From contig JAFYRT010000015.1 of NCBI GenBank assembly GCA_017546805.1, positions 1 through 62,267 of the forward strand: a stretch of 62,267 nt of DNA, given 5' to 3'. A program made the position numbers and the translations under genes. The stretch is from Muribaculaceae bacterium. GTDB taxonomy: Bacteria; Bacteroidota; Bacteroidia; Bacteroidales; G3-4614. Below are positions 1-62,267 of the stretch, one piece after another (position 1 is the stretch's first letter; each line of letters starts with the position of its first letter). The notes under the pieces were generated by a model that made no database searches, was not told the origin of the DNA, and was given only the letters and a program-made list of their open reading frames with translations.

Positions 1-377
1 AAATAAATTTTAGGTCATATCCTTTTTGTTATTAAACAACTAAATTAAATTGACTCGCCTACGCTCGTCGATTTATAGCGGGGCATGTTAAGGACAATAT
101 CTTTGCGTGAACGACTGCCCTCATTGAGTTCCTCAAAAAAAAGACTGCAGCAAGGATATTCCCTTAAAATAAATTTTAGGTCATATCCCTACTGCAGTCT
201 TTGCTTTTTGTTAACACAAAAAAAAGGGCAGTCGCTCACGCGATATGGCCCTTCATCAAATTTAAATTCATCACATTATGCTTATTAAAGTGCTGTTTAC
301 GCTCACGCGTAAGTTTTGAAAGTGTAGTTTGTTTGTCTGTTTGGTTTTATTTGTCTTTTATATTATAAACAACCTAT

Positions 378-971
378 TTATAAAATTGTTCGATTGTTGT
401 ATCTTTTTTCTATAATATCCCAATTTAATATCATCCAAAGTGCCGAAAGATGTTCGGCTCTAAGATTTTGGTAATCGAGATAGTATGCGTGTTCCCACAC
501 ATCAAAAGTTAGTAGCGGAATTCGTTTTTTAAGAATTGGGTTGTCGGCATTAGAACATTTGTCTATTTGTAAATTGCCATCAACATCGGCAGATAACCAT
601 ACCCAGCCCGATCCGAATATGTTTATCCCCTCCATAACAAATCGCTCTTTAAACCCTATCTCGCTTCCAAAATCTCGTTCAATGGCAGCTCTTAAATCGC
701 CTTTAAGACGGCTGTTCCTTCCATCTGTAAATTGCTCAAAGTAGAAGATGTGGTTCCATGCTTGTGCTGCATTGTTAAATATAGCCCCTTCGCTGTTTTT
801 TATAATCTCCACTAACGATTTCCCGTTGAGAGGCGAATTTTCAATAAGTTTGTTTAGATTATCAAAATAGGCTTTTGTATGTTTACCATAATGATAACCT
901 ATAGTTTTTTTACTTATAACAGGAGCAAGAGCATCTTCTCCAAAAGGTAACGAAGGAAGAGAGTATTTCAT
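378..971 (-). CDS. sod: Fe/Mn superoxide dismutase
   Basis: HYGKH, FNNAAQAWNH, GSGWVW and DVWEHAYY motifs. Confidence 0.95.
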   Translation of the reverse strand: MKYSLPSLPFGEDALAPVISKKTIGYHYGKHTKAYFDNLNKLIENSPLNGKSLVEIIKNSEGAIFNNAAQAWNHIFYFEQFTDGRNSRLKGDLRAAIERDFGSEIGFKERFVMEGINIFGSGWVWLSADVDGNLQIDKCSNADNPILKKRIPLLTFDVWEHAYYLDYQNLRAEHLSALWMILNWDIIEKRYNNRTIL

Positions 972-1076
972 AGTATTATGTTTTTGTCATCATAACATCT
1001 CAAGTGGTAAAATAGTTCAAAAAATTATTGTTAATAACTATTTTTATAGTCAACATTATTATTCAATCTTATTTCT

Positions 1077-1084
1077 TATCTTTG
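1077..1084 (+). promoter_or_regulatory. Bacteroidetes sigma-70 -7 element (TAnnTTTG) upstream of uvrD
   Basis: TATCTTTG about 22 nt before the ATG. Confidence 0.55.
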
Positions 1085-1106
1085 TGGATATTGTAAAAAA
1101 TAAGAT

Positions 1107-3431
1107 ATGCAACCTTTAGATTTAAACAACTTAAACGAAAGTCAACGTAATGCAGTGGAGTTTTGCGATGGTGTTTCGCTTGTGATAGCCGGAGCAGGGT
1201 CGGGTAAAACACGCGTGCTTACACATAAAATTGCATATCTTTTGAATATGGGATATTCGCCATATTCAATTCTTGCATTAACCTTTACCAATAAGGCGGC
1301 AGACGAGATGAAAGCTCGTATTGCCACAATGATAGGAGGAGATGTGGCATCTCGAATATGGGCAGGAACATTTCACTCAATATTTTTGCGAATACTTCGC
1401 CCTTATGCAAACCGCTTGGGCTTTCCCTCAGATTTTACAATATATGATAGCTCCGACTCTCGCAGTCTAATAACCTCTATCATAAAGGAGATGAAGCTCG
1501 ACGATAAGGTATATAAACCTCGTAGTATAGCATCAATCATATCAAAAGCCAAGAATGCACTTATAACCCCCAATTCCTATGCATCAAACAGAGAGATAGT
1601 AGAGGACGACTTCAGGGCAAAGCGACCGGCAACAAAAGATATATACAGAGCCTATTGCGAGCGATGTCATCGAGCAGGAGCAATGGATTTTGATGACATA
1701 TTGTTATATACGAATATCCTTTTCCGCGATCATCCCGATGTAGTGGACCATTATGGCGAGATTTTCCGATATGTTTTGGTCGATGAGTATCAGGATATAA
1801 ACTTTGCGCAACACTTAATCGTAAAACAGATAGTAAAACGTTGCGGAAGATTGTGTGTGGTAGGAGACGATGCACAAAGCATATACTCATTCCGAGGTGC
1901 AAATATCAGCAATATTCTTAACTTGCAAAACGAATATGCGGGATGCAGAATATTCAAATTGGAGCAGAACTATCGCTCAACACAAATGATAGTGAATGCA
2001 GCCAACAGTCTAATTGCAAAAAACAAAGGGCAGATACCCAAAAATATATTCTCAGAGAATGAGAAGGGCGAGAAGGTAAAACTTGTAAAATCATATTCCG
2101 ATTACGAGGAGGCATATATGGTTGCAGGCTCAATAAGTGAGGTGCATTTACGATATGGCGATTCATATAACAATTTTGCAATACTTTACCGAACAAACGC
2201 ACAATCTCGAATATTTGAGGAGGCACTTCGTAAAAGAAATATCCCATATCGTATTTACGGAGGCATATCGTTTTATCAACGCAAGGAGATAAAAGATGTA
2301 ATAGCATATATTCGTATGGTACTGAATCCAAGTGACGAGGAGGCGTTAAAGCGAATAATAAACTATCCGGCAAGAGGTATTGGCGATACAACCGTAGGTA
2401 AGATAGCAGAGGCGGCAACGCTTCACTCACAAACCCTATGGACAATACTTTGCAATCCGCTTGAGTATGGAGTAAAAATAAATTCGGGAACACAATCAAA
2501 ACTAAAAACATTCTCAACGCTTATTGAGGAGTTGCAACAAGATGTGGCTGAGTTGGATGCTGCAGAATTTGTTGAAAAACTAATACGTAAAACAGGAATA
2601 TTTGCCGATGTATATGTCGATAAACTCCCCGAAAATATCAGCAAACAGGAGAACTTACAAGAGCTATTGAATGGTATAGTTGAGTTTTGCGATAACAGAA
2701 AAGAGAGTGGAGAGAGTGCAACAATAACAGATTTTCTTTCGGAAGTGTCGCTTGCAACCGACCAAGATAAAGGAGATGAGGCCGAGATTGATAAGGTAAC
2801 TCTGATGACTGTGCATGCAGCAAAAGGATTGGAGTTCGCAAACATATATATAGTTGGATTGGAGGAGAATCTCTTCCCCTCGTCAATGAGTATGGAAACG
2901 ATGAGCGAGTTGGAGGAGGAGCGTCGACTATTCTATGTGGCAATAACCCGTGCTGAAAAACGATGCACATTGTCGTATGCAGTATCGCGTTATCGCAACG
3001 GACAAACTACCGCTTCGCCACCAAGCCGATTTATAAAAGATTTGGATTTTCAATATATAAACGATACAACAGGCAGCTCGCAATTCCGCGAAGTGACAGT
3101 TTCACAACAACCAAGGGTACAAGTCATTAGACCGCAATCTACATTTGGAGGAGTGTCGTATAACACAACCGAGAGAGAAGAACCAAAACAAAACCTACGC
3201 TCAATGCGTTCGGCAATATATACGCAATCTCCCAAAACAGATGTTGAGTCAAAGACAAACGATGCGACACTACAAGTGGGTTCTCACATACGTCACGACC
3301 GCTTTGGAGAGGGTGAAGTATTATCAATGTCCGGAGTCGGAGATAACAGAAAAATTGAAGTGGAATTTAAAAATGTCGGTAAAAAGACACTATTGCTTAA
3401 ATTTGCACGATATACTATAATTAGTTGTTAG
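1107..3431 (+). CDS. uvrD: UvrD/PcrA ATP-dependent DNA helicase
   Basis: AGAGSGKT Walker A, LVDEYQD, VGDDAQSIYSFRGA, HAAKGLEF, EEERRLFYVAITRA, C-terminal Tudor-like tail. Confidence 0.93.
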   Translation: MQPLDLNNLNESQRNAVEFCDGVSLVIAGAGSGKTRVLTHKIAYLLNMGYSPYSILALTFTNKAADEMKARIATMIGGDVASRIWAGTFHSIFLRILRPYANRLGFPSDFTIYDSSDSRSLITSIIKEMKLDDKVYKPRSIASIISKAKNALITPNSYASNREIVEDDFRAKRPATKDIYRAYCERCHRAGAMDFDDILLYTNILFRDHPDVVDHYGEIFRYVLVDEYQDINFAQHLIVKQIVKRCGRLCVVGDDAQSIYSFRGANISNILNLQNEYAGCRIFKLEQNYRSTQMIVNAANSLIAKNKGQIPKNIFSENEKGEKVKLVKSYSDYEEAYMVAGSISEVHLRYGDSYNNFAILYRTNAQSRIFEEALRKRNIPYRIYGGISFYQRKEIKDVIAYIRMVLNPSDEEALKRIINYPARGIGDTTVGKIAEAATLHSQTLWTILCNPLEYGVKINSGTQSKLKTFSTLIEELQQDVAELDAAEFVEKLIRKTGIFADVYVDKLPENISKQENLQELLNGIVEFCDNRKESGESATITDFLSEVSLATDQDKGDEAEIDKVTLMTVHAAKGLEFANIYIVGLEENLFPSSMSMETMSELEEERRLFYVAITRAEKRCTLSYAVSRYRNGQTTASPPSRFIKDLDFQYINDTTGSSQFREVTVSQQPRVQVIRPQSTFGGVSYNTTEREEPKQNLRSMRSAIYTQSPKTDVESKTNDATLQVGSHIRHDRFGEGEVLSMSGVGDNRKIEVEFKNVGKKTLLLKFARYTIISC

Positions 3432-3524
3432 TTGTTAGTTGCGTTCGCAAATTCGTTAATATAAAAAATACCAATTTGTCTAATTGGTCTTATTGGACTA
3501 ATTAGAATAATAAAAAAATATAAG

Positions 3525-4658
3525 ATGAAAAGAGAAGAAATTCCTTCACCCTCGTTTGTACTTGAAGAGGAGAAGTTTCGTAAAAACCTTGCACTCATTC
3601 GTTCGGTAAAAGAGCGAGCAGGAGTAGATATAATAATGGCATTCAAAGCATTTGCCCTTTGGAAAGTATTTGATGTGGTACGCGAATATATCCCTTATAC
3701 AACAGCAAGCTCGCTATCCGAAGCGCGTCTTGCATATGAGGAGATGAAGTCGTATGCACACACCTACGCACCAGTATATAGCAATGAGGAGTTTCCCGAA
3801 ATTCTCTCTTGCAGTAGCCATATAACATTTAACTCGCTAACCCAATACGAACATTTCCGTTCACAAATAGAGGTATCGGAGCGTCATATATCATGCGGTG
3901 TACGTATTAACCCTGAATATTCACAAGTCGAAACCGACCTTTACAACCCTTGTGCTCCCGGTTCACGTCTTGGAGTAACAGCTGATAAGATGAAACAGCT
4001 CCCCGAGGGTATCGAGGGATTGCATTGCCATACATTGTGTGAGTCCGACTCATATATGTTGGCAAACGTATTGGAGAAGGTTGAGGAGCGATTTGGACAT
4101 CTATTGCCTCAAATAAAGTGGTTGAATATGGGAGGAGGGCACTTAATGACTCGCGAGGGATATGATACTGAACACCTAATATTATTGCTTCAAAACTTCA
4201 AAGCAAAATACCCTAACTTGCAAATAATATTGGAGCCGGGCAGTGCCTTTGCTTGGCGAGCAGGATACCTAAAATCAACAATTCTTGACATTGTTGAGAA
4301 CCGAGGAATTCGTACCCTTATGCTAAACGTATCGTTTGCATGTCACATGCCCGACTGTTTGGAGATGCCTTACCGCCCCGAAGTGGTAGGAGCGCACGTC
4401 CCTCACGGTGGCGAAACAGTTTATCGTTTAGGTGGAAACTCTTGCCTTAGTGGCGACTTTGTAGGTGATTACGCCTTTGACAAGGAACCACAAATTGGCG
4501 ATACAATCATTCTGTGCGATATGATGCACTATACAACAGTTAAAACAACAATGTTCAACGGAGTGTCGCATCCATCAATCGTGTGGGAAGCCGAAGACGG
4601 AACAGCAACCATACTCCGCCAATTCGGTTACGAGGATTATAAAAATAGAATGAGTTGA
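3525..4658 (+). CDS. nspC: carboxynorspermidine decarboxylase
   Basis: AFKAF PLP lysine, LYNPCAPGSRLG, NMGGGH, HMPDCLEMPY, YTTVKTTMFNG. Confidence 0.92.
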   Translation: MKREEIPSPSFVLEEEKFRKNLALIRSVKERAGVDIIMAFKAFALWKVFDVVREYIPYTTASSLSEARLAYEEMKSYAHTYAPVYSNEEFPEILSCSSHITFNSLTQYEHFRSQIEVSERHISCGVRINPEYSQVETDLYNPCAPGSRLGVTADKMKQLPEGIEGLHCHTLCESDSYMLANVLEKVEERFGHLLPQIKWLNMGGGHLMTREGYDTEHLILLLQNFKAKYPNLQIILEPGSAFAWRAGYLKSTILDIVENRGIRTLMLNVSFACHMPDCLEMPYRPEVVGAHVPHGGETVYRLGGNSCLSGDFVGDYAFDKEPQIGDTIILCDMMHYTTVKTTMFNGVSHPSIVWEAEDGTATILRQFGYEDYKNRMS

Positions 4659-4950
4659 TTAATAGTTGTTAGTTTTTAGTTGTTAGTTGTCAGCAAACGA
4701 CTTTAATGACACTAAATACCTAATACAAGTAACACTCTCAGATAATAGATTGAACCTTTTGTTAAGCAAAAAAATATTAATACTTTTGCAATAACAAGAA
4801 TATACAAATTATGAATTAATTACTAATTACTAATTTCTAATTGTGGCTTTAGTCACGAACTAATTAATATAGATTGCCTATGAAACATTAGCGTATAGTT
4901 GATACGCACATCTTGAACATATTGGAAAAAGCGTTTTAGCTTTATTCTTT

Positions 4951-5099
4951 CTCTTGCGAAAGTTTGGCGACTTAAAGACAACCTGAAAGAATAACGATAA
5001 AATGCTCACGTTTATACGTGGGCTTTTAGTTATTTGCAGGTTAGGGTTACGCCAAACACCCCGCGAGAGCAGATATGCTAAAAGTTCCGCGTTTTTTTT
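4951..5099 (+). promoter_or_regulatory. structured leader / attenuator-like element, copy 1
   Basis: Nested pairings CTCTTGCG/CGCGAGAG, GTTTGGCG/CGCCAAAC, AACCTG/CAGGTT, AATAAC/GTTATT, GCTCACG/CGTGGGC, then a segment complementary to the tip followed by a T tract. Confidence 0.65.
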
Positions 5100-5159
5100 G
5101 TGTGCGCATTTGAACATTATATTTAAGGAACTATAGATAATAATATAACAACAATAATT

Positions 5160-5663
5160 ATGCAAAAAAAATACACGAAACACATTTTGATGATGTTGTT
5201 GGTATTCATACCATTTATAGGCATTAAAGCCACTGACTATATGAATGTCTATCTTACATCGCAAGGCTCATTTCAATCTATCAATATAGATGAAATAGAC
5301 AAAATCACCTTCCCCTCTGAAGATGAAGTAAACATCACCATATCGGGTATGGCAACCCCAATGGCAATAGATAATATCGAAGTCATCACCTTTGGCAATA
5401 CCAATATCACCGCCATAGAGGAGAGTGAAGCCAAAGTTGCCGAAATAGATATAACCTACTTAAAAGAAAGCGGTGAGATAAAAGTAACCACACCCGAGGC
5501 AATCAATCTTGTACACCTATACAATATGCAAGGAGTATTGATGCAAACACAAGCACCAAATACCACAGTTGCAACACTCAATGTAGGCGGCTGTCCAAGT
5601 GGAATATATATAGTAGCAGTACAATCAAACGGAAAAACAGAGATAAAGAAGATTATAAAATAG
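5160..5663 (+). CDS. small secreted protein with T9SS C-terminal sorting domain
   Basis: Signal peptide, two I-D-x-I-x-x-I-T-F repeats, C-terminal LYNMQG...GIYIVAV...KKIIK typical of type A CTD. Confidence 0.8.
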   Translation: MQKKYTKHILMMLLVFIPFIGIKATDYMNVYLTSQGSFQSINIDEIDKITFPSEDEVNITISGMATPMAIDNIEVITFGNTNITAIEESEAKVAEIDITYLKESGEIKVTTPEAINLVHLYNMQGVLMQTQAPNTTVATLNVGGCPSGIYIVAVQSNGKTEIKKIIK

Positions 5664-5750
5664 TTGAGGAACATTCGTTCCTCGAACCCGCTATCGTTCG
5701 GCATAATTTAATAAACTAAACTATGCTCTCACTTAATTGCGGCTTTGTTA
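5662..5750 (+). repeat. intergenic hairpin repeat family A
   Basis: AGTTGAGGAACATTCGTTCCTCGAACC is identical to 6667-6693 and is followed by the family core ...CGG-stem-AATAAA-stem-CTCTCRCTTA. Confidence 0.7.
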
Positions 5751-5871
5751 GTTTTTAGTTGTACGGTACTTCGTACCTTAGTTTTTAGCAAATAAAGACT
5801 CTAACAACTAACAACTACCCGCAGGGCGGCAGAGTTTTGCGATGCCGACAACAAACAACTCAAAAAAAAGA

Positions 5872-6645
5872 ATGATGAAAACAAGACTAATCACATTGCT
5901 AATAGCAATAACAACTATAATAGGTAGTGCTTATGCACAAAAGAAAATAGAAGTATATAAAAATGGAGAAGTAGTATATAGTGAATATATTACAGATATA
6001 GATAGTATAAAATTTAAAGAGCAAACAGCGCCTCTGCCCAATACCGAAAACGGACACGAATATGTTGATCTTGGATTGCCTTCAGGAATTAAATGGGCAA
6101 CCTGTAATGTGGGAGCAAATTCACCCGAGGAGTATGGCGATTACTTTGCATGGGGCGAAACCGAGCCAAAAGATTATTATTCTTGGAGTACCTACAAATA
6201 TTGTAATGGTTCATATGATACAATAACCAAATATTGTACAAATTCAAAATATGGCACAGTAGATAATAAAACAACCCTTGAACTCTCAGACGATGCTGCT
6301 CGTGTAAATTGGGGAGGCAGTTGGCGCATGCCAACAAGAGCAGAACAAGATGAATTAGAAAATACCTCAAATTGTACATGGATATGGACCACACAAAACG
6401 GAGTAAAAGGATATAAGGTAACAAGCGTAAAGAACGGTAACTCCATATTTCTTCCTGCGGCGGGCCTTCTCGGCGGCGACGATCTCGACGTTGCAGGCGA
6501 CCTCGGCCGCTTCTGGTTGAATTCGCTCGACCCGACCCCGAACCGCTGCTACAACGCCTCCAACATGGCCTTCAATTCGTTCAACGCGTCCGGGACCTAC
6601 GAATACCGTTACTACAGGCGGTCTGTCCGCGCAGTCTGCGAGTAG
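5872..6645 (+). CDS. exported protein with C-terminal CLec-fold (DUF1566/Fib_succ_major-like) domain; putative DGR target 1
   Basis: Start probably at MMKTR (ORF track starts at 5842); signal peptide; HEYVDLGLPSGIKWATCNVGA...GDYFAWGE...WRMPT...IFLPAAG...SVRAVCE; GC-rich 3' end. Confidence 0.85.
   Translation: MMKTRLITLLIAITTIIGSAYAQKKIEVYKNGEVVYSEYITDIDSIKFKEQTAPLPNTENGHEYVDLGLPSGIKWATCNVGANSPEEYGDYFAWGETEPKDYYSWSTYKYCNGSYDTITKYCTNSKYGTVDNKTTLELSDDAARVNWGGSWRMPTRAEQDELENTSNCTWIWTTQNGVKGYKVTSVKNGNSIFLPAAGLLGGDDLDVAGDLGRFWLNSLDPTPNRCYNASNMAFNSFNASGTYEYRYYRRSVRAVCE
6466..6645 (+). other. DGR variable region VR1 with IMH-like 3' end
   Basis: Abrupt GC-rich shift, NNC/NNT codons, and differences from the paralog at 61428-61601 concentrated in codon positions 1-2. 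Confidence 0.8.
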
Positions 6646-6666
6646 AAATTAAACATGTTTAATTTC

Positions 6667-6757
6667 AGTTGAGGAACATTCGTTCCTCGAACCTGCTCAT
6701 GCTCGGTAGTGCTTAAATAAATTTATCATTACTCTCGCTTATTCGCAGATTTGTTAG
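6667..6757 (+). repeat. intergenic hairpin repeat family A
   Basis: Homologous to 5662-5750 and 38825-38885; preceded by a perfect 22-bp palindrome at 6645-6666. Confidence 0.7.
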
Positions 6758-6890
6758 TTGAACGAGGGTGATTCTTTTGATACTTTTGTGTCATACTTAT
6801 TAGCCTAAATGCTCTAATAAGACCTAATGACTCAATTGACCTTATAATCCTGATTGTCTTCTTAAAAGATAATTTTATATGATAATACAC

Positions 6891-6924
6891 AAAAAACCAT
6901 TGCTTTTTATGGCAATGGTTTTTT
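6891..6924. terminator. bidirectional intrinsic terminator between target 1 and recA
   Basis: AAAAAACCATTGC-loop-GCAATGGTTTTTT. Confidence 0.75.
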
Positions 6925-6987
6925 CATAACTACCAATAAAAATTTATATAATTCGCTATTAACTATATTAATAAGCCTATCTTTGTT

Positions 6988-7047
6988 GATTTTGCTCTCG
7001 CCAACAATGCACAAATAAATGCATTGTATTCGCTTAATCACAAAATT
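6988..7047 (+). repeat. degenerate family A repeat
   Basis: GCTCTCGC..CAATGC-ACAAATAAAT-GCATTG..TTCGCTTAATCACAAAATT aligns to 38825-38885. Confidence 0.55.
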
Positions 7048-7073
7048 CCTAATTTCTAATTCCTCATTCCTAA

Positions 7074-8093
7074 TTATTTTTTTATCGCCTCCATAATCAA
7101 ACCTTCCAACTCCTCTGCAAGTTCGGGATTATCCATAACCATACGTTTTGCAGCGTCGCGTCCTTGACCAAGTTTAGTGTCGCCGTAAGCAAACCAAGAA
7201 CCGCTTTTCTTAATAATACCATACTCAACACCAAGGTCAATTATCTCTCCCGATTTAGAGATACCTTCGCCAAACATAATGTCGAACTCTGCTTTGCGGA
7301 ATGGGGGAGCAACTTTGTTCTTAACAATTTTAACACGAGTTTGGTTACCAATAACATCCTCGCCATCTTTAATTTGAGATACTCTGCGAATGTCTATACG
7401 AACTGAAGAGTAGAACTTCAATGCGTTACCACCTGTTGTAGTTTCGGGGTTACCGAACATAACACCAATTTTTTCGCGCAATTGGTTGATGAATATACAA
7501 GTTGTGTTTGTTTTGCTGATTGTTGAAGTAAGTTTACGCAAAGCCTGGCTCATCAAGCGAGCTTGCAAACCTACGCGGTTGTCGCCCATATCACCCTCCA
7601 ACTCTGCTTTAGGAGTAAGAGCCGCAACAGAGTCAATAACAACAATGTCAACTGCCGACGATCTGATTAGTTGGTCGGCAATCTCCAATGCTTGCTCTCC
7701 ACTGTCGGGCTGAGAAATCCAAAGATTTTCAACGTCAACACCAAGTTTTTCGGCATAGAAACGGTCGAATGCATGCTCAGCGTCAATGATTGCTGCAATA
7801 CCACCATTTTTTTGAGCTTCGGCAATGGCGTGGATGGCCAATGTTGTTTTACCTGATGATTCGGGACCATATATTTCAATAACTCTTCCTCTTGGATAAC
7901 CTCCAACGCCAAGTGCGGCGTTGAGAGCAATTGAACCTGTTGATATAACGGCAACCTCTTCAACCATATCGTCGCCAAGTTTCATGATAGAACCTTTTCC
8001 GTAGCTTTTCTCAATTTTGTCCATTGCTGCTCTAAGAGCTTTAAGTTTATCCTCAGAGACTGTAACTTTTACTTTTTTCTCTTCGCTTTCCAT
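7074..8093 (-). CDS. recA: recombinase RecA
   Basis: [40 protein letters not shown]. Confidence 0.99.
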
Positions 8094-8219
8094 ATTCTAT
8101 ATTTTTTAAATTTTACATTTATATATTGTTTCTCTCTCGTTTCTGATGCAAATATACTATCCTGTATATGCCAAAACATTGCACATATAATATTTTTTTT
8201 GAGAGAAAAACTCTTTTTT

Positions 8220-8340
8220 AATTAGAAATGAGGTATTAGTACGTTGCTTAAGCAATAATTAGTTCGCGACTTTGTCGCAATTAGAAATTAATTGATAATA
8301 AAAAAATCATTCCTAATTTCTAATTCCTAATTCCTAATTT
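8220..8340. repeat. AATTAGG/AATTAGA heptamer repeat cluster with small hairpin
   Basis: Inverted arrays aattagaaat... and ...ttcctaatttctaattcctaatt around GCGACTTTGTCGC. Confidence 0.6.
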
Positions 8341-9181
8341 AAATACTATCCCCCTTGTGCACCTCAATTTGTTTCTTTAGGATAGCAATGGTTTGCGATG
8401 CAATGGCTTCATCGCGTTGAAATTTTTTAGTCAGTTTTATAATTTCAGCAAGTTTGTAGCTCTCTACAATTGCCTTACGAGTACTCTTTTCCATAGTGTA
8501 TGAATAGGGCTTTTTACCGTCGTAAGTTACAGTAATTGCAGCTCCTTTCGAGTCAATCACAAATTGAGCAATATCTAAAGTTTTAGGCTCTTTATATGTA
8601 ATTGTCTCAACATTCATGCCGTTGATTTTGTATCTGTAGTTGTTTGCTCCGTCATAAGGAATAACTTCGCTCATGATAAAGGAGCCGTCTTTTAGTGCAA
8701 GTCTGAAACTTTCATGTTGAATAGCTGCACTTCCCGAGTGAACACTTAAGATTTCCAATTTACCATCTTCTGTGACATACACTCTTAAGCACGATTTTGT
8801 TTGACTTGCCTTGTTGGGGTCGTGTTTATATACCAAAGTTCCTGTTGTTTGGTACTCCTCATCTTTTATAAGATCAAAATCTTTAAGCTTAATCTCAGTC
8901 TCTTTTTGCAGAATTCTAAGCATAGAGTCTGCATACACCAATGTCTGCTCGTTAATGGCAAGTTCAGCCTTGCGCGACAGTTGCATACCTCCTCTAATTT
9001 CGTCAAAAGCAGTTGGGTTTACAATTTTAATACTGTCGGTTAGCTCTTTGACTTTTAGGTAGTCGCCAATTTCGTACGACTCTTTAGCTTTAAAATAAAG
9101 GCTGCGAGCCTCTTTGTTGTCGCTGCAAGAGGCGAACAACAGAGAGGCTGCAACTACTATTCCGAAAAATATATTTTTCAT
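8339..9181 (-). CDS. hypothetical lipoprotein
   Basis: Lipobox LFASC, 280-aa ORF. Confidence 0.75.
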   Translation of the reverse strand: MKNIFFGIVVAASLLFASCSDNKEARSLYFKAKESYEIGDYLKVKELTDSIKIVNPTAFDEIRGGMQLSRKAELAINEQTLVYADSMLRILQKETEIKLKDFDLIKDEEYQTTGTLVYKHDPNKASQTKSCLRVYVTEDGKLEILSVHSGSAAIQHESFRLALKDGSFIMSEVIPYDGANNYRYKINGMNVETITYKEPKTLDIAQFVIDSKGAAITVTYDGKKPYSYTMEKSTRKAIVESYKLAEIIKLTKKFQRDEAIASQTIAILKKQIEVHKGDSI

Positions 9182-9222
9182 TAATTTTATATATATTTTT
9201 ATTACAAACCACTTATGGTTTT

Positions 9223-10746
9223 TTACAAGTGTGTTTCGCGAAGAAGATCGTTTACGGTCTTAACAGGGTTAAATGTTGAGATGGGAACTTCAACGAATAT
9301 AGTGTTCCAATCCGACATTGCTCCGTTCCACAAACCGGGACGTTCCAATGCTTTAAGTACTTTTCCGCTTTTCGATTTCTCAGATATAAAACCTGTGTTT
9401 TTATCAATAAAGTCAGGAAGGTTATAGTGATTGCCGTTCCAATCTCTTACCGAGCAAACAAGATCAACGGGGTTAAAGTGCGAACCACCCTCAAATGCAG
9501 TTTTTGATTCGGCATGAGCCATGTTGATTTGGCTGCTTTCCAAAATTTGGGGAGAGTAAGTACCATCTTCATTGTATGCTAAGAATGGGCCACCTCCTGG
9601 CTCTCCAATGTTTTTAACCATACCACAAACACGTAGAGGTCGGTTTAGTTTTTTCAATAGGTACATTGCGAGGTCGCTATCCTCCATTTGTTTAATTTCA
9701 GGATTTTTAGTGCAAAGCTCTTTTTGTACAAATTGAATAATTTCGCGTAGGTCATCAATAGTGTAATTTCCGCTTTCAAGAAGTTTACCATATGCAAAAA
9801 TCTTTTCACGAGCTTCAGCCAAAACTCCTGCCAATACTTTTTTGTATAGTACAGTGTCAGCTTTGAATGAGTCGGGAACTACGTTGTCTATGTTTTTTAC
9901 AAATATCACGTCGGCATCAATCTCGTTAAGGTTTTCAATTAACGAGCCATGACCTCCCGGACGGAACAAAAGAGCTCCGTTTTCTCTGAATGGTTGATTC
10001 TCTCCGTCAGCTGCAATAGTATCAGTTTCGGGCTTTTGTTCTGAAAAAGAGATATTGTATTTTACGCCAAACTCTTTTTCGTATGCAGGAACAACTCTTT
10101 CTGTCAACTCTTTAAAGAAAGGCATGTGATCGTGCGAAACGGTAAAGTGGATGTTTACTGTTGCATCGCCGTTTTTAGCATACAAAGCACCTTCAACAAG
10201 ATGTTCTTCCATAGCAGCACGAGAAGCAGTGGGGTAGTTGTGGAATAGAAGTAAACCTTTTGGTAACCAACCATAATTCAACCCTTTTTCAGCAAGAAGG
10301 TTTTCAACTACGCTTTTGTATTTACCGTCAGCCATAAGAGAATCAATGTCTGCACCCTCATTTTTTTGACACATTTCGTTTAGTGCATTATAGAATGCAA
10401 ATGTTTTAATGTGTGTAAAAAAGTTTTTCTCAAAAGAACTCTCAGGAGTATCGTAATCGGCATCCAAGAATCCGAATAAATCTTTAAACATACGGCTTGC
10501 AGCGCCAGAAGCAGGAACAAATTTTACGCTTTTTACCCCTTCCTCAATGAGTTTATCCCATTTCTCGGCATATGCCTCGGCAGAGTCGTTTAATTGTTTG
10601 ATTCCGCTACCAAGTGACGCGCTGTTTTCGAGTTTTAGGTATGGAAATCCTTTTTTGAAACACTCCAATTGCTCCTCAACTGTTTCTACAGTCATTCCTT
10701 TTGCTTCGATTTGAGCAAGATCTTCTTGTGAAAAACAATACTTCAT
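9223..10746 (-). CDS. DUF4301 family protein (nucleotidyltransferase-like)
   Basis: KFVPASGAASRMFK, FRPGGHG, KNIDNV, GEPGGGPF, LERPGLWNGAM. Confidence 0.88.
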   Translation of the reverse strand: MKYCFSQEDLAQIEAKGMTVETVEEQLECFKKGFPYLKLENSASLGSGIKQLNDSAEAYAEKWDKLIEEGVKSVKFVPASGAASRMFKDLFGFLDADYDTPESSFEKNFFTHIKTFAFYNALNEMCQKNEGADIDSLMADGKYKSVVENLLAEKGLNYGWLPKGLLLFHNYPTASRAAMEEHLVEGALYAKNGDATVNIHFTVSHDHMPFFKELTERVVPAYEKEFGVKYNISFSEQKPETDTIAADGENQPFRENGALLFRPGGHGSLIENLNEIDADVIFVKNIDNVVPDSFKADTVLYKKVLAGVLAEAREKIFAYGKLLESGNYTIDDLREIIQFVQKELCTKNPEIKQMEDSDLAMYLLKKLNRPLRVCGMVKNIGEPGGGPFLAYNEDGTYSPQILESSQINMAHAESKTAFEGGSHFNPVDLVCSVRDWNGNHYNLPDFIDKNTGFISEKSKSGKVLKALERPGLWNGAMSDWNTIFVEVPISTFNPVKTVNDLLRETHL

Positions 10747-10925
10747 ATCCTTTATGTTTTAAATTATTGATATTCATAGCAGTGCGAAAAATCTGTATAA
10801 GGTTGTCTTAATTATGCCTTCATCCTACAAATTATTTCATCTCCAAATATACAAAATTAACCTTATATAATTTTATGTTATAAGAAAAAACTCTATATTT
10901 GAGAAGATTTTATTGAAACACACTT

Positions 10926-13142
10926 ATGCAAAGTCAAGAATTGATGTTCTCGGCAGAGGAAAAGATAGAATTTTTACACTCATATTTAGAGTTGCGACGT
11001 CAGACCCGTTCACTTATAAATGAAAGTGAATTTGAGAAACTACGTCATATCATCTCCGAAGCTACGGCAAAAGACCAATATGGACGAGATCGCAACGGAA
11101 ACAGCATATTGTTGCGAAATTTCAATACGGCACTTATCCTCTCAAAAGAGGTTGGCTTGGATCGTTCCACGCTTCTTTCTATTTTGCTATACAATGTTGT
11201 GGCCCACAAAAGTCGTACTATTGAATATATCGAAAAGGAGTTTGGATGCGACGTGGCCGCTATAATATCGCACCTTATAAAAACCGAGAGCCTATATTCA
11301 AAACATGCAACTGTTCAAAGCGATAACTTCAGAAAATTACTTTTGTCGTTTGCCAACGATGCGAGGGTGATAATAATACTTATTGCCGATAACCTATGTT
11401 TGATGCGAATGATAAACCATCACCCCGACAATAACTATCGATTAAGCATTGCAAGCGAAGCATCATACCTATATGCCCCATTGGCACACCGTTTGGGATT
11501 GTATAAGATAAAATCAGAACTTGAAGACCTCTCGTTGAAATATACAAATCGCGAGGTGTTCTCCTCAATTGCATCAAAACTTACTCAAACAAAAGAGAAG
11601 CGTCAAAAATATATAGAGTCGTTTATATCGCCCATAAGAGAAAAGCTTATAAAAGAGGGGTATAAATTTGAGATGAAAGGTAGAACAAAATCTATCTACT
11701 CGATATACAACAAGATGAAAAAGCAAAAGGCCGAGTTTGAAGATATTTATGACCTTTTTGCTATCAGAATAATTTTGGATACTCCATTGGAGCGAGAAAA
11801 ATCGGATTGCTGGAGAATATTCTCTATTATAGCCGACATGTATAAACCCAATCCCTCACGAATGCGCGATTGGTTAACCATACCTAAAAGCAACGGATAT
11901 GAATCGTTACACATAACAGTGTGGGGGCCTGAAGACCGTTGGGTAGAGGTGCAGATTCGCACCAAACGCATGGACGAGATTGCGGAGAATGGCTTGGCCG
12001 CGCATTGGCGATATAAAGGAGTTAAGAGCGAAAGCGGATTGGACGATTGGCTAAACAGTATGCGCGACATATTGGAATCGTCTGATGACAAAGATGCTCT
12101 TGAACTTGTGAAAGACTTTAGTAAGGATGATTACGATAAAGAGGTATTTGTCTTCTCTCCCAAAGGCGATTTGTATAAACTAACCAAAGGAGCTACAGTT
12201 TTGGACTTTGCTTACCTTGTTCACACAAACATTGGAAACAAGTGTGTGGGGGCAAAGGTTGACGAGAAAAATCAATCGTTGAGATACCAAATAAAGAGTG
12301 GTGATACTATTGAAATTTTGACATCACCACAACAAAAACCAAAACAAGATTGGTTGAATATAGCAACACAAACACGCACAAAACAGAAGATACGTCAGGC
12401 ACTGAAAGAGGCGGAGAATCGTGAAGCCGAGTATGGAAAAGAGATGTTCTTCCGTCGCTTGAAAAACAAAAAAATAGAACTTGATGAGGCTGCCTTAACA
12501 CAACTGATAAAGAAATCGGGATTTAAGACAGCAACAAAATTCTTCTCAACCGTTGCGCAGGATAAGATAGACATAAACTCTACGATAGATAAGTTTGTGC
12601 AGATAAGTCGTGAAAACGATGAGGATAACATCCATCAACGTTCGGCAGAAAATTTTGTTCCGCAGACACCTGTTCAGCAACAAACAAAAGAGGATGTGTT
12701 GGTGATTGATGGCTCGTTGAAGGATATAGAGTATAAACTGTCTAAGTGTTGCAACCCTATATATGGCGATGAGATATTTGGATTTGTAAACTCGCAGGGA
12801 GGAATAAAAATACATAGAATGGATTGTCCTAATGCCGCTGATTTGCGAGGACGCTTTGGCTATCGAGTAGTCCCTGCAAAATGGTCTGGCAAGCATGGCT
12901 CTCAATATGTGGTTGTATTACGTGTTGTAGGAAACGATGATATAGGAATTGTTACAAACATAACATCAATAATATCGAAAGAGAGTGGGGTGGCGATGCG
13001 AAGCATATCAATCGATTCAAATGATGGACTGTTTCAGGGCCACATAACCGTGATGGTAAACCATGTGCCGGCGCTGAATGCTTTGATAAAGAAATTGAAA
13101 ACTGTAAAAGGAGTCAAAAACGTAGAGAGAACAACAGAATAA
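10926..13142 (+). CDS. relA: RelA/SpoT family (p)ppGpp synthetase with TGS and ACT domains
   Basis: APLAHRLG, GRTKSIYSI, PKSNGYESLH, EVQIRT, AAHWRYK; HD motif replaced by YN. Confidence 0.9.
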   Translation: MQSQELMFSAEEKIEFLHSYLELRRQTRSLINESEFEKLRHIISEATAKDQYGRDRNGNSILLRNFNTALILSKEVGLDRSTLLSILLYNVVAHKSRTIEYIEKEFGCDVAAIISHLIKTESLYSKHATVQSDNFRKLLLSFANDARVIIILIADNLCLMRMINHHPDNNYRLSIASEASYLYAPLAHRLGLYKIKSELEDLSLKYTNREVFSSIASKLTQTKEKRQKYIESFISPIREKLIKEGYKFEMKGRTKSIYSIYNKMKKQKAEFEDIYDLFAIRIILDTPLEREKSDCWRIFSIIADMYKPNPSRMRDWLTIPKSNGYESLHITVWGPEDRWVEVQIRTKRMDEIAENGLAAHWRYKGVKSESGLDDWLNSMRDILESSDDKDALELVKDFSKDDYDKEVFVFSPKGDLYKLTKGATVLDFAYLVHTNIGNKCVGAKVDEKNQSLRYQIKSGDTIEILTSPQQKPKQDWLNIATQTRTKQKIRQALKEAENREAEYGKEMFFRRLKNKKIELDEAALTQLIKKSGFKTATKFFSTVAQDKIDINSTIDKFVQISRENDEDNIHQRSAENFVPQTPVQQQTKEDVLVIDGSLKDIEYKLSKCCNPIYGDEIFGFVNSQGGIKIHRMDCPNAADLRGRFGYRVVPAKWSGKHGSQYVVVLRVVGNDDIGIVTNITSIISKESGVAMRSISIDSNDGLFQGHITVMVNHVPALNALIKKLKTVKGVKNVERTTE

Positions 13143-13143
13143 G

Positions 13144-13185
13144 AGTTGTTAGTTGTTAGTTGTTAGTTTGTTAGTTGTTAGTTAG
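13144..13185. repeat. AGTTGTT heptamer tandem repeat
   Basis: agttgtt repeated about 5 times directly after the relA stop. Confidence 0.8.
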
Positions 13186-13211
13186 GCAACACTCTAATTA
13201 TAAAGTAAAAT

Positions 13212-14435
13212 ATGAAAAAAGGAAGGTTGATAAAGTGGCTGGTAGCCATTGTAATCATTACAGGATTGGTAATATGGGTAAACTCACGTTGGAGTGTTTG
13301 GTTTGGCGATTTACCAGAGCCTGAATATAAGGTGGAGAATAAGATTTCTCGACTTTTGATGACCTACGGAGCAGAAGGAGAGGAGTCGCGAACCTTTACT
13401 TGGATGTGTGGTGAGACTCTACAACCTGCAGTTTTTGAACTTGCAGTACTTGGAGATACAATACACTTTGAGGGTGAAGGCGAGGTTTATGAATCTCGTT
13501 CGGGTAAGGCTGCATATTATAAAACCACAATTCAATCACTTCCGCAAGGATTGAATTATAGCTATAGAGTAGTACATCCATTCGATACAACAGAGTGGTA
13601 TTCGTTTGAAGTTCCTCTTAAAAACGATAATCGTACATTTATATTTTTAGGGGATGTTCAAGACGATTATACAGGTGTAACCACAAAAATATTTTCAGAG
13701 ATATTTGAGCTATACCCTGATGTCGATTTTTACCTCTTTGGTGGAGATGTAATTGAGCGACCAATGTCCGCCTATTGGGATTATTGGTTCTCTTCAATGC
13801 AAGATATACCAAAAGTAAAACCAATTTTGGCAGCAGCAGGAAATCATGAATATCTTAAATCGTTACCGCGTCATCTCGAGGATAGATTCGGATTGGTCTT
13901 TCCATATGCCGCTGCAGAAAATAATAAAGGGAATGCTCTATTCTCTGTTGAACTTGGTGATGCTCAATTCTTTTTGTTGGACTCAAATAAAGACTTTTGG
14001 AAATATTTCTATCAAAGAGCGTGGTTAAAAGATGAATTGAAAAATAGCAACGCACAATGGCAAATAGTGGTGCAACATCATCCCATATATTCTGTAAAAG
14101 GACATTTTAATCAATTATTGCAACGCATGGCATTTAACCCTGTAATTAAAAAGAGGGGAGTGGATTTGGTGTTGCAAGGACACGAACATGCCTATATGAG
14201 AACCTCAGATAAAATGGACGATGGTTCGTTGCAGTCACCTGTCTATATAACATCGCACTGTTCGCCCAAAAACTATAAAATATCGTATATGTCTGATTAT
14301 ACCATAACCGATAGCAAAGATAGATATTATCAATTAATCTCATACGACTCTGAAAAAATAGTTGTTGAGAGTTACAATTCTCAACACGAACAAATTGATA
14401 GAATTGAAATTCTTTCCACAGGAGAGGTGTTATAA
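13212..14435 (+). CDS. purple acid phosphatase-like metallophosphoesterase
   Basis: GDVQ, GGDVI, GNHEY, HHPIY, GHEH motifs; N-terminal anchor and FN3-like domain. Confidence 0.85.
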   Translation: MKKGRLIKWLVAIVIITGLVIWVNSRWSVWFGDLPEPEYKVENKISRLLMTYGAEGEESRTFTWMCGETLQPAVFELAVLGDTIHFEGEGEVYESRSGKAAYYKTTIQSLPQGLNYSYRVVHPFDTTEWYSFEVPLKNDNRTFIFLGDVQDDYTGVTTKIFSEIFELYPDVDFYLFGGDVIERPMSAYWDYWFSSMQDIPKVKPILAAAGNHEYLKSLPRHLEDRFGLVFPYAAAENNKGNALFSVELGDAQFFLLDSNKDFWKYFYQRAWLKDELKNSNAQWQIVVQHHPIYSVKGHFNQLLQRMAFNPVIKKRGVDLVLQGHEHAYMRTSDKMDDGSLQSPVYITSHCSPKNYKISYMSDYTITDSKDRYYQLISYDSEKIVVESYNSQHEQIDRIEILSTGEVL

Positions 14436-14469
14436 AAGAAATGGCGACTAAATTGTCGCCATTTTCTTG
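14436..14469. terminator. bidirectional terminator
   Basis: AAATGGCGAC-loop-GTCGCCATTT between convergent genes. Confidence 0.7.
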
Positions 14470-14485
14470 TTTTAAGAATAGAATA

Positions 14486-16222
14486 TTACCTTTTATTTGC
14501 AAAAGCGCTATACAGGTCTTGTGAGATATTAATAATATAATCTCCCATTCTTTCAAGATGGTTTATAATATCCAGGTAATAAACACTTGTTTGGTAATTT
14601 TTTCTGTTGTTTTCAATATCTTCAATTTCCGTATCACGGAGTTCATTTCGTAACTCATTTATGCGATCTTCTGCATTGTAAGCATTGTTTATGTCTGTTA
14701 ATCCACCTTTGTGAGCAATTGTTAGATTATCAATCATAACTTGGTATGCATTGTCAACACAATTGATAAGTTCCTCAACTTTTTTGATGGTGTCTGCATC
14801 GAATCTCTTTTTATGGATATTTCTTCTTGATAGAATACGACTTATAGTGTCTCCTGAATCTCCGAGTGATTCCAACTCCCCAATAATTTTATACATAGCT
14901 TTAACTTTTGCAGAGGTTGTTTCGCTTATGTCTCCTACCGATAGAGCATTTAAGAAAGTTGCAATCTCTAATTCTATCCTATCAGAAATCTCTTCGTATT
15001 TCACCAATTTATTTCGTAACTCTGTAAACTTATCATTGTCTGTCTCTCCAATAATTGATTTTGTAAATCCAAGACCTCTTCTTGATATTTCGGCAAAATG
15101 AATAATCTCTTTAAATGCTTGCTCTGTTGCAAGTTCAGGAGTTGATAATGGACCTGCCGATATATATTTTAGTCTGAAAATCTCGCTTTCTTGGTTTTTA
15201 GGACTCTTTATAATCCATGTAACCGCCTTTTCGATGTATCTTATAAACCAAACCAAAATGAAGGTGTTTATGGTGTTAAACAGAGTGTGCAACATTGATA
15301 GTCCGTAAAGTGCGGCAACACTTGTCGCAGCATCTGTAGAGGTAACGCTAAAGTTGTCTGCCGCAGGATTCGGTAATCCGAAAAGCTCAATAACGCTTCC
15401 GACAAGTGCAAGGAATGGGGTAAAAAATATTAATGCCCATACAACTCCAAATAGATTGAAAATGGTGTGCGACATTGCTGCTCTTTTTGCTTGAGTGTTA
15501 CCTATCGATGCCGCAATATTTGCTGTGATTGTAGTACCGATATTCTCTCCCAATACCATTGCACATGCCATGTTAAACGGAATCCATCCCATGCTTAGCA
15601 TGATAAGAGTAATGGCCATGGTTGCTGATGATGATTGTAGTACAAGTGTAAGAATTGTACCGAAAGCAAGGAATATTAAAACCGAAGTAAATCCATAACT
15701 CGACCATGTTTTTACAAAATCCAATACCTCGGGGGTTGAATTTAGATCAGGAACCGATTCTTTCATAAATGAAAGTCCGAGGAATAGAAGACAGAAGCCC
15801 ACTATCAATTCTCCAATATTTTGTCTTTGGTTCTTTTTTGAGTTTGAGAACAAGAATCCAAACAGCATCAAAGGAATAGCAAGGATTGAAATGTCTGCTT
15901 TAAATCCTAACCATGCGACAAGCCATGCAGTAACGGTGGTACCGATATTGGCACCCATAATAACTCCGATTGCTTGATATAGAGTAAGTAATCCTGCATT
16001 GACAAAACTGACAACCATAACGGTTGTTGCCGATGAGGATTGAATTATTGAAGTAATTCCAACTCCTGTCAGCACCCCTTTGAATGGATTGGATGTCATT
16101 GCTGACAGAAAACCACGTAGTTTATCTCCAGAAGCTTTTTGAAGGCCCGAACTCATTAAGTTCATTCCGTAAAGGAACATGCCGAGAGCTCCTAATAATG
16201 TGAAAATTTGAAGAATTCCCAT
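14486..16222 (-). CDS. Na+/phosphate cotransporter with PhoU-like C-terminus
   Basis: Two QSSSAT repeats, GANIGTT/GENIGTT, LERMGDY. Confidence 0.92.
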   Translation of the reverse strand: MGILQIFTLLGALGMFLYGMNLMSSGLQKASGDKLRGFLSAMTSNPFKGVLTGVGITSIIQSSSATTVMVVSFVNAGLLTLYQAIGVIMGANIGTTVTAWLVAWLGFKADISILAIPLMLFGFLFSNSKKNQRQNIGELIVGFCLLFLGLSFMKESVPDLNSTPEVLDFVKTWSSYGFTSVLIFLAFGTILTLVLQSSSATMAITLIMLSMGWIPFNMACAMVLGENIGTTITANIAASIGNTQAKRAAMSHTIFNLFGVVWALIFFTPFLALVGSVIELFGLPNPAADNFSVTSTDAATSVAALYGLSMLHTLFNTINTFILVWFIRYIEKAVTWIIKSPKNQESEIFRLKYISAGPLSTPELATEQAFKEIIHFAEISRRGLGFTKSIIGETDNDKFTELRNKLVKYEEISDRIELEIATFLNALSVGDISETTSAKVKAMYKIIGELESLGDSGDTISRILSRRNIHKKRFDADTIKKVEELINCVDNAYQVMIDNLTIAHKGGLTDINNAYNAEDRINELRNELRDTEIEDIENNRKNYQTSVYYLDIINHLERMGDYIINISQDLYSAFANKR

Positions 16223-16269
16223 AAATTTATAGATATAAAGTTTATAAATAATCTTTCTGTAAACTTGAA

Positions 16270-16728
16270 TTATTTAATAAGATTTTTAATTTGAGCTATT
16301 TCGTATTCCCCCATACTTGTACACGGACTATATTGAAAAGGAATATATTCAAGAAGTTGGATGTATGCCTTTTGAGTGGATTTGCTGTAAAATATCACCA
16401 ATCTTAAATCCTGACCGTTTCCGTTTTCAGAGATGTTTATTGTATTGGGGTCTGATTTTAGTGCGGCAATGATAGTGGGTTTCATCTTTTGTTGAAATGA
16501 TAACTCGCGTTTTAAATATAACTCCCCACTTTCACTCTCTTTGTATGCTCTTTTTAGTACAAAGGCGAGAACGATGCCTAAAATAATCAGTGAGTATCCT
16601 CCAAAAACAACTCCAATACCGTTAAACGCAAATGAAATTACGGCTCCTGTAATTATGAGAGATAAGGATATAATAATATCTTTAATTGTACGAACTTTTA
16701 TGAAATTCTTTTCCATTTTATTTATCAT
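16270..16728 (-). CDS. hypothetical membrane protein (2 TM)
   Basis: Two hydrophobic segments; co-oriented with the Na/Pi transporter. Confidence 0.65.
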   Translation of the reverse strand: MINKMEKNFIKVRTIKDIIISLSLIITGAVISFAFNGIGVVFGGYSLIILGIVLAFVLKRAYKESESGELYLKRELSFQQKMKPTIIAALKSDPNTINISENGNGQDLRLVIFYSKSTQKAYIQLLEYIPFQYSPCTSMGEYEIAQIKNLIK

Positions 16729-16865
16729 TTAGTTTGTGTATAATTTTATATTTCAGCAACATTACATAAATAATGTGCTTTTTATTTTGTTTATGACAAG
16801 TAGTGCGATATCTTCCACTAATGAGCAGAGATACCACATAAACTAAGATTTGTGTAAACTAAGGG

Positions 16866-17273
16866 CTAAATGATAAGTTTGCCAAATCTAATCAGCATCT
16901 GATTTTGATTGACAAAAAATTGATTTGGAGTTAAGGATGAGTTTATAATGTATTGACTAAAGTAGGGATTGATTATTTTACCCTCTTTGTCTAATTCAAA
17001 ATTGTTTCGGTTTGTTGTATTTACTCTTTTTGAAGGAGATTGTCGAAGTGCAACCGCGGATATAGATTGTGGTGGCAGACAAAATTCCGAGTTAATCTCT
17101 ATCGAATCGGTATAATACGAAACGTCTTCTGTTTCAATATTATCTGAGTATATCTTCGAGGTTGTGGTATTTGATTGCTCTTCCGCTGCGATGAGACTTA
17201 TCGCAACGAATATAAATGGAATTATATATTTAAGTAGTTTTATCACAAATAATAAACAATATTCCTTATGCAA
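16866..17273 (-). CDS. hypothetical exported protein
   Basis: 135-aa ORF with hydrophobic N-terminus; start uncertain. Confidence 0.5.
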   Translation of the reverse strand: MHKEYCLLFVIKLLKYIIPFIFVAISLIAAEEQSNTTTSKIYSDNIETEDVSYYTDSIEINSEFCLPPQSISAVALRQSPSKRVNTTNRNNFELDKEGKIINPYFSQYIINSSLTPNQFFVNQNQMLIRFGKLII

Positions 17274-17409
17274 ATATAGTCAAAGAAATTTAATTGCTAA
17301 AATTTATGGGTTGAGAATAGCTGTTTATTCGTATGAAAAAAAAACTAACGAGGCTTTAGCCCCGTTAGTTAAGATAAATATGTGTTATACTATTTTGTCT
17401 TCTGTTTTT

Positions 17410-17874
17410 TTAAAATTCATCATTTGCATACAGATAGTCAAAAGTTGCCAATTTGTAATCGAAAATCTCTTCGGCTTTGAAGAAACGTTTCAATTCAGCC
17501 TCAGCTGTTTCGGGAGAGTCCGATGCGTGAACAATGTTCTCTTGGAAGCTCATGCTGAAATCGCCACGAATTGTTCCTGCGGGAGCTTTACGGCCTGTTG
17601 TGGGACCTGTAATGGTTCTTACCGCCTCAATGGCATCAACACCCTCATAGCAACATACAATAACGGGGCAAGTCATCATTGAGTCTTTTACTCTTTGAAA
17701 GAAAGGTTTGCTACTTAAGTGAGAGTAATGCTCGCTTAATACATCGTCGGTAAGTTGAACCATCTTCATACCGCAGAGTCTCAAACCTTTTTGCTCAAAG
17801 CGTTTTGTAACTTCGCCAATCAAACCTCTTTGTACAGTACAAGGCTTTAAAATAACAAGAGTTTTTTCTAACAT
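17410..17874 (-). CDS. ndk: nucleoside diphosphate kinase
   Basis: LKP...RGLIGE, GTIRGDF, NIVHASDS. Confidence 0.97.
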   Translation of the reverse strand: MLEKTLVILKPCTVQRGLIGEVTKRFEQKGLRLCGMKMVQLTDDVLSEHYSHLSSKPFFQRVKDSMMTCPVIVCCYEGVDAIEAVRTITGPTTGRKAPAGTIRGDFSMSFQENIVHASDSPETAEAELKRFFKAEEIFDYKLATFDYLYANDEF

Positions 17875-18067
17875 GATTATTTATGTTTTAGATTTATAAA
17901 ATGCTTAAAATAAAATTTTTATAAAGGTATAAATTTATTTTTATATAAGATAATTTTATGAGTAAATAATTTTAAGAAGATTAATTCGGTGCATGAATAT
18001 AAGATTACGGATAATAAAAAAAGCTGCACCAAGTGGTACAGCTTTCGTATATTTGAGATTTGTTTTT

Positions 18068-18625
18068 TTAGTATCCTCCGTTATCCTCACTAAAGTCCAT
18101 GTCGCTGAAGCCATCAGTATCCAACTCGTCAGGATTGTATCCGTTTTCAATACCAAAGTCATCCTCGTCAATGTCAATAGAAGATGTTGCTGCCATTTTT
18201 TTATCCAACTCTTCAATTGACATAACTTGTTTGGGTGCTTTACCCTTAACCTTAGTACATAGAGGGTCTAACAAATTTTTACCCAACTCGATTTCTCTCA
18301 ACTCCATAAAGAACGAACGATCTGCCATCATATCAAATACAAAAAGCATACGTTGGTGTTCATCCTCAATCAACTCACTCAAACGAGTATCTTCCATCAA
18401 CCATACATCCTCATCAGAAGATGAGTCCATCTCTATAAGAGTGACTTCTTCTCTCTTTTCCCAATTGTCTTCACAAATAAAGAATGATGTCAATTGGTCT
18501 TTTGTGTAATTTACCGATTCCAAAATAGCATCATTCAATTCCAAGAATGTAGCCTCAGAGTCAATGCATATTTCTCTTGAAAAGGTCTCTACCTCGTCTG
18601 AAAGTAATAAAAACTTGTATATCAT
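18068..18625 (-). CDS. conserved Bacteroidetes protein (pRiA4b ORF-3-like), acidic tail
   Basis: F.REI.IDS.ATFL.L..AIL pattern, FVFD. Confidence 0.7.
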   Translation of the reverse strand: MIYKFLLLSDEVETFSREICIDSEATFLELNDAILESVNYTKDQLTSFFICEDNWEKREEVTLIEMDSSSDEDVWLMEDTRLSELIEDEHQRMLFVFDMMADRSFFMELREIELGKNLLDPLCTKVKGKAPKQVMSIEELDKKMAATSSIDIDEDDFGIENGYNPDELDTDGFSDMDFSEDNGGY

Positions 18626-18728
18626 AAAATTTCTATTTAATCTCTTAATTAAGTTCTAATTTTAAGACAAAGTTATGTAATACCTCTTAAATAGACAATA
18701 TCTTTGGGTATAATTTTATGCTAAAAAA

Positions 18729-19502
18729 TTATTTACCTTTTACAATACCTCTGTCTGAAGATTTTACGAAATTAACAATAATCTCTTTTTCTTCTGAATC
18801 GGGTACTTCAGCAATAATTTTATTAATTGCATCGGTGTTGTTAAGGTCCGAATTATACAGAATTCGGTACATTGCTTGAATATTCTCTATTTGTTCGGCA
18901 GTAAATCCTCTACGTCTTAAACCAATCAAGTTAATACCGGCAAATACGGTTGGTATTCTTCCCACAACAGCAAAAGGAGGTACGTCTTTGTTGATGTGGC
19001 TACCGCCTTGAATCATTACTTGAGTACCAATTTTTGAGAATTGGTGCATAAGAGTTCCTCCACCAATTGTAGCAAAGTCGTCTATCTCAACCTCTCCTGC
19101 TATTTGTGAAGCATTGGCTACGATAATATTGTTTTTCAATATACAGTCGTGAGCTATGTGAGAGTATGCCATAATAAGACAGTTGTTTCCTACAACGGTT
19201 TTTCCTCTCGATGCAGTTCCTCTGTTTACAGTAACAAATTCTCTGATGGTTGTGTTGTCTCCAATCTCTGCAGTACTATATTCTCCTCTGAATTTTAGGT
19301 CTTGAGGTTCTCCGCCAATAACGGCACCTGAGCAAATATGGCAATTTTTACCAATTCTTGAACCTTTTAAAATACTTGCATTAGAGTCAATTCTGGTTCC
19401 GTCTCCAATTATAACATCCTCTTCAATGGTGACAAAAGGACCAATGACAACATCTTTGCCAATTTGAGCATCGGGATGTATCGAAGCTAGTGTTTGTTGC
19501 AT
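18729..19502 (-). CDS. lpxA: UDP-N-acetylglucosamine acyltransferase
   Basis: Hexapeptide repeats, PQDLKF, IREFVTVNRGT, HIAHDC. Confidence 0.96.
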   Translation of the reverse strand: MQQTLASIHPDAQIGKDVVIGPFVTIEEDVIIGDGTRIDSNASILKGSRIGKNCHICSGAVIGGEPQDLKFRGEYSTAEIGDNTTIREFVTVNRGTASRGKTVVGNNCLIMAYSHIAHDCILKNNIIVANASQIAGEVEIDDFATIGGGTLMHQFSKIGTQVMIQGGSHINKDVPPFAVVGRIPTVFAGINLIGLRRRGFTAEQIENIQAMYRILYNSDLNNTDAINKIIAEVPDSEEKEIIVNFVKSSDRGIVKGK

Positions 19503-19513
19503 ATCTTTATCTA

Positions 19514-20896
19514 TTATTTGTTTTTTACTATTTGGGCAAGGAATTCTGCTTCCGTTGCAATTTTATCTCCTACAAAAACGTATCCTTTCATTGAGGCAAT
19601 TCCTCTGCGTAGTTCCGATACAAATGATACGTGGAATATTGCAGTATCTCCGGGAACAACTTTTTGTCTGAATTTTACATTATTAATTGTCAAGAAGTAT
19701 GTTGAATACTCTTCAGGGTTGTCCACAGAGCTTAATACCAATAATCCTCCTGTTTGAGCCATAGCCTCAACCAGCAATACTCCGGGAACAACAGGCTCTT
19801 GAGGGAAGTGTCCTTGGAAGAATGGTTCGTTGGCTGTAAAGTTTTTAAGACCTACGATGGCTTTGCTATCCATATCGATGATTTTGTCTACCAATAGCAT
19901 TGGATAGCGGTGGGGCAACAACTCTTTAATGCGGTTAACATCCATTAAAGGAGCATTGTTTGGATTGTAATTAGGAGCCTGTACCTCTTGCTTTTTCATA
20001 TCCTTGCGGATAGCTTTTGCAAGTTTGTTGTTGATACCGTGTCCTGAGCGAGTTGCAATAACTCTACCTTTGATTGGTTTGCCAATTAGAGCAAGGTCTC
20101 CAATAAGATCAAGGAGTTTGTGTCTTGCAGGTTCGTTGTCAAAAACCAAAGGTTTGTTGTTTATATATCCAAGTTCTAATGAATTTTTCTTTTGAGTGCC
20201 CATTAAATCAGACAATCTGTCCAATCCCTCTTGCGACATCTCTTGGTCGTATATAACAATTGCATTGTCAAGGTCTCCACCTTTTATAAGACCTGCATTC
20301 AAAAGAGGCTCAATCTCTCGCACAAAAACAAATGTTCTGCTTGCGGCAATCTCCTCTTTGAAATTTTCCATGTTTTCAAGAGTTGCAAATTGATTGCTCA
20401 ATACAGGCGAGTTAAAGCTGATAAGGGTGTTGATGCTGAAATTCTCATCCGGGAGAATGATAAGAGAGGCACCGCTCTCCTCGTCTTTAACCTCCATTTT
20501 GTTTTTTACAACATAGAAGTCTTGGTCTGCATCCAACTCTACTATACCAACTCTTTCAATCTCCTCGACATAGCGAATAGCACTACCGTCAAGAATAGGG
20601 AATTCTGGTGCGTTAACTTCGATTAAACAGTTTGTGATACCATAAGCATACAAAGCAGCCATACCGTGTTCAATGGTACTTACGCAAGCTTCGCCTTTTT
20701 TGATTACGGTTCCACGTTGAGTTTGACAAACCGCTTCTGCCACAGCGTCTATAATAGGCTGTTCGGGTAGGTCAACGCGTTTTATTTTGTATCCGAAGTT
20801 TTCGGGAGCAGGATTGAATGTTACAGTTATGTCAAGACCTGTGTGTAATCCTTTTCCGCTTAACGAAAAACTCTCTTTTAAACTTTTCTGTTTCAT
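19514..20896 (-). CDS. lpxC-fabZ: bifunctional LpxC/FabZ
   Basis: Start probably MKQKSL; GKGLHTG, TIEH, RHKLLDLIGDL, then LPHRYPMLLVD and FFQGHFP. Confidence 0.95.
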   Translation of the reverse strand: MKQKSLKESFSLSGKGLHTGLDITVTFNPAPENFGYKIKRVDLPEQPIIDAVAEAVCQTQRGTVIKKGEACVSTIEHGMAALYAYGITNCLIEVNAPEFPILDGSAIRYVEEIERVGIVELDADQDFYVVKNKMEVKDEESGASLIILPDENFSINTLISFNSPVLSNQFATLENMENFKEEIAASRTFVFVREIEPLLNAGLIKGGDLDNAIVIYDQEMSQEGLDRLSDLMGTQKKNSLELGYINNKPLVFDNEPARHKLLDLIGDLALIGKPIKGRVIATRSGHGINNKLAKAIRKDMKKQEVQAPNYNPNNAPLMDVNRIKELLPHRYPMLLVDKIIDMDSKAIVGLKNFTANEPFFQGHFPQEPVVPGVLLVEAMAQTGGLLVLSSVDNPEEYSTYFLTINNVKFRQKVVPGDTAIFHVSFVSELRRGIASMKGYVFVGDKIATEAEFLAQIVKNK

Positions 20897-21037
20897 GGTT
20901 AAATATTTTCCGTACAAACCTAAATGCAAATAAACTCAAATATTTTATACAAAAAAAATGTTTTGTAAAAAATAATCGTTGTCTTTTAATCTTTTTTGCT
21001 AAGACCTTTGTTTTAGGATGTCGTTTTATACTTAAAA

Positions 21038-22093
21038 TTAATTATTTTCTTTTTCAGAAAGTTGAGCTTTTAACTTCTCAACCTCTTTTTGTAACTCTCT
21101 CACTGCGTTGTTGATTTCGGGTAGTCGTTTTGTTAAAACAACCTGTCTTGCAAACTCTTTTGCAGGAACGGCAGGATATCCTAAAAGATTTGCTTTTGCC
21201 TCAACGCTGTTTGGAATACCAGATTGTGCTCCAATGTTTACATTGTCGCCAATAGTTATGTGTCCGGCAAAACCAACTTGTCCGCCAATCATACAATGTT
21301 TACCAACCTTTGTTGAGCCTGCAACACCAACTTGTGCTGCCATAACTGTGCTTTCGCCAATCTCAACATTGTGGGCAACCTGAATAAGGTTGTCCAATTT
21401 GGCGCCACGTCTAACAACGGTAGAACCCATTGTGGCTCTGTCTATAGAAGTGTTTGCACCAATCTCAACGTTATCCTCAATGATTACATTTCCAATTTGG
21501 GCAATTTTTACATACTCTCCGTTTTGAGGAGCAAAGCCAAAGCCATCACTGCCAATAACAGTTCCGGCATGGATGATTACGTTGTTTCCGATTACGCAGT
21601 TGTGGTAGATTTTAACACCGGGATATATTATACAGTTTGTTCCAATTTTTACATTGTCGCCAATGTAAGACTGAGGATATATTTTAGTGTTGTTGCCAAT
21701 CGTCGCAAAATCCGAAATGTATGCAAAAGCACCAACGAAAACATCTTCGCCGATAGTTGCGCTATCCGATATGTATGAATTGTCCTCTATGCCGTTTTTT
21801 TGAGGTCTGGTAGCTTGGTCAACCATGTTTAACAATAGGGCAAGGCAAGCATAAGGGTCGTCAACCTTGATAAGAGTGGTTTTAACCTCTTGCTCAGCAA
21901 CAAAATCTCTTCTTACAAGAACTGCACTTGCTTTAGTGTCGTAAATATGGTGTGTATATTTGCTATTTGCAAGGAATGATAATGTTCCTGGTTTACCGTC
22001 GTCTATTTTAGAAAGATTATTTACTTTAATAGAACCATCTCCTACAACCTCTCCGTGTAAGAACGATGCAATTTGCTCAACTGAAAATTCCAT
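21038..22093 (-). CDS. lpxD: UDP-3-O-acyl-glucosamine N-acyltransferase
   Basis: [22 protein letters not shown]. Confidence 0.96.
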
Positions 22094-22455
22094 AATATTT
22101 TACTTTCTCGCTGTTATGTTGTAGCATTGTTTTCCTTGTTCAAACAACATATATCATCAACATAACAAGGCATTGATTATATCATGCAAATTTCGTAAAA
22201 AAAATCAAAAGAACAATCTTTTTTATACTAAAATTAATTAAATGTGTAATTCCATTTTATAAAACAGCTCTAATTAGTTGTTATATAGAGCATATCTTCT
22301 CTTTTGTTTTATAAAAATGTATAAATGATAATGTTAAAGAGTTTTGAATAAATTAACAAAAAATATTTGACTGATTAACGAATATTAATTGAAAAAAGTA
22401 AGTTTAAATTAAATAAATTTCCTTTTTTTGCAAAAAAATTAATTTAATAAGAAAA

Positions 22456-25400
22456 ATGAAACAAAACAGAAGTTTAGTAGTTTTAATTTGCTTGCTTTTT
22501 ACACTGTTTGAAAGTATTGCAATGGAGAAGTTATATGACCCATATATGCCTGAGCCTCTACCGTCAGGAGCTCCCGAATGGATGAAGGCTATAGAAGAGA
22601 ATCCGTCAGGGGTAAACTTCAATGAAATGCAACGCCAATATCAAGCATGGACAGCAGAAGATGTTGATGTTCGTGTAAGAATAGTGGAAAACAAACAGGT
22701 GGTCAATTTCTATCGCAGATGGATGAGTGCATATAAGAAGTATGCTCAACCCGATGGCACAATAAAACTTATGACAATGGATGAATATGCCAAGCAGATT
22801 GATGCCATGAATGCATCTGTTTCAAAACCAAAACGTCATTTAAAATCAGAGGAGATAACACAAATTTGGCGAAATATAGGACCCAATAAAACATATGTGC
22901 AAAAAAACGGAGAGGTTAAAGAGAAAGACTCTCAAGTTTGTGTGTTTCGTATAGCGGTAAGTTTAAGCGATAAAAACGTGCTATATTGTGGAACAGAGAA
23001 AGGTGTGGTATTTAAAACAACCGACCATGGAGAAAATTGGTATCCTTGCGCACCTTTGCATAACTTTGGAGGTTCAATCTTTAGTATAGCAATAGACCCT
23101 GAAGACAATAATATAGTATATGTAGGAGGAGGTCCATGGTTATGGAAGTCGACAGACGGAGGCGATACATGGAAACGCTGTGAAGGGATAACAAACCGAG
23201 TAAACTCTATACGAATAAATCCCGACAATAGAAAAAATATTACCATTGCAACAGGAGATAAGGATAACAAAAACGGAAGCGGTTTCTATATCTCTGAAGA
23301 TGGAGGCGAGAACTTCTTTTGTACAATAATGGGAATATGTTTTGACCACGAATTACAACCCGGAAATCCCAATAGAATATACCTTATAAAAAGAGATTAT
23401 TACGGAGTGTGGACCTATTTCTACTACTCAACCGATGGCGGATTTTCGTGGACACAATCATCTTTGCCGGTAAGCTTTACAGTATGCGGACGTTTAGCCG
23501 TAAGTGAAGCCGAAGGGGGCGAAAATTATGTTTATGCACTTATGACTTCAAGCTCGTATGGATATGACAGCGGACCTTTTGGCGGAAAAGGGGAACCTGC
23601 AATTCTTGTATCAAAAGATGCAGGATTGAATTGGGAAGACAAAACAAAATACGGAGGGTGGGGAACATTCTCTCCAATCATGGATACAGCAGGAGGACAA
23701 GGATATTTTGATATGATGATAGGAGCATCTCCTTCAGACCCTAAAAAAGTTTTGTTTGGTTTAACCTCGTTATATCGCTCAACAGAGGAGGGAGTAACAG
23801 ATTATCGTGACGGAGCAATAGGCGGATATCAACGATCTGATTGGATGCACTGTGATATTCAAGACATAGCAATTCATCCATGTGGTGATACATGGATTTG
23901 TAACGATGGAGGAATAAAATACTCTGCCGACTTTTTTGAGACCAAAGGTGAAGATAAATATAGAGGTATATATGCGTCCGACTATCAAGGATTAGGTGTT
24001 GGATGGAATGAGGATGTAATGGCTGCAGGGCGTTGGCATAATGGAGATGTTGTGCACGCTAAAAGTTTTGGAGAGGGAAACTCCCTTCATGTAGGAGGAG
24101 TGGAGATAGCAACAGGATATGTAATGTTGAGCAACCCGTGGAAAGTATATTTTACCGATGCAGGAACGAGAGTTCTCTCACCCGAAATGGGAGGTATTGT
24201 AGTTGACGATTATAAGACATGGTTTTCGGATATAAAACCATACGAGTCGTTGCGAATAAACGGAAAAATTGCAACCGACCCAAGATATGCTCAAAAAGTA
24301 TTTATTCAAGATATGACCAATGTGGTAGAGGGTTATATGTCATATGATGAAGGAGCTTCGTTCCAAAAAGTATTTGATAGCGATGGAGAAGATTTTTATG
24401 ACTATGAGTTTGCTCGTACCAATCCGGATAGAGTGTATATAATAGGTAACTACCATTTCTGGCGTTCAGATGATGGAGGATTGACATTTAAAGAGATGGA
24501 GGCATGGCCATTCCCCGAGTTGAATGTCTATATGTACTATACCAAAGTTGTTGTCGACCCCAATGACGCCGATCACGTCATAGCAATCTGTTGTAACTAT
24601 GAAGGAAAAGTTGTTGAGAGTTTCAATGGAGGAGAGTCGTGGCAAGAGTTTGATTTGGGAGCATTTAAGGATAAAAAAATACACCAGATAATTCTTGTTG
24701 GAGATGAGTATAACAGTTGTTATATGACATCTTTCGATGGTGCATACGTTTGGTTCAAGGATAATACAATGTCTGATTTCATTGATTATTCAACAGGATT
24801 GCCTCCTGGTGCAAGAATCTCAAAAGTAGTACCATTCTATAAAGATGCTGTATTGCGTATGGCTACCGATCAAGGATTGTGGGAAGCACCACTATATCAT
24901 CAAACATTCCGCCCTGTAGCTCAGCCTATGGCACTTAATTTGGGTGGAGGTGATTTGACAATGAACCCAAGTAAAGTTGTGCAATTTGATAGTTACAGTA
25001 TAGTTCGTCAAGACGAAAATACTGTTTGGAAATGGAGTTTCTCTCCGCAACCGCAATCGGTAAGCAATGCTAACGTTCGTAATCCGCAAGTAGTGTTTGG
25101 GAGGCCAGGAAAATATGATGTAACACTTACAGTAACAACCCCTGCAGGAACAAGTTCTCGTACAATAGAGGATATGATAGTTATTGATGGACCTGAAGGA
25201 GTGAACGATAGTGAATTGGTAGGAGAGGTAGGAGTAAAAAGCAATGTAATATCATCTTTGGAGAGTTTGATATTTATCACATCAGGATTAACCTCCGATG
25301 GAGTTATTACCATTCACAATACAAAAGGACAGTTGATGCATACACAACAACTATTGTCAACAGATGATGAGGTTGAGATAAATCTTCCTAATCTAAGCAA

Positions 25401-25467
25401 TGGAATATATATCTATTCTATCAAAACACCAACACAAAAATTCTTTGGAAAATTTATAATCAAATAA
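22456..25467 (+). CDS. secreted BNR/VPS10-like beta-propeller protein with PKD domain and T9SS CTD
   Basis: Many S-x-D-G-G-x-T/S-W Asp boxes, PGKYDVTLTVT, GIYIY...KFIIK. Confidence 0.82.
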   Translation: MKQNRSLVVLICLLFTLFESIAMEKLYDPYMPEPLPSGAPEWMKAIEENPSGVNFNEMQRQYQAWTAEDVDVRVRIVENKQVVNFYRRWMSAYKKYAQPDGTIKLMTMDEYAKQIDAMNASVSKPKRHLKSEEITQIWRNIGPNKTYVQKNGEVKEKDSQVCVFRIAVSLSDKNVLYCGTEKGVVFKTTDHGENWYPCAPLHNFGGSIFSIAIDPEDNNIVYVGGGPWLWKSTDGGDTWKRCEGITNRVNSIRINPDNRKNITIATGDKDNKNGSGFYISEDGGENFFCTIMGICFDHELQPGNPNRIYLIKRDYYGVWTYFYYSTDGGFSWTQSSLPVSFTVCGRLAVSEAEGGENYVYALMTSSSYGYDSGPFGGKGEPAILVSKDAGLNWEDKTKYGGWGTFSPIMDTAGGQGYFDMMIGASPSDPKKVLFGLTSLYRSTEEGVTDYRDGAIGGYQRSDWMHCDIQDIAIHPCGDTWICNDGGIKYSADFFETKGEDKYRGIYASDYQGLGVGWNEDVMAAGRWHNGDVVHAKSFGEGNSLHVGGVEIATGYVMLSNPWKVYFTDAGTRVLSPEMGGIVVDDYKTWFSDIKPYESLRINGKIATDPRYAQKVFIQDMTNVVEGYMSYDEGASFQKVFDSDGEDFYDYEFARTNPDRVYIIGNYHFWRSDDGGLTFKEMEAWPFPELNVYMYYTKVVVDPNDADHVIAICCNYEGKVVESFNGGESWQEFDLGAFKDKKIHQIILVGDEYNSCYMTSFDGAYVWFKDNTMSDFIDYSTGLPPGARISKVVPFYKDAVLRMATDQGLWEAPLYHQTFRPVAQPMALNLGGGDLTMNPSKVVQFDSYSIVRQDENTVWKWSFSPQPQSVSNANVRNPQVVFGRPGKYDVTLTVTTPAGTSSRTIEDMIVIDGPEGVNDSELVGEVGVKSNVISSLESLIFITSGLTSDGVITIHNTKGQLMHTQQLLSTDDEVEINLPNLSNGIYIYSIKTPTQKFFGKFIIK

Positions 25468-25470
25468 CAT

Positions 25471-28400
25471 ATGAAAATACGTAATCTTATAGCAGGAATA
25501 GCTATTATGGCTTCAGGTTTGAGTCTGTTTGCTCAAACTTCGGCGGATATGGAAAAATACTACACTCCATATATGTTGGATTATTTACCGGCAGGCTCCC
25601 CTGCATGGATGGCAAAGTTGGCAAAACCGCAGAATCTCAACTATTATGCCATGCTCGATAGTTTTAATACATATTTAAGAGCCAATCCCGATGCTCGAAG
25701 AAAAACACCACAAACAAAACAGGTGGTAAATCATTTTCGTCGTTTTCAGGATGCATATGTGAACTTTGTCGATAAGGACGGAATAATACGCTTGCCAAAG
25801 GTTGAGCAATACCGCAAAGAGGTAAGCGATATGAATCGTATAATATCAAAAAACAACATATTGAAGTCCACATTAACCGACAACGATGAGGAAGGCAAAT
25901 GGAAGGTGATATCTCCATATATAACATACGATATATATAGAAAGGAGGTCTCTCCCGCGCAAACAAATATTCAGAGATTTGCCGCTTCTCGTTCAAATCC
26001 AAATATATTGTATTGCGGTTCAGAGACAGGGTTAATATTTAAGTCAGTCGATAAAGGAATGAGTTGGACTCCATGTAATGGCGGAGAGTGGTTGTCAGGA
26101 GAGATAACGGCGGTTGACATTAGCCATACAAATCCAAATAAGGTAATTGTAGGAGCAGGAGGAGCATATTGGCTTACGACCGATGGCGGTACGGTTTGGA
26201 AAGATATTACTCCCGATCCATACAACTACAGTCGCACAAGTGCAGCGCAATTCAAACCTAACAACGATAAGGTAATTTTGGCAGGAACACGCACAAATCT
26301 ATATCGCTCAACCGATGGCGGAGAAAATTGGTATATCATGCTTAACGGAATGGTTTTTGATGTAAGATTTTCACTTCAAAATCCCAACATATGTTATGCT
26401 GCCGTAAAACAAAACAACACAGTGGCATTTTACAAGAGTTCTGATGCCGGCGAGAGTTGGGAAAAGCTCTCGGTAACCGACCGTCCTTTGATTAGTGCCA
26501 GAATAGGATTAAGTGAAGCGCCAACAGGGGCAGATTATGTATATATATGGGCGTGTAGAATTGACAGTTATACTCAATACGACGACCTATACTTAAGCGG
26601 TTCTCCTTTAATATTTAAAAGCACTAATGCAGGAAATTCATTTACAGAGTATGACCCTGTAAGCCAAATGGAGACAGTCGATAAGTTTGGAGGACAAGGT
26701 TATTACGATATGGTGTGTGTAGCATCTGCAACCGATCCCGAAACAGTATTGTTTGGAATAATTCAACTTTACCGTTCAAAAGACGGAGGTAAGACAATAG
26801 AAAATATTGGTGGATATTATGGGAATAGCAGCAAGGCAAATTTCGATTTGCACTGCGACCAACAATGTATTCAAACCAATGGCTCTGGCGATACATGGCT
26901 CTCAACCGATGGAGGAATTATATATAGTAACGACTTTTTTGAGTGGCATGCCGAGGGTCGTTTCAGTGGAATATATGCTTCGGAGTTGTGGGGATTTGAC
27001 CAAGGTTGGAACGAGGATGTTATGGTAGGAGGTAGAAATCATAACGGAAATATGTCGCAAATTGATCAGTACAACGGAGCAAGTATATATATGCGAGGAT
27101 CGGAACGCCCAACAGGATATATTTTCTTGTCAAATCCACGCAAGGTATTTTATACCGATGGTAGTGGAGCGGTGATACTTCCTGACGACATGAACGATGA
27201 ATTTGAAACCTTGTATAACTTTTGGATATATCCAAAGGAGTCTACTCAACACGGAATAGGATTTGAATTTGACCCACGATATGCACAATGTTTTTATGTG
27301 GTAAAAAGTAGTAGTTTCTGGGATGAGGAGTATAAGGTGTTATGGCGAACAACAGACGATGGATTATCATTCTCAGAGGTTTATAAGTTTAACAATCCAA
27401 TATCGTCGGTTGCAGTTTCTCGATCAAACCCCAATAAGATAGTAGTGGGAACATACGGAAGAATATACTACTCGACCGATATGGGAGAGACATTTACAGA
27501 GTATATGATACCCGATGATATGACATATACCATAAACTATAAAATAGCCATACACCCTACAAATGAAAATGAAATATGGGTAAGCGATAATAACCCGGGA
27601 GGAATGTGGGTGACAAAAAACAACGGAGCAACATGGGAGAAATTTGATAAAGGATTAACCATAGCATCGTGGGATAATACTATAACGCCACATCAAGTGG
27701 GACGTTTCTTCCTTACAGGAAACGAAAAGAATGCAGTATATGCCGTTGCATTTACAATGGGATACTTGAACGAAAGATATACAACCCCACGAGGTCGACT
27801 TTTATATTGTGATGATACAACCGACGGATGGATTGATTTGCATGACGGATTACCAAAAGTAATGGTACTAAATCGTTTATTGCCTTTCTATAAAGAGGGA
27901 GTGGCTCGTTTAGCAACAAACAATGGAATTTGGGAGAGAGATTTGGTGGATAAAGAGTTTAAGCCCATAGCTCAACCATTGTTGTTGAATGTTGGTTCAG
28001 GGGATAATACAACATCATCTTATCCCACCGAGATACAACTTGAGAGTTATAGTATAGTAAATCAAACCAATGCCGAGTGGAAGTGGGATATAATGCCCGA
28101 ACCATTATATATAAGTTCAAAAACCGAGCGTAATCCCGTTATGCGAATCGAAAAAGATCAGTCGTATGATATAACTCTTACGGTAACAACCCCTGCAGGA
28201 ACCGATTCAAAAACCATAAAATCTATGATTAAGGGTTCAAAACCTGTGCCTGAAGATACGGGGGTAGAGGAGGCATATATCAATACTCGCAATCTTAAGC
28301 TAATTTCAGGCAATAGTGTAGAGACAGGGAAAGATTTCATCTTTGCACTTCAAAACATAGGAAGTATAGAAATGAAAATATACTCAACAAACGGTAAAAT

Positions 28401-28530
28401 GGTATTAGCAAAAAAAGGTTCAGCAACAATCAATATACCAACTGAGGGAATGACTGCAGGAGTATATTTTTACATGGCACTCGATGATAAAGGATACAAA
28501 TACACAGGAAAACTCTTGGTAAAAGAGTAG
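25471..28530 (+). CDS. paralogous BNR/VPS10-like beta-propeller protein with PKD domain and T9SS CTD
   Basis: Same architecture; shares GGQGY.DM, GWNEDVM, YDITLTVTTPAGT with the upstream gene. Confidence 0.82.
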   Translation: MKIRNLIAGIAIMASGLSLFAQTSADMEKYYTPYMLDYLPAGSPAWMAKLAKPQNLNYYAMLDSFNTYLRANPDARRKTPQTKQVVNHFRRFQDAYVNFVDKDGIIRLPKVEQYRKEVSDMNRIISKNNILKSTLTDNDEEGKWKVISPYITYDIYRKEVSPAQTNIQRFAASRSNPNILYCGSETGLIFKSVDKGMSWTPCNGGEWLSGEITAVDISHTNPNKVIVGAGGAYWLTTDGGTVWKDITPDPYNYSRTSAAQFKPNNDKVILAGTRTNLYRSTDGGENWYIMLNGMVFDVRFSLQNPNICYAAVKQNNTVAFYKSSDAGESWEKLSVTDRPLISARIGLSEAPTGADYVYIWACRIDSYTQYDDLYLSGSPLIFKSTNAGNSFTEYDPVSQMETVDKFGGQGYYDMVCVASATDPETVLFGIIQLYRSKDGGKTIENIGGYYGNSSKANFDLHCDQQCIQTNGSGDTWLSTDGGIIYSNDFFEWHAEGRFSGIYASELWGFDQGWNEDVMVGGRNHNGNMSQIDQYNGASIYMRGSERPTGYIFLSNPRKVFYTDGSGAVILPDDMNDEFETLYNFWIYPKESTQHGIGFEFDPRYAQCFYVVKSSSFWDEEYKVLWRTTDDGLSFSEVYKFNNPISSVAVSRSNPNKIVVGTYGRIYYSTDMGETFTEYMIPDDMTYTINYKIAIHPTNENEIWVSDNNPGGMWVTKNNGATWEKFDKGLTIASWDNTITPHQVGRFFLTGNEKNAVYAVAFTMGYLNERYTTPRGRLLYCDDTTDGWIDLHDGLPKVMVLNRLLPFYKEGVARLATNNGIWERDLVDKEFKPIAQPLLLNVGSGDNTTSSYPTEIQLESYSIVNQTNAEWKWDIMPEPLYISSKTERNPVMRIEKDQSYDITLTVTTPAGTDSKTIKSMIKGSKPVPEDTGVEEAYINTRNLKLISGNSVETGKDFIFALQNIGSIEMKIYSTNGKMVLAKKGSATINIPTEGMTAGVYFYMALDDKGYKYTGKLLVKE

Positions 28531-28549
28531 AAAAAGCTTTTGGATTCAG

Positions 28550-30763
28550 ATGAAATATATAAAGCAGGCAATTTTTGTAGCAATCTCCTTATTCTCTGCG
28601 GTACTTTCGGCAAACGATAGTACTCAGGTTGATTTGGATGAAATTGTTATTGCGGCAAGTCGTTGGCACCAGAATATACACTCAGAGCCCGTAAAGGTAA
28701 CACGTCTTGGCTTTGAGGCAACAAACTCATACAACCCACAAACAGCAGCAGATATGCTAAGCCTGTCGGGTGAGATATTTGTGCAAAAGAGCCAATATGG
28801 AGGAGGTAGCCCTATGATACGAGGATTTGCCACCAATCGACTGCTTTATTCTGTGGATGGAGTCAGAATGAATACCGCAATATTTCGTTCAGGTAACATT
28901 CAAAATGTAATCTCGCTCGACCCATTTGCAATAGCTTCAACCGAGGTGTTGTTTGGACCCGGAGCTGTAAGTTATGGAAGTGATGCAATAGGTGGAGTTA
29001 TGGTTTTCTCAACTCTTTCGCCTCAGCTTTCCAAAACAGAAAAACCTCAGGTTTATGGTTCTGCAACGTTAAGAGGAGCAACGGCTTCGGGCGAATTTAC
29101 AGGGCATGCACACGTAGGAGCCGGATTTAAAAAATGGGGATTTCTTACAAGTTTTACCTACTCAAAATTCGGAGACCTTAAACAAGGAACATGCGGACCT
29201 GAAGATTATATACAAAAATATATAGTGCAACCGAACTATTTAGTGGGTAAAAGTGTTAATGACATAGTAACAGTAAATACCAACGAGAGATTGCAAACCC
29301 CATCGGGTTATGACCAATTCAATATAATGCAAAAATTTCGCTATGCACCAAATCAACGTTTGAATTTAGAGTATGCATTTCATTATAGCCAAACCTCGGA
29401 GTATGCACGTTACGATCGTCATCAGCGAATGAGAAACGGTCTTCCTCGATATGCAGAGTGGAATTATGGCCCTCAAAAGTGGATGATGAATCAGATAAAG
29501 CTTGAGAGTTCCCGCTCAAATGTGATGTGCGATTCATTGAAAGTGAACGGAGCATTTCAAATATTTGAGGAGAGTCGCATATCGCGAGAATTGAATAAAT
29601 CTCTCCGTGAGACACAAAGCGAGAGGGTAGAGGCATGGAGTGCAAATATCGATTTAAGAAAAGATATTCTCACTTCTCTGTCCATTTTTTATGGAGCAGA
29701 GTATGTTCAGAACAATGTTACGTCAATTGGCGAGGGGTTGGATGTGGTGACAAACGAAACATCTGTTGTAGCATCACGCTATCCAAAAGCCAAATGGTAT
29801 AGTATGGGAGTATATACGCAGGTTGAGTGGGAGCCAATAAAGAGATTGAATATAGCTGCAGGATTAAGATATAACCACTATCTGATATCATCAGATTACT
29901 CAACAGCAGGATACGAAGTGCCATTTGATGAAAAGCAAAAATCGAATGCAGGAAGTGTGAGCGCTAATATCGGTCTTAATTGGCGACCCAACAGAGGTTG
30001 GTTGATGAGATTGAACTATGCACGAGGTTTTCGGGCTCCAAATGTTGACGATATGGGAAAACTTTTTGATAGTGCCGATGGCTACGTAACAGTACCCAAT
30101 CCCTCGCTCAAACCCGAATATGCCGATAATATAGAACTCGGACTTGCAAAAAAGTTTGGGACGTTTTTAACCATTGATGTAACAGGTTATTATACACATT
30201 TGAACAATGCAATAGTACGTCGAAATTCCACCTTTAACGGAAGCGAAACATTGAGTTACGAAGGAGAGGATTGTCGTGTACAGATGTTACAGAATGCAGC
30301 CGTAGCAAATGTATGTGGAGTACAGGCAGGGTTAGATGCCAAGTTTGCCAAATGGTTCTACTTTAACGGAAGAATAAATTACCAGTATGGACGAGAGGAG
30401 TTGGATAATGGAGAGAAATCTCCATCGCGACATGCAGCTCCATTTTTTGGACGTATGGCATTAGGTTTTAAACATGAAAAAGTAACAGTAGAAGCATACT
30501 CCCTTTATCAAGGAGCATGCAGAGCAGAGAATATGCCCGAGGAAGAGAAACAGAAAACCGAGATTTATGCATTGGATGCAAACGGAAATGCTTATTCTCC
30601 CGCTTGGATAACAATAAATTTGCGAGCAACATACAATATATACAAAGGATTGACATTGAATACAACACTTGAAAATATAGCCGATAAACGATATCGTCCT
30701 TACAGTTGTGGAATAAGTGCTCCGGGCATAAACTTTACAGTAAGTGCAACATATAGTTTTTAG
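28550..30763 (+). CDS. TonB-dependent receptor
   Basis: LDEIVIAA TonB box, plug motifs (IRGF, VDGVR, GSDAIGGV), C-terminal YSF. Confidence 0.92.
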   Translation: MKYIKQAIFVAISLFSAVLSANDSTQVDLDEIVIAASRWHQNIHSEPVKVTRLGFEATNSYNPQTAADMLSLSGEIFVQKSQYGGGSPMIRGFATNRLLYSVDGVRMNTAIFRSGNIQNVISLDPFAIASTEVLFGPGAVSYGSDAIGGVMVFSTLSPQLSKTEKPQVYGSATLRGATASGEFTGHAHVGAGFKKWGFLTSFTYSKFGDLKQGTCGPEDYIQKYIVQPNYLVGKSVNDIVTVNTNERLQTPSGYDQFNIMQKFRYAPNQRLNLEYAFHYSQTSEYARYDRHQRMRNGLPRYAEWNYGPQKWMMNQIKLESSRSNVMCDSLKVNGAFQIFEESRISRELNKSLRETQSERVEAWSANIDLRKDILTSLSIFYGAEYVQNNVTSIGEGLDVVTNETSVVASRYPKAKWYSMGVYTQVEWEPIKRLNIAAGLRYNHYLISSDYSTAGYEVPFDEKQKSNAGSVSANIGLNWRPNRGWLMRLNYARGFRAPNVDDMGKLFDSADGYVTVPNPSLKPEYADNIELGLAKKFGTFLTIDVTGYYTHLNNAIVRRNSTFNGSETLSYEGEDCRVQMLQNAAVANVCGVQAGLDAKFAKWFYFNGRINYQYGREELDNGEKSPSRHAAPFFGRMALGFKHEKVTVEAYSLYQGACRAENMPEEEKQKTEIYALDANGNAYSPAWITINLRATYNIYKGLTLNTTLENIADKRYRPYSCGISAPGINFTVSATYSF

Positions 30764-30808
30764 AGAGTCTATTTTTAGGGAGAAAACGAAATAAACGAAA
30801 GATCTATT

Positions 30809-31996
30809 ATGAAATTATTACAACAAAAACTTGCAAAATATGATGCTCCACAAAAGGCAAAAGCATTAGGAGTATATCCCTACTTCAGAGCAATAGAGAG
30901 TGATCAAGATACAGAGGTAATCATAAACGGAAAGAAGGTCTTGATGTTTGGCTCTAACAGCTATTTGGGTTTGACAAACCATCCCAAGATAAAGGAGGCA
31001 GCCATTGAAGCAACAAAAAAATACGGAACAGGATGTGCCGGCTCACGTTTCTTAAACGGAACATTGGATATTCACACCCGATTAGAGCAACGTTTGGCAG
31101 AGTTTGTAGGCAAGGAGGAGGCAATAATCTATTCAACAGGATTTCAGGTTAACCTTGGAGTGGTTTCGTGTCTTACAGGGCGTGCCGACTATATAATCTG
31201 GGATGAGTTAGACCATGCCTCAATCATAGAGGGACGTCGATTGTCTTTCTCAACTCAACTAAAATACAAACACAACGATATGGACTCTTTGGAGAAGGTA
31301 TTAAAATCTCTCCCCGAAGACAAAGTAAAATTGATTGTAACAGACGGAGTTTTTAGTATGGAGGGTGATGTAGCAAACTTGCCCGAGATAGTACGTTTGG
31401 CAGAAAAATACAATGCAGCAACATATGTTGATGAGGCTCACGGAATAGGAGTTTTTGGACGTAACGGACGTGGAACATGCGACCATTTTGGAGTAACCAA
31501 AGATGTTGATTTGATAATGGGAACATTCTCAAAATCGTTTGCTTCGTTAGGAGGATTTATTGCAACAGATGCCGTAACTGCAAACTACTTACGACACAAC
31601 TCGCGTTCATATATCTTCAGTGCAAGTATAACTCCTGCATCAACAGCCGCCGCCAATGCCGCACTCGATATTATGTTGAGCGAGCCCGAGCGTATCGAGA
31701 ATCTTTGGACTATAACAAATTATGCTTTGGATGGATTTCGCAATATGGGATGTGAAATAGGCAATACCTCAACACCAATCATACCGCTTTATATTCGCGA
31801 TAACAACAAAACTTTTATGATTACCCGAGAGTTGTTTGAGGAGGGATTGTTTGTAAACCCGGTAGTATCTCCTGCGGTGCCAAGTCAAGATACCTTGATA
31901 CGATTCTCGCTAATGGCAACACACACTAAAGAGCAACTTGATTATGCCTTTGATAAAATAGAGAAGGTATTTAAAAAATATGAAGTGATAAAATGA
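30809..31996 (+). CDS. spt: serine palmitoyltransferase (alpha-oxoamine synthase family)
   Basis: SNSYLGL, GCAGSRFLNGT, DEAHG, GTFSKS; N-terminus typical of Bacteroides SPT. Confidence 0.85.
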   Translation: MKLLQQKLAKYDAPQKAKALGVYPYFRAIESDQDTEVIINGKKVLMFGSNSYLGLTNHPKIKEAAIEATKKYGTGCAGSRFLNGTLDIHTRLEQRLAEFVGKEEAIIYSTGFQVNLGVVSCLTGRADYIIWDELDHASIIEGRRLSFSTQLKYKHNDMDSLEKVLKSLPEDKVKLIVTDGVFSMEGDVANLPEIVRLAEKYNAATYVDEAHGIGVFGRNGRGTCDHFGVTKDVDLIMGTFSKSFASLGGFIATDAVTANYLRHNSRSYIFSASITPASTAAANAALDIMLSEPERIENLWTITNYALDGFRNMGCEIGNTSTPIIPLYIRDNNKTFMITRELFEEGLFVNPVVSPAVPSQDTLIRFSLMATHTKEQLDYAFDKIEKVFKKYEVIK

Positions 31997-32050
31997 GTTG
32001 TTAGCTTTTAGTTTTCAGTTGTTAGCAATTGAGATTGAATATAAAATAAG

Positions 32051-32087
32051 AAAAGAGTTGCATTTTGAACGAAGTGCAACTCTTTTT
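32051..32087. terminator. bidirectional terminator
   Basis: AAAAGAGTTGCA-loop-TGCAACTCTTTTT. Confidence 0.75.
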
Positions 32088-32175
32088 GTATTAGAAGCTG
32101 TTTAAATTTTATTTCGGAATTATAAAAATATTTTTCAATAAAATTTAAACAGTTTCTTATTCTAACAACTAATAT

Positions 32176-32550
32176 CTATTTCATGAAAACGAAATATACT
32201 GCCATAACAAGGCAGATGAATGCGGCAAGGTGATTCCAATGCAGAGCTTCGCCTTTGAAACATACCGAAGCAAAAATTGTAAACACCACAAGAGTAATAA
32301 CCTCTTGAATAACCTTTAACTGCATAAGAGTGAAAGGACCTCCATTACCCACGAAGCCTATTCTGTTTGCAGGAATTTGAAAAGAGTACTCTGCCAAGGC
32401 AATACCCCACGAGAATAGAATAACCACCCAAATAGGCCAACCTGTAGAGATTTTCATATCTTGCAATTTAAGGTGTCCGTACCATGCAAGAGTCATAAAT
32501 ACATTTGATATGACTAATAAAATTACTGTGTAAAACGCTGATAAATACAT
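32176..32550 (-). CDS. DMT family membrane protein (DUF486-like)
   Basis: SNVFMTLAWYGHL, QIPANRIG, QLKVIQEVITL. Confidence 0.88.
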   Translation of the reverse strand: MYLSAFYTVILLVISNVFMTLAWYGHLKLQDMKISTGWPIWVVILFSWGIALAEYSFQIPANRIGFVGNGGPFTLMQLKVIQEVITLVVFTIFASVCFKGEALHWNHLAAFICLVMAVYFVFMK

Positions 32551-32600
32551 GTGTTAAATTAGGAATTAGAAATTAGGAATTATCTTTTGTCGTAAAGGTG

Positions 32601-33344
32601 CTAACAACTCTTCTTCGGTAAATAGTCAGGCATAATGTTCTCCATACTTTTCCAAATGCTGCTTTTAACATTTGGGTTGAGTTTCTCGAGGTCTGCAATA
32701 ACCTTTTCGGCATCGCTCCTAAAGCTACTCTTTTCGTAGGGGCAACTCTTTTTCTGAATAATATACTTCTCGTTTATAGCCAACTCTTTAATATCGCGCT
32801 CCTCAATCAAAGCCAAAGGTCTTATAATGGCAACATCAAATTTGTTCATCTGCATAAGAGGAGGCATTGAAGAGAATGAGCCCTGAAAAGCCATATTCAT
32901 AATAAGAGTGGCAATAATATCATCTTTGTGATGTCCCAAAGCAATACGCTTAAACCCGTTCTTTTTTGCATACTCAAAAAGAGCTTTGCGTCTGTACCAC
33001 GAACACAAGAAACATGGCGATTTGCGTTTGTCTTTTGTTAAGTCAATAGAGATATCAATAACCTCAAACTCCACGCCGAGCTTCTCGCAGAACTCCTTTA
33101 GATATTCAGTATCCGAAGCATAGCCCATACCTTCGTTTCTGATATGCAAAGCCGTAACGCTGAATTTGGGAGCATGAATCTTAGAACGCATAGCAAGCAA
33201 TTGAGTAAGAGCCAACGAGTCTTTACCTCCCGAAAGACCAATCAGTACCTTATCTCCGTCGTTGATAAGCCCATAATCCTTGATACAAGTTCTTACCAAC
33301 TTGTCGCACTTCTTAAGTAATGAGTTGCTATCTGTTTGCATCAT
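32601..33344 (-). CDS. ttcA: tRNA 2-thiocytidine biosynthesis TtcA family protein
   Basis: SGGKDS PP-loop, CFLC, GHHKDD, IIRPL; start moved to MMQTD. Confidence 0.85.
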   Translation of the reverse strand: MMQTDSNSLLKKCDKLVRTCIKDYGLINDGDKVLIGLSGGKDSLALTQLLAMRSKIHAPKFSVTALHIRNEGMGYASDTEYLKEFCEKLGVEFEVIDISIDLTKDKRKSPCFLCSWYRRKALFEYAKKNGFKRIALGHHKDDIIATLIMNMAFQGSFSSMPPLMQMNKFDVAIIRPLALIEERDIKELAINEKYIIQKKSCPYEKSSFRSDAEKVIADLEKLNPNVKSSIWKSMENIMPDYLPKKSC

Positions 33345-33464
33345 AAAAATTTTGAGTTGCAAATTTACCACTTTCTTATAATAAGAGCCATAAAATTTGA
33401 GCATCTTTTTAAACTTTTCCTTAAATTTGTGTTCTATATAACAAAGAAGCAACAACATATATAA

Positions 33465-33923
33465 ATGGAGATAAAGACAAAAATATATTCGATGCGTCCC
33501 ATGCAGTTTGTAAACATAATACTGCATCTTCAACTTAAACGTTATCGTTACGTTGCAGTAGCTGTCGCAATATTATTGGTGGTTCTACCCATAATAAAAC
33601 TACACTACATATACGCATCAATAATAGTGCTTTTCGGAACAGTGCCATTTATAATATTTCATCTCTACTTTTCGGCGCTCACACAAATAAAAATAAGTCC
33701 GTTTGCCGATAAATATATCCTAATAGAGGATAATAAACTAACAGTAGTTCCAACAATGGGAGATGTAAAAGAGTTTGCTCGCTCCGATATTAAATACATG
33801 GGGTATAATAGTGGCTACTACATACTATCAACTCCCGACAAAGGTCTGTTAATGGTATCTGCCGAAGCCTTTAATGACGAGAGTGAGCGAAATAAATTTT
33901 TAAAAACCTACGCTACAAATTAA
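33465..33923 (+). CDS. YcxB-like membrane protein
   Basis: Two TM segments followed by a PH-like soluble tail. Confidence 0.55.
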   Translation: MEIKTKIYSMRPMQFVNIILHLQLKRYRYVAVAVAILLVVLPIIKLHYIYASIIVLFGTVPFIIFHLYFSALTQIKISPFADKYILIEDNKLTVVPTMGDVKEFARSDIKYMGYNSGYYILSTPDKGLLMVSAEAFNDESERNKFLKTYATN

Positions 33924-33959
33924 ACAATATTGTACCTTTGTATAATAAACAAAGAATCT

Positions 33960-35384
33960 ATGAAAAGAGTAACCCATATAATCGTATCCCTAATTTTATT
34001 AGCATTACCTTTTGCTCTATCTGCACAAACACTCGAGGAGGCAAAAAAGATGTATAAGCAAGGCGAATTTGCGAAACCCAAAGAGGTGTTTAAAAAACAG
34101 CTAAAGAGTCGTCCAAACGATGCACAACTCAATCAGTGGTATGGAGTGTGTCTTTACGAAACAGGCGAACGAGACAAAGCAGAACCATATCTGCAAAAAG
34201 CAGCAAAAAAGAAGATACAAGACTCATATCTATATTTGGGAAAAATTGCATTTGATGCATATAAGTTTACCGAAGCAAAAGAGTATTTTTCACAATATAC
34301 CGAAGCCCTTGAAGGAAATAAAAAAGATACAACTCCCGGTAAAAGATTGTATGACAGAGCCGAAAAATGCGAATCAATGTTGCGCCGAACAGAGAATGTT
34401 AGAATAATAGACTCATTGGTAATATCGCGCGATAGATTTTTAGACGCATATAAACTATCTCACGAATGTGGAACAATATCGTACGTTGCCGATATCTTTA
34501 AAGATGAAGAGCAGGGAGGAACATTGTACAAAAATCAGCGCAACGACAAAGTAATATATGCATCTGCATCTGATGGCAAATACTCAATAAACATGCGTAA
34601 CTGTATGAATGACGGTAATTGGAGTGAAAATATCCCTGTTGATGTAATGCCCGAAGTTGAAGGAAATATAGCATACCCATATCTCTTAAGTGATGGATTG
34701 ACAATATATTTTGCGACAGATAACGATTCTCTCTCAATAGGAGGATACGATATATTTGTAACACGTAAAAACTTAAACAGCGATGAGTATCTCTCTCCAA
34801 GAAATATGGGAATGCCATTTAACTCAACAGCCAATGACTATATGATGGTAGTGGATGAGTATCACAATATAGGATGGTTTGCCACCGATCGCAATCAACA
34901 TCCCGATAGTGTGGTAGTATATACATATATCCCTAATGAGGTAAAAGAGTTGTACTCAGGATTATCTCTCGATTTAATTATCCCATATGCACAAATTACA
35001 TCTATATCAGACACTTGGCGTAGTGGTGAGGAGGAGAGTTATAAGACATTGTTGAGCCAACTCGATGCACCTGTAGCACCCAAAGAGGATAAAGAGAAAG
35101 CCGAGTTTGAGTTTGTGGTAGCACCTGGAGTAATCTATACAAAATACTCACAATTTAAGAGCAGCAGTGCATTGGAATCGTACAAACGTTCCGAAGAACT
35201 TGAACGAGAAATAGAGAAACAGAAAGCAACACTCAAAGCATTGCGTAAAGAGTATTCCAAAGCATCGCAATCTCAACGAGAGCAACTTACTCCCTCAATC
35301 TTAAAAGCAGAGGAGTATATAAAAACACTATACCCACAACCCGAGCAATACCGCAATGCGGCGAGAGTGGAGGAGATGGAATAG
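33960..35384 (+). CDS. secreted TPR-containing protein
   Basis: Signal peptide from MKRVTH, TPR helices, GGYDIF...NMGMPFNS..ND propeller-like motifs. Confidence 0.8.
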   Translation: MKRVTHIIVSLILLALPFALSAQTLEEAKKMYKQGEFAKPKEVFKKQLKSRPNDAQLNQWYGVCLYETGERDKAEPYLQKAAKKKIQDSYLYLGKIAFDAYKFTEAKEYFSQYTEALEGNKKDTTPGKRLYDRAEKCESMLRRTENVRIIDSLVISRDRFLDAYKLSHECGTISYVADIFKDEEQGGTLYKNQRNDKVIYASASDGKYSINMRNCMNDGNWSENIPVDVMPEVEGNIAYPYLLSDGLTIYFATDNDSLSIGGYDIFVTRKNLNSDEYLSPRNMGMPFNSTANDYMMVVDEYHNIGWFATDRNQHPDSVVVYTYIPNEVKELYSGLSLDLIIPYAQITSISDTWRSGEEESYKTLLSQLDAPVAPKEDKEKAEFEFVVAPGVIYTKYSQFKSSSALESYKRSEELEREIEKQKATLKALRKEYSKASQSQREQLTPSILKAEEYIKTLYPQPEQYRNAARVEEME

Positions 35385-35855
35385 TTGTTAGTTGACGAGT
35401 TCGGTTTTGTCAGCTATCAGATTAATCGTATTTTTACTAAACTTATTAAAACTAATAGCCTCAAAACCGATATTGATTCAGATGAAGAGTGGACGAATTT
35501 ATTAGAAGAGTCATACATTGTTAAATGTTATATTTTAAAGTTATGCTCTAATAATAAGTCTATAGGGTTTATTTATACAAAGAGAGAGGATTTCAATGGA
35601 AAAATATTTTCTGTTCACGGAGGTGGTTGGGAAAAACCTCTAATGTGTTATCGTGGATATATATTAATGTTGACGTATCTTCTTAGTAATGGACTCAAAG
35701 TAAGAACCTATTGTCAGTTATCAAATCCTACTGCAATACGTTTTTCAAGAAGTGTAGGTTTTGTACCATATCGCTATACACAAGATGAAGTGTTTATGTG
35801 GATATCATATAAAAGACTCAAAAGCAGTAAGATTTATAAGTATTTTTATAAATAA
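35385..35855 (+). CDS. hypothetical protein, GNAT-like; 5' end uncertain
   Basis: IGFIY, VHGGGW, N..AIRF...VGF pattern; TTG start abutting the upstream stop. Confidence 0.45.
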   Translation: MLVDEFGFVSYQINRIFTKLIKTNSLKTDIDSDEEWTNLLEESYIVKCYILKLCSNNKSIGFIYTKREDFNGKIFSVHGGGWEKPLMCYRGYILMLTYLLSNGLKVRTYCQLSNPTAIRFSRSVGFVPYRYTQDEVFMWISYKRLKSSKIYKYFYK

Positions 35856-35999
35856 ACATTGTTTAAAAGACTTTATGTAATGATATAATAATGGCATATG
35901 TTTGAAACTAAAGTTTCTTCATACGCCATCGTTATTTATTTGTAGAGGATATCCCAATTGATGTGAAACAATAACCAAATTCCTCGTTATAACTAACAA

Positions 36000-37031
36000 C
36001 TACAATAGTTGTATATTATGTTTCAAGCACTCTGCAATTTGTTCTTCGGGCCAAATACTTGCTTGAACCTCTCCAATGTGAGCCTTTTGCAAAAGGTACA
36101 TACACAAACGAGATTGACCGATACCTCCACCAATTGAAAGAGGAAGCTCGTCGTTCAACAACATTTTGTGGAAGCTCAATTCTGCACGCTCTGGGCAACC
36201 CTTAATCTCCAATTGGCTCTTAAGAGCAACTTTGTCAACCCTGATACCCATTGACGATAACTCAAAAGGAATATCCAAAATTGGATTCCATAGCATAATG
36301 TCTCCGTTCAAACCTCTGTAACCGTCGCTATTCATGGTTACCCAATCGTCGTAGTCGGGGGCGCGACCATCGTGAGGCTCGCCGTTCGATAGGTTTGAAC
36401 CGATACCAATTATAAACACTGCACCATATTTCTTTGTGATTTTCGCCTCTCGCTCTTTTGGAGTGCAGTCGGGGTATAGTTGCAATAACTCTTCAGAGTT
36501 TATAAATGTAATGTTCTCGGGCAAAAATGGAGTAATGTGAGGGAAGCTCTCATAAACCTCCATCTCCAACTCTTTAATAATTGCATAAAGCTTATTTACA
36601 ACCTCTTTTAGGTATTCAAGGTTGCGTTCTTTCTCAGTAATAACTTGTTCCCAATCCCATTGGTCAACATACAATGAGTGTAGGTTATCTAAATCCTCGT
36701 CACAGCGGATAGCGTTCATATCGGTGTAGATACCATAACCGGGAGATATTCCGTAAGCTCCCAATTTCATACGTTTCCATTTAGCAAGAGAGTGAACCAC
36801 CTCTGCTCGTTTACCCATACATTTGATGTTAAACGATACGGGAGCCTCTTTGCCACTCAAATCGTCATTTACTCCTGTTCCCGATAATACAAACAATGGG
36901 GCTGTAACACGACGAAGGTTAAGCTTCTTTTTAAGTTTATCTTGAAACGAAACTTTTAATGTTTTAATAGCCTCCTCGGTAGTTTCGGGAAGCAATTTAA
37001 GTTTATAGTTTCTTGGTATTATTAGTGCCAT
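36000..37031 (-). CDS. asnA: aspartate--ammonia ligase
   Basis: EVVHSLAKWKR, YVDQWDWE, RAPDYDDW, IGGGIGQSR. Confidence 0.97.
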   Translation of the reverse strand: MALIIPRNYKLKLLPETTEEAIKTLKVSFQDKLKKKLNLRRVTAPLFVLSGTGVNDDLSGKEAPVSFNIKCMGKRAEVVHSLAKWKRMKLGAYGISPGYGIYTDMNAIRCDEDLDNLHSLYVDQWDWEQVITEKERNLEYLKEVVNKLYAIIKELEMEVYESFPHITPFLPENITFINSEELLQLYPDCTPKEREAKITKKYGAVFIIGIGSNLSNGEPHDGRAPDYDDWVTMNSDGYRGLNGDIMLWNPILDIPFELSSMGIRVDKVALKSQLEIKGCPERAELSFHKMLLNDELPLSIGGGIGQSRLCMYLLQKAHIGEVQASIWPEEQIAECLKHNIQLL

Positions 37032-37120
37032 AATAGGTTCAAAACTGTTTTTTCTTGTACAAATATTCTGCGAATATACGAAAAATAGCGTTGTTCTTCA
37101 ATAAGTTTTGCTATAAAAAT

Positions 37121-38278
37121 TTACAAATCTCTATTATCGGGGTATAATAAATATCGATTTCTTAACTTTTTGTATCTATCAAGTTCTTCTTTCCATCGGG
37201 CTTTAATCTCTTGTTCGGTTTTTCCGTTGATAATATCCGAACGTAGTTGTCCGTCTCCCGAGAGTTTTTCAAAAAAGTTGTTGCTATTAAAGAATTTCTC
37301 TTTGTTCGATGAGTTTTTATACATCTCAATCAAATATTTTAGCGAGAAACCTTGTGGCTCTTTCTCCTCCCTTAAATCAATGCCGTAGCAAGTTTGCCCT
37401 TTGTGAAGCGGATTTTTATCAAACCCTTCAAGAGGGGTAGGGGTAAAAGAGAACTTTCCTAAACATTTATCAGGAGCGCCAATCATCTGGAATGGGTAGT
37501 ATGTGCCACGTCCCACGCTAATGGTTGTTCCTTCAAACAAACAAAGCGAGGGGTATAGAGCAATGCTTTTTGCGTTAGGCAGATTTGGCGATGGCTTAAT
37601 TTTAAGTTCATACTTCTCTCCGTGCCTCCAGCCATCAACTGCAATTACTTTTAAATTCAAACTCTTTGTGTTACCCCAATTCTCGCCCTTAATCATAGAG
37701 GCAAGTTCTCCAACCGTCAGTCCGTGCATAATAGGCAAGGGTAGAGTCCCTACAAACGATTTCAAATTCATATCCATCATTGCACCATCAACAAAGTCGT
37801 TTGGGTTTGGGCGGTCAAGAACTAAAAACTCTTTGCCAAACTCAGTAGCCGATTGCATGGCATAATACATGGTTGAGATATATGTATAAAACCTTGCTCC
37901 CACATCTTGAATGTCAAACACAATCAAATCGATATCCGACAGTTGTTCAGCATTAGGCTTTTTGTTTTTTCCGTAGAGCGAAATAATCTTAACTCCGCTT
38001 TTTGAATCTACTCCGTCCTTAACACTCTCTCCTGCATCGGCATTACCTCTAAACCCATGTTCAGGGGCAAATATGGTCTCTATTTTAACTCCTCTTGCAA
38101 TAAGAGTGTCAACAATATGAGTGCCGTTTTCTGTTACCGATGTTTGGTTTACAATAAGAGCAACTCTTTTGTCTGTTGTGATATTTAAAATCTCCTCAAT
38201 TTTGTCGGCTCCGCATTTTACCTGGGCATTTACATAAACAAAAGAGAATAGTAATATAAATGTTATAAATCTTTTCAT
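37121..38278 (-). CDS. DUF1343 / NamZ-like exo-beta-N-acetylmuramidase
   Basis: FAPEHGFRG, FDIQDVGARFYTY, LDRPNP, PSPNLP, SVGRGT. Confidence 0.9.
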   Translation of the reverse strand: MKRFITFILLFSFVYVNAQVKCGADKIEEILNITTDKRVALIVNQTSVTENGTHIVDTLIARGVKIETIFAPEHGFRGNADAGESVKDGVDSKSGVKIISLYGKNKKPNAEQLSDIDLIVFDIQDVGARFYTYISTMYYAMQSATEFGKEFLVLDRPNPNDFVDGAMMDMNLKSFVGTLPLPIMHGLTVGELASMIKGENWGNTKSLNLKVIAVDGWRHGEKYELKIKPSPNLPNAKSIALYPSLCLFEGTTISVGRGTYYPFQMIGAPDKCLGKFSFTPTPLEGFDKNPLHKGQTCYGIDLREEKEPQGFSLKYLIEMYKNSSNKEKFFNSNNFFEKLSGDGQLRSDIINGKTEQEIKARWKEELDRYKKLRNRYLLYPDNRDL

Positions 38279-38369
38279 GTTTTGGGTAGCTATCTATTAC
38301 AAAAGTAAACAATCCTTTGTCTGAAACAAAAAAAATAACTAAAATTGCAAATGTAAACTCTATAAAAAT

Positions 38370-38816
38370 ATGAAACACTATACAAAAAGTATAATAATCG
38401 CATTTTTTGCGCTGTTGTCATATGGCGTAGCCTATGCTCAAGAGGCTGTTAATGATACAGTAATATTTTCGCGTACTTGTAAATTTGAGGAGTCTATCGA
38501 TGTTATAGGATTTGAAAAGCGATTGAAGGATAAAGACGAATTATATATTGTTCGTAATAATACTCAACATACAATAACTCTTATAAAATTGAGAGTCTTT
38601 TACAAGACAACAACAGATGAAATGTTGGATTATAGAGAAGTAACTCTTCGTGGCGAGTTTTTGCCTCAAACAACAAAACAATTTGAGGTTGAAAGTTTTG
38701 ATAAAGGCAAACGCTACTATTACATTGAATCGCCCGATCAGAATCCCAAGTTAGAGGGTTATCCCTTTAAGATAACCTACGAACTTCTCCGCTACGATGT
38801 TGCAGTTACTAAATAA
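38370..38816 (+). CDS. hypothetical secreted protein
   Basis: Signal peptide ending AYA. Confidence 0.7.
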   Translation: MKHYTKSIIIAFFALLSYGVAYAQEAVNDTVIFSRTCKFEESIDVIGFEKRLKDKDELYIVRNNTQHTITLIKLRVFYKTTTDEMLDYREVTLRGEFLPQTTKQFEVESFDKGKRYYYIESPDQNPKLEGYPFKITYELLRYDVAVTK

Positions 38817-38824
38817 TTAGGAAA

Positions 38825-38885
38825 TCTGCTCCCGCTCGGCATTGCTCAAATAAATTTGGCAATGCTCTCGCTTAATCGCAAAATT
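38825..38885 (+). repeat. intergenic hairpin repeat family A
   Basis: GCTCCCGCTCGGCATTGCTCAAATAAATTTGGCAATGCTCTCGCTTAATCGCA. Confidence 0.7.
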
Positions 38886-39012
38886 GTGACTAAGTTACGC
38901 ACTAATTCCTAATTCAATAAAACATTCGCTCCATAAAATGTGTTATAGAGAGGGATAACCAAATGGTTATTTCTCTTTTTTTAGTTTAATGTTTTAATTG
39001 GAGGACAAATTT

Positions 39013-39441
39013 ATGATGCCTGTAAAAAAGGGGCAGAACTGGCTGCCTATGATTTTTCACGATTTTTTTGGTAACGAGTGGATTGAACGAGCAAAAAGTG
39101 CTTCAACTCCTGCGGTAAATATCATTGAGAATGATAAGGAGTATGAGGTTCAAATTGCAGCACCCGGAGTTAGCAAAGAGGATATTTCGGTAAATATCAA
39201 CGAAGATAACTACCTCGAAATAACCGTAGAGGAGAAGAAGGAGAATGACGAAAAAGACAAAAAAGGAAAATATCTTCGTCGCGAGTTTTCATACTCTCAA
39301 TTTCGTCAAACCCTCGCATTACCCGATAATGTCGAAGCCGATAAAATTGAGGCAACTCAGCACAACGGTATATTAAAGGTTGTAATCCCCAAAAAGGCTT
39401 TGCCTGCACCTAAAGAGCCTAAAAAGATAGCAATAAAATAG
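39013..39441 (+). CDS. small heat shock protein Hsp20
   Basis: PAVNIIE, AAPG, RREFSYSQF, NGILKV.IPK; start moved to MMPV. Confidence 0.93.
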   Translation: MMPVKKGQNWLPMIFHDFFGNEWIERAKSASTPAVNIIENDKEYEVQIAAPGVSKEDISVNINEDNYLEITVEEKKENDEKDKKGKYLRREFSYSQFRQTLALPDNVEADKIEATQHNGILKVVIPKKALPAPKEPKKIAIK

Positions 39442-39447
39442 GAAGTC

Positions 39448-39548
39448 TAAAAAGCGTATTTCTTCGTTATGCTCGCTTTCGAAATCCTCATTTACGTTTA
39501 GTAAACTGCGGTTTCTTGAGCATCGCAAGCCTTGAACTACAACTTTTT
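39448..39548 (+). ncRNA. structured intergenic repeat family B (Flavo-1-like)
   Basis: CGTT...CTCATTTAC-loop-GTAAACTGCG...GCCTTGA pattern; family name is from recall only. Confidence 0.45.
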
Positions 39549-40734
39549 ATCTTCTTATTCGCCAAGTATAGTTTCTGTACGAACTGTTTTTGCCAAGAAT
39601 GGCAAAGCGGATATTCTCTATGGGGCGAATAAAATCGTAAAAGAGAGTCTCAAAACCGTTAACACCACAGTTTAATGTTTTTGAGGCTCTGTTTATAATA
39701 ATACTTTGACTCAAATATCTTATTGCAAACATGCTAATAGCTATTGTGTATAGCAAATAGTTGGAGATTATTCCCCATACAACAATTGCAATAAAGCTGA
39801 TATAAAACAAAATACAACTTATCTGCTCAATTCCAAAAACAAAATGAGCCGAAGTCTTTAAAATCTTATCTGTAAAAGAGCGTCTTAAACGCATCTCTCT
39901 CAAATCTCCGTTAATATCGTACATTCTATTTTCAATAGCAGCTTCGCTCGATAGTTCAACGCGACAATTCTCCTTTGTCATAATCTCGTTGGCAAAAATA
40001 TCATCTTCGCCATACTGAACCGATAGGTTGCTCGAAAAGCCTCTGTTGTTAAAGAACAACTCTTTTCTAATAAACATATTTGTTCCCTCTCCCATATAGG
40101 GGCGACGCATGATTGCATAGCTGAAAAATTTTAGCTTAAAGAATAGACGATAAAATCTATAACTCCACTTGGCTTTCTCTTCGCCCAACTCATAGCTGTT
40201 GCCAATAACAATATCGATGTCGGTAATAAAGTTTCTAATCATCTTAGCCAACCATTTGTTAGAAGTTGGGCGACAGAAAGCGTCTGTAAAACCAACAATG
40301 TCATATTTTGTGGCTTTAATACCTACGGTTAGGGCAAGTTTCTTTCTGCTTAACGAATGAGCCTCTCTGGGAACATATGTGTAGCTCAAATTGGGGTATC
40401 TCTCTTTAAGAAGAGTTACCGTATCCTTTAAGTCGCTATCATCTCCGTCATTAACAATAACAACCTCAAAGTTGGGGTAATCTTGTTCTAAAAAGGCAAT
40501 AATGTGTTGCCCTATATCGTCAAAATTCTCATTGCAATATACAATCACCGAAACATTAGGTTTGGCAGCACTGTGCCAAAATTTTCCCTTCTCGCTCTTT
40601 TTTGCATAACGTGTAGGTTTTGCAAACATAGCAATATAGAAGAAGCATTGAATAAACCAAATGAAAGCAAGCGATGCCAAACCCCAAAGTTCGGCAGTAG
40701 AGAAATTTTCGATAAAAAAGTTATATATATACAT
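39547..40734 (-). CDS. family 2 glycosyltransferase, membrane-bound
   Basis: QDYPNFEVVIVND, KKLAL..G, FTDA, GEDD. Confidence 0.88.
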   Translation of the reverse strand: MYIYNFFIENFSTAELWGLASLAFIWFIQCFFYIAMFAKPTRYAKKSEKGKFWHSAAKPNVSVIVYCNENFDDIGQHIIAFLEQDYPNFEVVIVNDGDDSDLKDTVTLLKERYPNLSYTYVPREAHSLSRKKLALTVGIKATKYDIVGFTDAFCRPTSNKWLAKMIRNFITDIDIVIGNSYELGEEKAKWSYRFYRLFFKLKFFSYAIMRRPYMGEGTNMFIRKELFFNNRGFSSNLSVQYGEDDIFANEIMTKENCRVELSSEAAIENRMYDINGDLREMRLRRSFTDKILKTSAHFVFGIEQISCILFYISFIAIVVWGIISNYLLYTIAISMFAIRYLSQSIIINRASKTLNCGVNGFETLFYDFIRPIENIRFAILGKNSSYRNYTWRIRR

Positions 40735-40766
40735 TATTATTTAGTAAAAATCAGATGAATATCTAA

Positions 40767-41513
40767 CTACAAAAGTTCGTTGTTTTTAATAGCAGGAGCA
40801 AGTCTCTCGGCAATTGAGGGATACTCTTTAGAGCGCAGAAAACGATTTATAACCTCAACGTGCCCAAAGTGGTGGAGGTCAGTACCTACAAACGAAACGT
40901 ACCCTCTGTTTGCCAACCATAGAGCTGTCTCTTTTTCTCTGTCTCCGTAATAACCAGCCAAAGAAAGAAGGTTGATTTGAAATTCGCAACCGGCGTTAAA
41001 CAGTTCGTCATAAACCTCTTTCTTGCGTTGGTAGTAACCATAGCGTTCGGGGTGGGCAAGAATAGGCTTTATATCCTTGAGTTGAAGCTCATATATGATA
41101 TTCTTTAAGTCGATAGGTGGCTGAACAAACGAGTTCTCGATTAATAGATAATTGTTTGGCATAACAAGCAGATTATCATCCTCAATCATTTTTCTGAATC
41201 TGTCATCAATTCTGTGTTCGGCAGAGAATTTTACTTCCATTTCCGTTCCCGTATCAAGCATTCGGGTAGAAAGTTTATCGTAGGCATTTTTGATGCTTTG
41301 AGGAGTGTTTTCAAAATTCTCTTCTGCAATATGCGGAGTTGCAATAATCGCGGTTATACCCCAACTTTTCATTGCATCCAAAAGGGCTATTGATACATCG
41401 GTGTTTGGCGAACCATCATCTATGCCCGGAAGAACATGTGAATGAATATCAGTAGAGTAAAAAAGTTTTTGAGGCTCAGCCTTTTCTTTCTTTTTAAAGA
41501 AATTGAATAACAT
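40767..41513 (-). CDS. CpsB/CapC-type PHP protein-tyrosine phosphatase
   Basis: DIHSHVLPGIDDGS, ATPH, LAHPERY, GTDLH. Confidence 0.92.
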   Translation of the reverse strand: MLFNFFKKKEKAEPQKLFYSTDIHSHVLPGIDDGSPNTDVSIALLDAMKSWGITAIIATPHIAEENFENTPQSIKNAYDKLSTRMLDTGTEMEVKFSAEHRIDDRFRKMIEDDNLLVMPNNYLLIENSFVQPPIDLKNIIYELQLKDIKPILAHPERYGYYQRKKEVYDELFNAGCEFQINLLSLAGYYGDREKETALWLANRGYVSFVGTDLHHFGHVEVINRFLRSKEYPSIAERLAPAIKNNELL

Positions 41514-41745
41514 TATCTTATTTGCTATTAAAAACTAATGCGAAGATACTACTTTTTTTTGAGAGACGAAAGCCTCTTTTTATATATAAAGATGAGCTAT
41601 TGAGAATTATTCAATAAAAAAGAGTATAAAACTTTTTGCCAAGTAAAAAATTTTGAGTACCTTTGCGTGCCATTACGAGAGAACTATATATGCACGCCAC
41701 CAACGTGCTACTAATTTCGGAAACAATTAAAAATACAATATAACA

Positions 41746-42003
41746 ATGAAAAAAGGACTTCACCCCGAAAATTACCGCGAGGTTGTTTTCAAAGATATGT
41801 CGAACGAGGAGATCTTCATCACACGTTCAACAGTAGCAACAAAAGAGACAATTGAGGTTGATGGTGTAACTTATCCTTTGGTAAAACTTGAGATTACCAA
41901 TACTTCACACCCATTCTTCACAGGTAAACAAAAACTTGTCGATACAGCAGGTCGCGTAGACAAGTTCATGAGCCGTTACGCAAAATTTGCGAAGAAGAAA
42001 TAA
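41746..42003 (+). CDS. rpmE2: 50S ribosomal protein L31 type B
   Basis: [25 protein letters not shown]; -7 promoter element at 41658-41665. Confidence 0.97.
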
Positions 42004-42020
42004 TTGTTATAAACAATATA

Positions 42021-42055
42021 AAGAGAGCCTCGCTTAATAGCAAGGCTCTCTTTTT
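42021..42055 (+). terminator. rpmE2 terminator
   Basis: AAGAGAGCCT-loop-AGGCTCTCTTTTT. Confidence 0.8.
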
Positions 42056-42077
42056 GTTTGTATGCCTTTATTATAAA

Positions 42078-42186
42078 AGGCAATCTACGTTGTTATTATC
42101 AATATTCTACCTCAGTCACGTACTTTTGTGTACGCTCCTTTCGATCTAAATCTCAAAGCCTTGTATCTTACAAATTCTAACAACCC
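42078..42186 (+). repeat. structured intergenic repeat family B
   Basis: CTCAGTCACGTAC-loop-GTACGCTCCTTTCG...GCCTTGTA; reverse-complement homolog at 57634-57745. Confidence 0.65.
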
Positions 42187-42392
42187 TTATCAACGCACAT
42201 ATATAATTAGCAATCTGCTTTGGGGACAATAAAAAATTAGACCAATTAGTCAATTGGGCATTATAAGGATGCGAACCAAAAATCACCTTTTAGCCCTTCT
42301 CTTGGGCGTAGGAGATTAATTGCTAAATTTATAATCTATTAGAAGTTTGTTATATATTTTAGAAAGAAAGGAATACAATAAGAAAAAATATT

Positions 42393-42400
42393 TATCTTTG
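42393..42400 (+). promoter_or_regulatory. -7 promoter element upstream of leader copy 2
   Basis: TATCTTTG. Confidence 0.55.
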
Positions 42401-42456
42401 TAATGGTGAATTGAAATAATTCATCAATTTTTGAGAAATAGTAGCGTTATGCTCTC

Positions 42457-42608
42457 TTGTTAATGAAAACCTAGGAAATTTTCAAAAGTACAAAGAAGGC
42501 ATGATGGTTTCACGTGTATTCACGTGGACTGTTATATCCATATTTGTACTTTGGGTTTTCCTAGGACCTTCATTAGCAATGTGGAATAAATAGTCCACGT
42601 TTCTTTTT
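42457..42608 (+). promoter_or_regulatory. structured leader / attenuator-like element, copy 2
   Basis: TTGTTAATGAA/TTCATTAGCAA, CCTAGGAAA/TTTCCTAGG, AAAGTACAAA/TTTGTACTTT, TCACG/CGTGG; terminator ATGTGGA/TCCACGT plus T tract. Confidence 0.7.
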
Positions 42609-42647
42609 ATAAATTTTTCAGTTTTTAATTTCTAAAAATTATTTATT

Positions 42648-45233
42648 ATGGCAAGAGAAAATGTGCCTATAAAAGTAGGAATCCTTGATTTATTAGGTGG
42701 TGTTAATGGTGCACAATTTGTAATACCTGCATATCAAAGGAATTATACATGGACGGCAAAGAAAGAAGTTCATCAATTGCTTTATGATTTATTGGCAGTG
42801 TTGACCAAAGAACGTTCTAAACATTTTGTTGGAATAATGATTTATCTTGAAAAATCAATTACTCCGTTTCATTGGGAACGTTCTGTTATTGATGGACAGC
42901 AGCGTTTAACAACTATCTTTTTAACTCTATATGCGGTAAAGGAATTAATGATTGAAAAGGGGATAGCTTTAGATGCAGAAAAGTTAGAGAATCAATATTT
43001 GATAAATCCTTATGATGAGGTTAGTAAATTTAAACTGAAACCCTTGGTCTCTGACGATGAAGTATATCAGCATATAGTAAAAAGAGATTTTGTTAACATA
43101 AAAAATAGGAATTCTAATGTATATAAGAATTTTATCTATATAAAAGACGTGTTAAGAGATGTTTCAGAGAAATATTCTTTTAATGATATTCTTAGAGCTT
43201 TAAATAATTTGTATATAGTATGTGTTCCGATAGGAGAGGATGATTATCCTCAAAAAATATTTGAGAGTATTAATGCTACAGGAATAAAGCTTACAGCTTC
43301 AGATCTTATTCGTAATTTCCTTTTGATGCCTATTGTTAGCGATAAGCAAGATGAATATTACGAAAAATATTGGAAGCAAATTGAAGAACTTGTTGATTAT
43401 GATGCAAAAAAATTAGAAGCATTCTTTCGCTTTTTTATAATGGCAAAAAAAAGAAGTCTTGTTAATAAAAATGCAGTTTATCAACAATTTACAAAATGGT
43501 ATGATGAATATATTATAAATGTTGATATAGAAGACGTCTTTATTGAAATAGTAAATTATGCTAAGTGCTATAATTATTTATATAAAGCTCCGATAGATAA
43601 ACTAGACAAAGATTTAAGAGAATCCATTTTTGAGTTTAGACTTAACTTATCTGATATGCCAGCTCCATTATTAATGGAATTGTATTCAATACATTTATAC
43701 CATTGTGATAACAATGAAAATGAGTTGTCTGCAAAACAATTGTCAGAAATTATTACAATTTTGAATTCATATTTGATGCGTCGCTCTTTGTGTGGTATGG
43801 ATACTAGTGATATATCAAATTATTTCCCTGAATTATTAAGAAGTTTGCTAAATTTCTGCAATGCAGATTATTCTGACATTGTTGAAACTTTTAAACGTTT
43901 CTTGGTAGATAATAATCGCTCTAATGCAAGAGAAATGCCAGATGATAAACGCTTAGTAGAGCGAATAAAGCATGCGAATATGTATAGGTTAAGACAGTGG
44001 GTGAATATATTTTTTCGTAAGTTAGAATCAGATGGAAATCCTGCTCCAGTAGATTTTTCCGCTTTGAGTATTGAGCATTTAATGCCTCAGACACCAACTA
44101 AGTTATGGATGGTAAGCTTGGAGTGTGATGAAGATTCTTATGAGTCAAATGTTAATAGATTAGGGAATTTAACATTAGCTGCGAAATCTGATAATAGTAG
44201 GATGAGTAATAATGTTTGGGAGTATAAGAATAAAATTCTTGCATCAACAAACCATCTAAAGATGAATTCAACTCTATTAGCATGTGATAGATGGAAATTA
44301 GAAAATATAGAGAATAGAACAGATGAACTAATAAAAGAAATTGCTCGTTTGTATCCGTATTACAGCAGTAAGGCAGGTTTTAAAACTTTTCCGTCAAAGA
44401 AAATAGATAGACTCAAAATTTTTATAGAAGATTATGGAATTAAGGCCTCGGCATATTACTATCCTGAGACAGATGCGGTTGAAGTTAAAGCTGGATCTAT
44501 ATTGAGAAATGTAAATGAAGAAGATGATTTTGCAAAACTTTTATCTCCTTTTAGGGAAATGTTACTAAAAAATGGGAGACTCCATAAGGAAAATGATAAG
44601 TTGGTGTTTGCTCAAAATTATCTTTTTGAAAAAGAAGGCTTGGGAATGTCTGCGACTATAATACTCTCTGAATATATTAAGGATCCTGAAATTATTTGGC
44701 ATTTGGCAAATGGATCAACATTGAAAGAATGGAAAGATGCTAGGAGTAATGAATCAATCGAAACTGTTGAAGAAAATTTTGCAGAAAGTGATAGTATAGA
44801 TATTATTTTAAATCATAAGGTAGGAAGTAGATTATTGTTGCAAACGAAAAAAGTTGATTGGTCTTTAATGACAAGTTCTATAACATTATCGAATGAATGT
44901 AGAGAAAAAATTCAAAGTAATGGTGATTGGCGAATGAAAATAAATGAGCGGCGTAACGTGAAAATAATAATAAATGATGAATATTTTGATTCATATATGC
45001 ACTATTATAATTATGATGGTCGTCCTAATCCTGTAATGCAAATAAGATACCCTGGTAGAAAAAGTTTAATTGTTAGTAGGCTTAAAGATATATGCTCTGA
45101 AAAGTATTATGATTTGGAACAAAAACGCTTAAGCGAGGAAAATGGAATAATATATAAAGAGACATCAGGAGATAGATATGTCCATATTTATATGACGGAA
45201 AAACCAAATGTGATTAGGTTTGTTTTTAAGTAA
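42648..45233 (+). CDS. GmrSD-like type IV restriction protein (DUF262 + DUF1524 HNH) with extra C-terminal domains
   Basis: IPAYQRNYTW, IDGQQRLTT, FESINATG, SIEHLMPQ, LGNLTL...N; AT-rich. Confidence 0.85.
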   Translation: MARENVPIKVGILDLLGGVNGAQFVIPAYQRNYTWTAKKEVHQLLYDLLAVLTKERSKHFVGIMIYLEKSITPFHWERSVIDGQQRLTTIFLTLYAVKELMIEKGIALDAEKLENQYLINPYDEVSKFKLKPLVSDDEVYQHIVKRDFVNIKNRNSNVYKNFIYIKDVLRDVSEKYSFNDILRALNNLYIVCVPIGEDDYPQKIFESINATGIKLTASDLIRNFLLMPIVSDKQDEYYEKYWKQIEELVDYDAKKLEAFFRFFIMAKKRSLVNKNAVYQQFTKWYDEYIINVDIEDVFIEIVNYAKCYNYLYKAPIDKLDKDLRESIFEFRLNLSDMPAPLLMELYSIHLYHCDNNENELSAKQLSEIITILNSYLMRRSLCGMDTSDISNYFPELLRSLLNFCNADYSDIVETFKRFLVDNNRSNAREMPDDKRLVERIKHANMYRLRQWVNIFFRKLESDGNPAPVDFSALSIEHLMPQTPTKLWMVSLECDEDSYESNVNRLGNLTLAAKSDNSRMSNNVWEYKNKILASTNHLKMNSTLLACDRWKLENIENRTDELIKEIARLYPYYSSKAGFKTFPSKKIDRLKIFIEDYGIKASAYYYPETDAVEVKAGSILRNVNEEDDFAKLLSPFREMLLKNGRLHKENDKLVFAQNYLFEKEGLGMSATIILSEYIKDPEIIWHLANGSTLKEWKDARSNESIETVEENFAESDSIDIILNHKVGSRLLLQTKKVDWSLMTSSITLSNECREKIQSNGDWRMKINERRNVKIIINDEYFDSYMHYYNYDGRPNPVMQIRYPGRKSLIVSRLKDICSEKYYDLEQKRLSEENGIIYKETSGDRYVHIYMTEKPNVIRFVFK

Positions 45234-45266
45234 TTTTTTCAGAAAATTACCATTAATCGATTATAC

Positions 45267-45304
45267 AAATAGCCCCAAAGTTTGTAAAAGCTTTGGGGCT
45301 ATTT
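45267..45304. terminator. bidirectional terminator
   Basis: AAATAGCCCCAAAG-loop-CTTTGGGGCTATTT. Confidence 0.8.
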
Positions 45305-45319
45305 CTTGGGGATAGGAGA

Positions 45320-47908
45320 TTAATTTCTAATAATCAGTTCGTCGTTCTGAGCATCTATGGTAATTGGTTTGCTTCTATCAACCTTTTGAGCAAGAAGTTC
45401 TTTAGAAAGGTGGTTAAGTACGTCGCGGTGAATAACTCTCTTAACAGGTCTTGCGCCAAATTGAGGATCGTAACCCTCGTGGGCGATATATTTAACAGCC
45501 TCGGGGGTAAAGTTAAGGGTAATGCCGTTTTGCGCCAATAGTTTTTTAACTCCGTTCAATTGAATCGAAACAATCTCTCCAATTTCCTCTTCGTTAAGAG
45601 GAGCAAACATTATAATATCATCAATACGATTTAGAAACTCAGGACGAACACTCTGTTTCAATAACTCCATCACTTCGTTTTTGCTCTTTTCGATAATCTC
45701 CTCTTTGTTTGTTGAGTTTAGCTTCTCAAAGTTTTCGCGAATAAGAGAAGAACCGATGTTCGATGTCATTATAATAATGGTATTTTTAAAGTTTACCAAG
45801 CGTCCTTTGTTGTCAGTTAAACGACCATCGTCAAGTACTTGGAGCAATGTGTTGAACACATCTGGGTGAGCCTTCTCAATTTCGTCGAAAAGCACAACCG
45901 AGTAGGGTTTTCTTCTAATGGCTTCGGTAAGTTGACCTCCTTCGTCATAACCAACATATCCTGGAGGAGAACCAATGAGACGAGTAACGCTGAATTTCTC
46001 TTGATACTCGCTCATGTCAATACGAGTCATCATATTTTCGTCGTCAAACAGATACTCGGCAAGAGCCTTTGCAAGTTCGGTTTTACCCACACCTGTAGTT
46101 CCTAAAAATATAAATGAACCTATCGGACGTTTGGGGTCGCTCAAACCAGCTCTACTGCGTCTTACAGCATCCGAAACCGCAGTAATGGCCTCCTCTTGAC
46201 CAACCACTCTGTTGTGTAGCTCCTCCTCAAGGTTCAGGAGTTTCTCTCGTTCGCTTTGCAACATCTTAGTGACAGGAATACCCGTCCAGCGAGATACAAC
46301 ATCTGCAATATCATCAGCGGTGACCTCCTCTTTAATCATTGCATCATCGCCTTGCAATGTTTTAAGACGTTCCTGAGTCTCTTTAATTTCATTCTCTTTA
46401 GCAACAATTTTTGCATATCTTATCTCTGCAACCTTGCCATAATCACCCTCACGTTCGGCCTTTTCAGCCTCGTATTTAAGATGCTCAATATCAATTTTGT
46501 TTTGCTGTATCTTGTTAACCAACTCTTTTTCCGAGTTCCATTTTGCGCTATAACGCATCTCCTCCTCTTTAAGATTTGCGATAGAACGGTTAAGTTCCTC
46601 TAATTTCGCTTTATCGTTTTCGCGTTTAATAGCCTCTCGTTCAATTTCAAGTTGCTTAATCTTACGGCTTGTTTCATCAAGTTCTTCAGGAACAGAGTCC
46701 ACCTCCAAACGAAGTTTAGCGGCAGCCTCGTCCATAAGGTCAATGGCTTTGTCGGGTAAGAAGCGGTCTGTGATATATCGTGATGATAGTTGTACGGCAG
46801 CAATAATAGCCTCGTCTTTAATCCTTACTTTATGGTGATTCTCATATCTCTCTTTCAAGCCTCTTAAAATTGAGATTGTATTTGCCTCATCTGGTTCATC
46901 AACCATGACAATTTGGAAACGACGCTCGAGAGCCTTGTCTTTCTCAAAATATTTTTGGTATTCGTCAAGAGTGGTGGCACCTATCGAACGAAGCTCGCCA
47001 CGAGCCAAAGCAGGTTTCAGAATATTTGCTGCATCCATTGCGCCCTCTCCTTTACCTGCACCAACAAGAGTGTGAATCTCATCTATAAACAAAATTATCT
47101 CTCCTTCGGCATGTATAACCTCGTTTACAACAGCTTTAAGACGCTCCTCAAATTCACCTTTGTATTTTGCTCCTGCAACAAGGGCTCCCATATCCAACGA
47201 GAAAATCTCTTTTCTCTTAAGGTTCTCGGGAACATCGCCTCTTACAATTCTATGAGCAAGTCCCTCGGCAATAGCCGTTTTACCGGTACCGGGTTCTCCA
47301 ATAAGAATAGGATTGTTTTTAGTTCTACGGCTTAATATTTGAAGTACTCTACGAATCTCATCATCTCTACCAATAACGGGGTCTAACTTGCCATCTCTTG
47401 CACGTTCGTTAAGATTAATGGCATATTTCGATAGCGCATTATACGTCTCCTCTGCACTTGCATCATTAACCTTTTTGCCTTTTCTAAGTTCATCAATGGC
47501 ACTTCCAAGTCCCTTTTCGGTAATGCCTGCGTCTTTCAAAAACTGACTGACTCTGTTTTTTACCATTACCAAAGACATAATGATGCTTTCCAAAGCAACA
47601 AATTGGTCTCCACATTTTTTAGAATACTCCTCGGCTTTGGTTAAAACCTCATTACATTCACGGCTTAAATAAGGTTCTCCGCCATTGACTTTTGGTAAAG
47701 TATTAATCTCTCTATCTACTAAATTTGTCAATAACGAGACATTTGCTCCCAATTTGTTAAAAAGGAATTCGGCAACAGAGCCTTCAATCCCCATAACGCC
47801 TTTGAGCAAGTGAAGTGTCTCGATAGACTGATTGTTGTTTCTGTTAGCAATCTCAACGGCCTTTTGAATAGCCTCTTGCGATTTAATTGTAAAGTTGTTC
47901 ATATTCAT
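45320..47908 (-). CDS. clpB: ATP-dependent chaperone ClpB
   Basis: Two AAA modules ([16 protein letters not shown]) and coiled-coil middle domain. Confidence 0.97.
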
Positions 47909-48196
47909 AACTCAAATCTCCTTTCGGTAACAAATGTTTTTACTTCAATAATAACAAACTAAATGCCATTGGGTTTTAAATGACAAAATGTCTGTTTTTC
48001 AGATGTTTATAACTAATATGTGTCACTATTGTTTTCAGAACTCGTTGAAATTTTGCAAGTTGCGTAACTGACAAAAAGACATGTTTTTAAAGAGTTTGAA
48101 ATAATAAAGGGTGTTTACTTGTCATATGTTAAAAAAATAAATAGTTCAAACTCTATATATTTCGCTCTCGTTTCACTATCTTTGCATAAGTGAATA

Positions 48197-49354
48197 ATGT
48201 CAACCAACGACGCAAATACACCTATGGAATTTGAACTGATAAAAAACGATATATGCAGTAATGCAAGAGCAGGAGTGATAACCACTTCTCATGGAAAAAT
48301 TGAAACACCAATATTCATGCCTGTAGGAACGGCGGCAACTGTAAAATGCTGTCATCGTCATGAATTGGAAGAAGATATAAATGCTCCAATAATATTGGGA
48401 AACACATACCATTTGTATCTTCGTCCGGGGCTTGATATATTAAGAAGCGCGGGTGGTTTGCATGGATTTTCGGGATGGAACAGAGCCATGCTTACAGATA
48501 GTGGAGGATTTCAAGTATTTTCACTTTCAGGAAATAGAAAATTAAAAGAGGAGGGAGTACACTTCCGCTCACACATCGATGGAAGCAAACATCTCTTTAC
48601 GCCCGAAAACGTAGTTGACATTCAACGAGTAATAGGTGCAGATATAATGATGGCATTGGATGAGTGTACACCAGGAACAGCCGATTTCTCGTATGCAAAA
48701 AAATCGTTGGATTTAACCATGCGTTGGTTGCAACGAGGATGGAAACACTTCAACGAAACAGAACCATTATACGGACATAGTCAAACATTCTTTCCCATAG
48801 TGCAAGGATGCGTATATCCCGAACTGCGTTGTCGTGCAGCCGAGGAGGTTGCTGCACTTGGAGCAGAGGGTAATGCCATTGGTGGATTGGCAGTTGGTGA
48901 GCCTGCCGAGCAGATGTATGAGATGATTGAGGTTGTAAACGAAATACTACCAAAAGACAAACCTCGTTACCTTATGGGAGTAGGAACACCAGCCAACATA
49001 CTTGAGGCAATAGAACGAGGAGTGGATATGTTCGATTGTGTGATGCCAACCCGCAACGGACGCAACGCAATGCTATTTACTCGCAATGGAATAATGAATA
49101 TGCGAAACAAAAAGTGGGCAACCGATTTCTCGCCGATAGAGGAGGGAGGAGCATCATATGTCGATGAAGCATATACAAAAGCCTATCTTCGTCACCTATT
49201 CATCAGCGACGAATTCTTGGCAATGCAGATAGCATCGTTACACAATTTGGCATTCTATCTATGGTTGGTTCGCGAGGCACGTCGTCAAATACTTGCAGGA
49301 ACATTCAAGCAATGGAAAGACGAGATGATAGTAAGAGTAACAACAAGACTATAA
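48197..49354 (+). CDS. tgt: tRNA-guanine transglycosylase
   Basis: TPIFMPVGT, NTYHL, TDSGGFQVFSL, DMFDCVMPTRNGR; start may be 48224. Confidence 0.97.
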   Translation: MSTNDANTPMEFELIKNDICSNARAGVITTSHGKIETPIFMPVGTAATVKCCHRHELEEDINAPIILGNTYHLYLRPGLDILRSAGGLHGFSGWNRAMLTDSGGFQVFSLSGNRKLKEEGVHFRSHIDGSKHLFTPENVVDIQRVIGADIMMALDECTPGTADFSYAKKSLDLTMRWLQRGWKHFNETEPLYGHSQTFFPIVQGCVYPELRCRAAEEVAALGAEGNAIGGLAVGEPAEQMYEMIEVVNEILPKDKPRYLMGVGTPANILEAIERGVDMFDCVMPTRNGRNAMLFTRNGIMNMRNKKWATDFSPIEEGGASYVDEAYTKAYLRHLFISDEFLAMQIASLHNLAFYLWLVREARRQILAGTFKQWKDEMIVRVTTRL

Positions 49355-49370
49355 AACAACTTTTTTACTT

Positions 49371-50441
49371 ATGCTTAAGAAAATAGACTTTTACATAATA
49401 AAGAAGTTTTTAGGAACATACATATTTGCAATACTATTGATAATATCTATTGCAGTGGTGTTTGATATAAATGAGAAAATCGACGACTTTATAAACGCAC
49501 CATTGAAAGAGATAATCTTTGATTATTATGTAAACTTCATACCCTATTATGCAAACCTGTTCAGTCAGTTGTTTACCTTTATTGCGGTAATATTTTTTAC
49601 ATCGAAATTAGCCGACAACTCTGAGATAATAGCGATACTCTCAAGTGGAATAAGCTTTAAGCGACTAATGGTGCCTTACATGGTATCGGCGGCAATAATA
49701 TCATCGTTGACATTTACGCTAAACAGCTTTGTCATACCACCTGCAAACAAAACCAGAATAGAGTTTCAGAACAAGTATGTATCAAATAAAAAGGTCGATT
49801 ATGCAGCCAATGTTCAGTTGCAGGTATCTCCGGGAGTCATAGCATACATAAACCGATATGACGATAACCTTAAAACAGGCTATCGCTTTTCAATGGAAAA
49901 GTTCGAAGGAAAAAGCCTTAGATCAAAACTAACAGCAGAGTCGATACGTTATGATAGTGCCTACCATTGGATTGTGCGTAACTATACGATACGCGATTTT
50001 GATGGAATGGAGGAGACCTTCCGAAAAGGCACACGTTTAGACACAATTATAACAATAGCGCCGTCCGACTTTTTGATATCGCGTTACGATGCCGAACTTA
50101 TGACAACACCCGAGCTTTATCGATACATAGAAAAACAAAAAGAGCGAGGAGCATCAAACGTAAAGCCCTTTCAGATAGAGTATGAAGGACGTATAGCATC
50201 CATATTTGCCGCATTCATATTAACATCAATAGGAATGTCGCTATCCTCACGAAAAGTAAAAGGAGGCATGGGAGTAAACATTGGAATAGGACTGATATTG
50301 AGTTTTACATACATCATGTTCTCAACAATATCGTCCACATTTGCAACCAATGGCGACATGTCACCGCGATTTGCAGTATGGTTGCCAAATATACTATATA
50401 TAATAATAGCCATTTACCTTTATACAAAAGCACCCAAATAG
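49371..50441 (+). CDS. lptG: LptF/LptG family LPS export permease
   Basis: 3+3 TM topology, SEIIAILSSGIS, W.PN. Confidence 0.85.
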   Translation: MLKKIDFYIIKKFLGTYIFAILLIISIAVVFDINEKIDDFINAPLKEIIFDYYVNFIPYYANLFSQLFTFIAVIFFTSKLADNSEIIAILSSGISFKRLMVPYMVSAAIISSLTFTLNSFVIPPANKTRIEFQNKYVSNKKVDYAANVQLQVSPGVIAYINRYDDNLKTGYRFSMEKFEGKSLRSKLTAESIRYDSAYHWIVRNYTIRDFDGMEETFRKGTRLDTIITIAPSDFLISRYDAELMTTPELYRYIEKQKERGASNVKPFQIEYEGRIASIFAAFILTSIGMSLSSRKVKGGMGVNIGIGLILSFTYIMFSTISSTFATNGDMSPRFAVWLPNILYIIIAIYLYTKAPK

Positions 50442-50533
50442 TACTACTTAAAAACAAATATCAAAAAAACGAGACAAATATTTGTTTTTAAATATCTTTT
50501 GTTGTAAAATTGTATCCCTAAAATAAAAACACA

Positions 50534-51667
50534 GTGTCAAAGAGAATACACGTAATATCATTTCAAGTACCTTATCCTGCCGATTACGGAGGAGTAATAG
50601 ATGTCTATTATAAGGTAAAAGCATTAAAGGATGCAGGATACAAAGTAGCCTTGCACTGCTTTGCCTATAAGGGAAGAAAAGATTCACCATCGTTGCATAA
50701 CATTGCCGATGAGGTATATATCTACAAGCGCAACACATGTGTTTTAAACCGAATGTTGTTAAAGCCCTACATAGTAAAGAGTCGCCAATCAAAAGAGCTA
50801 TTGGAACGTCTATTGCAAGATAACGACCCTATACTATTCGAGGGACTACACACAACGCATCTATTATCGTCACCACTGTTAAAGGATCGCAAAAAATTTG
50901 TGAGAGCCCACAACATCGAGGGAGAATATTACAAATATTTGGCAGATGCAACAGTGTCGATGAAGAAAAAATTCTTCTTCAATTGGGAATCTCGAAGATT
51001 ACAACGATACGAAAAAGTATTGAGCAATGCAGATGTAATATTTGCAATAACCGAGAAAGAGAAGAGATATTTCACCACAACATATCCAAATGTAACAACC
51101 GAGTTGTTGCCATGTTTCCATAATGGAGCAGAAGACAGTGTAACCACATCGCAACGCGGAGCAGGCAAATATCTGCTATATAACGGAAACTTAAGTGTAG
51201 AGGAGAATCTGAATGCAGTCTATTTCTTGGCGGAGAGAGTAATACCATCGTTTCCCGAGGTAAAATGGATTATCGCAGGCGGAAATCCTCCCAAAGAGTT
51301 ATATGAGGTGGTTCAAGCAATGGATAATGTGGAGATAATAGCCAATCCATCATCAAGCAAAATGTCAACGCTAATAACCGAGGCGGCGGCAAATGTCCTT
51401 ATAACCTTCCAATCAACAGGAATCAAACTCAAACTAATCAATGCCCTATACAAAGGAGGACACTGTATAGTAAACGATAAAATGATTGAAAGCACAGGAC
51501 TAAAAGATGTATGTATGGTAACACACTCCGACAAAGATTTGATAGATACAATCAAAAAAGCCCTATCGCAAAAAATCACCGACGAGGAGTTAGCACTTCG
51601 TAAAGAGGTGTTACGCCAAAGCTACGACAATGACGAGAACATAAAGATACTAACTAAGTACCTTTAG
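50534..51667 (+). CDS. GT4-like glycosyltransferase
   Basis: PYPADYGG, RAHNIE, TGIKLKL. Confidence 0.82.
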   Translation: MSKRIHVISFQVPYPADYGGVIDVYYKVKALKDAGYKVALHCFAYKGRKDSPSLHNIADEVYIYKRNTCVLNRMLLKPYIVKSRQSKELLERLLQDNDPILFEGLHTTHLLSSPLLKDRKKFVRAHNIEGEYYKYLADATVSMKKKFFFNWESRRLQRYEKVLSNADVIFAITEKEKRYFTTTYPNVTTELLPCFHNGAEDSVTTSQRGAGKYLLYNGNLSVEENLNAVYFLAERVIPSFPEVKWIIAGGNPPKELYEVVQAMDNVEIIANPSSSKMSTLITEAAANVLITFQSTGIKLKLINALYKGGHCIVNDKMIESTGLKDVCMVTHSDKDLIDTIKKALSQKITDEELALRKEVLRQSYDNDENIKILTKYL

Positions 51668-51670
51668 TTT

Positions 51671-51756
51671 TTAATTAGGAATTAGTGTGGTGCTTCGCAC
51701 CGATTAGAAATTAGGAATGTTTTTAATTTCTAATTCATAATTCCTAACTCCTAATT
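51671..51756. repeat. AATTAGG heptamer inverted arrays with GGTGCTTCGCACC hairpin
   Basis: Direct reading; lies between convergent genes. Confidence 0.65.
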
Positions 51757-53216
51757 CATTTAAGAGGGCTATTCTCCAAAATACCGAGTAGGAAGTTCCA
51801 AAATTTTTCGACCGAAGCAATTTCGACTCTCTCGTCAGGAGAGTGGGGGTGAAGCATATTCGGACCAATAGAAATCATATCCATTTTTGGGTATATCGAC
51901 GATATAATACCGCACTCCAAACCTGCATGCATAACTTTAGTTTTAAGCTCTTCACCATAACATTGCCTGTAAAAATCCTTTGCAACATTTAAAATAGGAG
52001 AGCTCAAATTTGGAGTCCACGAAGGATAATCGCCAAATAGTTCAATCTCAGCGTCAACAAGCGAGTAAAGACTCCATAACTTTGAAACATAGTTATATTT
52101 TCGGCTTGCCATGGTTGAGCGAACCAAAATATGAATCCATGCAACACCATCATTACAGAAAACAACAGCCAAGTTCGAAGATGTCTCAACAGTATCCTCA
52201 AATCCCGGAATCATTCGCTCCACACCGTCAGGTGTAGCTTCAATAACATTAACAAACTTTCTTTGAAAATCAACAGGAAGAATACCTTTGGGCATATCCA
52301 CCTCTTCGCATATCAAGGCAATGTTGCTTTCAATAAGATTATATTCGTGGCGGAACAACTTTTTGAAAAGAGCCACCTCTTTAATAAAATCATCGCAGAA
52401 TCTATCCTCTATAACAACCACCGTTTCGGCACTGCGAGGAATTGCATTTCGAGTATTGCCACCATTAAATTCAGCAATTCTTGCATTATATGATTGAGAA
52501 ATAAAATTCAAGAAACGGAACAATAACTTATTGGCATTAGCCCTGCCTCTGTGAATGTCAACACCCGAATGTCCACCACTCAAGCCCTTTAAAGTCAATT
52601 TATATGCTTTACCTTCAATATCGCAAACCTCATTAATGTAGTTTAGAGTAGCCTTAAAATCGATACCACCGGCACACCCTATAAAGGCAGAGTCATCCTC
52701 TTCCGAGTCGGTATTAATCATAATAGAGTGTTTTAACAGCTCCTTGTCTAAAAGAGCAGCACCCTCCATGCCACACTCCTCATCAAGAGTAAAGAGAGCT
52801 TCAATTTTGGGATGAGCAATAGAGGAATCATCCAAGATTGCCAAAATAGCAGCAACACCAATGCCGTTGTCTGCCCCTAACGAAGTATCAACAGCCCTAA
52901 CCCAACCATTGTCAACATATAAAGTTAACGGGTCTGTCGCGAAGTTGTGAACAGAGTTAAGGCTCTTTTGTCCCACCATATCAATATGAGCCTGAATAAT
53001 AATACCCTCTCTATTCTCCATTCCTTTTGAAGCAGATTTATAAACAACAATATTGCCTGTGTTGTCTTTCGAATAACACAACCCTCTCTCTTTAGCAAAC
53101 TCAACAATATAATCCGAAATTTTTTCGAGATTATGCGACGTGTGCGGAATTTTACAAATGTCATAAAAAAACTTCCACACACAAGTGGGCTTAAGCGATA
53201 AAATCTGTTCTTTCAT
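51756..53216 (-). CDS. pepD: aminoacyl-histidine dipeptidase (M20)
   Basis: QAHIDMV, LGADNGIG, DEECGM, NTDSEE, GHSG, HAGLECG, HSPDE. Confidence 0.93.
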   Translation of the reverse strand: MKEQILSLKPTCVWKFFYDICKIPHTSHNLEKISDYIVEFAKERGLCYSKDNTGNIVVYKSASKGMENREGIIIQAHIDMVGQKSLNSVHNFATDPLTLYVDNGWVRAVDTSLGADNGIGVAAILAILDDSSIAHPKIEALFTLDEECGMEGAALLDKELLKHSIMINTDSEEDDSAFIGCAGGIDFKATLNYINEVCDIEGKAYKLTLKGLSGGHSGVDIHRGRANANKLLFRFLNFISQSYNARIAEFNGGNTRNAIPRSAETVVVIEDRFCDDFIKEVALFKKLFRHEYNLIESNIALICEEVDMPKGILPVDFQRKFVNVIEATPDGVERMIPGFEDTVETSSNLAVVFCNDGVAWIHILVRSTMASRKYNYVSKLWSLYSLVDAEIELFGDYPSWTPNLSSPILNVAKDFYRQCYGEELKTKVMHAGLECGIISSIYPKMDMISIGPNMLHPHSPDERVEIASVEKFWNFLLGILENSPLK

Positions 53217-53342
53217 AAACAATACTAAAAGAGTAAGGCTAAAATATCAAAAGGGTTGGGTAAATATGCAAAATAGTAACAGTACGCATCTATTCCTATA
53301 GAATAGTAACAACCATTATGCGGAAAAGTTCATTCTGCAACT

Positions 53343-54347
53343 CTATAATTTTAAACTGTTTTTAGATGTGTTTCTCTTATCAAGAGATATGGCAATAAAG
53401 GTATAAATACCCATAACAATAGTCATAATAAGTTGAGCACCATGAGCCACAAGAGCAAAAGCACCTGCGGTATCCTCGTTCAAGCCATAAAGAGTCAAAA
53501 TGCAAATAACCGCCCAATGCCAAGGGCCAATACCACCTTGAACAGGTAATCCCATTCCAATACTGCCAAATAAAAAGGCAGAGAACGCACATACAATACC
53601 AAGCGATTCGGTCTGTTTAAATGCAAAAAAGCAGACATATAACTCAATAAAATACAAACTCCACATCAAAACAGTATAAAATAGGAACAGCCATTTATCC
53701 TTCATCTGAAAAATGGTTTTAAACCCATTAATCAAGTTGTCGAACAACCCCTTGATTTTAACAATAATAGAGTTGTTGCTCTTGTATTTGAAAAGAAAAA
53801 TCAAGCCAATAACACCCGCGGCAATAACGCAGTAAAGTAGGGGAGAAGAAACTATTTTAACAACAGAATCCATAATGATAGGCTGTTCGCTCAAAAGCTT
53901 CATAACCATATCAAATTGCAAAAAGAAAGTAACAACGGTAATTGTGGCAACGGTAAGAGTATCGGTTACACGTTCCGAAATCATAGAACCAACCACCTTT
54001 ACAAACGATTGGTTTTCGCTGTGGGCAACATAACCGCAACGCCACACCTCGCCCATACGAGGAAATATAAGATTAACAGCATAAGTGCCAAAAATAGCGT
54101 TAACCAAAACTCTCATAGGAGGGTTGGCAGGCAGAGCTTTAAGTTGTAATTTCCAACGTGCAGCTCTAACAAAATGACTCAACATACCAATAATTCCCGA
54201 AAGCAGAATCCACCAATAGTTAATATCATATTGAAGAATCTTTCCAACCTCGTTCATATCCATTTTGCTATAGACATACCAAAACAATCCAAGTCCAAAA
54301 GCAAGCGGAATAATAAATTTGAATATATAAGATACTATTCGTTTCAA
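53343..54347 (-). CDS. lysylphosphatidylglycerol synthase TM-domain (UPF0104) flippase-like protein
   Basis: RAARW, PRMGEVWR, ER..D, PVQGGIG. Confidence 0.85.
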   Translation of the reverse strand: MKRIVSYIFKFIIPLAFGLGLFWYVYSKMDMNEVGKILQYDINYWWILLSGIIGMLSHFVRAARWKLQLKALPANPPMRVLVNAIFGTYAVNLIFPRMGEVWRCGYVAHSENQSFVKVVGSMISERVTDTLTVATITVVTFFLQFDMVMKLLSEQPIIMDSVVKIVSSPLLYCVIAAGVIGLIFLFKYKSNNSIIVKIKGLFDNLINGFKTIFQMKDKWLFLFYTVLMWSLYFIELYVCFFAFKQTESLGIVCAFSAFLFGSIGMGLPVQGGIGPWHWAVICILTLYGLNEDTAGAFALVAHGAQLIMTIVMGIYTFIAISLDKRNTSKNSLKL

Positions 54348-54488
54348 TTTTTTGAGAATTTAATTATCTTTGCGATATTGTACTTTCAATTAAAAAAACA
54401 AAATCGGTTACAAAGGTAACCTTTTTGCAGAAAAACGAGGGTATAATAAAACAAAAATATAGGATAAAAGCAGTAAAAATAGTTCAGA

Positions 54489-55277
54489 ATGGCAAAGTTG
54501 GTACGCCCCAAGAAGAGTTTAGGACAACATTTTCTAACCGACCTCGACATAGCACGACGAATAGCCGAAACCCTCTCCGAATACAAGGGAATGCCCATAT
54601 TGGAAGTAGGACCCGGAATGGGAGTGTTGACACAGTATTTGTTAGAGGAGAAGCATGATGTAACAGTAGTGGAGATAGATACCGAGTCGGTGGCATATCT
54701 AAACAAGAACTTTCCGCAATTATCGGGAAGAATCGTAGAGGGTGACTTCTTGCAGATGGATTTAGCCAAAGAGTTTGGTAAAAACCTATGCGTAATCGGA
54801 AACTACCCCTATAACATATCAAGTCAAATATTCTTCAAAGTATTGGATTACAAAGATATGGTTCCCTGTTGTAGCGGAATGATACAAAAAGAGGTAGCCG
54901 AACGATTAGCGGCAAAACCAGGTAGCAAAACCTACGGAATACTATCGGTATTGATGCAAGCGTGGTACAACGTAGAGTACCTATTTACCGTATCGGAACA
55001 TGTATTCAACCCACCGCCAAAAGTAAAATCGGCGGTAATCCGTATGACACGTAACGATGTCACGGAATTGGGATGCAACGAGCAACTATTCAAGCGAATA
55101 GTAAAAACAGCATTCAACCAACGCCGAAAAACAATGCGTAACTCGTTGAAATCCATAATAGAACCTGGTTCTCCAATATTGGCAAACGAAGTATTCAATC
55201 TTCGTCCCGAACAAATATCGGTAGCACAATTCATTGAACTAACAAATGAGATAGAGAAGCATATCGTTAAACTCTAA
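54489..55277 (+). CDS. rsmA: 16S rRNA dimethyladenosine transferase
   Basis: KKSLGQHFL, EVGPG.G, GNYPYNISS, PPPKVKS. Confidence 0.97.
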   Translation: MAKLVRPKKSLGQHFLTDLDIARRIAETLSEYKGMPILEVGPGMGVLTQYLLEEKHDVTVVEIDTESVAYLNKNFPQLSGRIVEGDFLQMDLAKEFGKNLCVIGNYPYNISSQIFFKVLDYKDMVPCCSGMIQKEVAERLAAKPGSKTYGILSVLMQAWYNVEYLFTVSEHVFNPPPKVKSAVIRMTRNDVTELGCNEQLFKRIVKTAFNQRRKTMRNSLKSIIEPGSPILANEVFNLRPEQISVAQFIELTNEIEKHIVKL

Positions 55278-55282
55278 AACAA

Positions 55283-56638
55283 TTGACGATGATAGAACTA
55301 TCACCCGAATATCTAAAAGAGATAAAAGAGATAATAGAAGAGAAAAATATCGACAAGATTAAGGAACTATTAAAAGACCTTCACCCTGCCGATATAGCTG
55401 AGATATATCAAGAGTTAAGCCTCGAAGAAGCCGAGTTTATATACACACTTCTTAAACCCGAAATAGCGGCAGAGGTGTTGATGGAGTTGGAAGAAGACGA
55501 TCGTCAAAAACTTTTGAAGCACGTCTCAAACGAGGAGATTGCGCACCAGGTCATTGAACAGTTGGACACCGACGATGCCGTAGACCTTATTCGAGAGATG
55601 GACGAGGAGGACCAAGAGGAGATTCTTGCCCATATCGATGACGTAGAGCAAGCAGGAGACATCGTTGACCTATTGAAATACGACGAGGATACAGCCGGAG
55701 GATTAATGGGTACCGAGATGGTAATCGTTAATGAGAATTGGAGTATGCCCGAGTGTTTGAAAGAGATGCGTAAACAAGCCGAGGAGATGGACGAAATCTA
55801 CTATGTATATGTAGTAGACGACGACCACAAGCTAAAAGGCGTGTTCCCTTTGAAAAAGATAATCACACACCAATCGGTAGCCAAGATAAAACACGTAATG
55901 AAACGTGAACCCATATCATTGCATGCCGATACCCCAATTGATGAAGTAGCTCAAGCCTTCGAAAAGTATAACCTTGTGGCAATGCCCGTAATCGACAGTA
56001 TCGGACGCTTGGTAGGACGTATCACAGTCGATGACATCATGGACGAGGTGCGTGAGCAATCAGAACGTGAATACCAATTGGCATCAGGTATCTCGCAAGA
56101 CGTTGAAGTTGACGACAGCGTCTTCACTCAAACCAGAGCACGTTTGCCATGGCTGATAATAGGAATATTCGGAGGATTGTTAAACTCAATTATGCTTGGC
56201 TCATTCGAAGATGGCTTTGCCGTAAATCCCGCCATAGCACTATTCATTCCATTGATTGCAGGAACAGCAGGAAACGTAGGAGTACAGTCATCAGCAATCA
56301 TCGTACAAGGTTTGGCAAACGGATCGTTAGACCTCCGCAATGCAGGAACACAAATCATAAAAGAGTTGGGAGTGTCGTTAATCAATGCGAGCATAATAGC
56401 CCTGATAACCTTTGGCTTTAATATATTCATGGGAATACCCGGAAGTCTTACAGTTGCGGTAAGCTTGTCGCTATTTGTAGTGGTAATATTTGCCTCAATT
56501 TTTGGAACGTTGGTACCCATAACATTGGAACGACTAAAAGTTGACCCTGCCATTGCAACAGGGCCCTTTATCACAACAACCAACGACATTGTAGGATTGC
56601 TGATATATATGCTCTGTTGCACAATGATGATGGCATAG
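55283..56638 (+). CDS. mgtE: magnesium transporter MgtE
   Basis: HPADIAE, CBS pair, RLPWL, GNVGVQ, DPAIATGPFITTTND. Confidence 0.96.
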   Translation: MTMIELSPEYLKEIKEIIEEKNIDKIKELLKDLHPADIAEIYQELSLEEAEFIYTLLKPEIAAEVLMELEEDDRQKLLKHVSNEEIAHQVIEQLDTDDAVDLIREMDEEDQEEILAHIDDVEQAGDIVDLLKYDEDTAGGLMGTEMVIVNENWSMPECLKEMRKQAEEMDEIYYVYVVDDDHKLKGVFPLKKIITHQSVAKIKHVMKREPISLHADTPIDEVAQAFEKYNLVAMPVIDSIGRLVGRITVDDIMDEVREQSEREYQLASGISQDVEVDDSVFTQTRARLPWLIIGIFGGLLNSIMLGSFEDGFAVNPAIALFIPLIAGTAGNVGVQSSAIIVQGLANGSLDLRNAGTQIIKELGVSLINASIIALITFGFNIFMGIPGSLTVAVSLSLFVVVIFASIFGTLVPITLERLKVDPAIATGPFITTTNDIVGLLIYMLCCTMMMA

Positions 56639-56683
56639 ACAAAGATAAAACACATATTGCAAACCCTTTAAAAAAAGAGAATT

Positions 56684-57565
56684 ATGAAAAAGTTAAGAGT
56701 AATAATTGTATTGATGTTATTAGTGGTAGCATCGGTAGCTTATGCAGAACCATTAAGTCTGCAAAACTCAAAATCCAAGAATAATGAGTATAACAAGTTT
56801 TCATTCCGTATTCAAGCAGGAGTGAATCTCTCTAATACATCGGACGATGTATTTGATGAGACTCATACGTTGATAATAGACGATTTTGATGAATACATAA
56901 ACGTGGTACCTTCAGTGGGTTATAACGTAGGATTGAGATTAGACAAACAATTTAACAGATACTTTGCAATTCAAACAGGATTGGACTATACCTTTAAAGC
57001 AGTAGAAATCTTTACAGAGTATAAATTAGATTTCCCAAGCGGAGAATACATCTATTGTAAAGATGAAGAAAAATATTCATTCCACTATCTTCAAATACCA
57101 TTGATGGTAGGAGCTAGATGCGACTTTGATTGTAACGTTCCCGTACAACTACAATTCAATACAGGACCATACATTGCTGTTGCATTGGCAGGAAAGCATA
57201 AAGTAGATGCCTATTTCGAAGAAAAAATCGCGGATGGTTACAATCCCACAACAGGAAGATATACATATACAACAACTAATGCGTCAGAAAAATATTCTCA
57301 AAATGCATTCGGGGATATAAACGACAACGAAAAAGCAGAGAGAATCGAAGATGAAGTATTGGGACTAAAAAGATTTGATATAGGTTGGAGATTTGACGTA
57401 GGAGTGGATATAAACAAATTTTATATAGGAGTAGCTTACGATTTAGGATTCTTTGATATCCAAAACGAGCAAGTAAAGAAAGAATATAAAAAGATCTATG
57501 GTGCAGGAAATTATGAACCATTCACAACAAGTAGCGCTTCATTTAACGTAGGTTACAGATTCTAA
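56684..57565 (+). CDS. outer membrane beta-barrel (porin family / OMP_b-brl_2-like)
   Basis: Signal peptide, AGVNLS, YLQIPL, GPY, terminal VGYRF. Confidence 0.82.
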   Translation: MKKLRVIIVLMLLVVASVAYAEPLSLQNSKSKNNEYNKFSFRIQAGVNLSNTSDDVFDETHTLIIDDFDEYINVVPSVGYNVGLRLDKQFNRYFAIQTGLDYTFKAVEIFTEYKLDFPSGEYIYCKDEEKYSFHYLQIPLMVGARCDFDCNVPVQLQFNTGPYIAVALAGKHKVDAYFEEKIADGYNPTTGRYTYTTTNASEKYSQNAFGDINDNEKAERIEDEVLGLKRFDIGWRFDVGVDINKFYIGVAYDLGFFDIQNEQVKKEYKKIYGAGNYEPFTTSSASFNVGYRF

Positions 57566-57591
57566 TAAAACATATCATCAAAAACATAAAT

Positions 57592-57630
57592 GGAGGCTGT
57601 GTCAAAATGCAAATTTTGATATCAGCCTCT
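57592..57630 (+). terminator. hairpin downstream of OMP gene
   Basis: GAGGCTG-TGTCAAAAT/ATTTTGATA-CAGCCTC. Confidence 0.55.
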
Positions 57631-57633
57631 TAA

Positions 57634-57745
57634 GATTTGTAAGAATTGATAAAATACAAGGCGTTTAAATTTAGGGCGAAAGGAGTGTACTTATGTACAT
57701 GACTGAGCCCTAATATTGAAAACAACACAGTAGTTTGTCAATTAT
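57634..57745 (-). repeat. structured intergenic repeat family B
   Basis: Reverse complement aligns with 42078-42186. Confidence 0.65.
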
Positions 57746-57988
57746 GACACATCGCCTTGTTTCTATAATTTTTGTAAAAAATATTTCACTGTAAATCAAT
57801 CTTTTAATTTTCGAAATAAAATAGAATGTTGTACTATTAAAAAAAAATGTTCAATTTTGTATAAATAAAGTTCTAATATTAAAGTATATAAGAAAAATAG
57901 CAAACAAAGAGTATACAAGAAAATAAAACAATATAAAAACACTAAAATAACTATTTGTTAAATAAAGCATTAGCTAACTATTCGGTAT

Positions 57989-58137
57989 CATCCTAAAACC
58001 TGAGAAATTTTAGAAAAAACAATACCTCGAATAAGTCGGTAAAATGCTCACGTATCTATACGTGGGCTTGGCTTATCCGGTATTGTGGGCAATCTCAGGG
58101 CCTAAGGATGTGGATAATGTCAAGTCCACATTTTTTT
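57989..58137 (+). promoter_or_regulatory. structured leader / attenuator-like element, copy 3
   Basis: CATCCT/AGGATG, CCTGAGA/TCTCAGG, ACAATACC/GGTATTGT, GCTCACGTA/TACGTGGGC; terminator ATGTGGA/TCCACAT plus T tract. Confidence 0.7.
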
Positions 58138-58190
58138 GTCCTAAGTAACCCATAATAGAGTAGGAGAGTCAATGCAAAAACACGTAAGAT

Positions 58191-58403
58191 ATGGAGCAAA
58201 TACACATTGGCTCAATAATTCGTTGCGAGTTACGCAAACAGAATAGGAGTAATCGCTGGTTGGCAGATCAAATTGGGGTGATACCACGCACCATAAACAA
58301 AATATTCTTGAAGCAAGATATGGATACGACACAACTCTTTCGTATCTCGAAAGCGATGCAAGTTGATTTCTTTTCATATTACTCAAAAGAGTTAAAAAAA
58401 TAA
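58191..58403 (+). CDS. small XRE-family helix-turn-helix protein
   Basis: IHIGSII...WLADQIG...INKIF...ISKAMQVDFF. Confidence 0.8.
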   Translation: MEQIHIGSIIRCELRKQNRSNRWLADQIGVIPRTINKIFLKQDMDTTQLFRISKAMQVDFFSYYSKELKK

Positions 58404-58426
58404 TCTCTTTTTATCCTAAACAACCA

Positions 58427-58464
58427 TATAGTCCAAAATGGGCAATTGCCCATTTTGGACTATA
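58427..58464. promoter_or_regulatory. perfect 38-bp palindrome, candidate operator
   Basis: TATAGTCCAAAATGGGCAATTGCCCATTTTGGACTATA; -7 element TAATTTTG at 58496-58503. Confidence 0.6.
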
Positions 58465-58539
58465 ATGATTCTTGTACTATATATTATCTTACATATAATT
58501 TTGAAAATATTAATATTACGTAAATTTATTTTGTGAAAT

Positions 58540-59172
58540 ATGAAAAATAAAATCAAAGAAGTATTGGAAAACTTAAAATTGAAACGTAAAGCATTCTGTT
58601 CAGAAGCAGATTTTCAGTTTGAGTTTGCCTGGGAATTACAAAAAAAATTACCTAAAGCAAAAATCAGATTAGAACGTCCAATATTAATAAATAAAGTTTA
58701 TTATATAGATATTTGGCTAATATATGAAAATAAATATTACCCTATTGAATTAAAGTATAAAACGAGGTTGTCAACTATTATAGATAATGGAGAGGAGATA
58801 GAGTTGGCTAATCATGCGGCAGTAGATTTAGGTTGTTATGCCTATATAAAAGATATTGTTCGTATTGAAGAAATTAAAAACAACATGGGCGAGGAAAAAT
58901 TTGGTGGAGGATTTGCAATAATGCTTACAAATGAACCATTATATTATAGGGATACAAAAAGAAATTCATCATATCAGCAATTTAAAATCTTTGAAAATAG
59001 GGAGATAACGGGTAACCTTTCATGGGGCAAAACACAAACAGGAAATGAATTTGCATTGAAGAAGAAGTTTCCACCTTTAAATCTTAAAGATAAATATAAA
59101 ATATCATGGTTCGACTATTCTATTGTTAATAACAGTCCAAATTTCAAATATACAATAACACACATAAAATAA
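58540..59172 (+). CDS. hypothetical protein with PD-(D/E)XK nuclease-like motifs
   Basis: SEADFQ, LE, IDIW, IELKYK; very AT-rich. Confidence 0.65.
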   Translation: MKNKIKEVLENLKLKRKAFCSEADFQFEFAWELQKKLPKAKIRLERPILINKVYYIDIWLIYENKYYPIELKYKTRLSTIIDNGEEIELANHAAVDLGCYAYIKDIVRIEEIKNNMGEEKFGGGFAIMLTNEPLYYRDTKRNSSYQQFKIFENREITGNLSWGKTQTGNEFALKKKFPPLNLKDKYKISWFDYSIVNNSPNFKYTITHIK

Positions 59173-59174
59173 TT

Positions 59175-61601
59175 ATGAAACACAAACACTTATTAAAAAG
59201 CATACTGTCAGTAATGCTGATAACATTAACTACAGTAATATCAATATTTATAACCTCATGTGCCGAGGAGGAAGAAAACAAATCAAATACAACCCCATCT
59301 GTGTGCAAAGTCTCAGTAATTAGCGGAGAGGGCGGAACAGCAAAAACATCTGAAACAGAATTAATACCCGGTTGGGAGGTAACCATAACCGCAACACCCG
59401 AAGAGACCTACCGTTTTGTAAACTGGACAGTAGGCGGGAAAGAGGTATCAAAAGAAAACCCATATACAATAGCGATAAACCAAAATACACAATTTAAAGC
59501 CAATTTTGAGAAAGATAACTACACCCTCAAAGTAACCGCGGGCGAGGGAGGTGTTGTAAAAGCATCACAAGAGGGCATTGTGTTAAACGGAACAAAAGTC
59601 ACTCTTACTGCTACTCCAAAAGAAGGCTATGGTTTTGTAAATTGGACAGTAAACGGAGAAGAGGTATCAAAAGAAAACCCCTACACAGTAACAATAACAA
59701 ACGACATAGAGTATGTCGCCAACTTCATAACCCATAAAGTAACCGTAATAGCAGGTGAAGGCGGTACAGCCGAAACATCAAAAACACAAGCAGGACATAA
59801 CGAACAAGTAACCCTTACAGCCACTCCCAATGATGGCTACAGCTTTGTCAATTGGACAGTAAACGGAGAAGAAGTATCAAAAGAAAACCCCTACACAGTA
59901 ACCGTAACAAAAGATGTAGAGTATATTGCTAACTTCATAACCCATAAAGTAACTGTAATAGCAGGTGAAGGTGGTACAGCCACAGTCTCAAAAACACAAG
60001 CAGGACATAATGAACAAGTCACTCTTACTGCTACTCCCAACGAAGGCTATAGTTTTGTAAATTGGACAGTAAACGGCGAGGAGGTATCTACATCTGCAAC
60101 ATACACAGTAACCGTAACAAAAGATGTAGAGTATGTCGCTAATTTTATCAGTTATAAAGTAACAGTATTGTCAGGCGAAGGTGGAACAGCCACAGCAAAT
60201 AAAACACAAGTAGGATATAACGGGCAAGTCACCCTCACTGCCACACCCAACGACGGTTATGGTTTTGTTAATTGGACAGTCAACGGAGAGGAAGTATCAA
60301 CCGCGAACCCATATACAGCGACAATAACAGCAAATACAGAGTTTAAAGCCAACTTTATCAGTTATAAAGTATCTGTAATAACAGGTGAGGGCGGAACGGC
60401 TACGGCAAATAAAACACAAGTATCCCCTAACGGACAAGTAACCCTCACCGCCATGCCAAAAGAAGGCTATAGCTTTGTCAATTGGATAGTGGACGGAGTT
60501 GAGGTTTCAAGACAAGCAACATACACCGCAACAATAACAGCAGATACAGAATTTAAAGCCAATTTTATCAGTTATAAAGTAACAGTATTGTCAGGCGAAG
60601 GCGGAACTGCTACAGCAAATAAAGCACAAGTAGGCTATAACGAACAAGTGACCCTCACCGCTACCCCTAACGATGGCTATAGCTTTGTCAATTGGACAGT
60701 AAACGGCGAGGAAGTATCAACATCTGCAACATATACCGCAACAATAACAGCAGATACAGAATTTAAAGCCAACTTTATTAGTTATAAAGTAACCGTAGTA
60801 TCAGGCGAAGGCGGAACCGCCAAAGTGGATAAAACGCAATTAGCACATAACGGACAAGTAACCCTCACCGCCACACCTGAAGAAGATTACTTCTTTGTCA
60901 ATTGGACAGTAAACGGAGAGGAGATATCAACATCTGCAACATATACCGCAACAATAACAGCAGATACAGAATTTAAAGCTAATTTTAGAGAAACATATAA
61001 ACCTACAGGATTAGAAAATGGAAAAGGTTTTGTAGAACTCGGTTTGCCAAGTGGACTAAAATGGGCAACATGCAATGTGGGAGCAACCACACCCGAAGGT
61101 TACGGCGATTACTTTGCTTGGGGCGAGACAGAACCAAAAGACTACTACGATTGGAGCACCTACAAATATTGTAATGGTTCTTCATCAACAATGACCAAAT
61201 ACTATACAAAATCAAGTTATGGCACAGTAGATAATAAAACCACCCTTGAACTCGCGGACGATGCCGCGCATGTAAATTGGGGAGGTAATTGGCGAATGCC
61301 AACAATTGAAGAACAAAAAGAGTTATTGAATAATTGCACTTGGACATGGACAACACAAAACGGAGTAAACGGGTGTAAAGTAACAAGTAAAAGGAACGGT
61401 AACTCCATTTTTCTTCCTGCTGCGGGCTATCGCTACGGCGACAATCTCGACAGTGCGGGCAGTTACGGCTACTACTGGTCGGGTTCGCTCGGCACGTACT
61501 ACAGCGACTACGCTTACCTCGTGTACTTCAGTTCGGACAGCGTAGGTTGGGAGTCCTACGACCGTTGCAGCGGGCAGTCTGTCCGCGCAGTATGCGAGTA
61601 G
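59175..61601 (+). CDS. surface lipoprotein: 8 InlB-B-like repeats plus C-terminal CLec-fold domain; putative DGR target 2
   Basis: Lipobox ITSC then acidic stretch; VTLTATP..GY.FVNWT repeats; C-terminal domain paralogous to 5872-6645. Confidence 0.88.
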   Translation: MKHKHLLKSILSVMLITLTTVISIFITSCAEEEENKSNTTPSVCKVSVISGEGGTAKTSETELIPGWEVTITATPEETYRFVNWTVGGKEVSKENPYTIAINQNTQFKANFEKDNYTLKVTAGEGGVVKASQEGIVLNGTKVTLTATPKEGYGFVNWTVNGEEVSKENPYTVTITNDIEYVANFITHKVTVIAGEGGTAETSKTQAGHNEQVTLTATPNDGYSFVNWTVNGEEVSKENPYTVTVTKDVEYIANFITHKVTVIAGEGGTATVSKTQAGHNEQVTLTATPNEGYSFVNWTVNGEEVSTSATYTVTVTKDVEYVANFISYKVTVLSGEGGTATANKTQVGYNGQVTLTATPNDGYGFVNWTVNGEEVSTANPYTATITANTEFKANFISYKVSVITGEGGTATANKTQVSPNGQVTLTAMPKEGYSFVNWIVDGVEVSRQATYTATITADTEFKANFISYKVTVLSGEGGTATANKAQVGYNEQVTLTATPNDGYSFVNWTVNGEEVSTSATYTATITADTEFKANFISYKVTVVSGEGGTAKVDKTQLAHNGQVTLTATPEEDYFFVNWTVNGEEISTSATYTATITADTEFKANFRETYKPTGLENGKGFVELGLPSGLKWATCNVGATTPEGYGDYFAWGETEPKDYYDWSTYKYCNGSSSTMTKYYTKSSYGTVDNKTTLELADDAAHVNWGGNWRMPTIEEQKELLNNCTWTWTTQNGVNGCKVTSKRNGNSIFLPAAGYRYGDNLDSAGSYGYYWSGSLGTYYSDYAYLVYFSSDSVGWESYDRCSGQSVRAVCE
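59300..60990 (+). repeat. intragenic tandem repeat, eight ~210-bp units
   Basis: Exact 210-nt period at 59731, 59941, 60151, 60361, 60571, 60781. Confidence 0.92.
61428..61601 (+). other. DGR variable region VR2 with IMH-like 3' end
   Basis: GC-rich, TAC/GAC/AGC/GGC codons, shared tail GTCTGTCCGCGCAGTmTGCGAGTAG. Confidence 0.8.
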
Positions 61602-61651
61602 TGTGCTTCGCTACAATTAGAAATTAGGAATGAGGAATTATGCGGGTAAGT

Positions 61652-61800
61652 GAGAGCAAAACAAGTTTACTTGAATTTTGCCGAACGTGAGCATAATCAA
61701 GAAACGCATGTTTCTTAATTAGAGATTAAGAGAGAGCAAAACAAGTTTACTTGAATTTTGCCGAACGTGAGCATAATCAAGAAACGTATGTTTCTTAATT
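61652..61800 (-). repeat. two tandem copies (69 bp, 80-bp period, 1 mismatch) containing a family A repeat in reverse orientation
   Basis: 61652-61720 versus 61732-61800. Confidence 0.85.
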
Positions 61801-61815
61801 GCAGATTTGTTAGAA

Positions 61816-61850
61816 TAACTGCCATAGGTTCTGTGAGCCTATGGCAGTTG
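61816..61850. terminator. strong hairpin downstream of target 2
   Basis: AACTGCCATAGGTTC-TGT-GAGCCTATGGCAGTT. Confidence 0.6.
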
Positions 61851-61853
61851 TAT

Positions 61854-61878
61854 GTAGGGACGTGGCATCGCTACGTCC
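61854..61878 (+). repeat. GTAG-type REP-like palindrome
   Basis: GTAG followed by GGACGTGGC-ATC-GCTACGTCC. Confidence 0.5.
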
Positions 61879-62267
61879 GCCAAGAATGGGGTTAAATATG
61901 GGTATGTAATGGACTGCTTGCAACCCTGTCTTTCAGACATATTTATTCCATCTGCTGAAGTAGCATAAAAATAGTAAACAACATTTTCTTTTTATTGGTG
62001 TCTGGTAAAAATTTTTACAACAAATATATTTGATTTACAATTAATACATTAAAAATGTTCTTATAAAGTAGGGGTTGTACTATTATTAGAAATCTATATG
62101 ATAGACACATTAGTCAGAACTTATAAATTTTTATAAACTTTTTGACCGCAAAAAGTTACAAAAACTCTCGCACCTGATATAAAACAGTCATTCAAATTTT
62201 TGTTCGGGAGTTCTTCGAACATCCCTCAGTCAATTTTCATTTGCCGTTACAGCTATTCCCTCGTTTG

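Follow-up and report, generated by a model that had tools for sequence, protein, structure and literature searches.

A 62,267-nucleotide stretch of a Muribaculaceae genome (contig JAFYRT010000015.1 of assembly GCA_017546805.1), referred to here as the window, carries three intergenic segments of low sequence identity located ahead of accessory genes. A first-pass annotation, made from the letters alone, took them to be copies of one unrecognised structured leader of about 150 nt. This raises the question of whether the three segments are one RNA element and, if so, what such an element would do in front of genes that share no common pathway. We found that the segments are copies of one large structured leader RNA family which is spread across the Bacteroidota.

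All three segments lie on the + strand at the positions first given for them and each was observed to fold as a single long irregular hairpin. The minimum free energies of copies 1, 2 and 3 are -51.9, -59.4 and -52.2 kcal/mol, with z values of -3.98, -8.15 and -5.01 respectively, and no shuffled sequence folded as well (0/200 per copy), which bears out the claim of a common fold. Every part that had been described was located (Table 1), namely the basal stem P1, an internal loop in all three copies whose 5' strand is AAA and whose 3' strand is ACC or GCC, two more stems whose sequences are unlike between copies while their pairing is kept, and the apical TCACG-loop-CGTGG hairpin. The unit itself is longer than proposed, as the family measures ~175 nt and the model match of copy 1 begins 26 nt before P1. 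Within the copy 1 subfamily, conservation extends from ~4868 through the GGAAC motif near the start codon. A local hairpin just before the T run, reported for copies 2 and 3, was found in both; copy 1 and most relatives are without it. The basal helices P0a and P0b of copy 2 are poor, with 7/8 and 2/6 pairs formed. The distance to the start codon, given earlier as 40-60 nt, was measured as 60, 39 and 53 nt for copies 1, 2 and 3. When MAFFT was given no sequences but the three copies, the consensus fold was poor, and the structure became clear only after relatives were added.

Table 1. Features of the three leader copies and of the genes that follow them. Positions are those of the window.
Feature	Positions	Strand	Basis or remark
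Copy 1, full TAnnTTTG box TACTTTTG, farther upstream	4781-4788	+	read from sequence
Copy 1, imperfect Bacteroidota -7 box TAGATTG	4870-4876	+	read from sequence; paralogues have TAATTTTG/TAAATTTG at this place
Copy 1, subfamily-specific 5' segment	4880-4924	+	alignment of 30 copies
Copy 1, local hairpin GCGTAT/ATACGC in 5' segment	4891-4896/4902-4907	+	alignment of 30 copies
Copy 1, complementarity across the element, past the T run	4902-4911 vs 5100-5109		by eye and alifold output
Copy 1, core leader	4925-5099	+	model match, 164.9 bits
Copy 1, segment 1	4926-4948		
Copy 1, P1	4951-4958/5062-5069		
Copy 1, internal loop AAA/ACCC	4959-4961/5058-5061		
Copy 1, P2	4962-4969/5050-5057		
Copy 1, P3	4980-4985/5037-5042		
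Copy 1, P4	4989-4995/5029-5035		
Copy 1, apical hairpin	5004-5023		arm A 5004-5011, loop 5012-5015, arm B 5016-5023
Copy 1, segment C	5083-5091		
Copy 1, T run	5092-5099		
Copy 1, motif D GGAACT (pseudoknot partner)	5127-5132	+	pairs AGTTCC 5083-5088; 28 nt before start codon
Gene after copy 1	5160-5663	+	167-aa protein, signal-peptide-like N-terminus and T9SS C-terminal sorting domain (Pfam Por_Secre_tail 3e-07; NCBIfam TIGR04183 3.6e-11)
Copy 2, TAnnTTTG box TATCTTTG	42393-42400	+	31 nt upstream of model match
Copy 2, leader	42432-42608	+	79.6 bits
Copy 2, P1	42459-42466/42570-42577		
Copy 2, P2	42470-42477/42558-42565		
Copy 2, P3	42487-42492/42545-42550		
Copy 2, apical hairpin	42509-42528		arms 42509-42516/42521-42528
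Copy 2, local hairpin before T run	42578-42601		
Copy 2, segment C GTCCACG	42593-42599		
Copy 2, T-rich run	42600-42608		
Gene after copy 2	42648-45233	+	861-aa GmrSD-type restriction endonuclease (Pfam GmrSD_N 1.1e-29, GmrSD_C 8e-21)
Copy 3, leader	57961-58138	+	82.3 bits
Copy 3, P1	57988-57995/58104-58111		
Copy 3, P2	57999-58006/58092-58099		
Copy 3, P3	58021-58026/58079-58084		
Copy 3, P4	58030-58036/58071-58077		
Copy 3, apical hairpin	58046-58067		arm A 58046-58054, arm B 58059-58067
Copy 3, local hairpin before T run	58108-58114/58125-58131		
Copy 3, complementarity	58119-58129 vs 58062-58072		
Copy 3, T run	58131-58137		
First ORF after copy 3	58191-58403	+	70 aa, no Pfam match at 1e-4
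Next ORF after copy 3	58540-59172		210 aa
Following ORF after copy 3	59175-61601		808-aa repeat protein with Lcl_C domain

A BLAST search with copy 1 and its flanks against 41 relatives returned many copies per genome within the same genus and three further copies in the present genome. From 27 sequences (alignment A3, 176 positions and 60 pairs) we built a covariance model, which gave eight matches in this 2.1-Mb assembly; a ninth paralogue, at C25:21750-21892, was detected by BLAST only. The three segments first noticed are therefore all real members of the family and do not make up its full set. In the genus and family, 82 model matches were found in 11 of 12 genomes, and across the order matches were observed in 41/151 genomes, representing 39/148 genera, the highest number in one genome being 15. 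When genomes were sampled evenly over the phylum, 7/151 had matches at E<=1e-5. Furthermore, an exact pattern placed on the tip and the pre-T segment and searched in species-representative genomes returned at least 121 loci, and 79 of the 80 loci retrieved were full model matches. The pattern matches listed reach Bacteroidales, Flavobacteriales and Chitinophagales and include named Alistipes, Prevotella, Tannerella, Paludibacter, Dysgonomonas, Odoribacter, Flavobacterium, Tenacibaculum, Aquimarina and Ferruginibacter. Cultivable carriers among them are Alistipes putredinis DSM 17216 (L120), Flavobacterium soli DSM 19725 (L127), Dysgonomonas termitidis (L107) and Tenacibaculum aestuarii (L157). 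Also among the matches listed are three records with non-Bacteroidota MAG labels.

The description of the element as unrecognised stands, as no Rfam 15 family matched the whole window at the gathering score. Around copy 1 the Rfam 15 matches were at chance level alone (E 0.5-8), and for 20 loci of relatives none fell on the hairpin at E<=0.1. We did not find the element described in the literature, where the candidates of PMC8040213 were compared by description. The element is uncatalogued, rather than surely unpublished.

Covariation within the family, which the first-pass annotation had put forward as a check, was found to be strong, with about 90% of alignment cells paired. In A3 the value is 90.6% versus 44-57% when the 3' partners were slid, none of 500 shuffles reached any of the measures, and both sides have changed in 32 of the 60 pairs. 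Both A4 and A5 are alignments fitted to the model, and A5 consists of 78 distinct sequences from other species that were picked by a pattern fixing the tip and segment C, leaving the variable stems free; here 90.4% of cells are paired versus 35-47% when slid, double changes occur in 48/60 pairs, and all four Watson-Crick types are present at most P1, P2 and P3 positions. We noticed that G·U pairs far exceed A·C combinations (479 vs 55, and 424 vs 76), which indicates that the sense strand is the folding one. The internal loops are conserved and have the consensus GAAA/ACC and AAUUU/GGGU.

Four segments of the element are conserved in sequence and these permit two folds. Segment 1 is the 5' end (AAAAAGCGUU..AGCUUUUAUUC), segment 2 comprises the 5' strand of P4 and tip arm A (GCUCACGC), segment 3 comprises tip arm B (GCGUGGGC) and the 3' strand of P4, and segment 4 reads ..AGUUCC(C)ACGC and is followed by the U run. 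In the rod fold, segments 2 and 3 pair at the tip and segments 1 and 4 pair at the base. Since segment 1 resembles segment 3 and segment 2 resembles segment 4, the pairings 1:2 and 3:4 can form instead, and this split fold and the rod fold are mutually exclusive. The complementarity of the pre-T segment (C) to the 3' arm of the tip (B) had already been pointed out for the three copies, and it was found to be above chance and to extend to the full alternative fold. Among 79 distinct copies, the B:C duplex averages -9.63 kcal/mol within copies and -7.18 kcal/mol between copies (0/2000 permutations), while the tip helix itself gives -10.05 within and -6.64 between copies in the same test. A few large sequence classes carry most of the B:C signal, so that few independent events lie behind it. 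The exclusive folds asserted in the first-pass annotation hold as regards the alternative pairings; the local terminator-like hairpin belongs to copies 2 and 3 and not to copy 1.

The same approach was applied to whole segments. Pairing of 1:2 is stronger within a copy than across copies (-12.1 vs -9.38; 0/1000 permutations), as are 3:4 (-9.81 vs -7.54; 0/1000) and 2:3 (-14.7 vs -7.85; 0/1000), whereas the 1:4 duplex gave no copy-specific signal (-8.24 vs -8.06; 141/1000) and like-with-like segment controls were not significant in this own-versus-cross test. The two halves were also folded alone and compared with controls in which the rod was kept and the order of its pairs permuted. The sample was the three window copies and 57 random copies, one of which failed the rod filter, and in all 59 copies the halves beat the permuted rods (-19.0 vs -12.0 and -28.8 vs -18.2 kcal/mol). 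In the isolated 5' half, arm A pairs with the 5' end in 72/73 and 68/73 copies, and the 3' half folded alone has the final 6 nt ahead of the T run paired with arm B in 71/73 and 73/73 copies. When B:C was forced, nested folds lay 3.9 to 13.5 kcal/mol above the minimum. The rod is more stable than the split fold by ~12 kcal/mol on average and the split fold would therefore need a kinetic or factor-dependent route.

The surroundings of the element are those of a transcript leader. In most copies the Bacteroidota -7 promoter motif, TAnnTTTG, was observed 8-110 nt ahead of the point where the model starts, and in the copy 1 subfamily it lies directly before a conserved CCTATGAAAC box. A run of at least five T residues is present in 78/83 copies, and a same-strand ORF starts within 10-135 nt in 75/83 copies of A4 and 67/79 copies of A5. 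Inspection by eye showed no TAnnTTTG box from the T run to the ORF, and a promoter at that place was rejected on this ground. In many copies an ATGAAAC/ATGACATAA box provides an ATG and 1-5 codons; a leader peptide here was considered and dropped because the box directly follows the -7 box, and it is probably the transcription start region. A leader peptide starting from an ATG near the tip was likewise dropped as this ATG is not conserved (by eye).

The genes that follow the element are varied. A T9SS sorting domain was found in 10 of the 62 first downstream proteins that were scanned, and further types are BspA-type LRR, FGE-sulfatase, Fib_succ_major, collagen-like, OMP barrel, CsgG-like and LprI proteins. 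A minority are GmrSD, HSDR_N, ResIII helicase, N6 methylase, radical SAM/SPASM and MFS proteins, and many first downstream proteins have no Pfam match. By a crude signal-peptide rule, 58/75 and 52/67 of the downstream proteins look exported, compared with 408/1256 background ORFs. Among the 62 first ORFs no conserved partner gene adjoins the copies and no common pathway was seen. As had been noted for the window, the element was not seen ahead of housekeeping genes, with 0/8 model matches in this genome preceding a recognisable one. The three accessory loci do not form the whole set, as the family is genome-wide and phylum-wide, and the label of DGR-target loci was not supported, as no RVT_1 reverse transcriptase was found in this 96.6%-complete assembly. 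Co-regulation of the loci that carry the leader is something that we only infer.

A further interaction spans the T run. Here the 5' portion of segment 4, which reads AGUUCC, AGUCCC, AGUACC or a further variant, has its complement in a motif located at a median of 24 nt past the T run. This pseudoknot duplex is stronger within copies than across copies (-8.05 vs -6.02 kcal/mol; 0/2000 permutations) and reaches -6 kcal/mol or better in 121/158 copies. In A6, which holds 28 sequences chosen by a regular expression for the motif (A5 and A6 were both selected through sequence patterns), 92.8% of cells are paired, and the small hairpin that bears the motif in its loop shows double changes in 5/5 pairs. 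The partner is positioned fairly constantly at 21-30 nt before the start codon (by eye). Downstream of copy 2 the D motif was not seen, and none is visible downstream of copy 3. The pseudoknot can form only on RNA that extends past the T run and with segment 4 not paired to B. GGAAC also resembles an ECF-type -35 box, a reading that was rejected because the motif shows covariation with the segment ahead of the U run and is placed just 21-30 nt before the start codon.

We propose that the element is a cis-acting 5' leader that may act as a conditional transcription attenuator, and we give this reading an even chance. The element lies on the same strand between a TAnnTTTG box and an ORF, has a stable helix followed by a U run (with a local terminator-like site in copy 2), and its exclusive pairings 1:2, 3:4 and 2:3 have been kept in evolution. 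Position, T run and exclusive folds support the attenuation that the first-pass annotation had suggested; from them we infer termination in the split fold, passage of polymerase in the rod, and a cue, whether riboswitch-like or protein-controlled, that selects between them at the internal loops. Transcription would start from the Bacteroidota-type promoter 8 to 110 nt upstream. If segments 1 and 2 paired, and 3 with 4, a 7-bp GC-rich B:C helix would abut the U run and form a strong intrinsic terminator. If the rod formed instead, B would be locked in the tip, the hypervariable stems P1-P3 would zip up between, GCG/CGC alone would abut the U run and AGUUCC would be bulged. On read-through RNA this bulge would pair with the loop UUGGGACU of the small hairpin ~25 nt before the start codon and the rod would be fixed. 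A protein, a ligand or a kinetic cue acting at the conserved internal loops could choose the fold. These loops are formed in the rod only and would be the natural binding site of such a protein or ligand. Both folds set a helix beside the U run, so both might terminate, and the rod would be the 'on' state only on the reasoning given here. In copies 2 and 3 and some relatives, a second B-like arm before the T run forms an ordinary hairpin, which fits segment 4 and the T run serving as a terminator arm. A rod-shaped RNA is an atypical aptamer.

The arrangement resembles that of trp-type leaders and riboswitch platforms, in which a four-segment 5' leader is placed between promoter and ORF. As in classical attenuators, 1:2 and 3:4 pairing is set against 2:3 pairing, a U run follows the 3:4 helix, and the segments with dual pairing are conserved in sequence. 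The present element differs from these attenuators in having no conserved leader peptide (by eye, the ATG near the tip is not conserved), in that the alternative to the terminator is a ~60-bp rod that also closes 1:4 at its base, and in its hypervariable spacer stems between the segments and the pseudoknot that reaches over the U run.

The same features could belong to a post-transcriptional 5'-UTR element that protects against RNases, serves as an RNase III substrate or tunes translation initiation, with the U run being merely one strand of a closing A/U helix. Such an element would account for the 5' A run that is kept alongside the U run (73/83 copies have four or more A among their first 7 nt) and for two copies with a broken U run, L072 and L081, in which changes in the 5' strand, seen by eye, preserve the closing helix. 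The fairly constant spacing of the pseudoknot partner before the start codon and the enrichment of exported proteins downstream point the same way. It leaves unexplained, however, the copy-specific complementarity of the 1:2 and 3:4 pairings, the better keeping of the U run than of the A run, and the exchange of the basal helix for an ordinary hairpin with a T run in copies 2 and 3 and in relatives such as L043, and we consider it unlikely, with a modest chance of being right. It is improbable that the copies are small RNA genes in their own right, each made up of promoter, 170-nt RNA and terminator, with RNAs that act in trans and downstream genes that are unrelated or expressed through leakage. 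They do have their own promoter box and T run, and multicopy small RNA families are known in Bacteroides, FopS being an example (PMC11697453). Nevertheless, the nearby same-strand ORF has no visible promoter box of its own in front of it, and the covarying pairing past the U run forms on read-through RNA alone. Nearly all bases are paired so that a single-stranded seed is not visible, and apart from the ninth paralogue the stem arms of the eight copies match elsewhere in the genome at chance level.

An element acting at the level of DNA, such as an attC-like single-stranded recombination site (the alternative named in the first-pass annotation), a miniature inverted-repeat transposable element or an invertible promoter, was weighed against the same data together with a comparison of strain junctions. 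Integron attC sites share with the family a conserved fold with little sequence conservation, one favoured strand and adjoining accessory genes, and our copies stand ahead of accessory genes on islands. In the copy 1 subfamily the element is bounded by a 10-bp inverted repeat, and folding of single-stranded DNA would be equally in keeping with an excess of G·T. The island of copy 2, from ~42054/42098 to 45315, contains the leader and the GmrSD gene and is missing in three relatives; its left junction is just past the rpmE terminator and precedes the element by 335-380 nt. At the copy 1 locus, one relative (G009) retains the leader and first gene while another (G010), whose flanks lie on different contigs, appears to be without ~4675-6667, starting ~250 nt upstream of the element. 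At these two loci the presence/absence junctions thus lie upstream and after the gene, never inside the element, unlike in attC sites, and arrays are lacking: copies are dispersed singly with one tandem pair (L062). The attC boxes are RYYYAAC and GTTRRRY, and in copy 2 these were not seen by eye in the expected arrangement of 5' AAC and 3' GTT. Relative to the conserved flanks, the 30 subfamily copies are all oriented alike, which rejects an inverton, and 75/83 copies point at an ORF. Palindromic repeats of the ERIC/Correia type are alike in sequence between copies, are inserted in either orientation and fold in transcripts. The present element is likewise a multicopy imperfect palindrome transcribed with neighbouring genes; here the stems diverge by compensatory changes, to a depth unlike that of transposable repeats, and orientation to the gene is fixed, so that a miniature inverted-repeat or ERIC-like origin was rejected. 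The pattern matched only five times among 2.9 million viral contigs and a phage origin was rejected on this basis. A promoter box, a U run and a pseudoknot with the pre-start hairpin are what a transcript would have, and the copies lie 5' of ORFs. Together these results disfavour the attC-like alternative, and we regard a DNA-level element of any kind as very improbable.

Returning to the attenuator, a functional parallel may be drawn with the UpxY/NusG-like antitermination at Bacteroides capsule loci, in which termination within the leader depends on a protein. In both cases a Bacteroidota 5' leader precedes genes for surface structures and leader termination would set expression. They differ in that a NusG-like domain was found in 0/62 of the first ORFs downstream of the present leaders, and the two are not known to have an RNA architecture in common.

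Among described Bacteroidota RNAs, FopS and GibS are alike in being multicopy, with their own promoters and terminator-like 3' ends. FopS is described as a single-stranded 5' stretch and a terminator hairpin, with an Rfam entry (PMC11697453). By contrast, our element forms a 175-nt rod in which almost every base is paired, has no Rfam match and was not assigned to that family on either count. Fremin and Bhatt 2021 (PMC8040213) list 3,161 candidates, among them the unnamed HMP2_1881 and HMP2_4205, which are structured or palindromic Bacteroidetes intergenic regions of 108-132 bp with 2-3 covarying bases reported. HMP2_1881 is located near radical SAM genes and was expressed in 13/13 instances (PMC8040213), and one copy in this genome similarly precedes a radical SAM/SPASM gene. 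Set beside the present element by description only, these candidates are shorter, and as far as that source describes them they might overlap it. The transcriptome of Flavobacterium psychrophilum contains many structured 5' regions without Rfam hits, and in the portion of that report at hand none is named like the present element (PMC9723704).

With ~175 nt, up to 15 copies per genome and 39/148 sampled genera of one order, the family would rank among the larger cis-regulatory RNA families outside Rfam; it covaries as strongly as accepted riboswitches do, and its design includes two competing folds. Bacteroidota dominate gut, oral, rumen, soil and marine communities, and control after initiation of their surface, T9SS-secreted and defence genes is poorly known. 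The four segments, the U run and the pseudoknot provide a testable handle on this control and point to a signal or factor that could link many accessory genes. It is possible, rather than probable, that the family is a phylum-wide class of signal-responsive leaders, either a riboswitch or a dedicated protein-binding switch, whose internal loops would read one cellular signal and jointly set the expression of dozens of unrelated exported, cell-surface and anti-phage genes per genome. Such a class would amount to a hidden regulon for outward-facing accessory proteins. Genome annotation would gain from the element, as it marks promoters and 5' ends, and it may be of use as a regulatory part for Bacteroidota engineering.

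In addition to the core folds, the complementarity across the element listed for copy 1 (Table 1) joins its subfamily-specific 5' segment to residues past the T run. In one copy (L028) both sides of a pairing of this type were observed to be altered.

A small conserved module was found between the leader's D motif, the pseudoknot partner beyond the T run, and the start codon in about twelve relatives. At two of the leader loci, L017 and L034, this module matches the Rfam family DUF805b (RF02914) with scores of 33.5 and 28.2 bits (E 6e-06 and 3.8e-04), both slightly below the gathering score of 35.6 bits. The leader can thus occur together with a second candidate cis-regulatory RNA.

Additional complementarity was observed in the copy-1 subfamily, where an upstream ATACGCACAT is complementary to (A/G)TGTGCG(T/C)AT directly past the T run. 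The same ATACGCACAT could instead pair with GCGTAT to form a local upstream hairpin, and this alternative may constitute an additional genus-specific switch layer. Copy 1 and its subfamily also carry a T-rich stretch directly 3' of the tip hairpin. A simple scan scores the two together as terminator-like, a feature that has no counterpart in most other leader subfamilies.

Coordinates of features in and around the leader copies
Feature	Coordinates	Remark
Module adjoining leader	L017:1239-1274; L034:1704-1738	D motif-to-start-codon interval; DUF805b match
Complementary stretches, copy 1	window 4891-4911 and 5100-5109	flank leader core
Tip hairpin and T-rich stretch	window 5004-5033	terminator-like
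18-nt hairpin	window 5666-5683; 6671-6688	conserved flanks
Multicopy intergenic stretches	window ~5745-5815; ~6665-6760; ~6967-7061	copies in G009, G010
GmrSD island	window ~42054-45315
115-nt repeat	window 42073-42189	left part of island
Tandem leaders	L062:401-569; L062:1526-1694	contig C66 of G095
Ninth leader copy	C25:21750-21892	source assembly G000

The tandem leaders, found in a relative's genome, lie 1.1 kb apart and each has a paralogous small exported protein 3' of it. The ninth copy in the source assembly is 87% identical to the copy on contig C16 across 144 nt and was not detected by the covariance model search of that assembly at E<=1. Among the matches listed, three leader pattern matches (L124, L147 and L150) come from MAGs that carry the labels Paenibacillus, Falkowbacteria and Pseudomonadales, and these matches may reflect binning contamination or transfer.

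Besides the GmrSD gene and the leader in front of it, the GmrSD island takes in about 370 nt of DNA further upstream. The terminator of rpmE borders the island on one side and the end of clpB on the other. Three relatives' genomes (G008, G009 and G010) lack the island, and the repeat forming its left part occurs in three copies in G009.

The first-pass annotation had labelled the Lcl_C and T9SS-tail genes as DGR targets. No RVT_1 reverse transcriptase was found across the source assembly, which is 96.6% complete, and the label therefore has no accompanying retroelement there. An identical 18-nt hairpin, GAGGAAC-ATTC-GTTCCTC, lies 3' of both genes that follow copy 1 (chance expectation 0), and the short intergenic stretches near it are present in dozens of copies in two relatives' genomes.

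Follow-up and report, generated by a model that had tools for sequence, protein, structure and literature searches.

Structured leaders that decide the expression of accessory or mobile-element genes are established in the Bacteroidales, where the leaders of the Bacteroides capsule operons are read by UpxY (NusG-like) antiterminators and the tetQ leader of CTnDOT acts by translational attenuation with a leader peptide of three amino acids. Dispersed intergenic palindromes of 100–200 nt which fold as RNA hairpins are represented by the ERIC/IRU of enterobacteria and the Correia elements of Neisseria, and these can carry promoters or alter mRNA stability. Multicopy small RNAs (sRNAs) are described for Bacteroides thetaiotaomicron, where FopS and GibS have canonical sigma-ABfr promoters and the FopS RNAs, which are 65–70 nt long with a single-stranded seed and a terminator, are deposited in Rfam (PMC11697453).

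The locus compared here with these systems lies in the window, the whole stretch of 62,267 nucleotides that was analysed, which is one of the contigs of a host genome of 2.1 Mb and 38% G+C, the relatives of which constitute a single large order with numerous families. Positions 42393–42647 are a complete copy of a conserved multicopy Bacteroidales leader module which is apparently undescribed. The module is of a kind already known, a promoter-proximal structured leader with a terminator, and the family itself is absent from Rfam 15. Its rod-shaped RNA was represented by a covariance model, R1 (179 positions, 59 pairs), which was scanned over the window with the filters off. The features of this copy and of the gene behind it are the following.

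42393–42400, + strand: -7 promoter box TATCTTTG of the Bacteroidota TAnnTTTG type, seen in the sequence and in the homologue alignment
42406–42424, + strand: 5' leader hairpin of 8 pairs with a 3-nt loop, as folded, sitting at the presumed transcript start
42434–42609, + strand: rod-shaped leader RNA of about 175 nt with a closing helix, internal loops, an apical hairpin and a T-run end (R1, 151.8 bits, E 2.2e-40)
42444–42452, + strand: GCGTTATGC, the 5' strand of the basal helices in the consensus fold, invariant in the closest homologues
42509–42528, + strand: apical hairpin of the rod, CACGTG...CACGTG (family consensus CUCACGC-loop-GCGUGGG; helix 9, 98.5% of cells paired)
42578–42608, + strand: terminator-like local hairpin with a GUGGA/UCCAC core, followed by TTTCTTTTT; the hairpin at 42578–42601 has 8 pairs, 3 of them G-C, and a loop of 8
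42610–42647, + strand: A/T-rich spacer of 38 nt to the GmrSD start codon, without the downstream partner segment that is common to most family members
42648–45233, + strand: gene of a GmrSD-type (DUF262 + DUF1524) nuclease of 861 aa, about 290 aa of which form an extra C-terminal region

A sequence-only reading of this stretch had placed a -7 element at 42393, and the box TATCTTTG indeed occupies 42393–42400, where it is aligned in register in 5/5 close homologues. A single TAnnTTTG is weak evidence when taken alone, because the window contains 103 of them against 80.1 ± 8.5 expected; on the + strand between rpmE and the GmrSD ATG, the motif occurs at 42121 and 42393 only, and none lies between 42400 and the ATG. 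A scan with the sigma-70 consensus, which is irrelevant for Bacteroidota, returned 23 sites against 21.1 expected. We infer a transcription start for the leader near 42406, from which about 242 nt extend to the ATG at 42648, in agreement with the untranslated region of about 240 nt claimed in that reading. The 5' hairpin is retained in the consensus fold of five homologues, where three of its pairs have changes on both sides.

The segment 42400–42660 folds at -76.6 kcal/mol, compared with -46.2 ± 4.4 kcal/mol for 200 shuffles (z = -6.85; 0/200 as good), and R1 hits the + strand of the window three times, at 42434–42609 (151.8 bits), 4921–5101 (61.0 bits) and 57960–58140 (30.3 bits). The conserved rod of the earlier reading thus holds up on both the fold and the model, and its description of this element as copy 2, the clearest one, agrees with the scores. 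In the consensus fold of the homologues, which comprises 68 pairs, 17 of them with compensatory changes, the 5' end, rich in A, is paired to the 3' end, rich in U, and the whole RNA is therefore one rod. The -7 box, GCGTTATGC, the rod arms and the end made of CACG and the T-run are in register in 5/5 of the aligned homologues.

At the 3' end of the rod, TTTCTTTTT at 42600–42608 follows the local hairpin and ends 40 nt 5' of the GmrSD ATG, just where a terminator about 40 nt before the ATG had been proposed. The T-run of this copy, UUUCUUUUUAUAAAUUUUU, is a good U-run. The local hairpin shares its CACG with the closing helix, and the two are nearly isoenergetic (-60.2 kcal/mol with the closing helix enforced versus a minimum free energy of -62.5 kcal/mol), both of them standing 5' of the U-run. 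In the region 41700–45400 there are 6 terminator-like sites, compared with 1.4 ± 1.0 in shuffles. The arrangement is that of an attenuator, with a stable hairpin (42578–42601) directly before the U-run TTTCTTTTT, 3' of a promoter and 5' of a gene, and termination at the T-run of this copy is plausible.

The product of the downstream gene contains PF03235 (1.1e-29, 104.5 bits) and PF07510 (8e-21, 74.8 bits), both above the Pfam cut-offs, and among the PADLOC models it matches Orf5 (6.1e-99) and also HEC-06, SspE and mREase_IV/type IV REase, which supports the earlier designation of the gene as GmrSD-like. With DUF262/GmrSD_N at the N-terminus and DUF1524/GmrSD_C at the C-terminus, it is predicted to be a GmrSD type IV restriction enzyme. 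The motifs DGQQR and IEHLMPQ, which we take to be the catalytic motifs of GmrSD, are visible in the translation. The gene is flanked by rpmE (41746–42003, + strand) and clpB (45320–47908, - strand), which adjoin each other, about 100–220 nt apart, in seven genomes of the same genus. Comparison with the empty sites in two of these (G001 and G008) places the insertion point 12 nt 5' of the ancestral clpB stop codon and delimits an islet with the following parts.

42327–45331, + strand: islet of 3005 bp containing the promoter, leader, GmrSD, terminator and a replacement clpB 3' end
42287–42326, no strand assigned: left copy of a 40-nt imperfect direct repeat, made of the ancestral rpmE–clpB spacer and the last four codons and stop of ancestral clpB
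45291–45330, no strand assigned: right copy of the direct repeat, within the islet, which supplies the present clpB stop (45320–45322, - strand) and last codons
45271–45300, no strand assigned: G+C-rich hairpin between the convergent GmrSD and clpB genes, seen in the sequence

The two copies of the 40-nt repeat are 78% identical. No integrase is found in the islet, the contents of which are limited to the promoter, leader, GmrSD and hairpin besides the replacement clpB end. The GmrSD of the window is present in 0/11 genomes of the same genus, and its best relative in other related genomes is 33% identical. A metagenome contig encodes a GmrSD that is 67% identical and is preceded at 36 nt by the same leader (124.6 bits), in which the -7 box is aligned and two helices have compensatory changes, with unrelated sequence 5' of the promoter. 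As this 67%-identical GmrSD has the same leader, the unit of promoter, leader and GmrSD has been retained through a long divergence (33% of the protein). The rod is absent before 4/5 metagenome relatives of GmrSD at 45–60% identity, before 34/34 more distant ones, and at the 7 loci of GmrSD relatives (at most 33% identity) in related genomes.

The structure of the rod was evaluated over 70 distinct copies, in which 90.8% of the cells are in standard pairs, compared with 42.6–49.0% when the partners are slid by 1–3 columns, and both sides have changed in 53 of the 59 pairs. Covariation is scored at 0.562, the slid partners giving 0.06–0.10, and 0/500 shuffles reach any of the observed covariation measures. 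The alignment was fitted to R1, which favours structure; despite this, the conclusion of a conserved RNA structure is safe in view of the effect size and the many pair types per column. G-U and U-G cells number 380 compared with 106 for A-C and C-A, and the reverse strand of the window copy scores 25.4 bits with R1 versus 151.8 bits for the gene strand. This excess of G-U, together with the far lower score of the reverse strand, indicates that selection acts on the RNA read from the gene strand and not on a palindrome in the DNA.

A bulge in the 3' arm (CAGUUCCCAC) base-pairs in most copies with a segment lying 15–40 nt beyond the U-run, and this pairing covaries (GUUCC/GGAAC, GUGCC/GGUAC, GUCCC/GGGAC, AACCC/GGGUU), cognate duplexes averaging -11.8 kcal/mol and non-cognate ones -9.9 kcal/mol. 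Neither the window copy nor its GmrSD-linked homologue has the downstream partner segment. Upstream of the rod, a conserved GAC[AT]TA core motif at a distance of 15–30 nt is found in 30/69 copies (2.3% in controls), and a leader mini-ORF consisting of ATG, one to three codons and a stop in 24/69 (8.9% of control windows); the mini-ORF is absent 5' of the window copy and of most copies in its closest subfamily (subfamily 1).

The host genome contains 11 copies distributed over 9 contigs, as found with an nhmmer profile of the aligned copies. No second copy was detected there by blastn, and the copies in this genome were found only by structure and profile searches. The two further copies in the window are listed below.

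4921–5101, + strand: family copy 1 (R1, 61 bits; nhmmer, 7.3e-18), 58 nt 5' of the gene 5160–5663
57957–58140, + strand: family copy 3 (R1, 30.3 bits; nhmmer, 3.6e-13), 50 nt 5' of a 70-aa ORF (58191–58403)

The gene after copy 1 encodes a protein of 167 aa with a T9SS C-terminal sorting domain (PF18962). Outside the host genome, blastn recovers the element of about 200 nt from four further genomes, with 70–75% identity and unrelated neighbouring genes. Among the related genomes, 32/101 (host genome included) are positive with R1, as are 9/11 of the same genus, and single genomes contain 5, 10, 12, 14 and up to a maximum of 17 copies. An even sample of the phylum yields copies in 6/150 other genomes, all of the same class. 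A scan of GTDB with an exact pattern, followed by R1, confirmed 18/80 fetched loci, with MAGs of Bacteroidales, Lentimicrobiaceae and Dysgonamonadaceae among the hosts, along with Sunxiuqinia indica, Flagellimonas meridianipacifica and a Lutibacter MAG. Searches of plasmids and phages by blastn returned copies in five plasmid records, namely B. uniformis pBUN1, a P. distasonis plasmid, two of Phocaeicola massiliensis and a 1.77-Mb replicon of Prevotella sp. oral taxon 299, and in two virome contigs; five of these loci (four plasmid records and one virome contig) score 141–159 bits with R1. The named hosts of rod copies thus include replicons of Bacteroides, Phocaeicola, Parabacteroides and Prevotella, and the named homologous loci all belong to Bacteroidales or other Bacteroidia.

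Rfam 15 returns 0 matches at the gathering score in the window, and at E<=10 the only match to the leader in 41900–42900 is mir-460, with 17.2 bits against a gathering score of 52. It likewise returns no match at E<=0.1 on the element in 10 diverse members and 0 at E<=1 on 5 loci of named hosts. No account of such a leader family was found by full-text searches of the literature, where supplementary sRNA lists (BTnc-type names) may still hold copies, and the portions consulted of PMC9723704, bioRxiv 10.1101/2023.11.10.566511 and the review PMC13750123 describe no such family.

The copies are regularly placed with respect to genes. Within 150 nt 3' of the rod, an ORF of at least 60 aa begins in the same orientation in 56/64 copies with enough flank, as compared with 37% for random positions, with a usual gap of 38–96 nt and nearly always one of 30–100 nt. 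A TAnnTTTG box occurs within 120 nt 5' of the rod in 49/69 copies (11.7% of control windows) and is absent from 20/69; in the closest subfamily, all 15 members (15/15) have the -7 box about 40–50 nt 5' of the rod. Of the 9 nt that follow the basal CACG, at least six are T in 59/69 copies, and interruptions of the T-run by G or C are frequent in the closest subfamily, as in CUUCGUGUUA and CUUCUGUGUA.

Secreted or surface products are the majority of those encoded downstream, and include LRR/BspA-like surface proteins, lipoproteins and T9SS cargo; signal peptides are called in 41/56 of the downstream proteins by a crude test, which is positive for 42% of all ORFs as well. Behind other copies lie the genes of a radical-SAM/SPASM enzyme and an OmpA-like protein, a small ORF, and the GmrSD gene. 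On the named replicons, the rod precedes blaMUN-1 (44 nt 3' of the rod, directly after mobV), a DarT protein with a NADAR-like partner, and one TerB-like and one BatD-like protein. The sequence-only reading had inferred for the leader an unusual RNA-level control of phage defence; a control specific to defence is not supported, as the same family precedes LRR proteins, lipoproteins, T9SS cargo, radical-SAM/SPASM and OmpA-like proteins, a beta-lactamase and DarT-NADAR. The leader module is general for accessory genes and not special to defence; it travels with accessory or cargo genes, and here drives a horizontally acquired GmrSD within a 3-kb islet.

Since the spacer of 38 nt is too short for another Bacteroidota promoter, GmrSD must be transcribed through the rod. 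In the reading preferred here, to which we give a probability of about 0.5, the leader limits read-through to GmrSD, possibly in a regulated manner. A promoter of the sigma-A type, recognised by its -7 box, would start the transcript near 42406; the rod base or the local GUGGA/UCCAC hairpin, together with the U-run, would halt part of the polymerases and leave a stable transcript of about 200 nt; and only the read-through fraction would yield GmrSD, so that the leader would set a low or adjustable level of the nuclease. That read-through past the rod is limited at all is slightly favoured, while its modulation by a factor acting on the conserved loops, i.e. true antitermination, as the sequence-only reading had proposed for a nuclease that would be off by default, is doubtful. 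No conserved antiterminator alternative to the rod was found, the closing helix and the local hairpin both preceding the U-run. Efficient termination is not constant across the family, because the T-run is often interrupted in the closest subfamily, and the copies with a broken U-run look like poor intrinsic terminators. The conservation of the U-run is by itself no proof of termination, as the run is also needed to pair with the A-rich 5' strand. The pairing of the bulge with the segment beyond the U-run is possible only once transcription has passed the U-run, and it thus suggests that the full-length mRNA is where it functions.

Metatranscriptome contigs of 165–223 nt, from two libraries of one study, carry homologous rods with loose ends near the A-rich start and in the U-run; they come from other copies or organisms and, being assembled, cannot show RNA ends, so that their near rod length is a weak hint of a discrete RNA. 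The contigs of library X1 cover the islet evenly and bridge the junction of rod and GmrSD, and are probably DNA. Libraries X2, X3 and X7 have no cover of GmrSD and are probably without the source organism.

The same features may be accounted for by a constitutive 5'-UTR module, that is, a portable promoter with a structured 5' end which stabilises, processes (e.g. through RNase III) or insulates the mRNA of foreign cargo. The rod would then hardly terminate and would not be a switch, read-through being the rule and the short RNA a by-product. We regard this as possible, on the unlikely side: the interrupted U-runs of many subfamily-1 copies, the covarying pairing of the 3'-arm bulge beyond the U-run, the 5' hairpin at the presumed transcript start and the very diverse genes served, including cargo of mobilisable replicons directly after mobV, are all as it would have them, but perfect runs of U7–8 are kept in other subfamilies (at least six T of nine in 59/69 copies), the window copy itself has a good U-run (UUUCUUUUUAUAAAUUUUU), and 175 nt with several conserved internal loops are needless for a simple stabiliser. 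The metatranscriptome contigs of about rod length also speak, weakly, against it. Conversely, those homologous rods on short RNA-library contigs would suit a free-standing, trans-acting multicopy sRNA gene which stands upstream of genes only through co-mobilisation, its conserved loops and GCGUUAUGC strand binding a protein or target RNAs and GmrSD being transcribed by leakage. Its own promoter, 5' hairpin, rod and U-run are the anatomy of an sRNA gene, many copies are present per genome, and multicopy sRNA families such as FopS are known in Bacteroides (PMC11697453). Such a gene is nevertheless improbable here, given that co-oriented ORFs start within 150 nt 3' of 56/64 copies, that the pair of leader and GmrSD is retained at 67% protein identity, that a separate promoter would not fit into the spacer, and that the consensus fold places the conserved, seed-like strand in a helix.

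A DNA-level element, such as a palindromic repeat or MITE, an attC-like cassette site or an oriT, of which the RNA structure would be a by-product, is very improbable. G-U pairs exceed A-C by 3.6-fold on the gene strand, and the orientation relative to the next gene is fixed, even though the element is palindromic over its full length and the reverse strand also scores 25–33 bits. Units of leader and gene are polymorphic for presence and absence, as a DNA element would predict (the clpB islet, and 4663–7069, which is missing in G001), but the break-points fall outside the rod, 107 nt 5' of it in the case of the clpB islet and, in G008, at 5165, where the ORF starts. Copies stand directly after mobV or toprim genes on two replicons, and many lie near contig ends in fragmented assemblies, whereas most copies have no Mob gene nearby. 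The copies within a genome are too diverged for blastn, which argues against a recent burst of transposition.

The main finding is a widespread, portable Bacteroidales leader RNA, which serves defence and resistance cargo too. Limited read-through remains the preferred reading of its action at GmrSD. A wider proposal, which is speculative and rather unlikely, is that the rod represents a class of portable riboregulators, i.e. conditional terminators or leaders which move with cargo genes of Bacteroidales mobile elements and islets, be these for defence (GmrSD, DarT-NADAR), beta-lactam resistance or surface proteins, and gate their expression to one common signal through a protein or RNA at the conserved internal loops. 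If the family is as it appears, one structured RNA module expresses many horizontally acquired genes in gut and rumen Bacteroidales, among them dozens of genes for surface proteins as well as those for phage-defence systems, an extended-spectrum beta-lactamase and a toxin-antitoxin pair. This would provide a handle on how foreign cargo genes are turned on or held low in Bacteroidota, which to our knowledge are without Shine-Dalgarno-driven translation, Hfq and ProQ, and a large, covariation-supported addition to the short list of known regulatory RNAs in this phylum. The question is directly testable, because copies are present in cultivable strains of Bacteroides, Phocaeicola, Parabacteroides and Prevotella.

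Among the systems described, FopS and GibS resemble the rod family in being multicopy RNAs with Bacteroidales promoters, and differ from it in size and shape, the rod being about 175–200 nt long and without an Rfam match. The leaders read by UpxY and the tetQ leader are likewise long Bacteroidales leaders which decide the expression of accessory or mobile-element genes; in contrast to the former, no UpxY/UpxZ genes follow the rod, and translational attenuation of the tetQ type does not fit, as the mini-ORF occurs in only 24/69 copies and is absent from the window copy. From the ERIC/IRU and Correia elements the rod is distinguished by its fixed orientation to the downstream gene and by highly diverged copies with compensatory changes and an excess of G-U. 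No terminal repeats or, on a cursory look, target duplications of the rod were seen. It is unlikely to be a MITE or palindromic repeat, in view of the lack of a second blastn copy in the host genome, the 56/64 co-oriented copies and the G-U excess, or an integron attC or cassette site, its copies being dispersed over 9 contigs and the break-points of the variable regions lying outside the rod.

The 6S-type Bacteroidales-1 RNA (RF01693) is similar in its rod of about 180 nt with paired ends and internal loops, its Bacteroidota promoter and its terminator. RF01693 scores above its cut-off in the host genome only at 33614–33790 of contig C2 (142.4 bits), where R1 has no match, and the rod has 11 copies in this genome, which rules out their identity; RF00013 gives no match, and the best score of R1 on Bacteroidales-1 RNA is 10.7 bits. 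The Bacteroidales-1 RNA of the host genome is likely a 6S-like RNA. The 6S type is a single housekeeping copy, whereas the rod family is multicopy and always stands before a gene.

The closest likeness in layout is to attenuators and riboswitch-type leaders, including the 5'-UTR-derived sRNAs of Bacteroides, which share with the rod family a promoter, a long structured leader and a hairpin with a U-run 5' of the gene, and from which a short terminated RNA may also accumulate. Unlike these, the rod family is without a ligand-type junction or a conserved antiterminator, none having been found; its terminator is the base of one 175-nt rod, which is multicopy and serves very diverse genes.

The gene encoding the GmrSD nuclease (42648–45233, plus strand), which lies between rpmE and clpB, forms together with its leader an islet of 3005 bp (42327–45331), whose insertion point is 12 nt short of the stop codon of clpB. 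This insertion supplies a replacement clpB 3′ end, and the old and new clpB ends therefore make up a 40-nt imperfect direct repeat, the right copy of which includes TTAATTTCTAAT, similar to TAATTNC/AACTAAC-like heptamers. The islet (42327–45331) contains no integrase.

42287–42326: left copy of the 40-nt imperfect direct repeat
45291–45330: right copy of the 40-nt imperfect direct repeat

Short arrays of these heptamers (repeat families D5, D6 and D14) are located where genes end and along the edges of variable blocks. One variable block (4663–7069) carries leader copy 1 together with a pair of paralogous genes for secreted proteins; these genes are part of a family that is represented by dozens of paralogous pieces in each genome of the genus. 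This block is absent from the same-genus genome G001, where the distance between the decarboxylase gene and recA is only 102 nt, and is rearranged in a second one (G008), with the break at 5165.

4657–4688: heptamer array
4807–4842: heptamer array
7045–7075: heptamer array
8309–8339: heptamer array
13137–13168: heptamer array
51726–51756: heptamer array

The window also contains a MITE-like repeat of ~165 nt, which recurs in at least 8 more copies (91–99% identity) on other contigs of the source genome and in several copies in genomes of the same genus. Of the window copies, one is situated between rpmE and the GmrSD islet and another on the upstream side of leader copy 3, ~200 nt away. Tandem repeats are found inside and just downstream of an InlB-B-repeat surface protein gene.

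57593–57758: MITE-like repeat
42073–42189: MITE-like repeat, reverse orientation
59175–61601: InlB-B-repeat surface protein gene (808 aa)
59374–60986: eight 210-nt tandem repeats, inside this gene
61647–61806: two 80-nt tandem repeats, just downstream of it

Many members of the leader family, such as those at loci L072, L035 and L029, contain a conserved motif GAC[AT]TA 15–30 nt upstream of the folded rod, which occurs in 30 of 69 copies versus 2.3% of control windows. It often lies inside ATGACATAA, readable as a two-codon mini-ORF, and is absent from the window copy at GmrSD.

A metagenome contig (L235) encoding a 67%-identical GmrSD contains a second, weaker rod (3322–3497; 26.3 bits), which begins 10 nt past the GmrSD stop and thus suggests tandem leader-gene units. 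As for known RNA families, the source genome has a single copy of Bacteroidales-1 RNA (RF01693) above the family cut-off (contig C2, 33614–33790; 142.4 bits).

The same leader subfamily is found on two plasmids, upstream of a DarT-domain protein and its NADAR-like partner in Parabacteroides distasonis and of the beta-lactamase gene blaMUN-1 in pBUN1 of B. uniformis. Both plasmids share the gene order of a toprim gene, one last gene and then the leader. In pBUN1 this last gene is annotated as the MobV relaxase, in the P. distasonis plasmid as a hypothetical protein.

L277, 2995–5145: leader-gene region, P. distasonis plasmid
L275, 3001–4132: leader-gene region, B. uniformis pBUN1

Follow-up and report, generated by a model that had tools for sequence, protein, structure and literature searches.

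Does the hypervariable 3′ end of a predicted surface lipoprotein gene belong to a DGR, and is that DGR still rewriting it? The question is raised by the window analyzed here, a stretch of 62,267 nucleotides that forms contig C19 of a Muribaculaceae genome (G000; 75 contigs, 2.1 Mb). The first-pass annotation had read two variable regions in it, VR1 in a short secreted protein (target 1) and VR2 in a lipoprotein (target 2), and had predicted the template from which the second would be copied.

The target-2 gene (59175..61601 in the ORF list; like all features located below, on the forward strand) is an intact ORF for a predicted surface lipoprotein of 808 aa, in which a signal peptide is followed by eight InlB B-repeats and by a C-terminal C-type-lectin-fold domain ending in SVRAVCE. 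As read from the translation, the signal peptide (59175..59261) closes with a lipobox-like ...FITSC, whose Cys29 codon occupies 59259-59261; the acidic stretch AEEEEN comes next. Acidic residues after the lipobox cysteine are a surface-export signal in Bacteroidota lipoproteins and may act as one in target 2. The stalk (59374..60986) is built of eight tandem repeats of ~210 nt (InlB B-repeat/Flg_new_2; direct-repeat families D1 and D2), and the divergent InlB B-repeat model Flg_new_2 matches eight stretches at 354.2 bits (Pfam cutoff, 23.6 bits). The earlier description of a lipoprotein stalk that carries the cassette is borne out by these eight units and by the signal peptide to Cys29. The framework of the lectin-fold domain (61002..61412) is A+T-rich with ordinary third-position divergence, and the composition then jumps, the last ~187 nt of the ORF being G+C-rich and poor in adenine. 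This 187-nt segment is VR2 (61413..61599), placed by alignments to the homologous templates (TRs) of two genomes of the same genus, G003 and G005. Its adenine-derived variable positions extend from 61429 to 61597, it runs up to the stop codon and so forms the 3′ end of the gene, and the contig stops 666 nt past it.

An initial structure model of the C-terminal domain, built from 17 close paralogs, was unusable (pLDDT 43); the AF2 model of the domain has a pLDDT of 96.4. Compared with solved structures, the modeled domain resembles most closely the C-terminal domain of Lcl (8q4e; Z 8.8, rmsd 2.8, 106 aligned residues, 21% identity), and the predicted fold also matches, with middling scores, the solved DGR variable proteins TvpA (Z 7.4), Mtd (Z 7.3), and TaqVP (Z 7.3), along with many further CTLDs. 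The Lcl_C family (PF07603, formerly DUF1566) matches target 2 at 28.5 bits over residues 627-806, under the gathering cutoff of 34.9; among the paralogs, those on C48 (45.1 bits) and C36 (55.1 bits) pass and seven others have matches under the cutoff. The domain is best called Lcl_C-like. In the PDB, Foldseek reported no match at E ≤ 0.001, its best meaningful row being 8q4e at probability 0.84 over 42 columns; a sequence profile search of the PDB gave chance-level matches only (E 0.26 and 0.61), and NCBIfam returned no meaningful family. At E ≤ 0.001 the family around this domain comprises 38,528 cluster representatives, most of them not known as DGR-linked.

Target 1 (5842..6645) encodes a short secreted form of 267 aa with a paralogous cassette, carries VR1 at about 6451-6643, and also ends in SVRAVCE. 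The DNA-level paralogy of the two C-terminal domains proposed at first pass is evident in direct repeats that pair 6046-6345 with 61014-61313 (80%) and 6370-6534 with 61332-61496 (78%), and the mean column identity of the domains is 84% (alignment A1). VR1 and VR2 fall in different non-adenine signature groups. A catalogue of such endings recovered 18 VRAVC motifs of the ~200-aa cassette in 16 genes of G000 with varied N-terminal scaffolds, in agreement with the idea that one cassette has been shuffled onto different display platforms. Many of these VR loci lie near contig ends. The sister species G008 has 14 copies.

The mutational signature of a DGR is present among the G000 paralogs of this cassette. 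Diversity by codon position was calculated for 14 paralogous domains of G000 (15 were aligned and the divergent C36 copy was dropped; the 3′-open C43 copy was not aligned). Mean pairwise differences at codon positions 1, 2, and 3 are 0.145, 0.143, and 0.352 in the framework versus 0.336, 0.322, and 0.208 in the VR, which confirms across the 14 domains the codon-position pattern first noticed in single genes. The third base of hypervariable codons is nearly always C or T, and adenine makes up 18.9% of VR bases versus 35.1% of framework bases. When projected onto the independent TR of G003, the highly variable columns, 63 in all, coincide with its adenine columns (54 of 187) in 45 cases, a placement that exceeds chance.

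Two genomes of the genus, G003 and G005, carry the intact module of target, MutS-like accessory gene, TR, and RT. In G003 it occupies a 5.8-kb island that holds a T9SS-tailed gene, the target, the MutS-like gene, the TR, and the RT; the 384-aa island protein matches RVT_1, the 187-aa protein matches MutS_I weakly, and Avd (PF05635) was not found in this genome (85% complete). Mismatches between the adjacent VR and its TR affect 20 of 54 adenine columns and none of 133 other columns in G003, and 29 of 57 and none of 130 in G005. Two remote VRs of G003 show 1 non-adenine mismatch each, and those of G005 show 2 and 4; each DGR thus serves its adjacent target and, in trans, remote ones. Across the genus the core is a variable 5.8-kb island in differing genomic contexts, and G001 carries a decayed DGR. 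The RTs of G009 and G010 were rejected as the genus DGR RT (29% and 27% identity). The AAC/AAT-rich template predicted for VR2 closely resembles the real TRs of G003 and G005. Aligned to the G005 TR, VR2 itself shows differences at 31 of its 57 adenine columns and at 10 of the 130 others. Four of these 10 non-adenine mismatches are A in VR2, whose own TR may simply have held more adenines.

Comparison with G008 bears on when VR2 was last rewritten. Contig C34 of that genome shows synteny with the window, at 92.8% identity over 56731-60987 (an alignment that includes the stalk), and encodes an ortholog of 876 aa. The two VRs differ at 34 of 59 adenine-type positions and at 4 of 128 other positions. 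By codon position, identity is 0.64/0.68/0.94 in the VR versus 0.909/0.851/0.711 in the framework, and the 3′ flank of VR2 is identical at 0.976. Two other G000-G008 VR pairs, taken as internal controls, differ at 2/59 and 3/59 adenine-type versus 5/128 and 6/128 other positions, with one of these "frozen" pairs (C33/L039) having different 3′ flanks and so not being a simple ortholog pair. Because the differences between VR2 and its ortholog are concentrated at adenine-derived positions, VR2 was probably rewritten by mutagenic retrohoming after the G000/G008 species split. The first-pass annotation had named two observations that would count against a DGR, namely, no matching template and no excess of variation at codon positions 1 and 2 among strain alleles. 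The first is what G000 shows, whereas the ortholog displays a strong excess at those positions.

The expectation that a template could be found in the genome failed along with the rest of the core. The RVT_1 profile, which matched in 3 of 14 reference genomes used as controls, found no match in G000; neither the G003 DGR RT (at E ≤ 1) nor its MutS-like accessory protein was found there; and DNA of the DGR core matched VRs only. BLAST of VR2 on all 75 contigs gave other VRs and no TR, and in an adenine-tolerant scan of G000 for a cognate TR the best match (158/180, 87.8%) was another VR. The sequences that flank the G003 island are separated by ~13 bp in G000, on a contig without a break, so the island site is empty. 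VRs of one genome differ from each other at 1 to 4 non-adenine positions where the DGR is intact versus 6 to 27 in G000, with a minimum of 7 for VR2, and no other VR of G000 has the non-adenine signature of VR2. The core was likewise not found in G008 (98% complete), nor downstream of the G008 ortholog; given activity after speciation, the core must have been lost twice independently or been missed independently in both assemblies, and the second is not unlikely. Two candidates for remains of the module were set aside. The sole strong PF05635 match, on C10, is a gene for a four-helix bundle flanked by type I restriction-modification genes and not a DGR accessory gene. The target-1 locus is not a former DGR site; its likeness to the G003 island reflects paralogy of the T9SS-tailed gene and the target, and the genes on either side of it are found at another place in G003 and next to each other in G001. 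As the assembly is 96.63% complete, absence from it does not prove absence from the organism, and, with VR loci so often near contig ends, a core that is mobile or bears repeats may have escaped assembly or binning.

The downstream flank of VR2 also departs from that of targets with a known template. A homing-initiation sequence and a nearby hairpin or cruciform serve as 3′ recognition elements in the Bordetella phage system. Cognate VRs carry a 3′ element of which VR2 keeps only the 11 nt GAGTAGTGTGC (61596..61606, from the 3′-flank comparison), by analogy with the Bordetella phage model a possible remnant of a homing-initiation site. A nested hairpin follows all six cognate VRs with a standard flank (G003, G005, and G001) and is absent from contig C19, hence from the DNA after VR2. 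In its place stands a dispersed short intergenic repeat (61607..61646); the 48-nt flank at 61599-61646 yields 47 BLAST hits on 28 contigs. Folded as DNA, 61585-61680 forms a weak structure (-9.4 kcal/mol, z -1.3; G003 flank, -24.1 kcal/mol, z -7.4). Next comes an 80-nt repeat in two tandem copies (61647..61806; 95% alike; repeat family D5, alignment A2), which occurs in one copy in G008 and gives 14 hits on 10 contigs. A search of Rfam with 61500-62267 returned only sub-threshold microRNA-model noise on these 80-nt repeats.

Public sequences were searched for a cognate TR as well. A scan of genome contigs recovered five loci, the best being the G005 TR (170/180 to VR2, not cognate). An RT-based scan of metagenome contigs recovered two loci, at 65% and 58% identity, with a best adenine-tolerant match to VR2 of 142/180. 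A scan of viral contigs found no cognate TR of VR2. Public runs (20 listed) were available as assembled contigs only, without raw reads, and four were examined (X1, X3, X4, and X5). Two runs of one study, X1 and X3, share an identical 255-nt contig over 61408-61662; that study may be the source sample, and the agreement leaves room for minor variants. X4 and X5 gave no piece confidently assignable to VR2; the paralog family fragments contigs, and gaps or other letters are inseparable from paralogs.

VR2 is a genuine DGR variable region, one of 18 cassettes in 16 genes. Because the diversifying module is absent from the assembly and the hairpin of live targets is missing, it is most probably an orphaned, frozen allele. 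This account as a whole we regard as probable. A competing account would keep VR2 as a live remote target whose cognate TR, RT, and accessory gene lie on DNA that the assembly lacks, be it in a mobile island, in a gap where repeats collapsed, or on a contig left unbinned, with rewriting ongoing in the population. This account is a serious but lesser possibility. It draws on the adenine-specific divergence from G008 beside conserved non-adenine positions and 3′ flank (97.6%), on the intact target-2 gene, on the retention at VR2 of GAGTAGTGTGC, which cognate VRs have in common, and on a genus core housed in a variable island of differing contexts while the G000 assembly is fragmented. Binning and assembly also tend to drop mobile elements and variants, according to a preprint on Bacteroides DGRs (10.1101/2024.11.15.621889). 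Weighing against ongoing rewriting, the family, protein, DNA, and adenine-tolerant scans of G000 agree in giving no RT, MutS-like gene, or TR; the non-adenine signature of VR2 is unmatched in its genome where intact systems have sets within 1 to 4 differences; the nested hairpin is missing; and a single VR2 allele was assembled in two runs.

That a DGR was never involved, with positive selection on binding-site residues and recombination among paralogous cassettes producing the pattern, is highly improbable and already close to refuted: a very large domain family, mostly not known as DGR-linked, and the exchange or shuffling of segments among paralogs (framework 81% versus stalk 92.8% identical to the syntenic ortholog) would allow it, but selection does not keep third bases at C or T, does not strip constant positions of A, and does not make variable columns coincide with adenines in an independent TR. 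In the ortholog pair, moreover, third positions are 94% identical in the VR versus 71% in the adjacent framework, and for this very cassette congeners have the working machinery, with TR/VR mismatches confined to adenines.

For VR2 as an orphaned allele, a course of events can be proposed from the systems of the relatives. An RT would have reverse-transcribed a template RNA rich in AAC and AAT, with errors at its adenines, and the cDNA would have replaced the 187-nt stretch of the target; non-adenine bases would thereby stay fixed and codon positions 1 and 2 would be randomized at about 20 codons. VR2 would have acted as a remote target of the DGR module, in trans, after the split from G008. 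The segment rewritten would be the C-terminal, putative ligand-binding end of the lectin-fold domain, held out on its lipoprotein repeat stalk. On a larger scale, one may imagine that this uncultured genus of gut Bacteroidales hosts a hit-and-run diversifier, a compact, Avd-less 5.8-kb DGR island that is gained and lost between lineages; while resident, it would rewrite in trans those of up to 18 lectin-fold cassettes that keep the recognition elements, its loss would leave a frozen, strain-specific surface binding set, and small dispersed repeats inserted between VR and hairpin would retire cassettes. This larger scheme is speculative, and we think it doubtful as a whole.

A DGR signature in a gene is not the same as a working DGR in the genome. 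Most DGR finders start from the RT and the TR. A search of that type would report none of the 18 cassettes of G000, although at least one of them appears to have been rewritten after the last speciation. The genus offers a natural series, from intact DGRs (G003 and G005) through a decayed one (G001) to genomes without a core (G000 with 18 copies and G008 with 14), which could be used to follow DGR targets from recruitment to retirement and fixation and to identify the cis elements that open a remote VR to rewriting. As an annotation of these genes we propose the name Lcl_C-like C-type-lectin-fold surface lipoproteins/adhesins with a DGR-derived hypervariable tip.

Several elements of this picture have been described: DGR targets of the DUF1566/Lcl_C type, targets remote from their DGR, and paralogs that keep remnant TR-VR homology appear in the accounts of PMC5758913 and PMC7517822. 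In the classification of Wu et al. (2018; PMC5758913), DUF1566/DUF823/Fib_succ_major targets form "category d" with CLec2 VRs, exemplified by LdtA of Legionella pneumophila, and about half of them bear appended adhesion or surface domains. Like the LdtA class as presented there, target 2 has a C-terminal VR, a C-type-lectin fold with a weak Lcl_C/DUF1566 match, and a lipoprotein signal; unlike it, G000 is without TR or RT and the scaffold is an InlB B-repeat stalk. The congeneric DGRs share a MutS-like (MSL) accessory gene with the Legionella element. The MSL-bearing DGRs covered by the same paper also contain avd, whereas the congeneric DGRs show the MutS-like gene and no Avd (PF05635 unmatched in G003). 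The Treponema denticola DGR, which is given seven non-adjacent targets in that work, resembles G003 and G005 in reaching several remote targets in trans, each of the two genomes having at least two remote cognate VRs. With TvpA, Mtd, and TaqVP, the modeled target-2 domain would share the C-type-lectin fold over 130-147 aligned residues at just 8-13% identity; these proteins are of FGE-sulfatase-like or Mtd subtypes, and their genomes, unlike G000, hold the cognate TR and RT. Gut Bacteroidales DGRs that move horizontally likewise place the VR at the C terminus of a surface adhesin-like protein; those with pilin-like targets are present and active, whereas target 2 is Lcl_C-like on an InlB stalk and a core is absent from the assembly.

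A further parallel is offered by the cyanobacterial variable-protein paralogs, for which Vallota-Eastman et al. (2020; PMC7517822) describe remnant TR-VR homology with no nearby RT and suggest that diversification components are removed after a variant has been selected. As in the cases treated there, the CLec cassette of G000 has been duplicated and dispersed onto different N-terminal domains, and some copies keep remnant homology. Unlike those paralogs as described, the core in G000 is gone from the whole assembly and not from the locus alone, the repertoire is larger, with 18 copies in a 2.1-Mb genome, and the adenine-type differences of VR2 date at least one rewriting, in all likelihood, to the time after the split from G008.

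Our analysis identifies the variable region at the 3′ end of target 2 (VR2) as a genuine product of mutagenic retrohoming by a diversity-generating retroelement (DGR), carried at the C-type-lectin-fold tip of a repeat-stalk lipoprotein. The target-2 open reading frame (59175-61601, forward strand; 808 aa) starts with a signal peptide whose last residues are ...FITSC (Cys29), followed by a stalk of eight tandem ~210-nt repeats of the divergent InlB B-repeat type (Pfam Flg_new_2, 354 bits, 8 stretches). The base composition changes from A+T-rich to G+C-rich at 61413 and remains so through to the stop codon. The same C-terminal domain is found in target 1 (5842-6645, 267 aa), and the first-pass annotation had accurately described the two as paralogous at the DNA level. 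Their identities are 80% and 78% in two blocks, and both proteins have the SVRAVCE end. Pfam Lcl_C (formerly DUF1566) covers the last ~200 residues of target 2 at 28.5 bits, under the cut-off of 34.9.

A first structure model, based on 17 close paralogs, was of low quality (pLDDT 43), while a second, to which 28 distant relatives were added from a profile search (38,528 cluster representatives at E ≤ 0.001, many of which have the domain several times in tandem), reached a pLDDT of 96.4 for the C-terminal domain. Foldseek returned no significant match to the second model. An exhaustive structural aligner placed the C-terminal domain of Legionella Lcl first (Z 8.8, rmsd 2.8, 106 aligned), together with Bdellovibrio Bd2740 (Z 8.5) and domains of the FGE-like and C-type-lectin kinds, among them those of three DGR variable proteins of known structure, TvpA (Z 7.4), Mtd (Z 7.3), and TaqVP (Z 7.3); such values are middling by the aligner's own scale. 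The modeled domain is nonetheless persuasive as a C-type-lectin fold, with nearly all top structural rows belonging to this one fold. The variable region (VR) occupies roughly the last 58 residues, which are modeled as strands.

The mutational record of the domain was assessed across the window's genome (G000). Fifteen C-terminal domains were aligned, and diversity was calculated from 14 (C36 was excluded as divergent, and C43, a copy with an open end, was left out). Framework diversity at codon positions 1, 2, and 3 was 0.145, 0.143, and 0.352 (A content, 35.1%), an ordinary pattern that is inverted in the VR (0.336, 0.322, and 0.208; A content, 18.9%). The third base of the hypervariable codons is C or T in nearly all copies, and A is the most frequent base at the variable positions. 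Judged from these alignments, the signature would be the trace expected from the AAC/AAT codons of a DGR template.

Comparison with 11 other genomes of the same genus (12 with G000) located the machinery to which such a template belongs. RVT_1 matches were found in four of the 11, two of them relevant (G003 and G001), and in none of the G000 contigs. The G003 genome encodes an intact DGR island of ~5.8 kb on a 310-kb contig (L015, G003:C5:178500-186500; 1798-6699, reverse strand), in which a gene with a type IX secretion (T9SS) sorting tail is followed by a 671-aa target, a 187-aa protein that weakly matches MutS_I, the template repeat (TR), and a 384-aa reverse transcriptase (RT). Between this TR (187 nt, 54 of them A) and the adjacent VR, 20 of the 54 adenine columns and none of the 133 others differ, and two remote VRs have one non-adenine mismatch apiece. 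The same module, reached via the RT query, is located at a contig end in G005 (L025); its TR differs from the adjacent VR at 29/57 adenine columns and 0/130 others, and from two remote VRs at 2 and 4 non-adenine positions. A decayed DGR in G001 (L016, G001:C43:1-4000; 113-1721) retains a target VR, then a MutS-like accessory gene truncated to 82 aa, then an RT that is 86% identical to that of G003 but without the first 49 residues; no TR was found in it. The core of RT, TR, and accessory gene is thus intact in two of the 12 genomes and decayed in one. The G003 and G005 islands occupy different genomic contexts, and the island is therefore a variable element.

The G003 and G005 TRs show that the AAC/AAT-rich template predicted from VR2 was a fair approximation of real ones, and in the G000 cassettes, 45 of the 63 columns with high variability coincide with one of the 54 adenines of the G003 TR. 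VR2 differs from the G005 TR at 31/57 adenine and 10/130 other columns, and from the G003 TR at 31/54 and 21/133; it is cognate to neither. At four of the 10 mismatched non-adenine columns of the G005 TR, VR2 has A, which suggests that the template of VR2 itself contained some additional adenines. A matching template in the window's genome, also predicted, did not emerge: a scan of G000 accepting either the VR2 base or A at each position found none, and the best non-self score (158/180) belonged to another VR. The one strong PF05635 "Avd-like" match in G000 was rejected as a 117-aa four-helix-bundle gene (23S rRNA IVP family; L001, G000:C10:393-746) between type I restriction-modification genes, unrelated to DGRs.

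The last rewriting can be dated against a syntenic ortholog of target 2 in G008 (G008:C34; 876 aa), which is 92.8% identical over window positions 56731-60987 and has a 3′ flank common to both species. The two VRs differ at 34 of 59 adenine-type positions versus 4 of 128 others. Identity at codon positions 1, 2, and 3 is 0.64, 0.68, and 0.94 in the VR (61428-61577) and 0.909, 0.851, and 0.711 in the framework (61050-61418), and the predicted excess of position 1-2 variation is thus present. Two other G000-G008 VR pairs served as internal controls: C33/L039 differs at 2/59 adenine-type and 5/128 other positions (its 3′ flanks are unlike, and the two are therefore not simple orthologs) and C2/L047 at 3/59 and 6/128. 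The control VRs have not been rewritten since the common ancestor of each pair, and VR2, its G008 counterpart, or both were probably rewritten from one template signature after the species split. The lectin framework of target 2 (61014-61418) is only 81% identical to that of the syntenic G008 ortholog (L034), compared with 92.8% for the stalk and 97.6% for the downstream flank (61599-61726), a hint that the cassette framework has recombined with paralogs.

Directly 3′ of target 2 are two tandem 80-nt repeats, 95% alike (61647-61806), present as a single copy in G008 and with 14 full or partial matches on 10 contigs of G000. Rfam returned only noise for what looks like a small dispersed intergenic (MITE-like) element. 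Short low-complexity intergenic motifs of the type AATTAGGAATGAGGAATT or TTAGTTGTTAGTT recur at 61599-61646, 7040-7080, and 4660-4850 of the window and on many contigs.

VR2 is probably orphaned, that is, no longer being rewritten in G000. No core was found in this genome by family, protein, DNA, or adenine-tolerant searches, only ~13 bp of an intact G000 contig separate the genes that flank the 5.8-kb island in G003, and no core lies downstream of the G008 ortholog. Where a genome has an intact DGR, its cognate VRs are separated by 1 to 4 of 128 strictly non-adenine positions; between the VRs of G000 the count is 6 to 27, and 7 for VR2 and its closest counterpart. Third-position C/G/T polymorphisms account for most of these differences and represent ordinary drift. 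In relatives, a nested hairpin (13-bp outer stem, 6-bp inner stem, 4-nt loop; DNA fold −24.1 kcal/mol, z −7.4) begins ~50 nt past the stop codon of cognate VRs: the adjacent VR and the remote ones in G003, the adjacent VR and one of the remote ones in G005, and the adjacent VR in G001. It is missing at VR2, where the local fold is weak (z −1.3) and only GAGTAGTGTGC is kept of the element, followed by short repeats; the 48-nt flank from 61599 has 47 matches on 28 contigs. Four other G000 cassettes (C33, ~21790; C48, ~2668; C60, ~1065; C65, ~1301) keep the hairpin, displaced 165 to 345 nt downstream by inserted dispersed repeats. A live VR2 with an unassembled core is a less likely but serious alternative: the G000 assembly is 96.6% complete and fragmented, with many cassettes at contig ends, and G008 (98% complete) likewise has no core despite rewriting after the split. 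An identical 255-nt piece over VR2 was recovered from two runs of one study, as assembled contigs, which may hide minor variants. That no DGR was involved at all is highly improbable. VR2 is a DGR variable region by its mutational signature and by comparison with the congeneric TRs. The G000 assembly has no RT, TR, or accessory gene of a DGR system, and VR2 is for this reason filed as an orphan DGR-derived variable region.

The G000 genome (2.11 Mb, 75 contigs, with the window as contig C19) contains 18 VRAVC motifs in 16 genes (six-frame scan, in agreement with BLAST) and one more partial cassette at the end of contig C43. VR-like copies number 14 in G008, 2 to 6 in seven other genomes, and 0 in three. 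A Pfam scan of 13 further paralogs and targets 1 and 2 recovered short secreted forms, forms in which between one and eight InlB B-repeats follow lipoprotein-like signals, proteins with two or more tandem cassettes (C48, C43, and the 1,535-aa C36 protein), and an 866-aa protein that has PEGA as well as FGE-sulfatase domains; the cassette is aptly described as shuffled onto different display platforms. The 866-aa protein (L052, G000:C33:18847-21444) carries both FGE-sulfatase (171 bits) and an Lcl_C-like cassette, and hence two different C-type-lectin-fold modules. Directly upstream of target 1, a 167-aa protein (5160-5663) has a T9SS C-terminal sorting domain (Por_Secre_tail); its paralog (73% DNA identity) is the first gene of the DGR island in G003 and G005, so the gene seems to travel with the target cassette. 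Both genes lie in a variable insert (4659-7073), whose flanking genes (3525-4658 and 7074-8093) are separated by 119 bp in G001, 2.2 kb in G003, and 3.7 kb in G009.

VR2 fits known categories of DGR targets, since CLec2 targets, remote targets, and remnant paralogs have all been described. The target classification of Wu et al. (2018; PMC5758913) includes a class with weak, mixed DUF1566/DUF823/Fib_succ_major matches and CLec2 VRs, which makes up 14% of the DGRs surveyed and often has lipoprotein signals, as exemplified by Legionella LdtA. The same paper covers MutS-like accessory genes and remote targets, with a maximum of seven non-adjacent targets in Treponema, and describes MSL-bearing DGRs as carrying avd too; PF05635 has no match anywhere in G003 (85% complete), so the G003 island may represent an Avd-less architecture. 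Vallota-Eastman et al. (2020; PMC7517822) describe CLec paralogs that are dispersed, retain remnant TR-VR homology, and have no RT nearby, and suggest in that context that the diversifier is removed after a variant is selected. A preprint on Bacteroides DGRs (10.1101/2024.11.15.621889) shows their horizontal transfer on ICEs. Less usual are the apparent lack of Avd in the DGR of this genus, the existence of two near-complete assemblies in which the core is missing despite rewriting after speciation, and the size of the repertoire, with 18 copies in 2.1 Mb.
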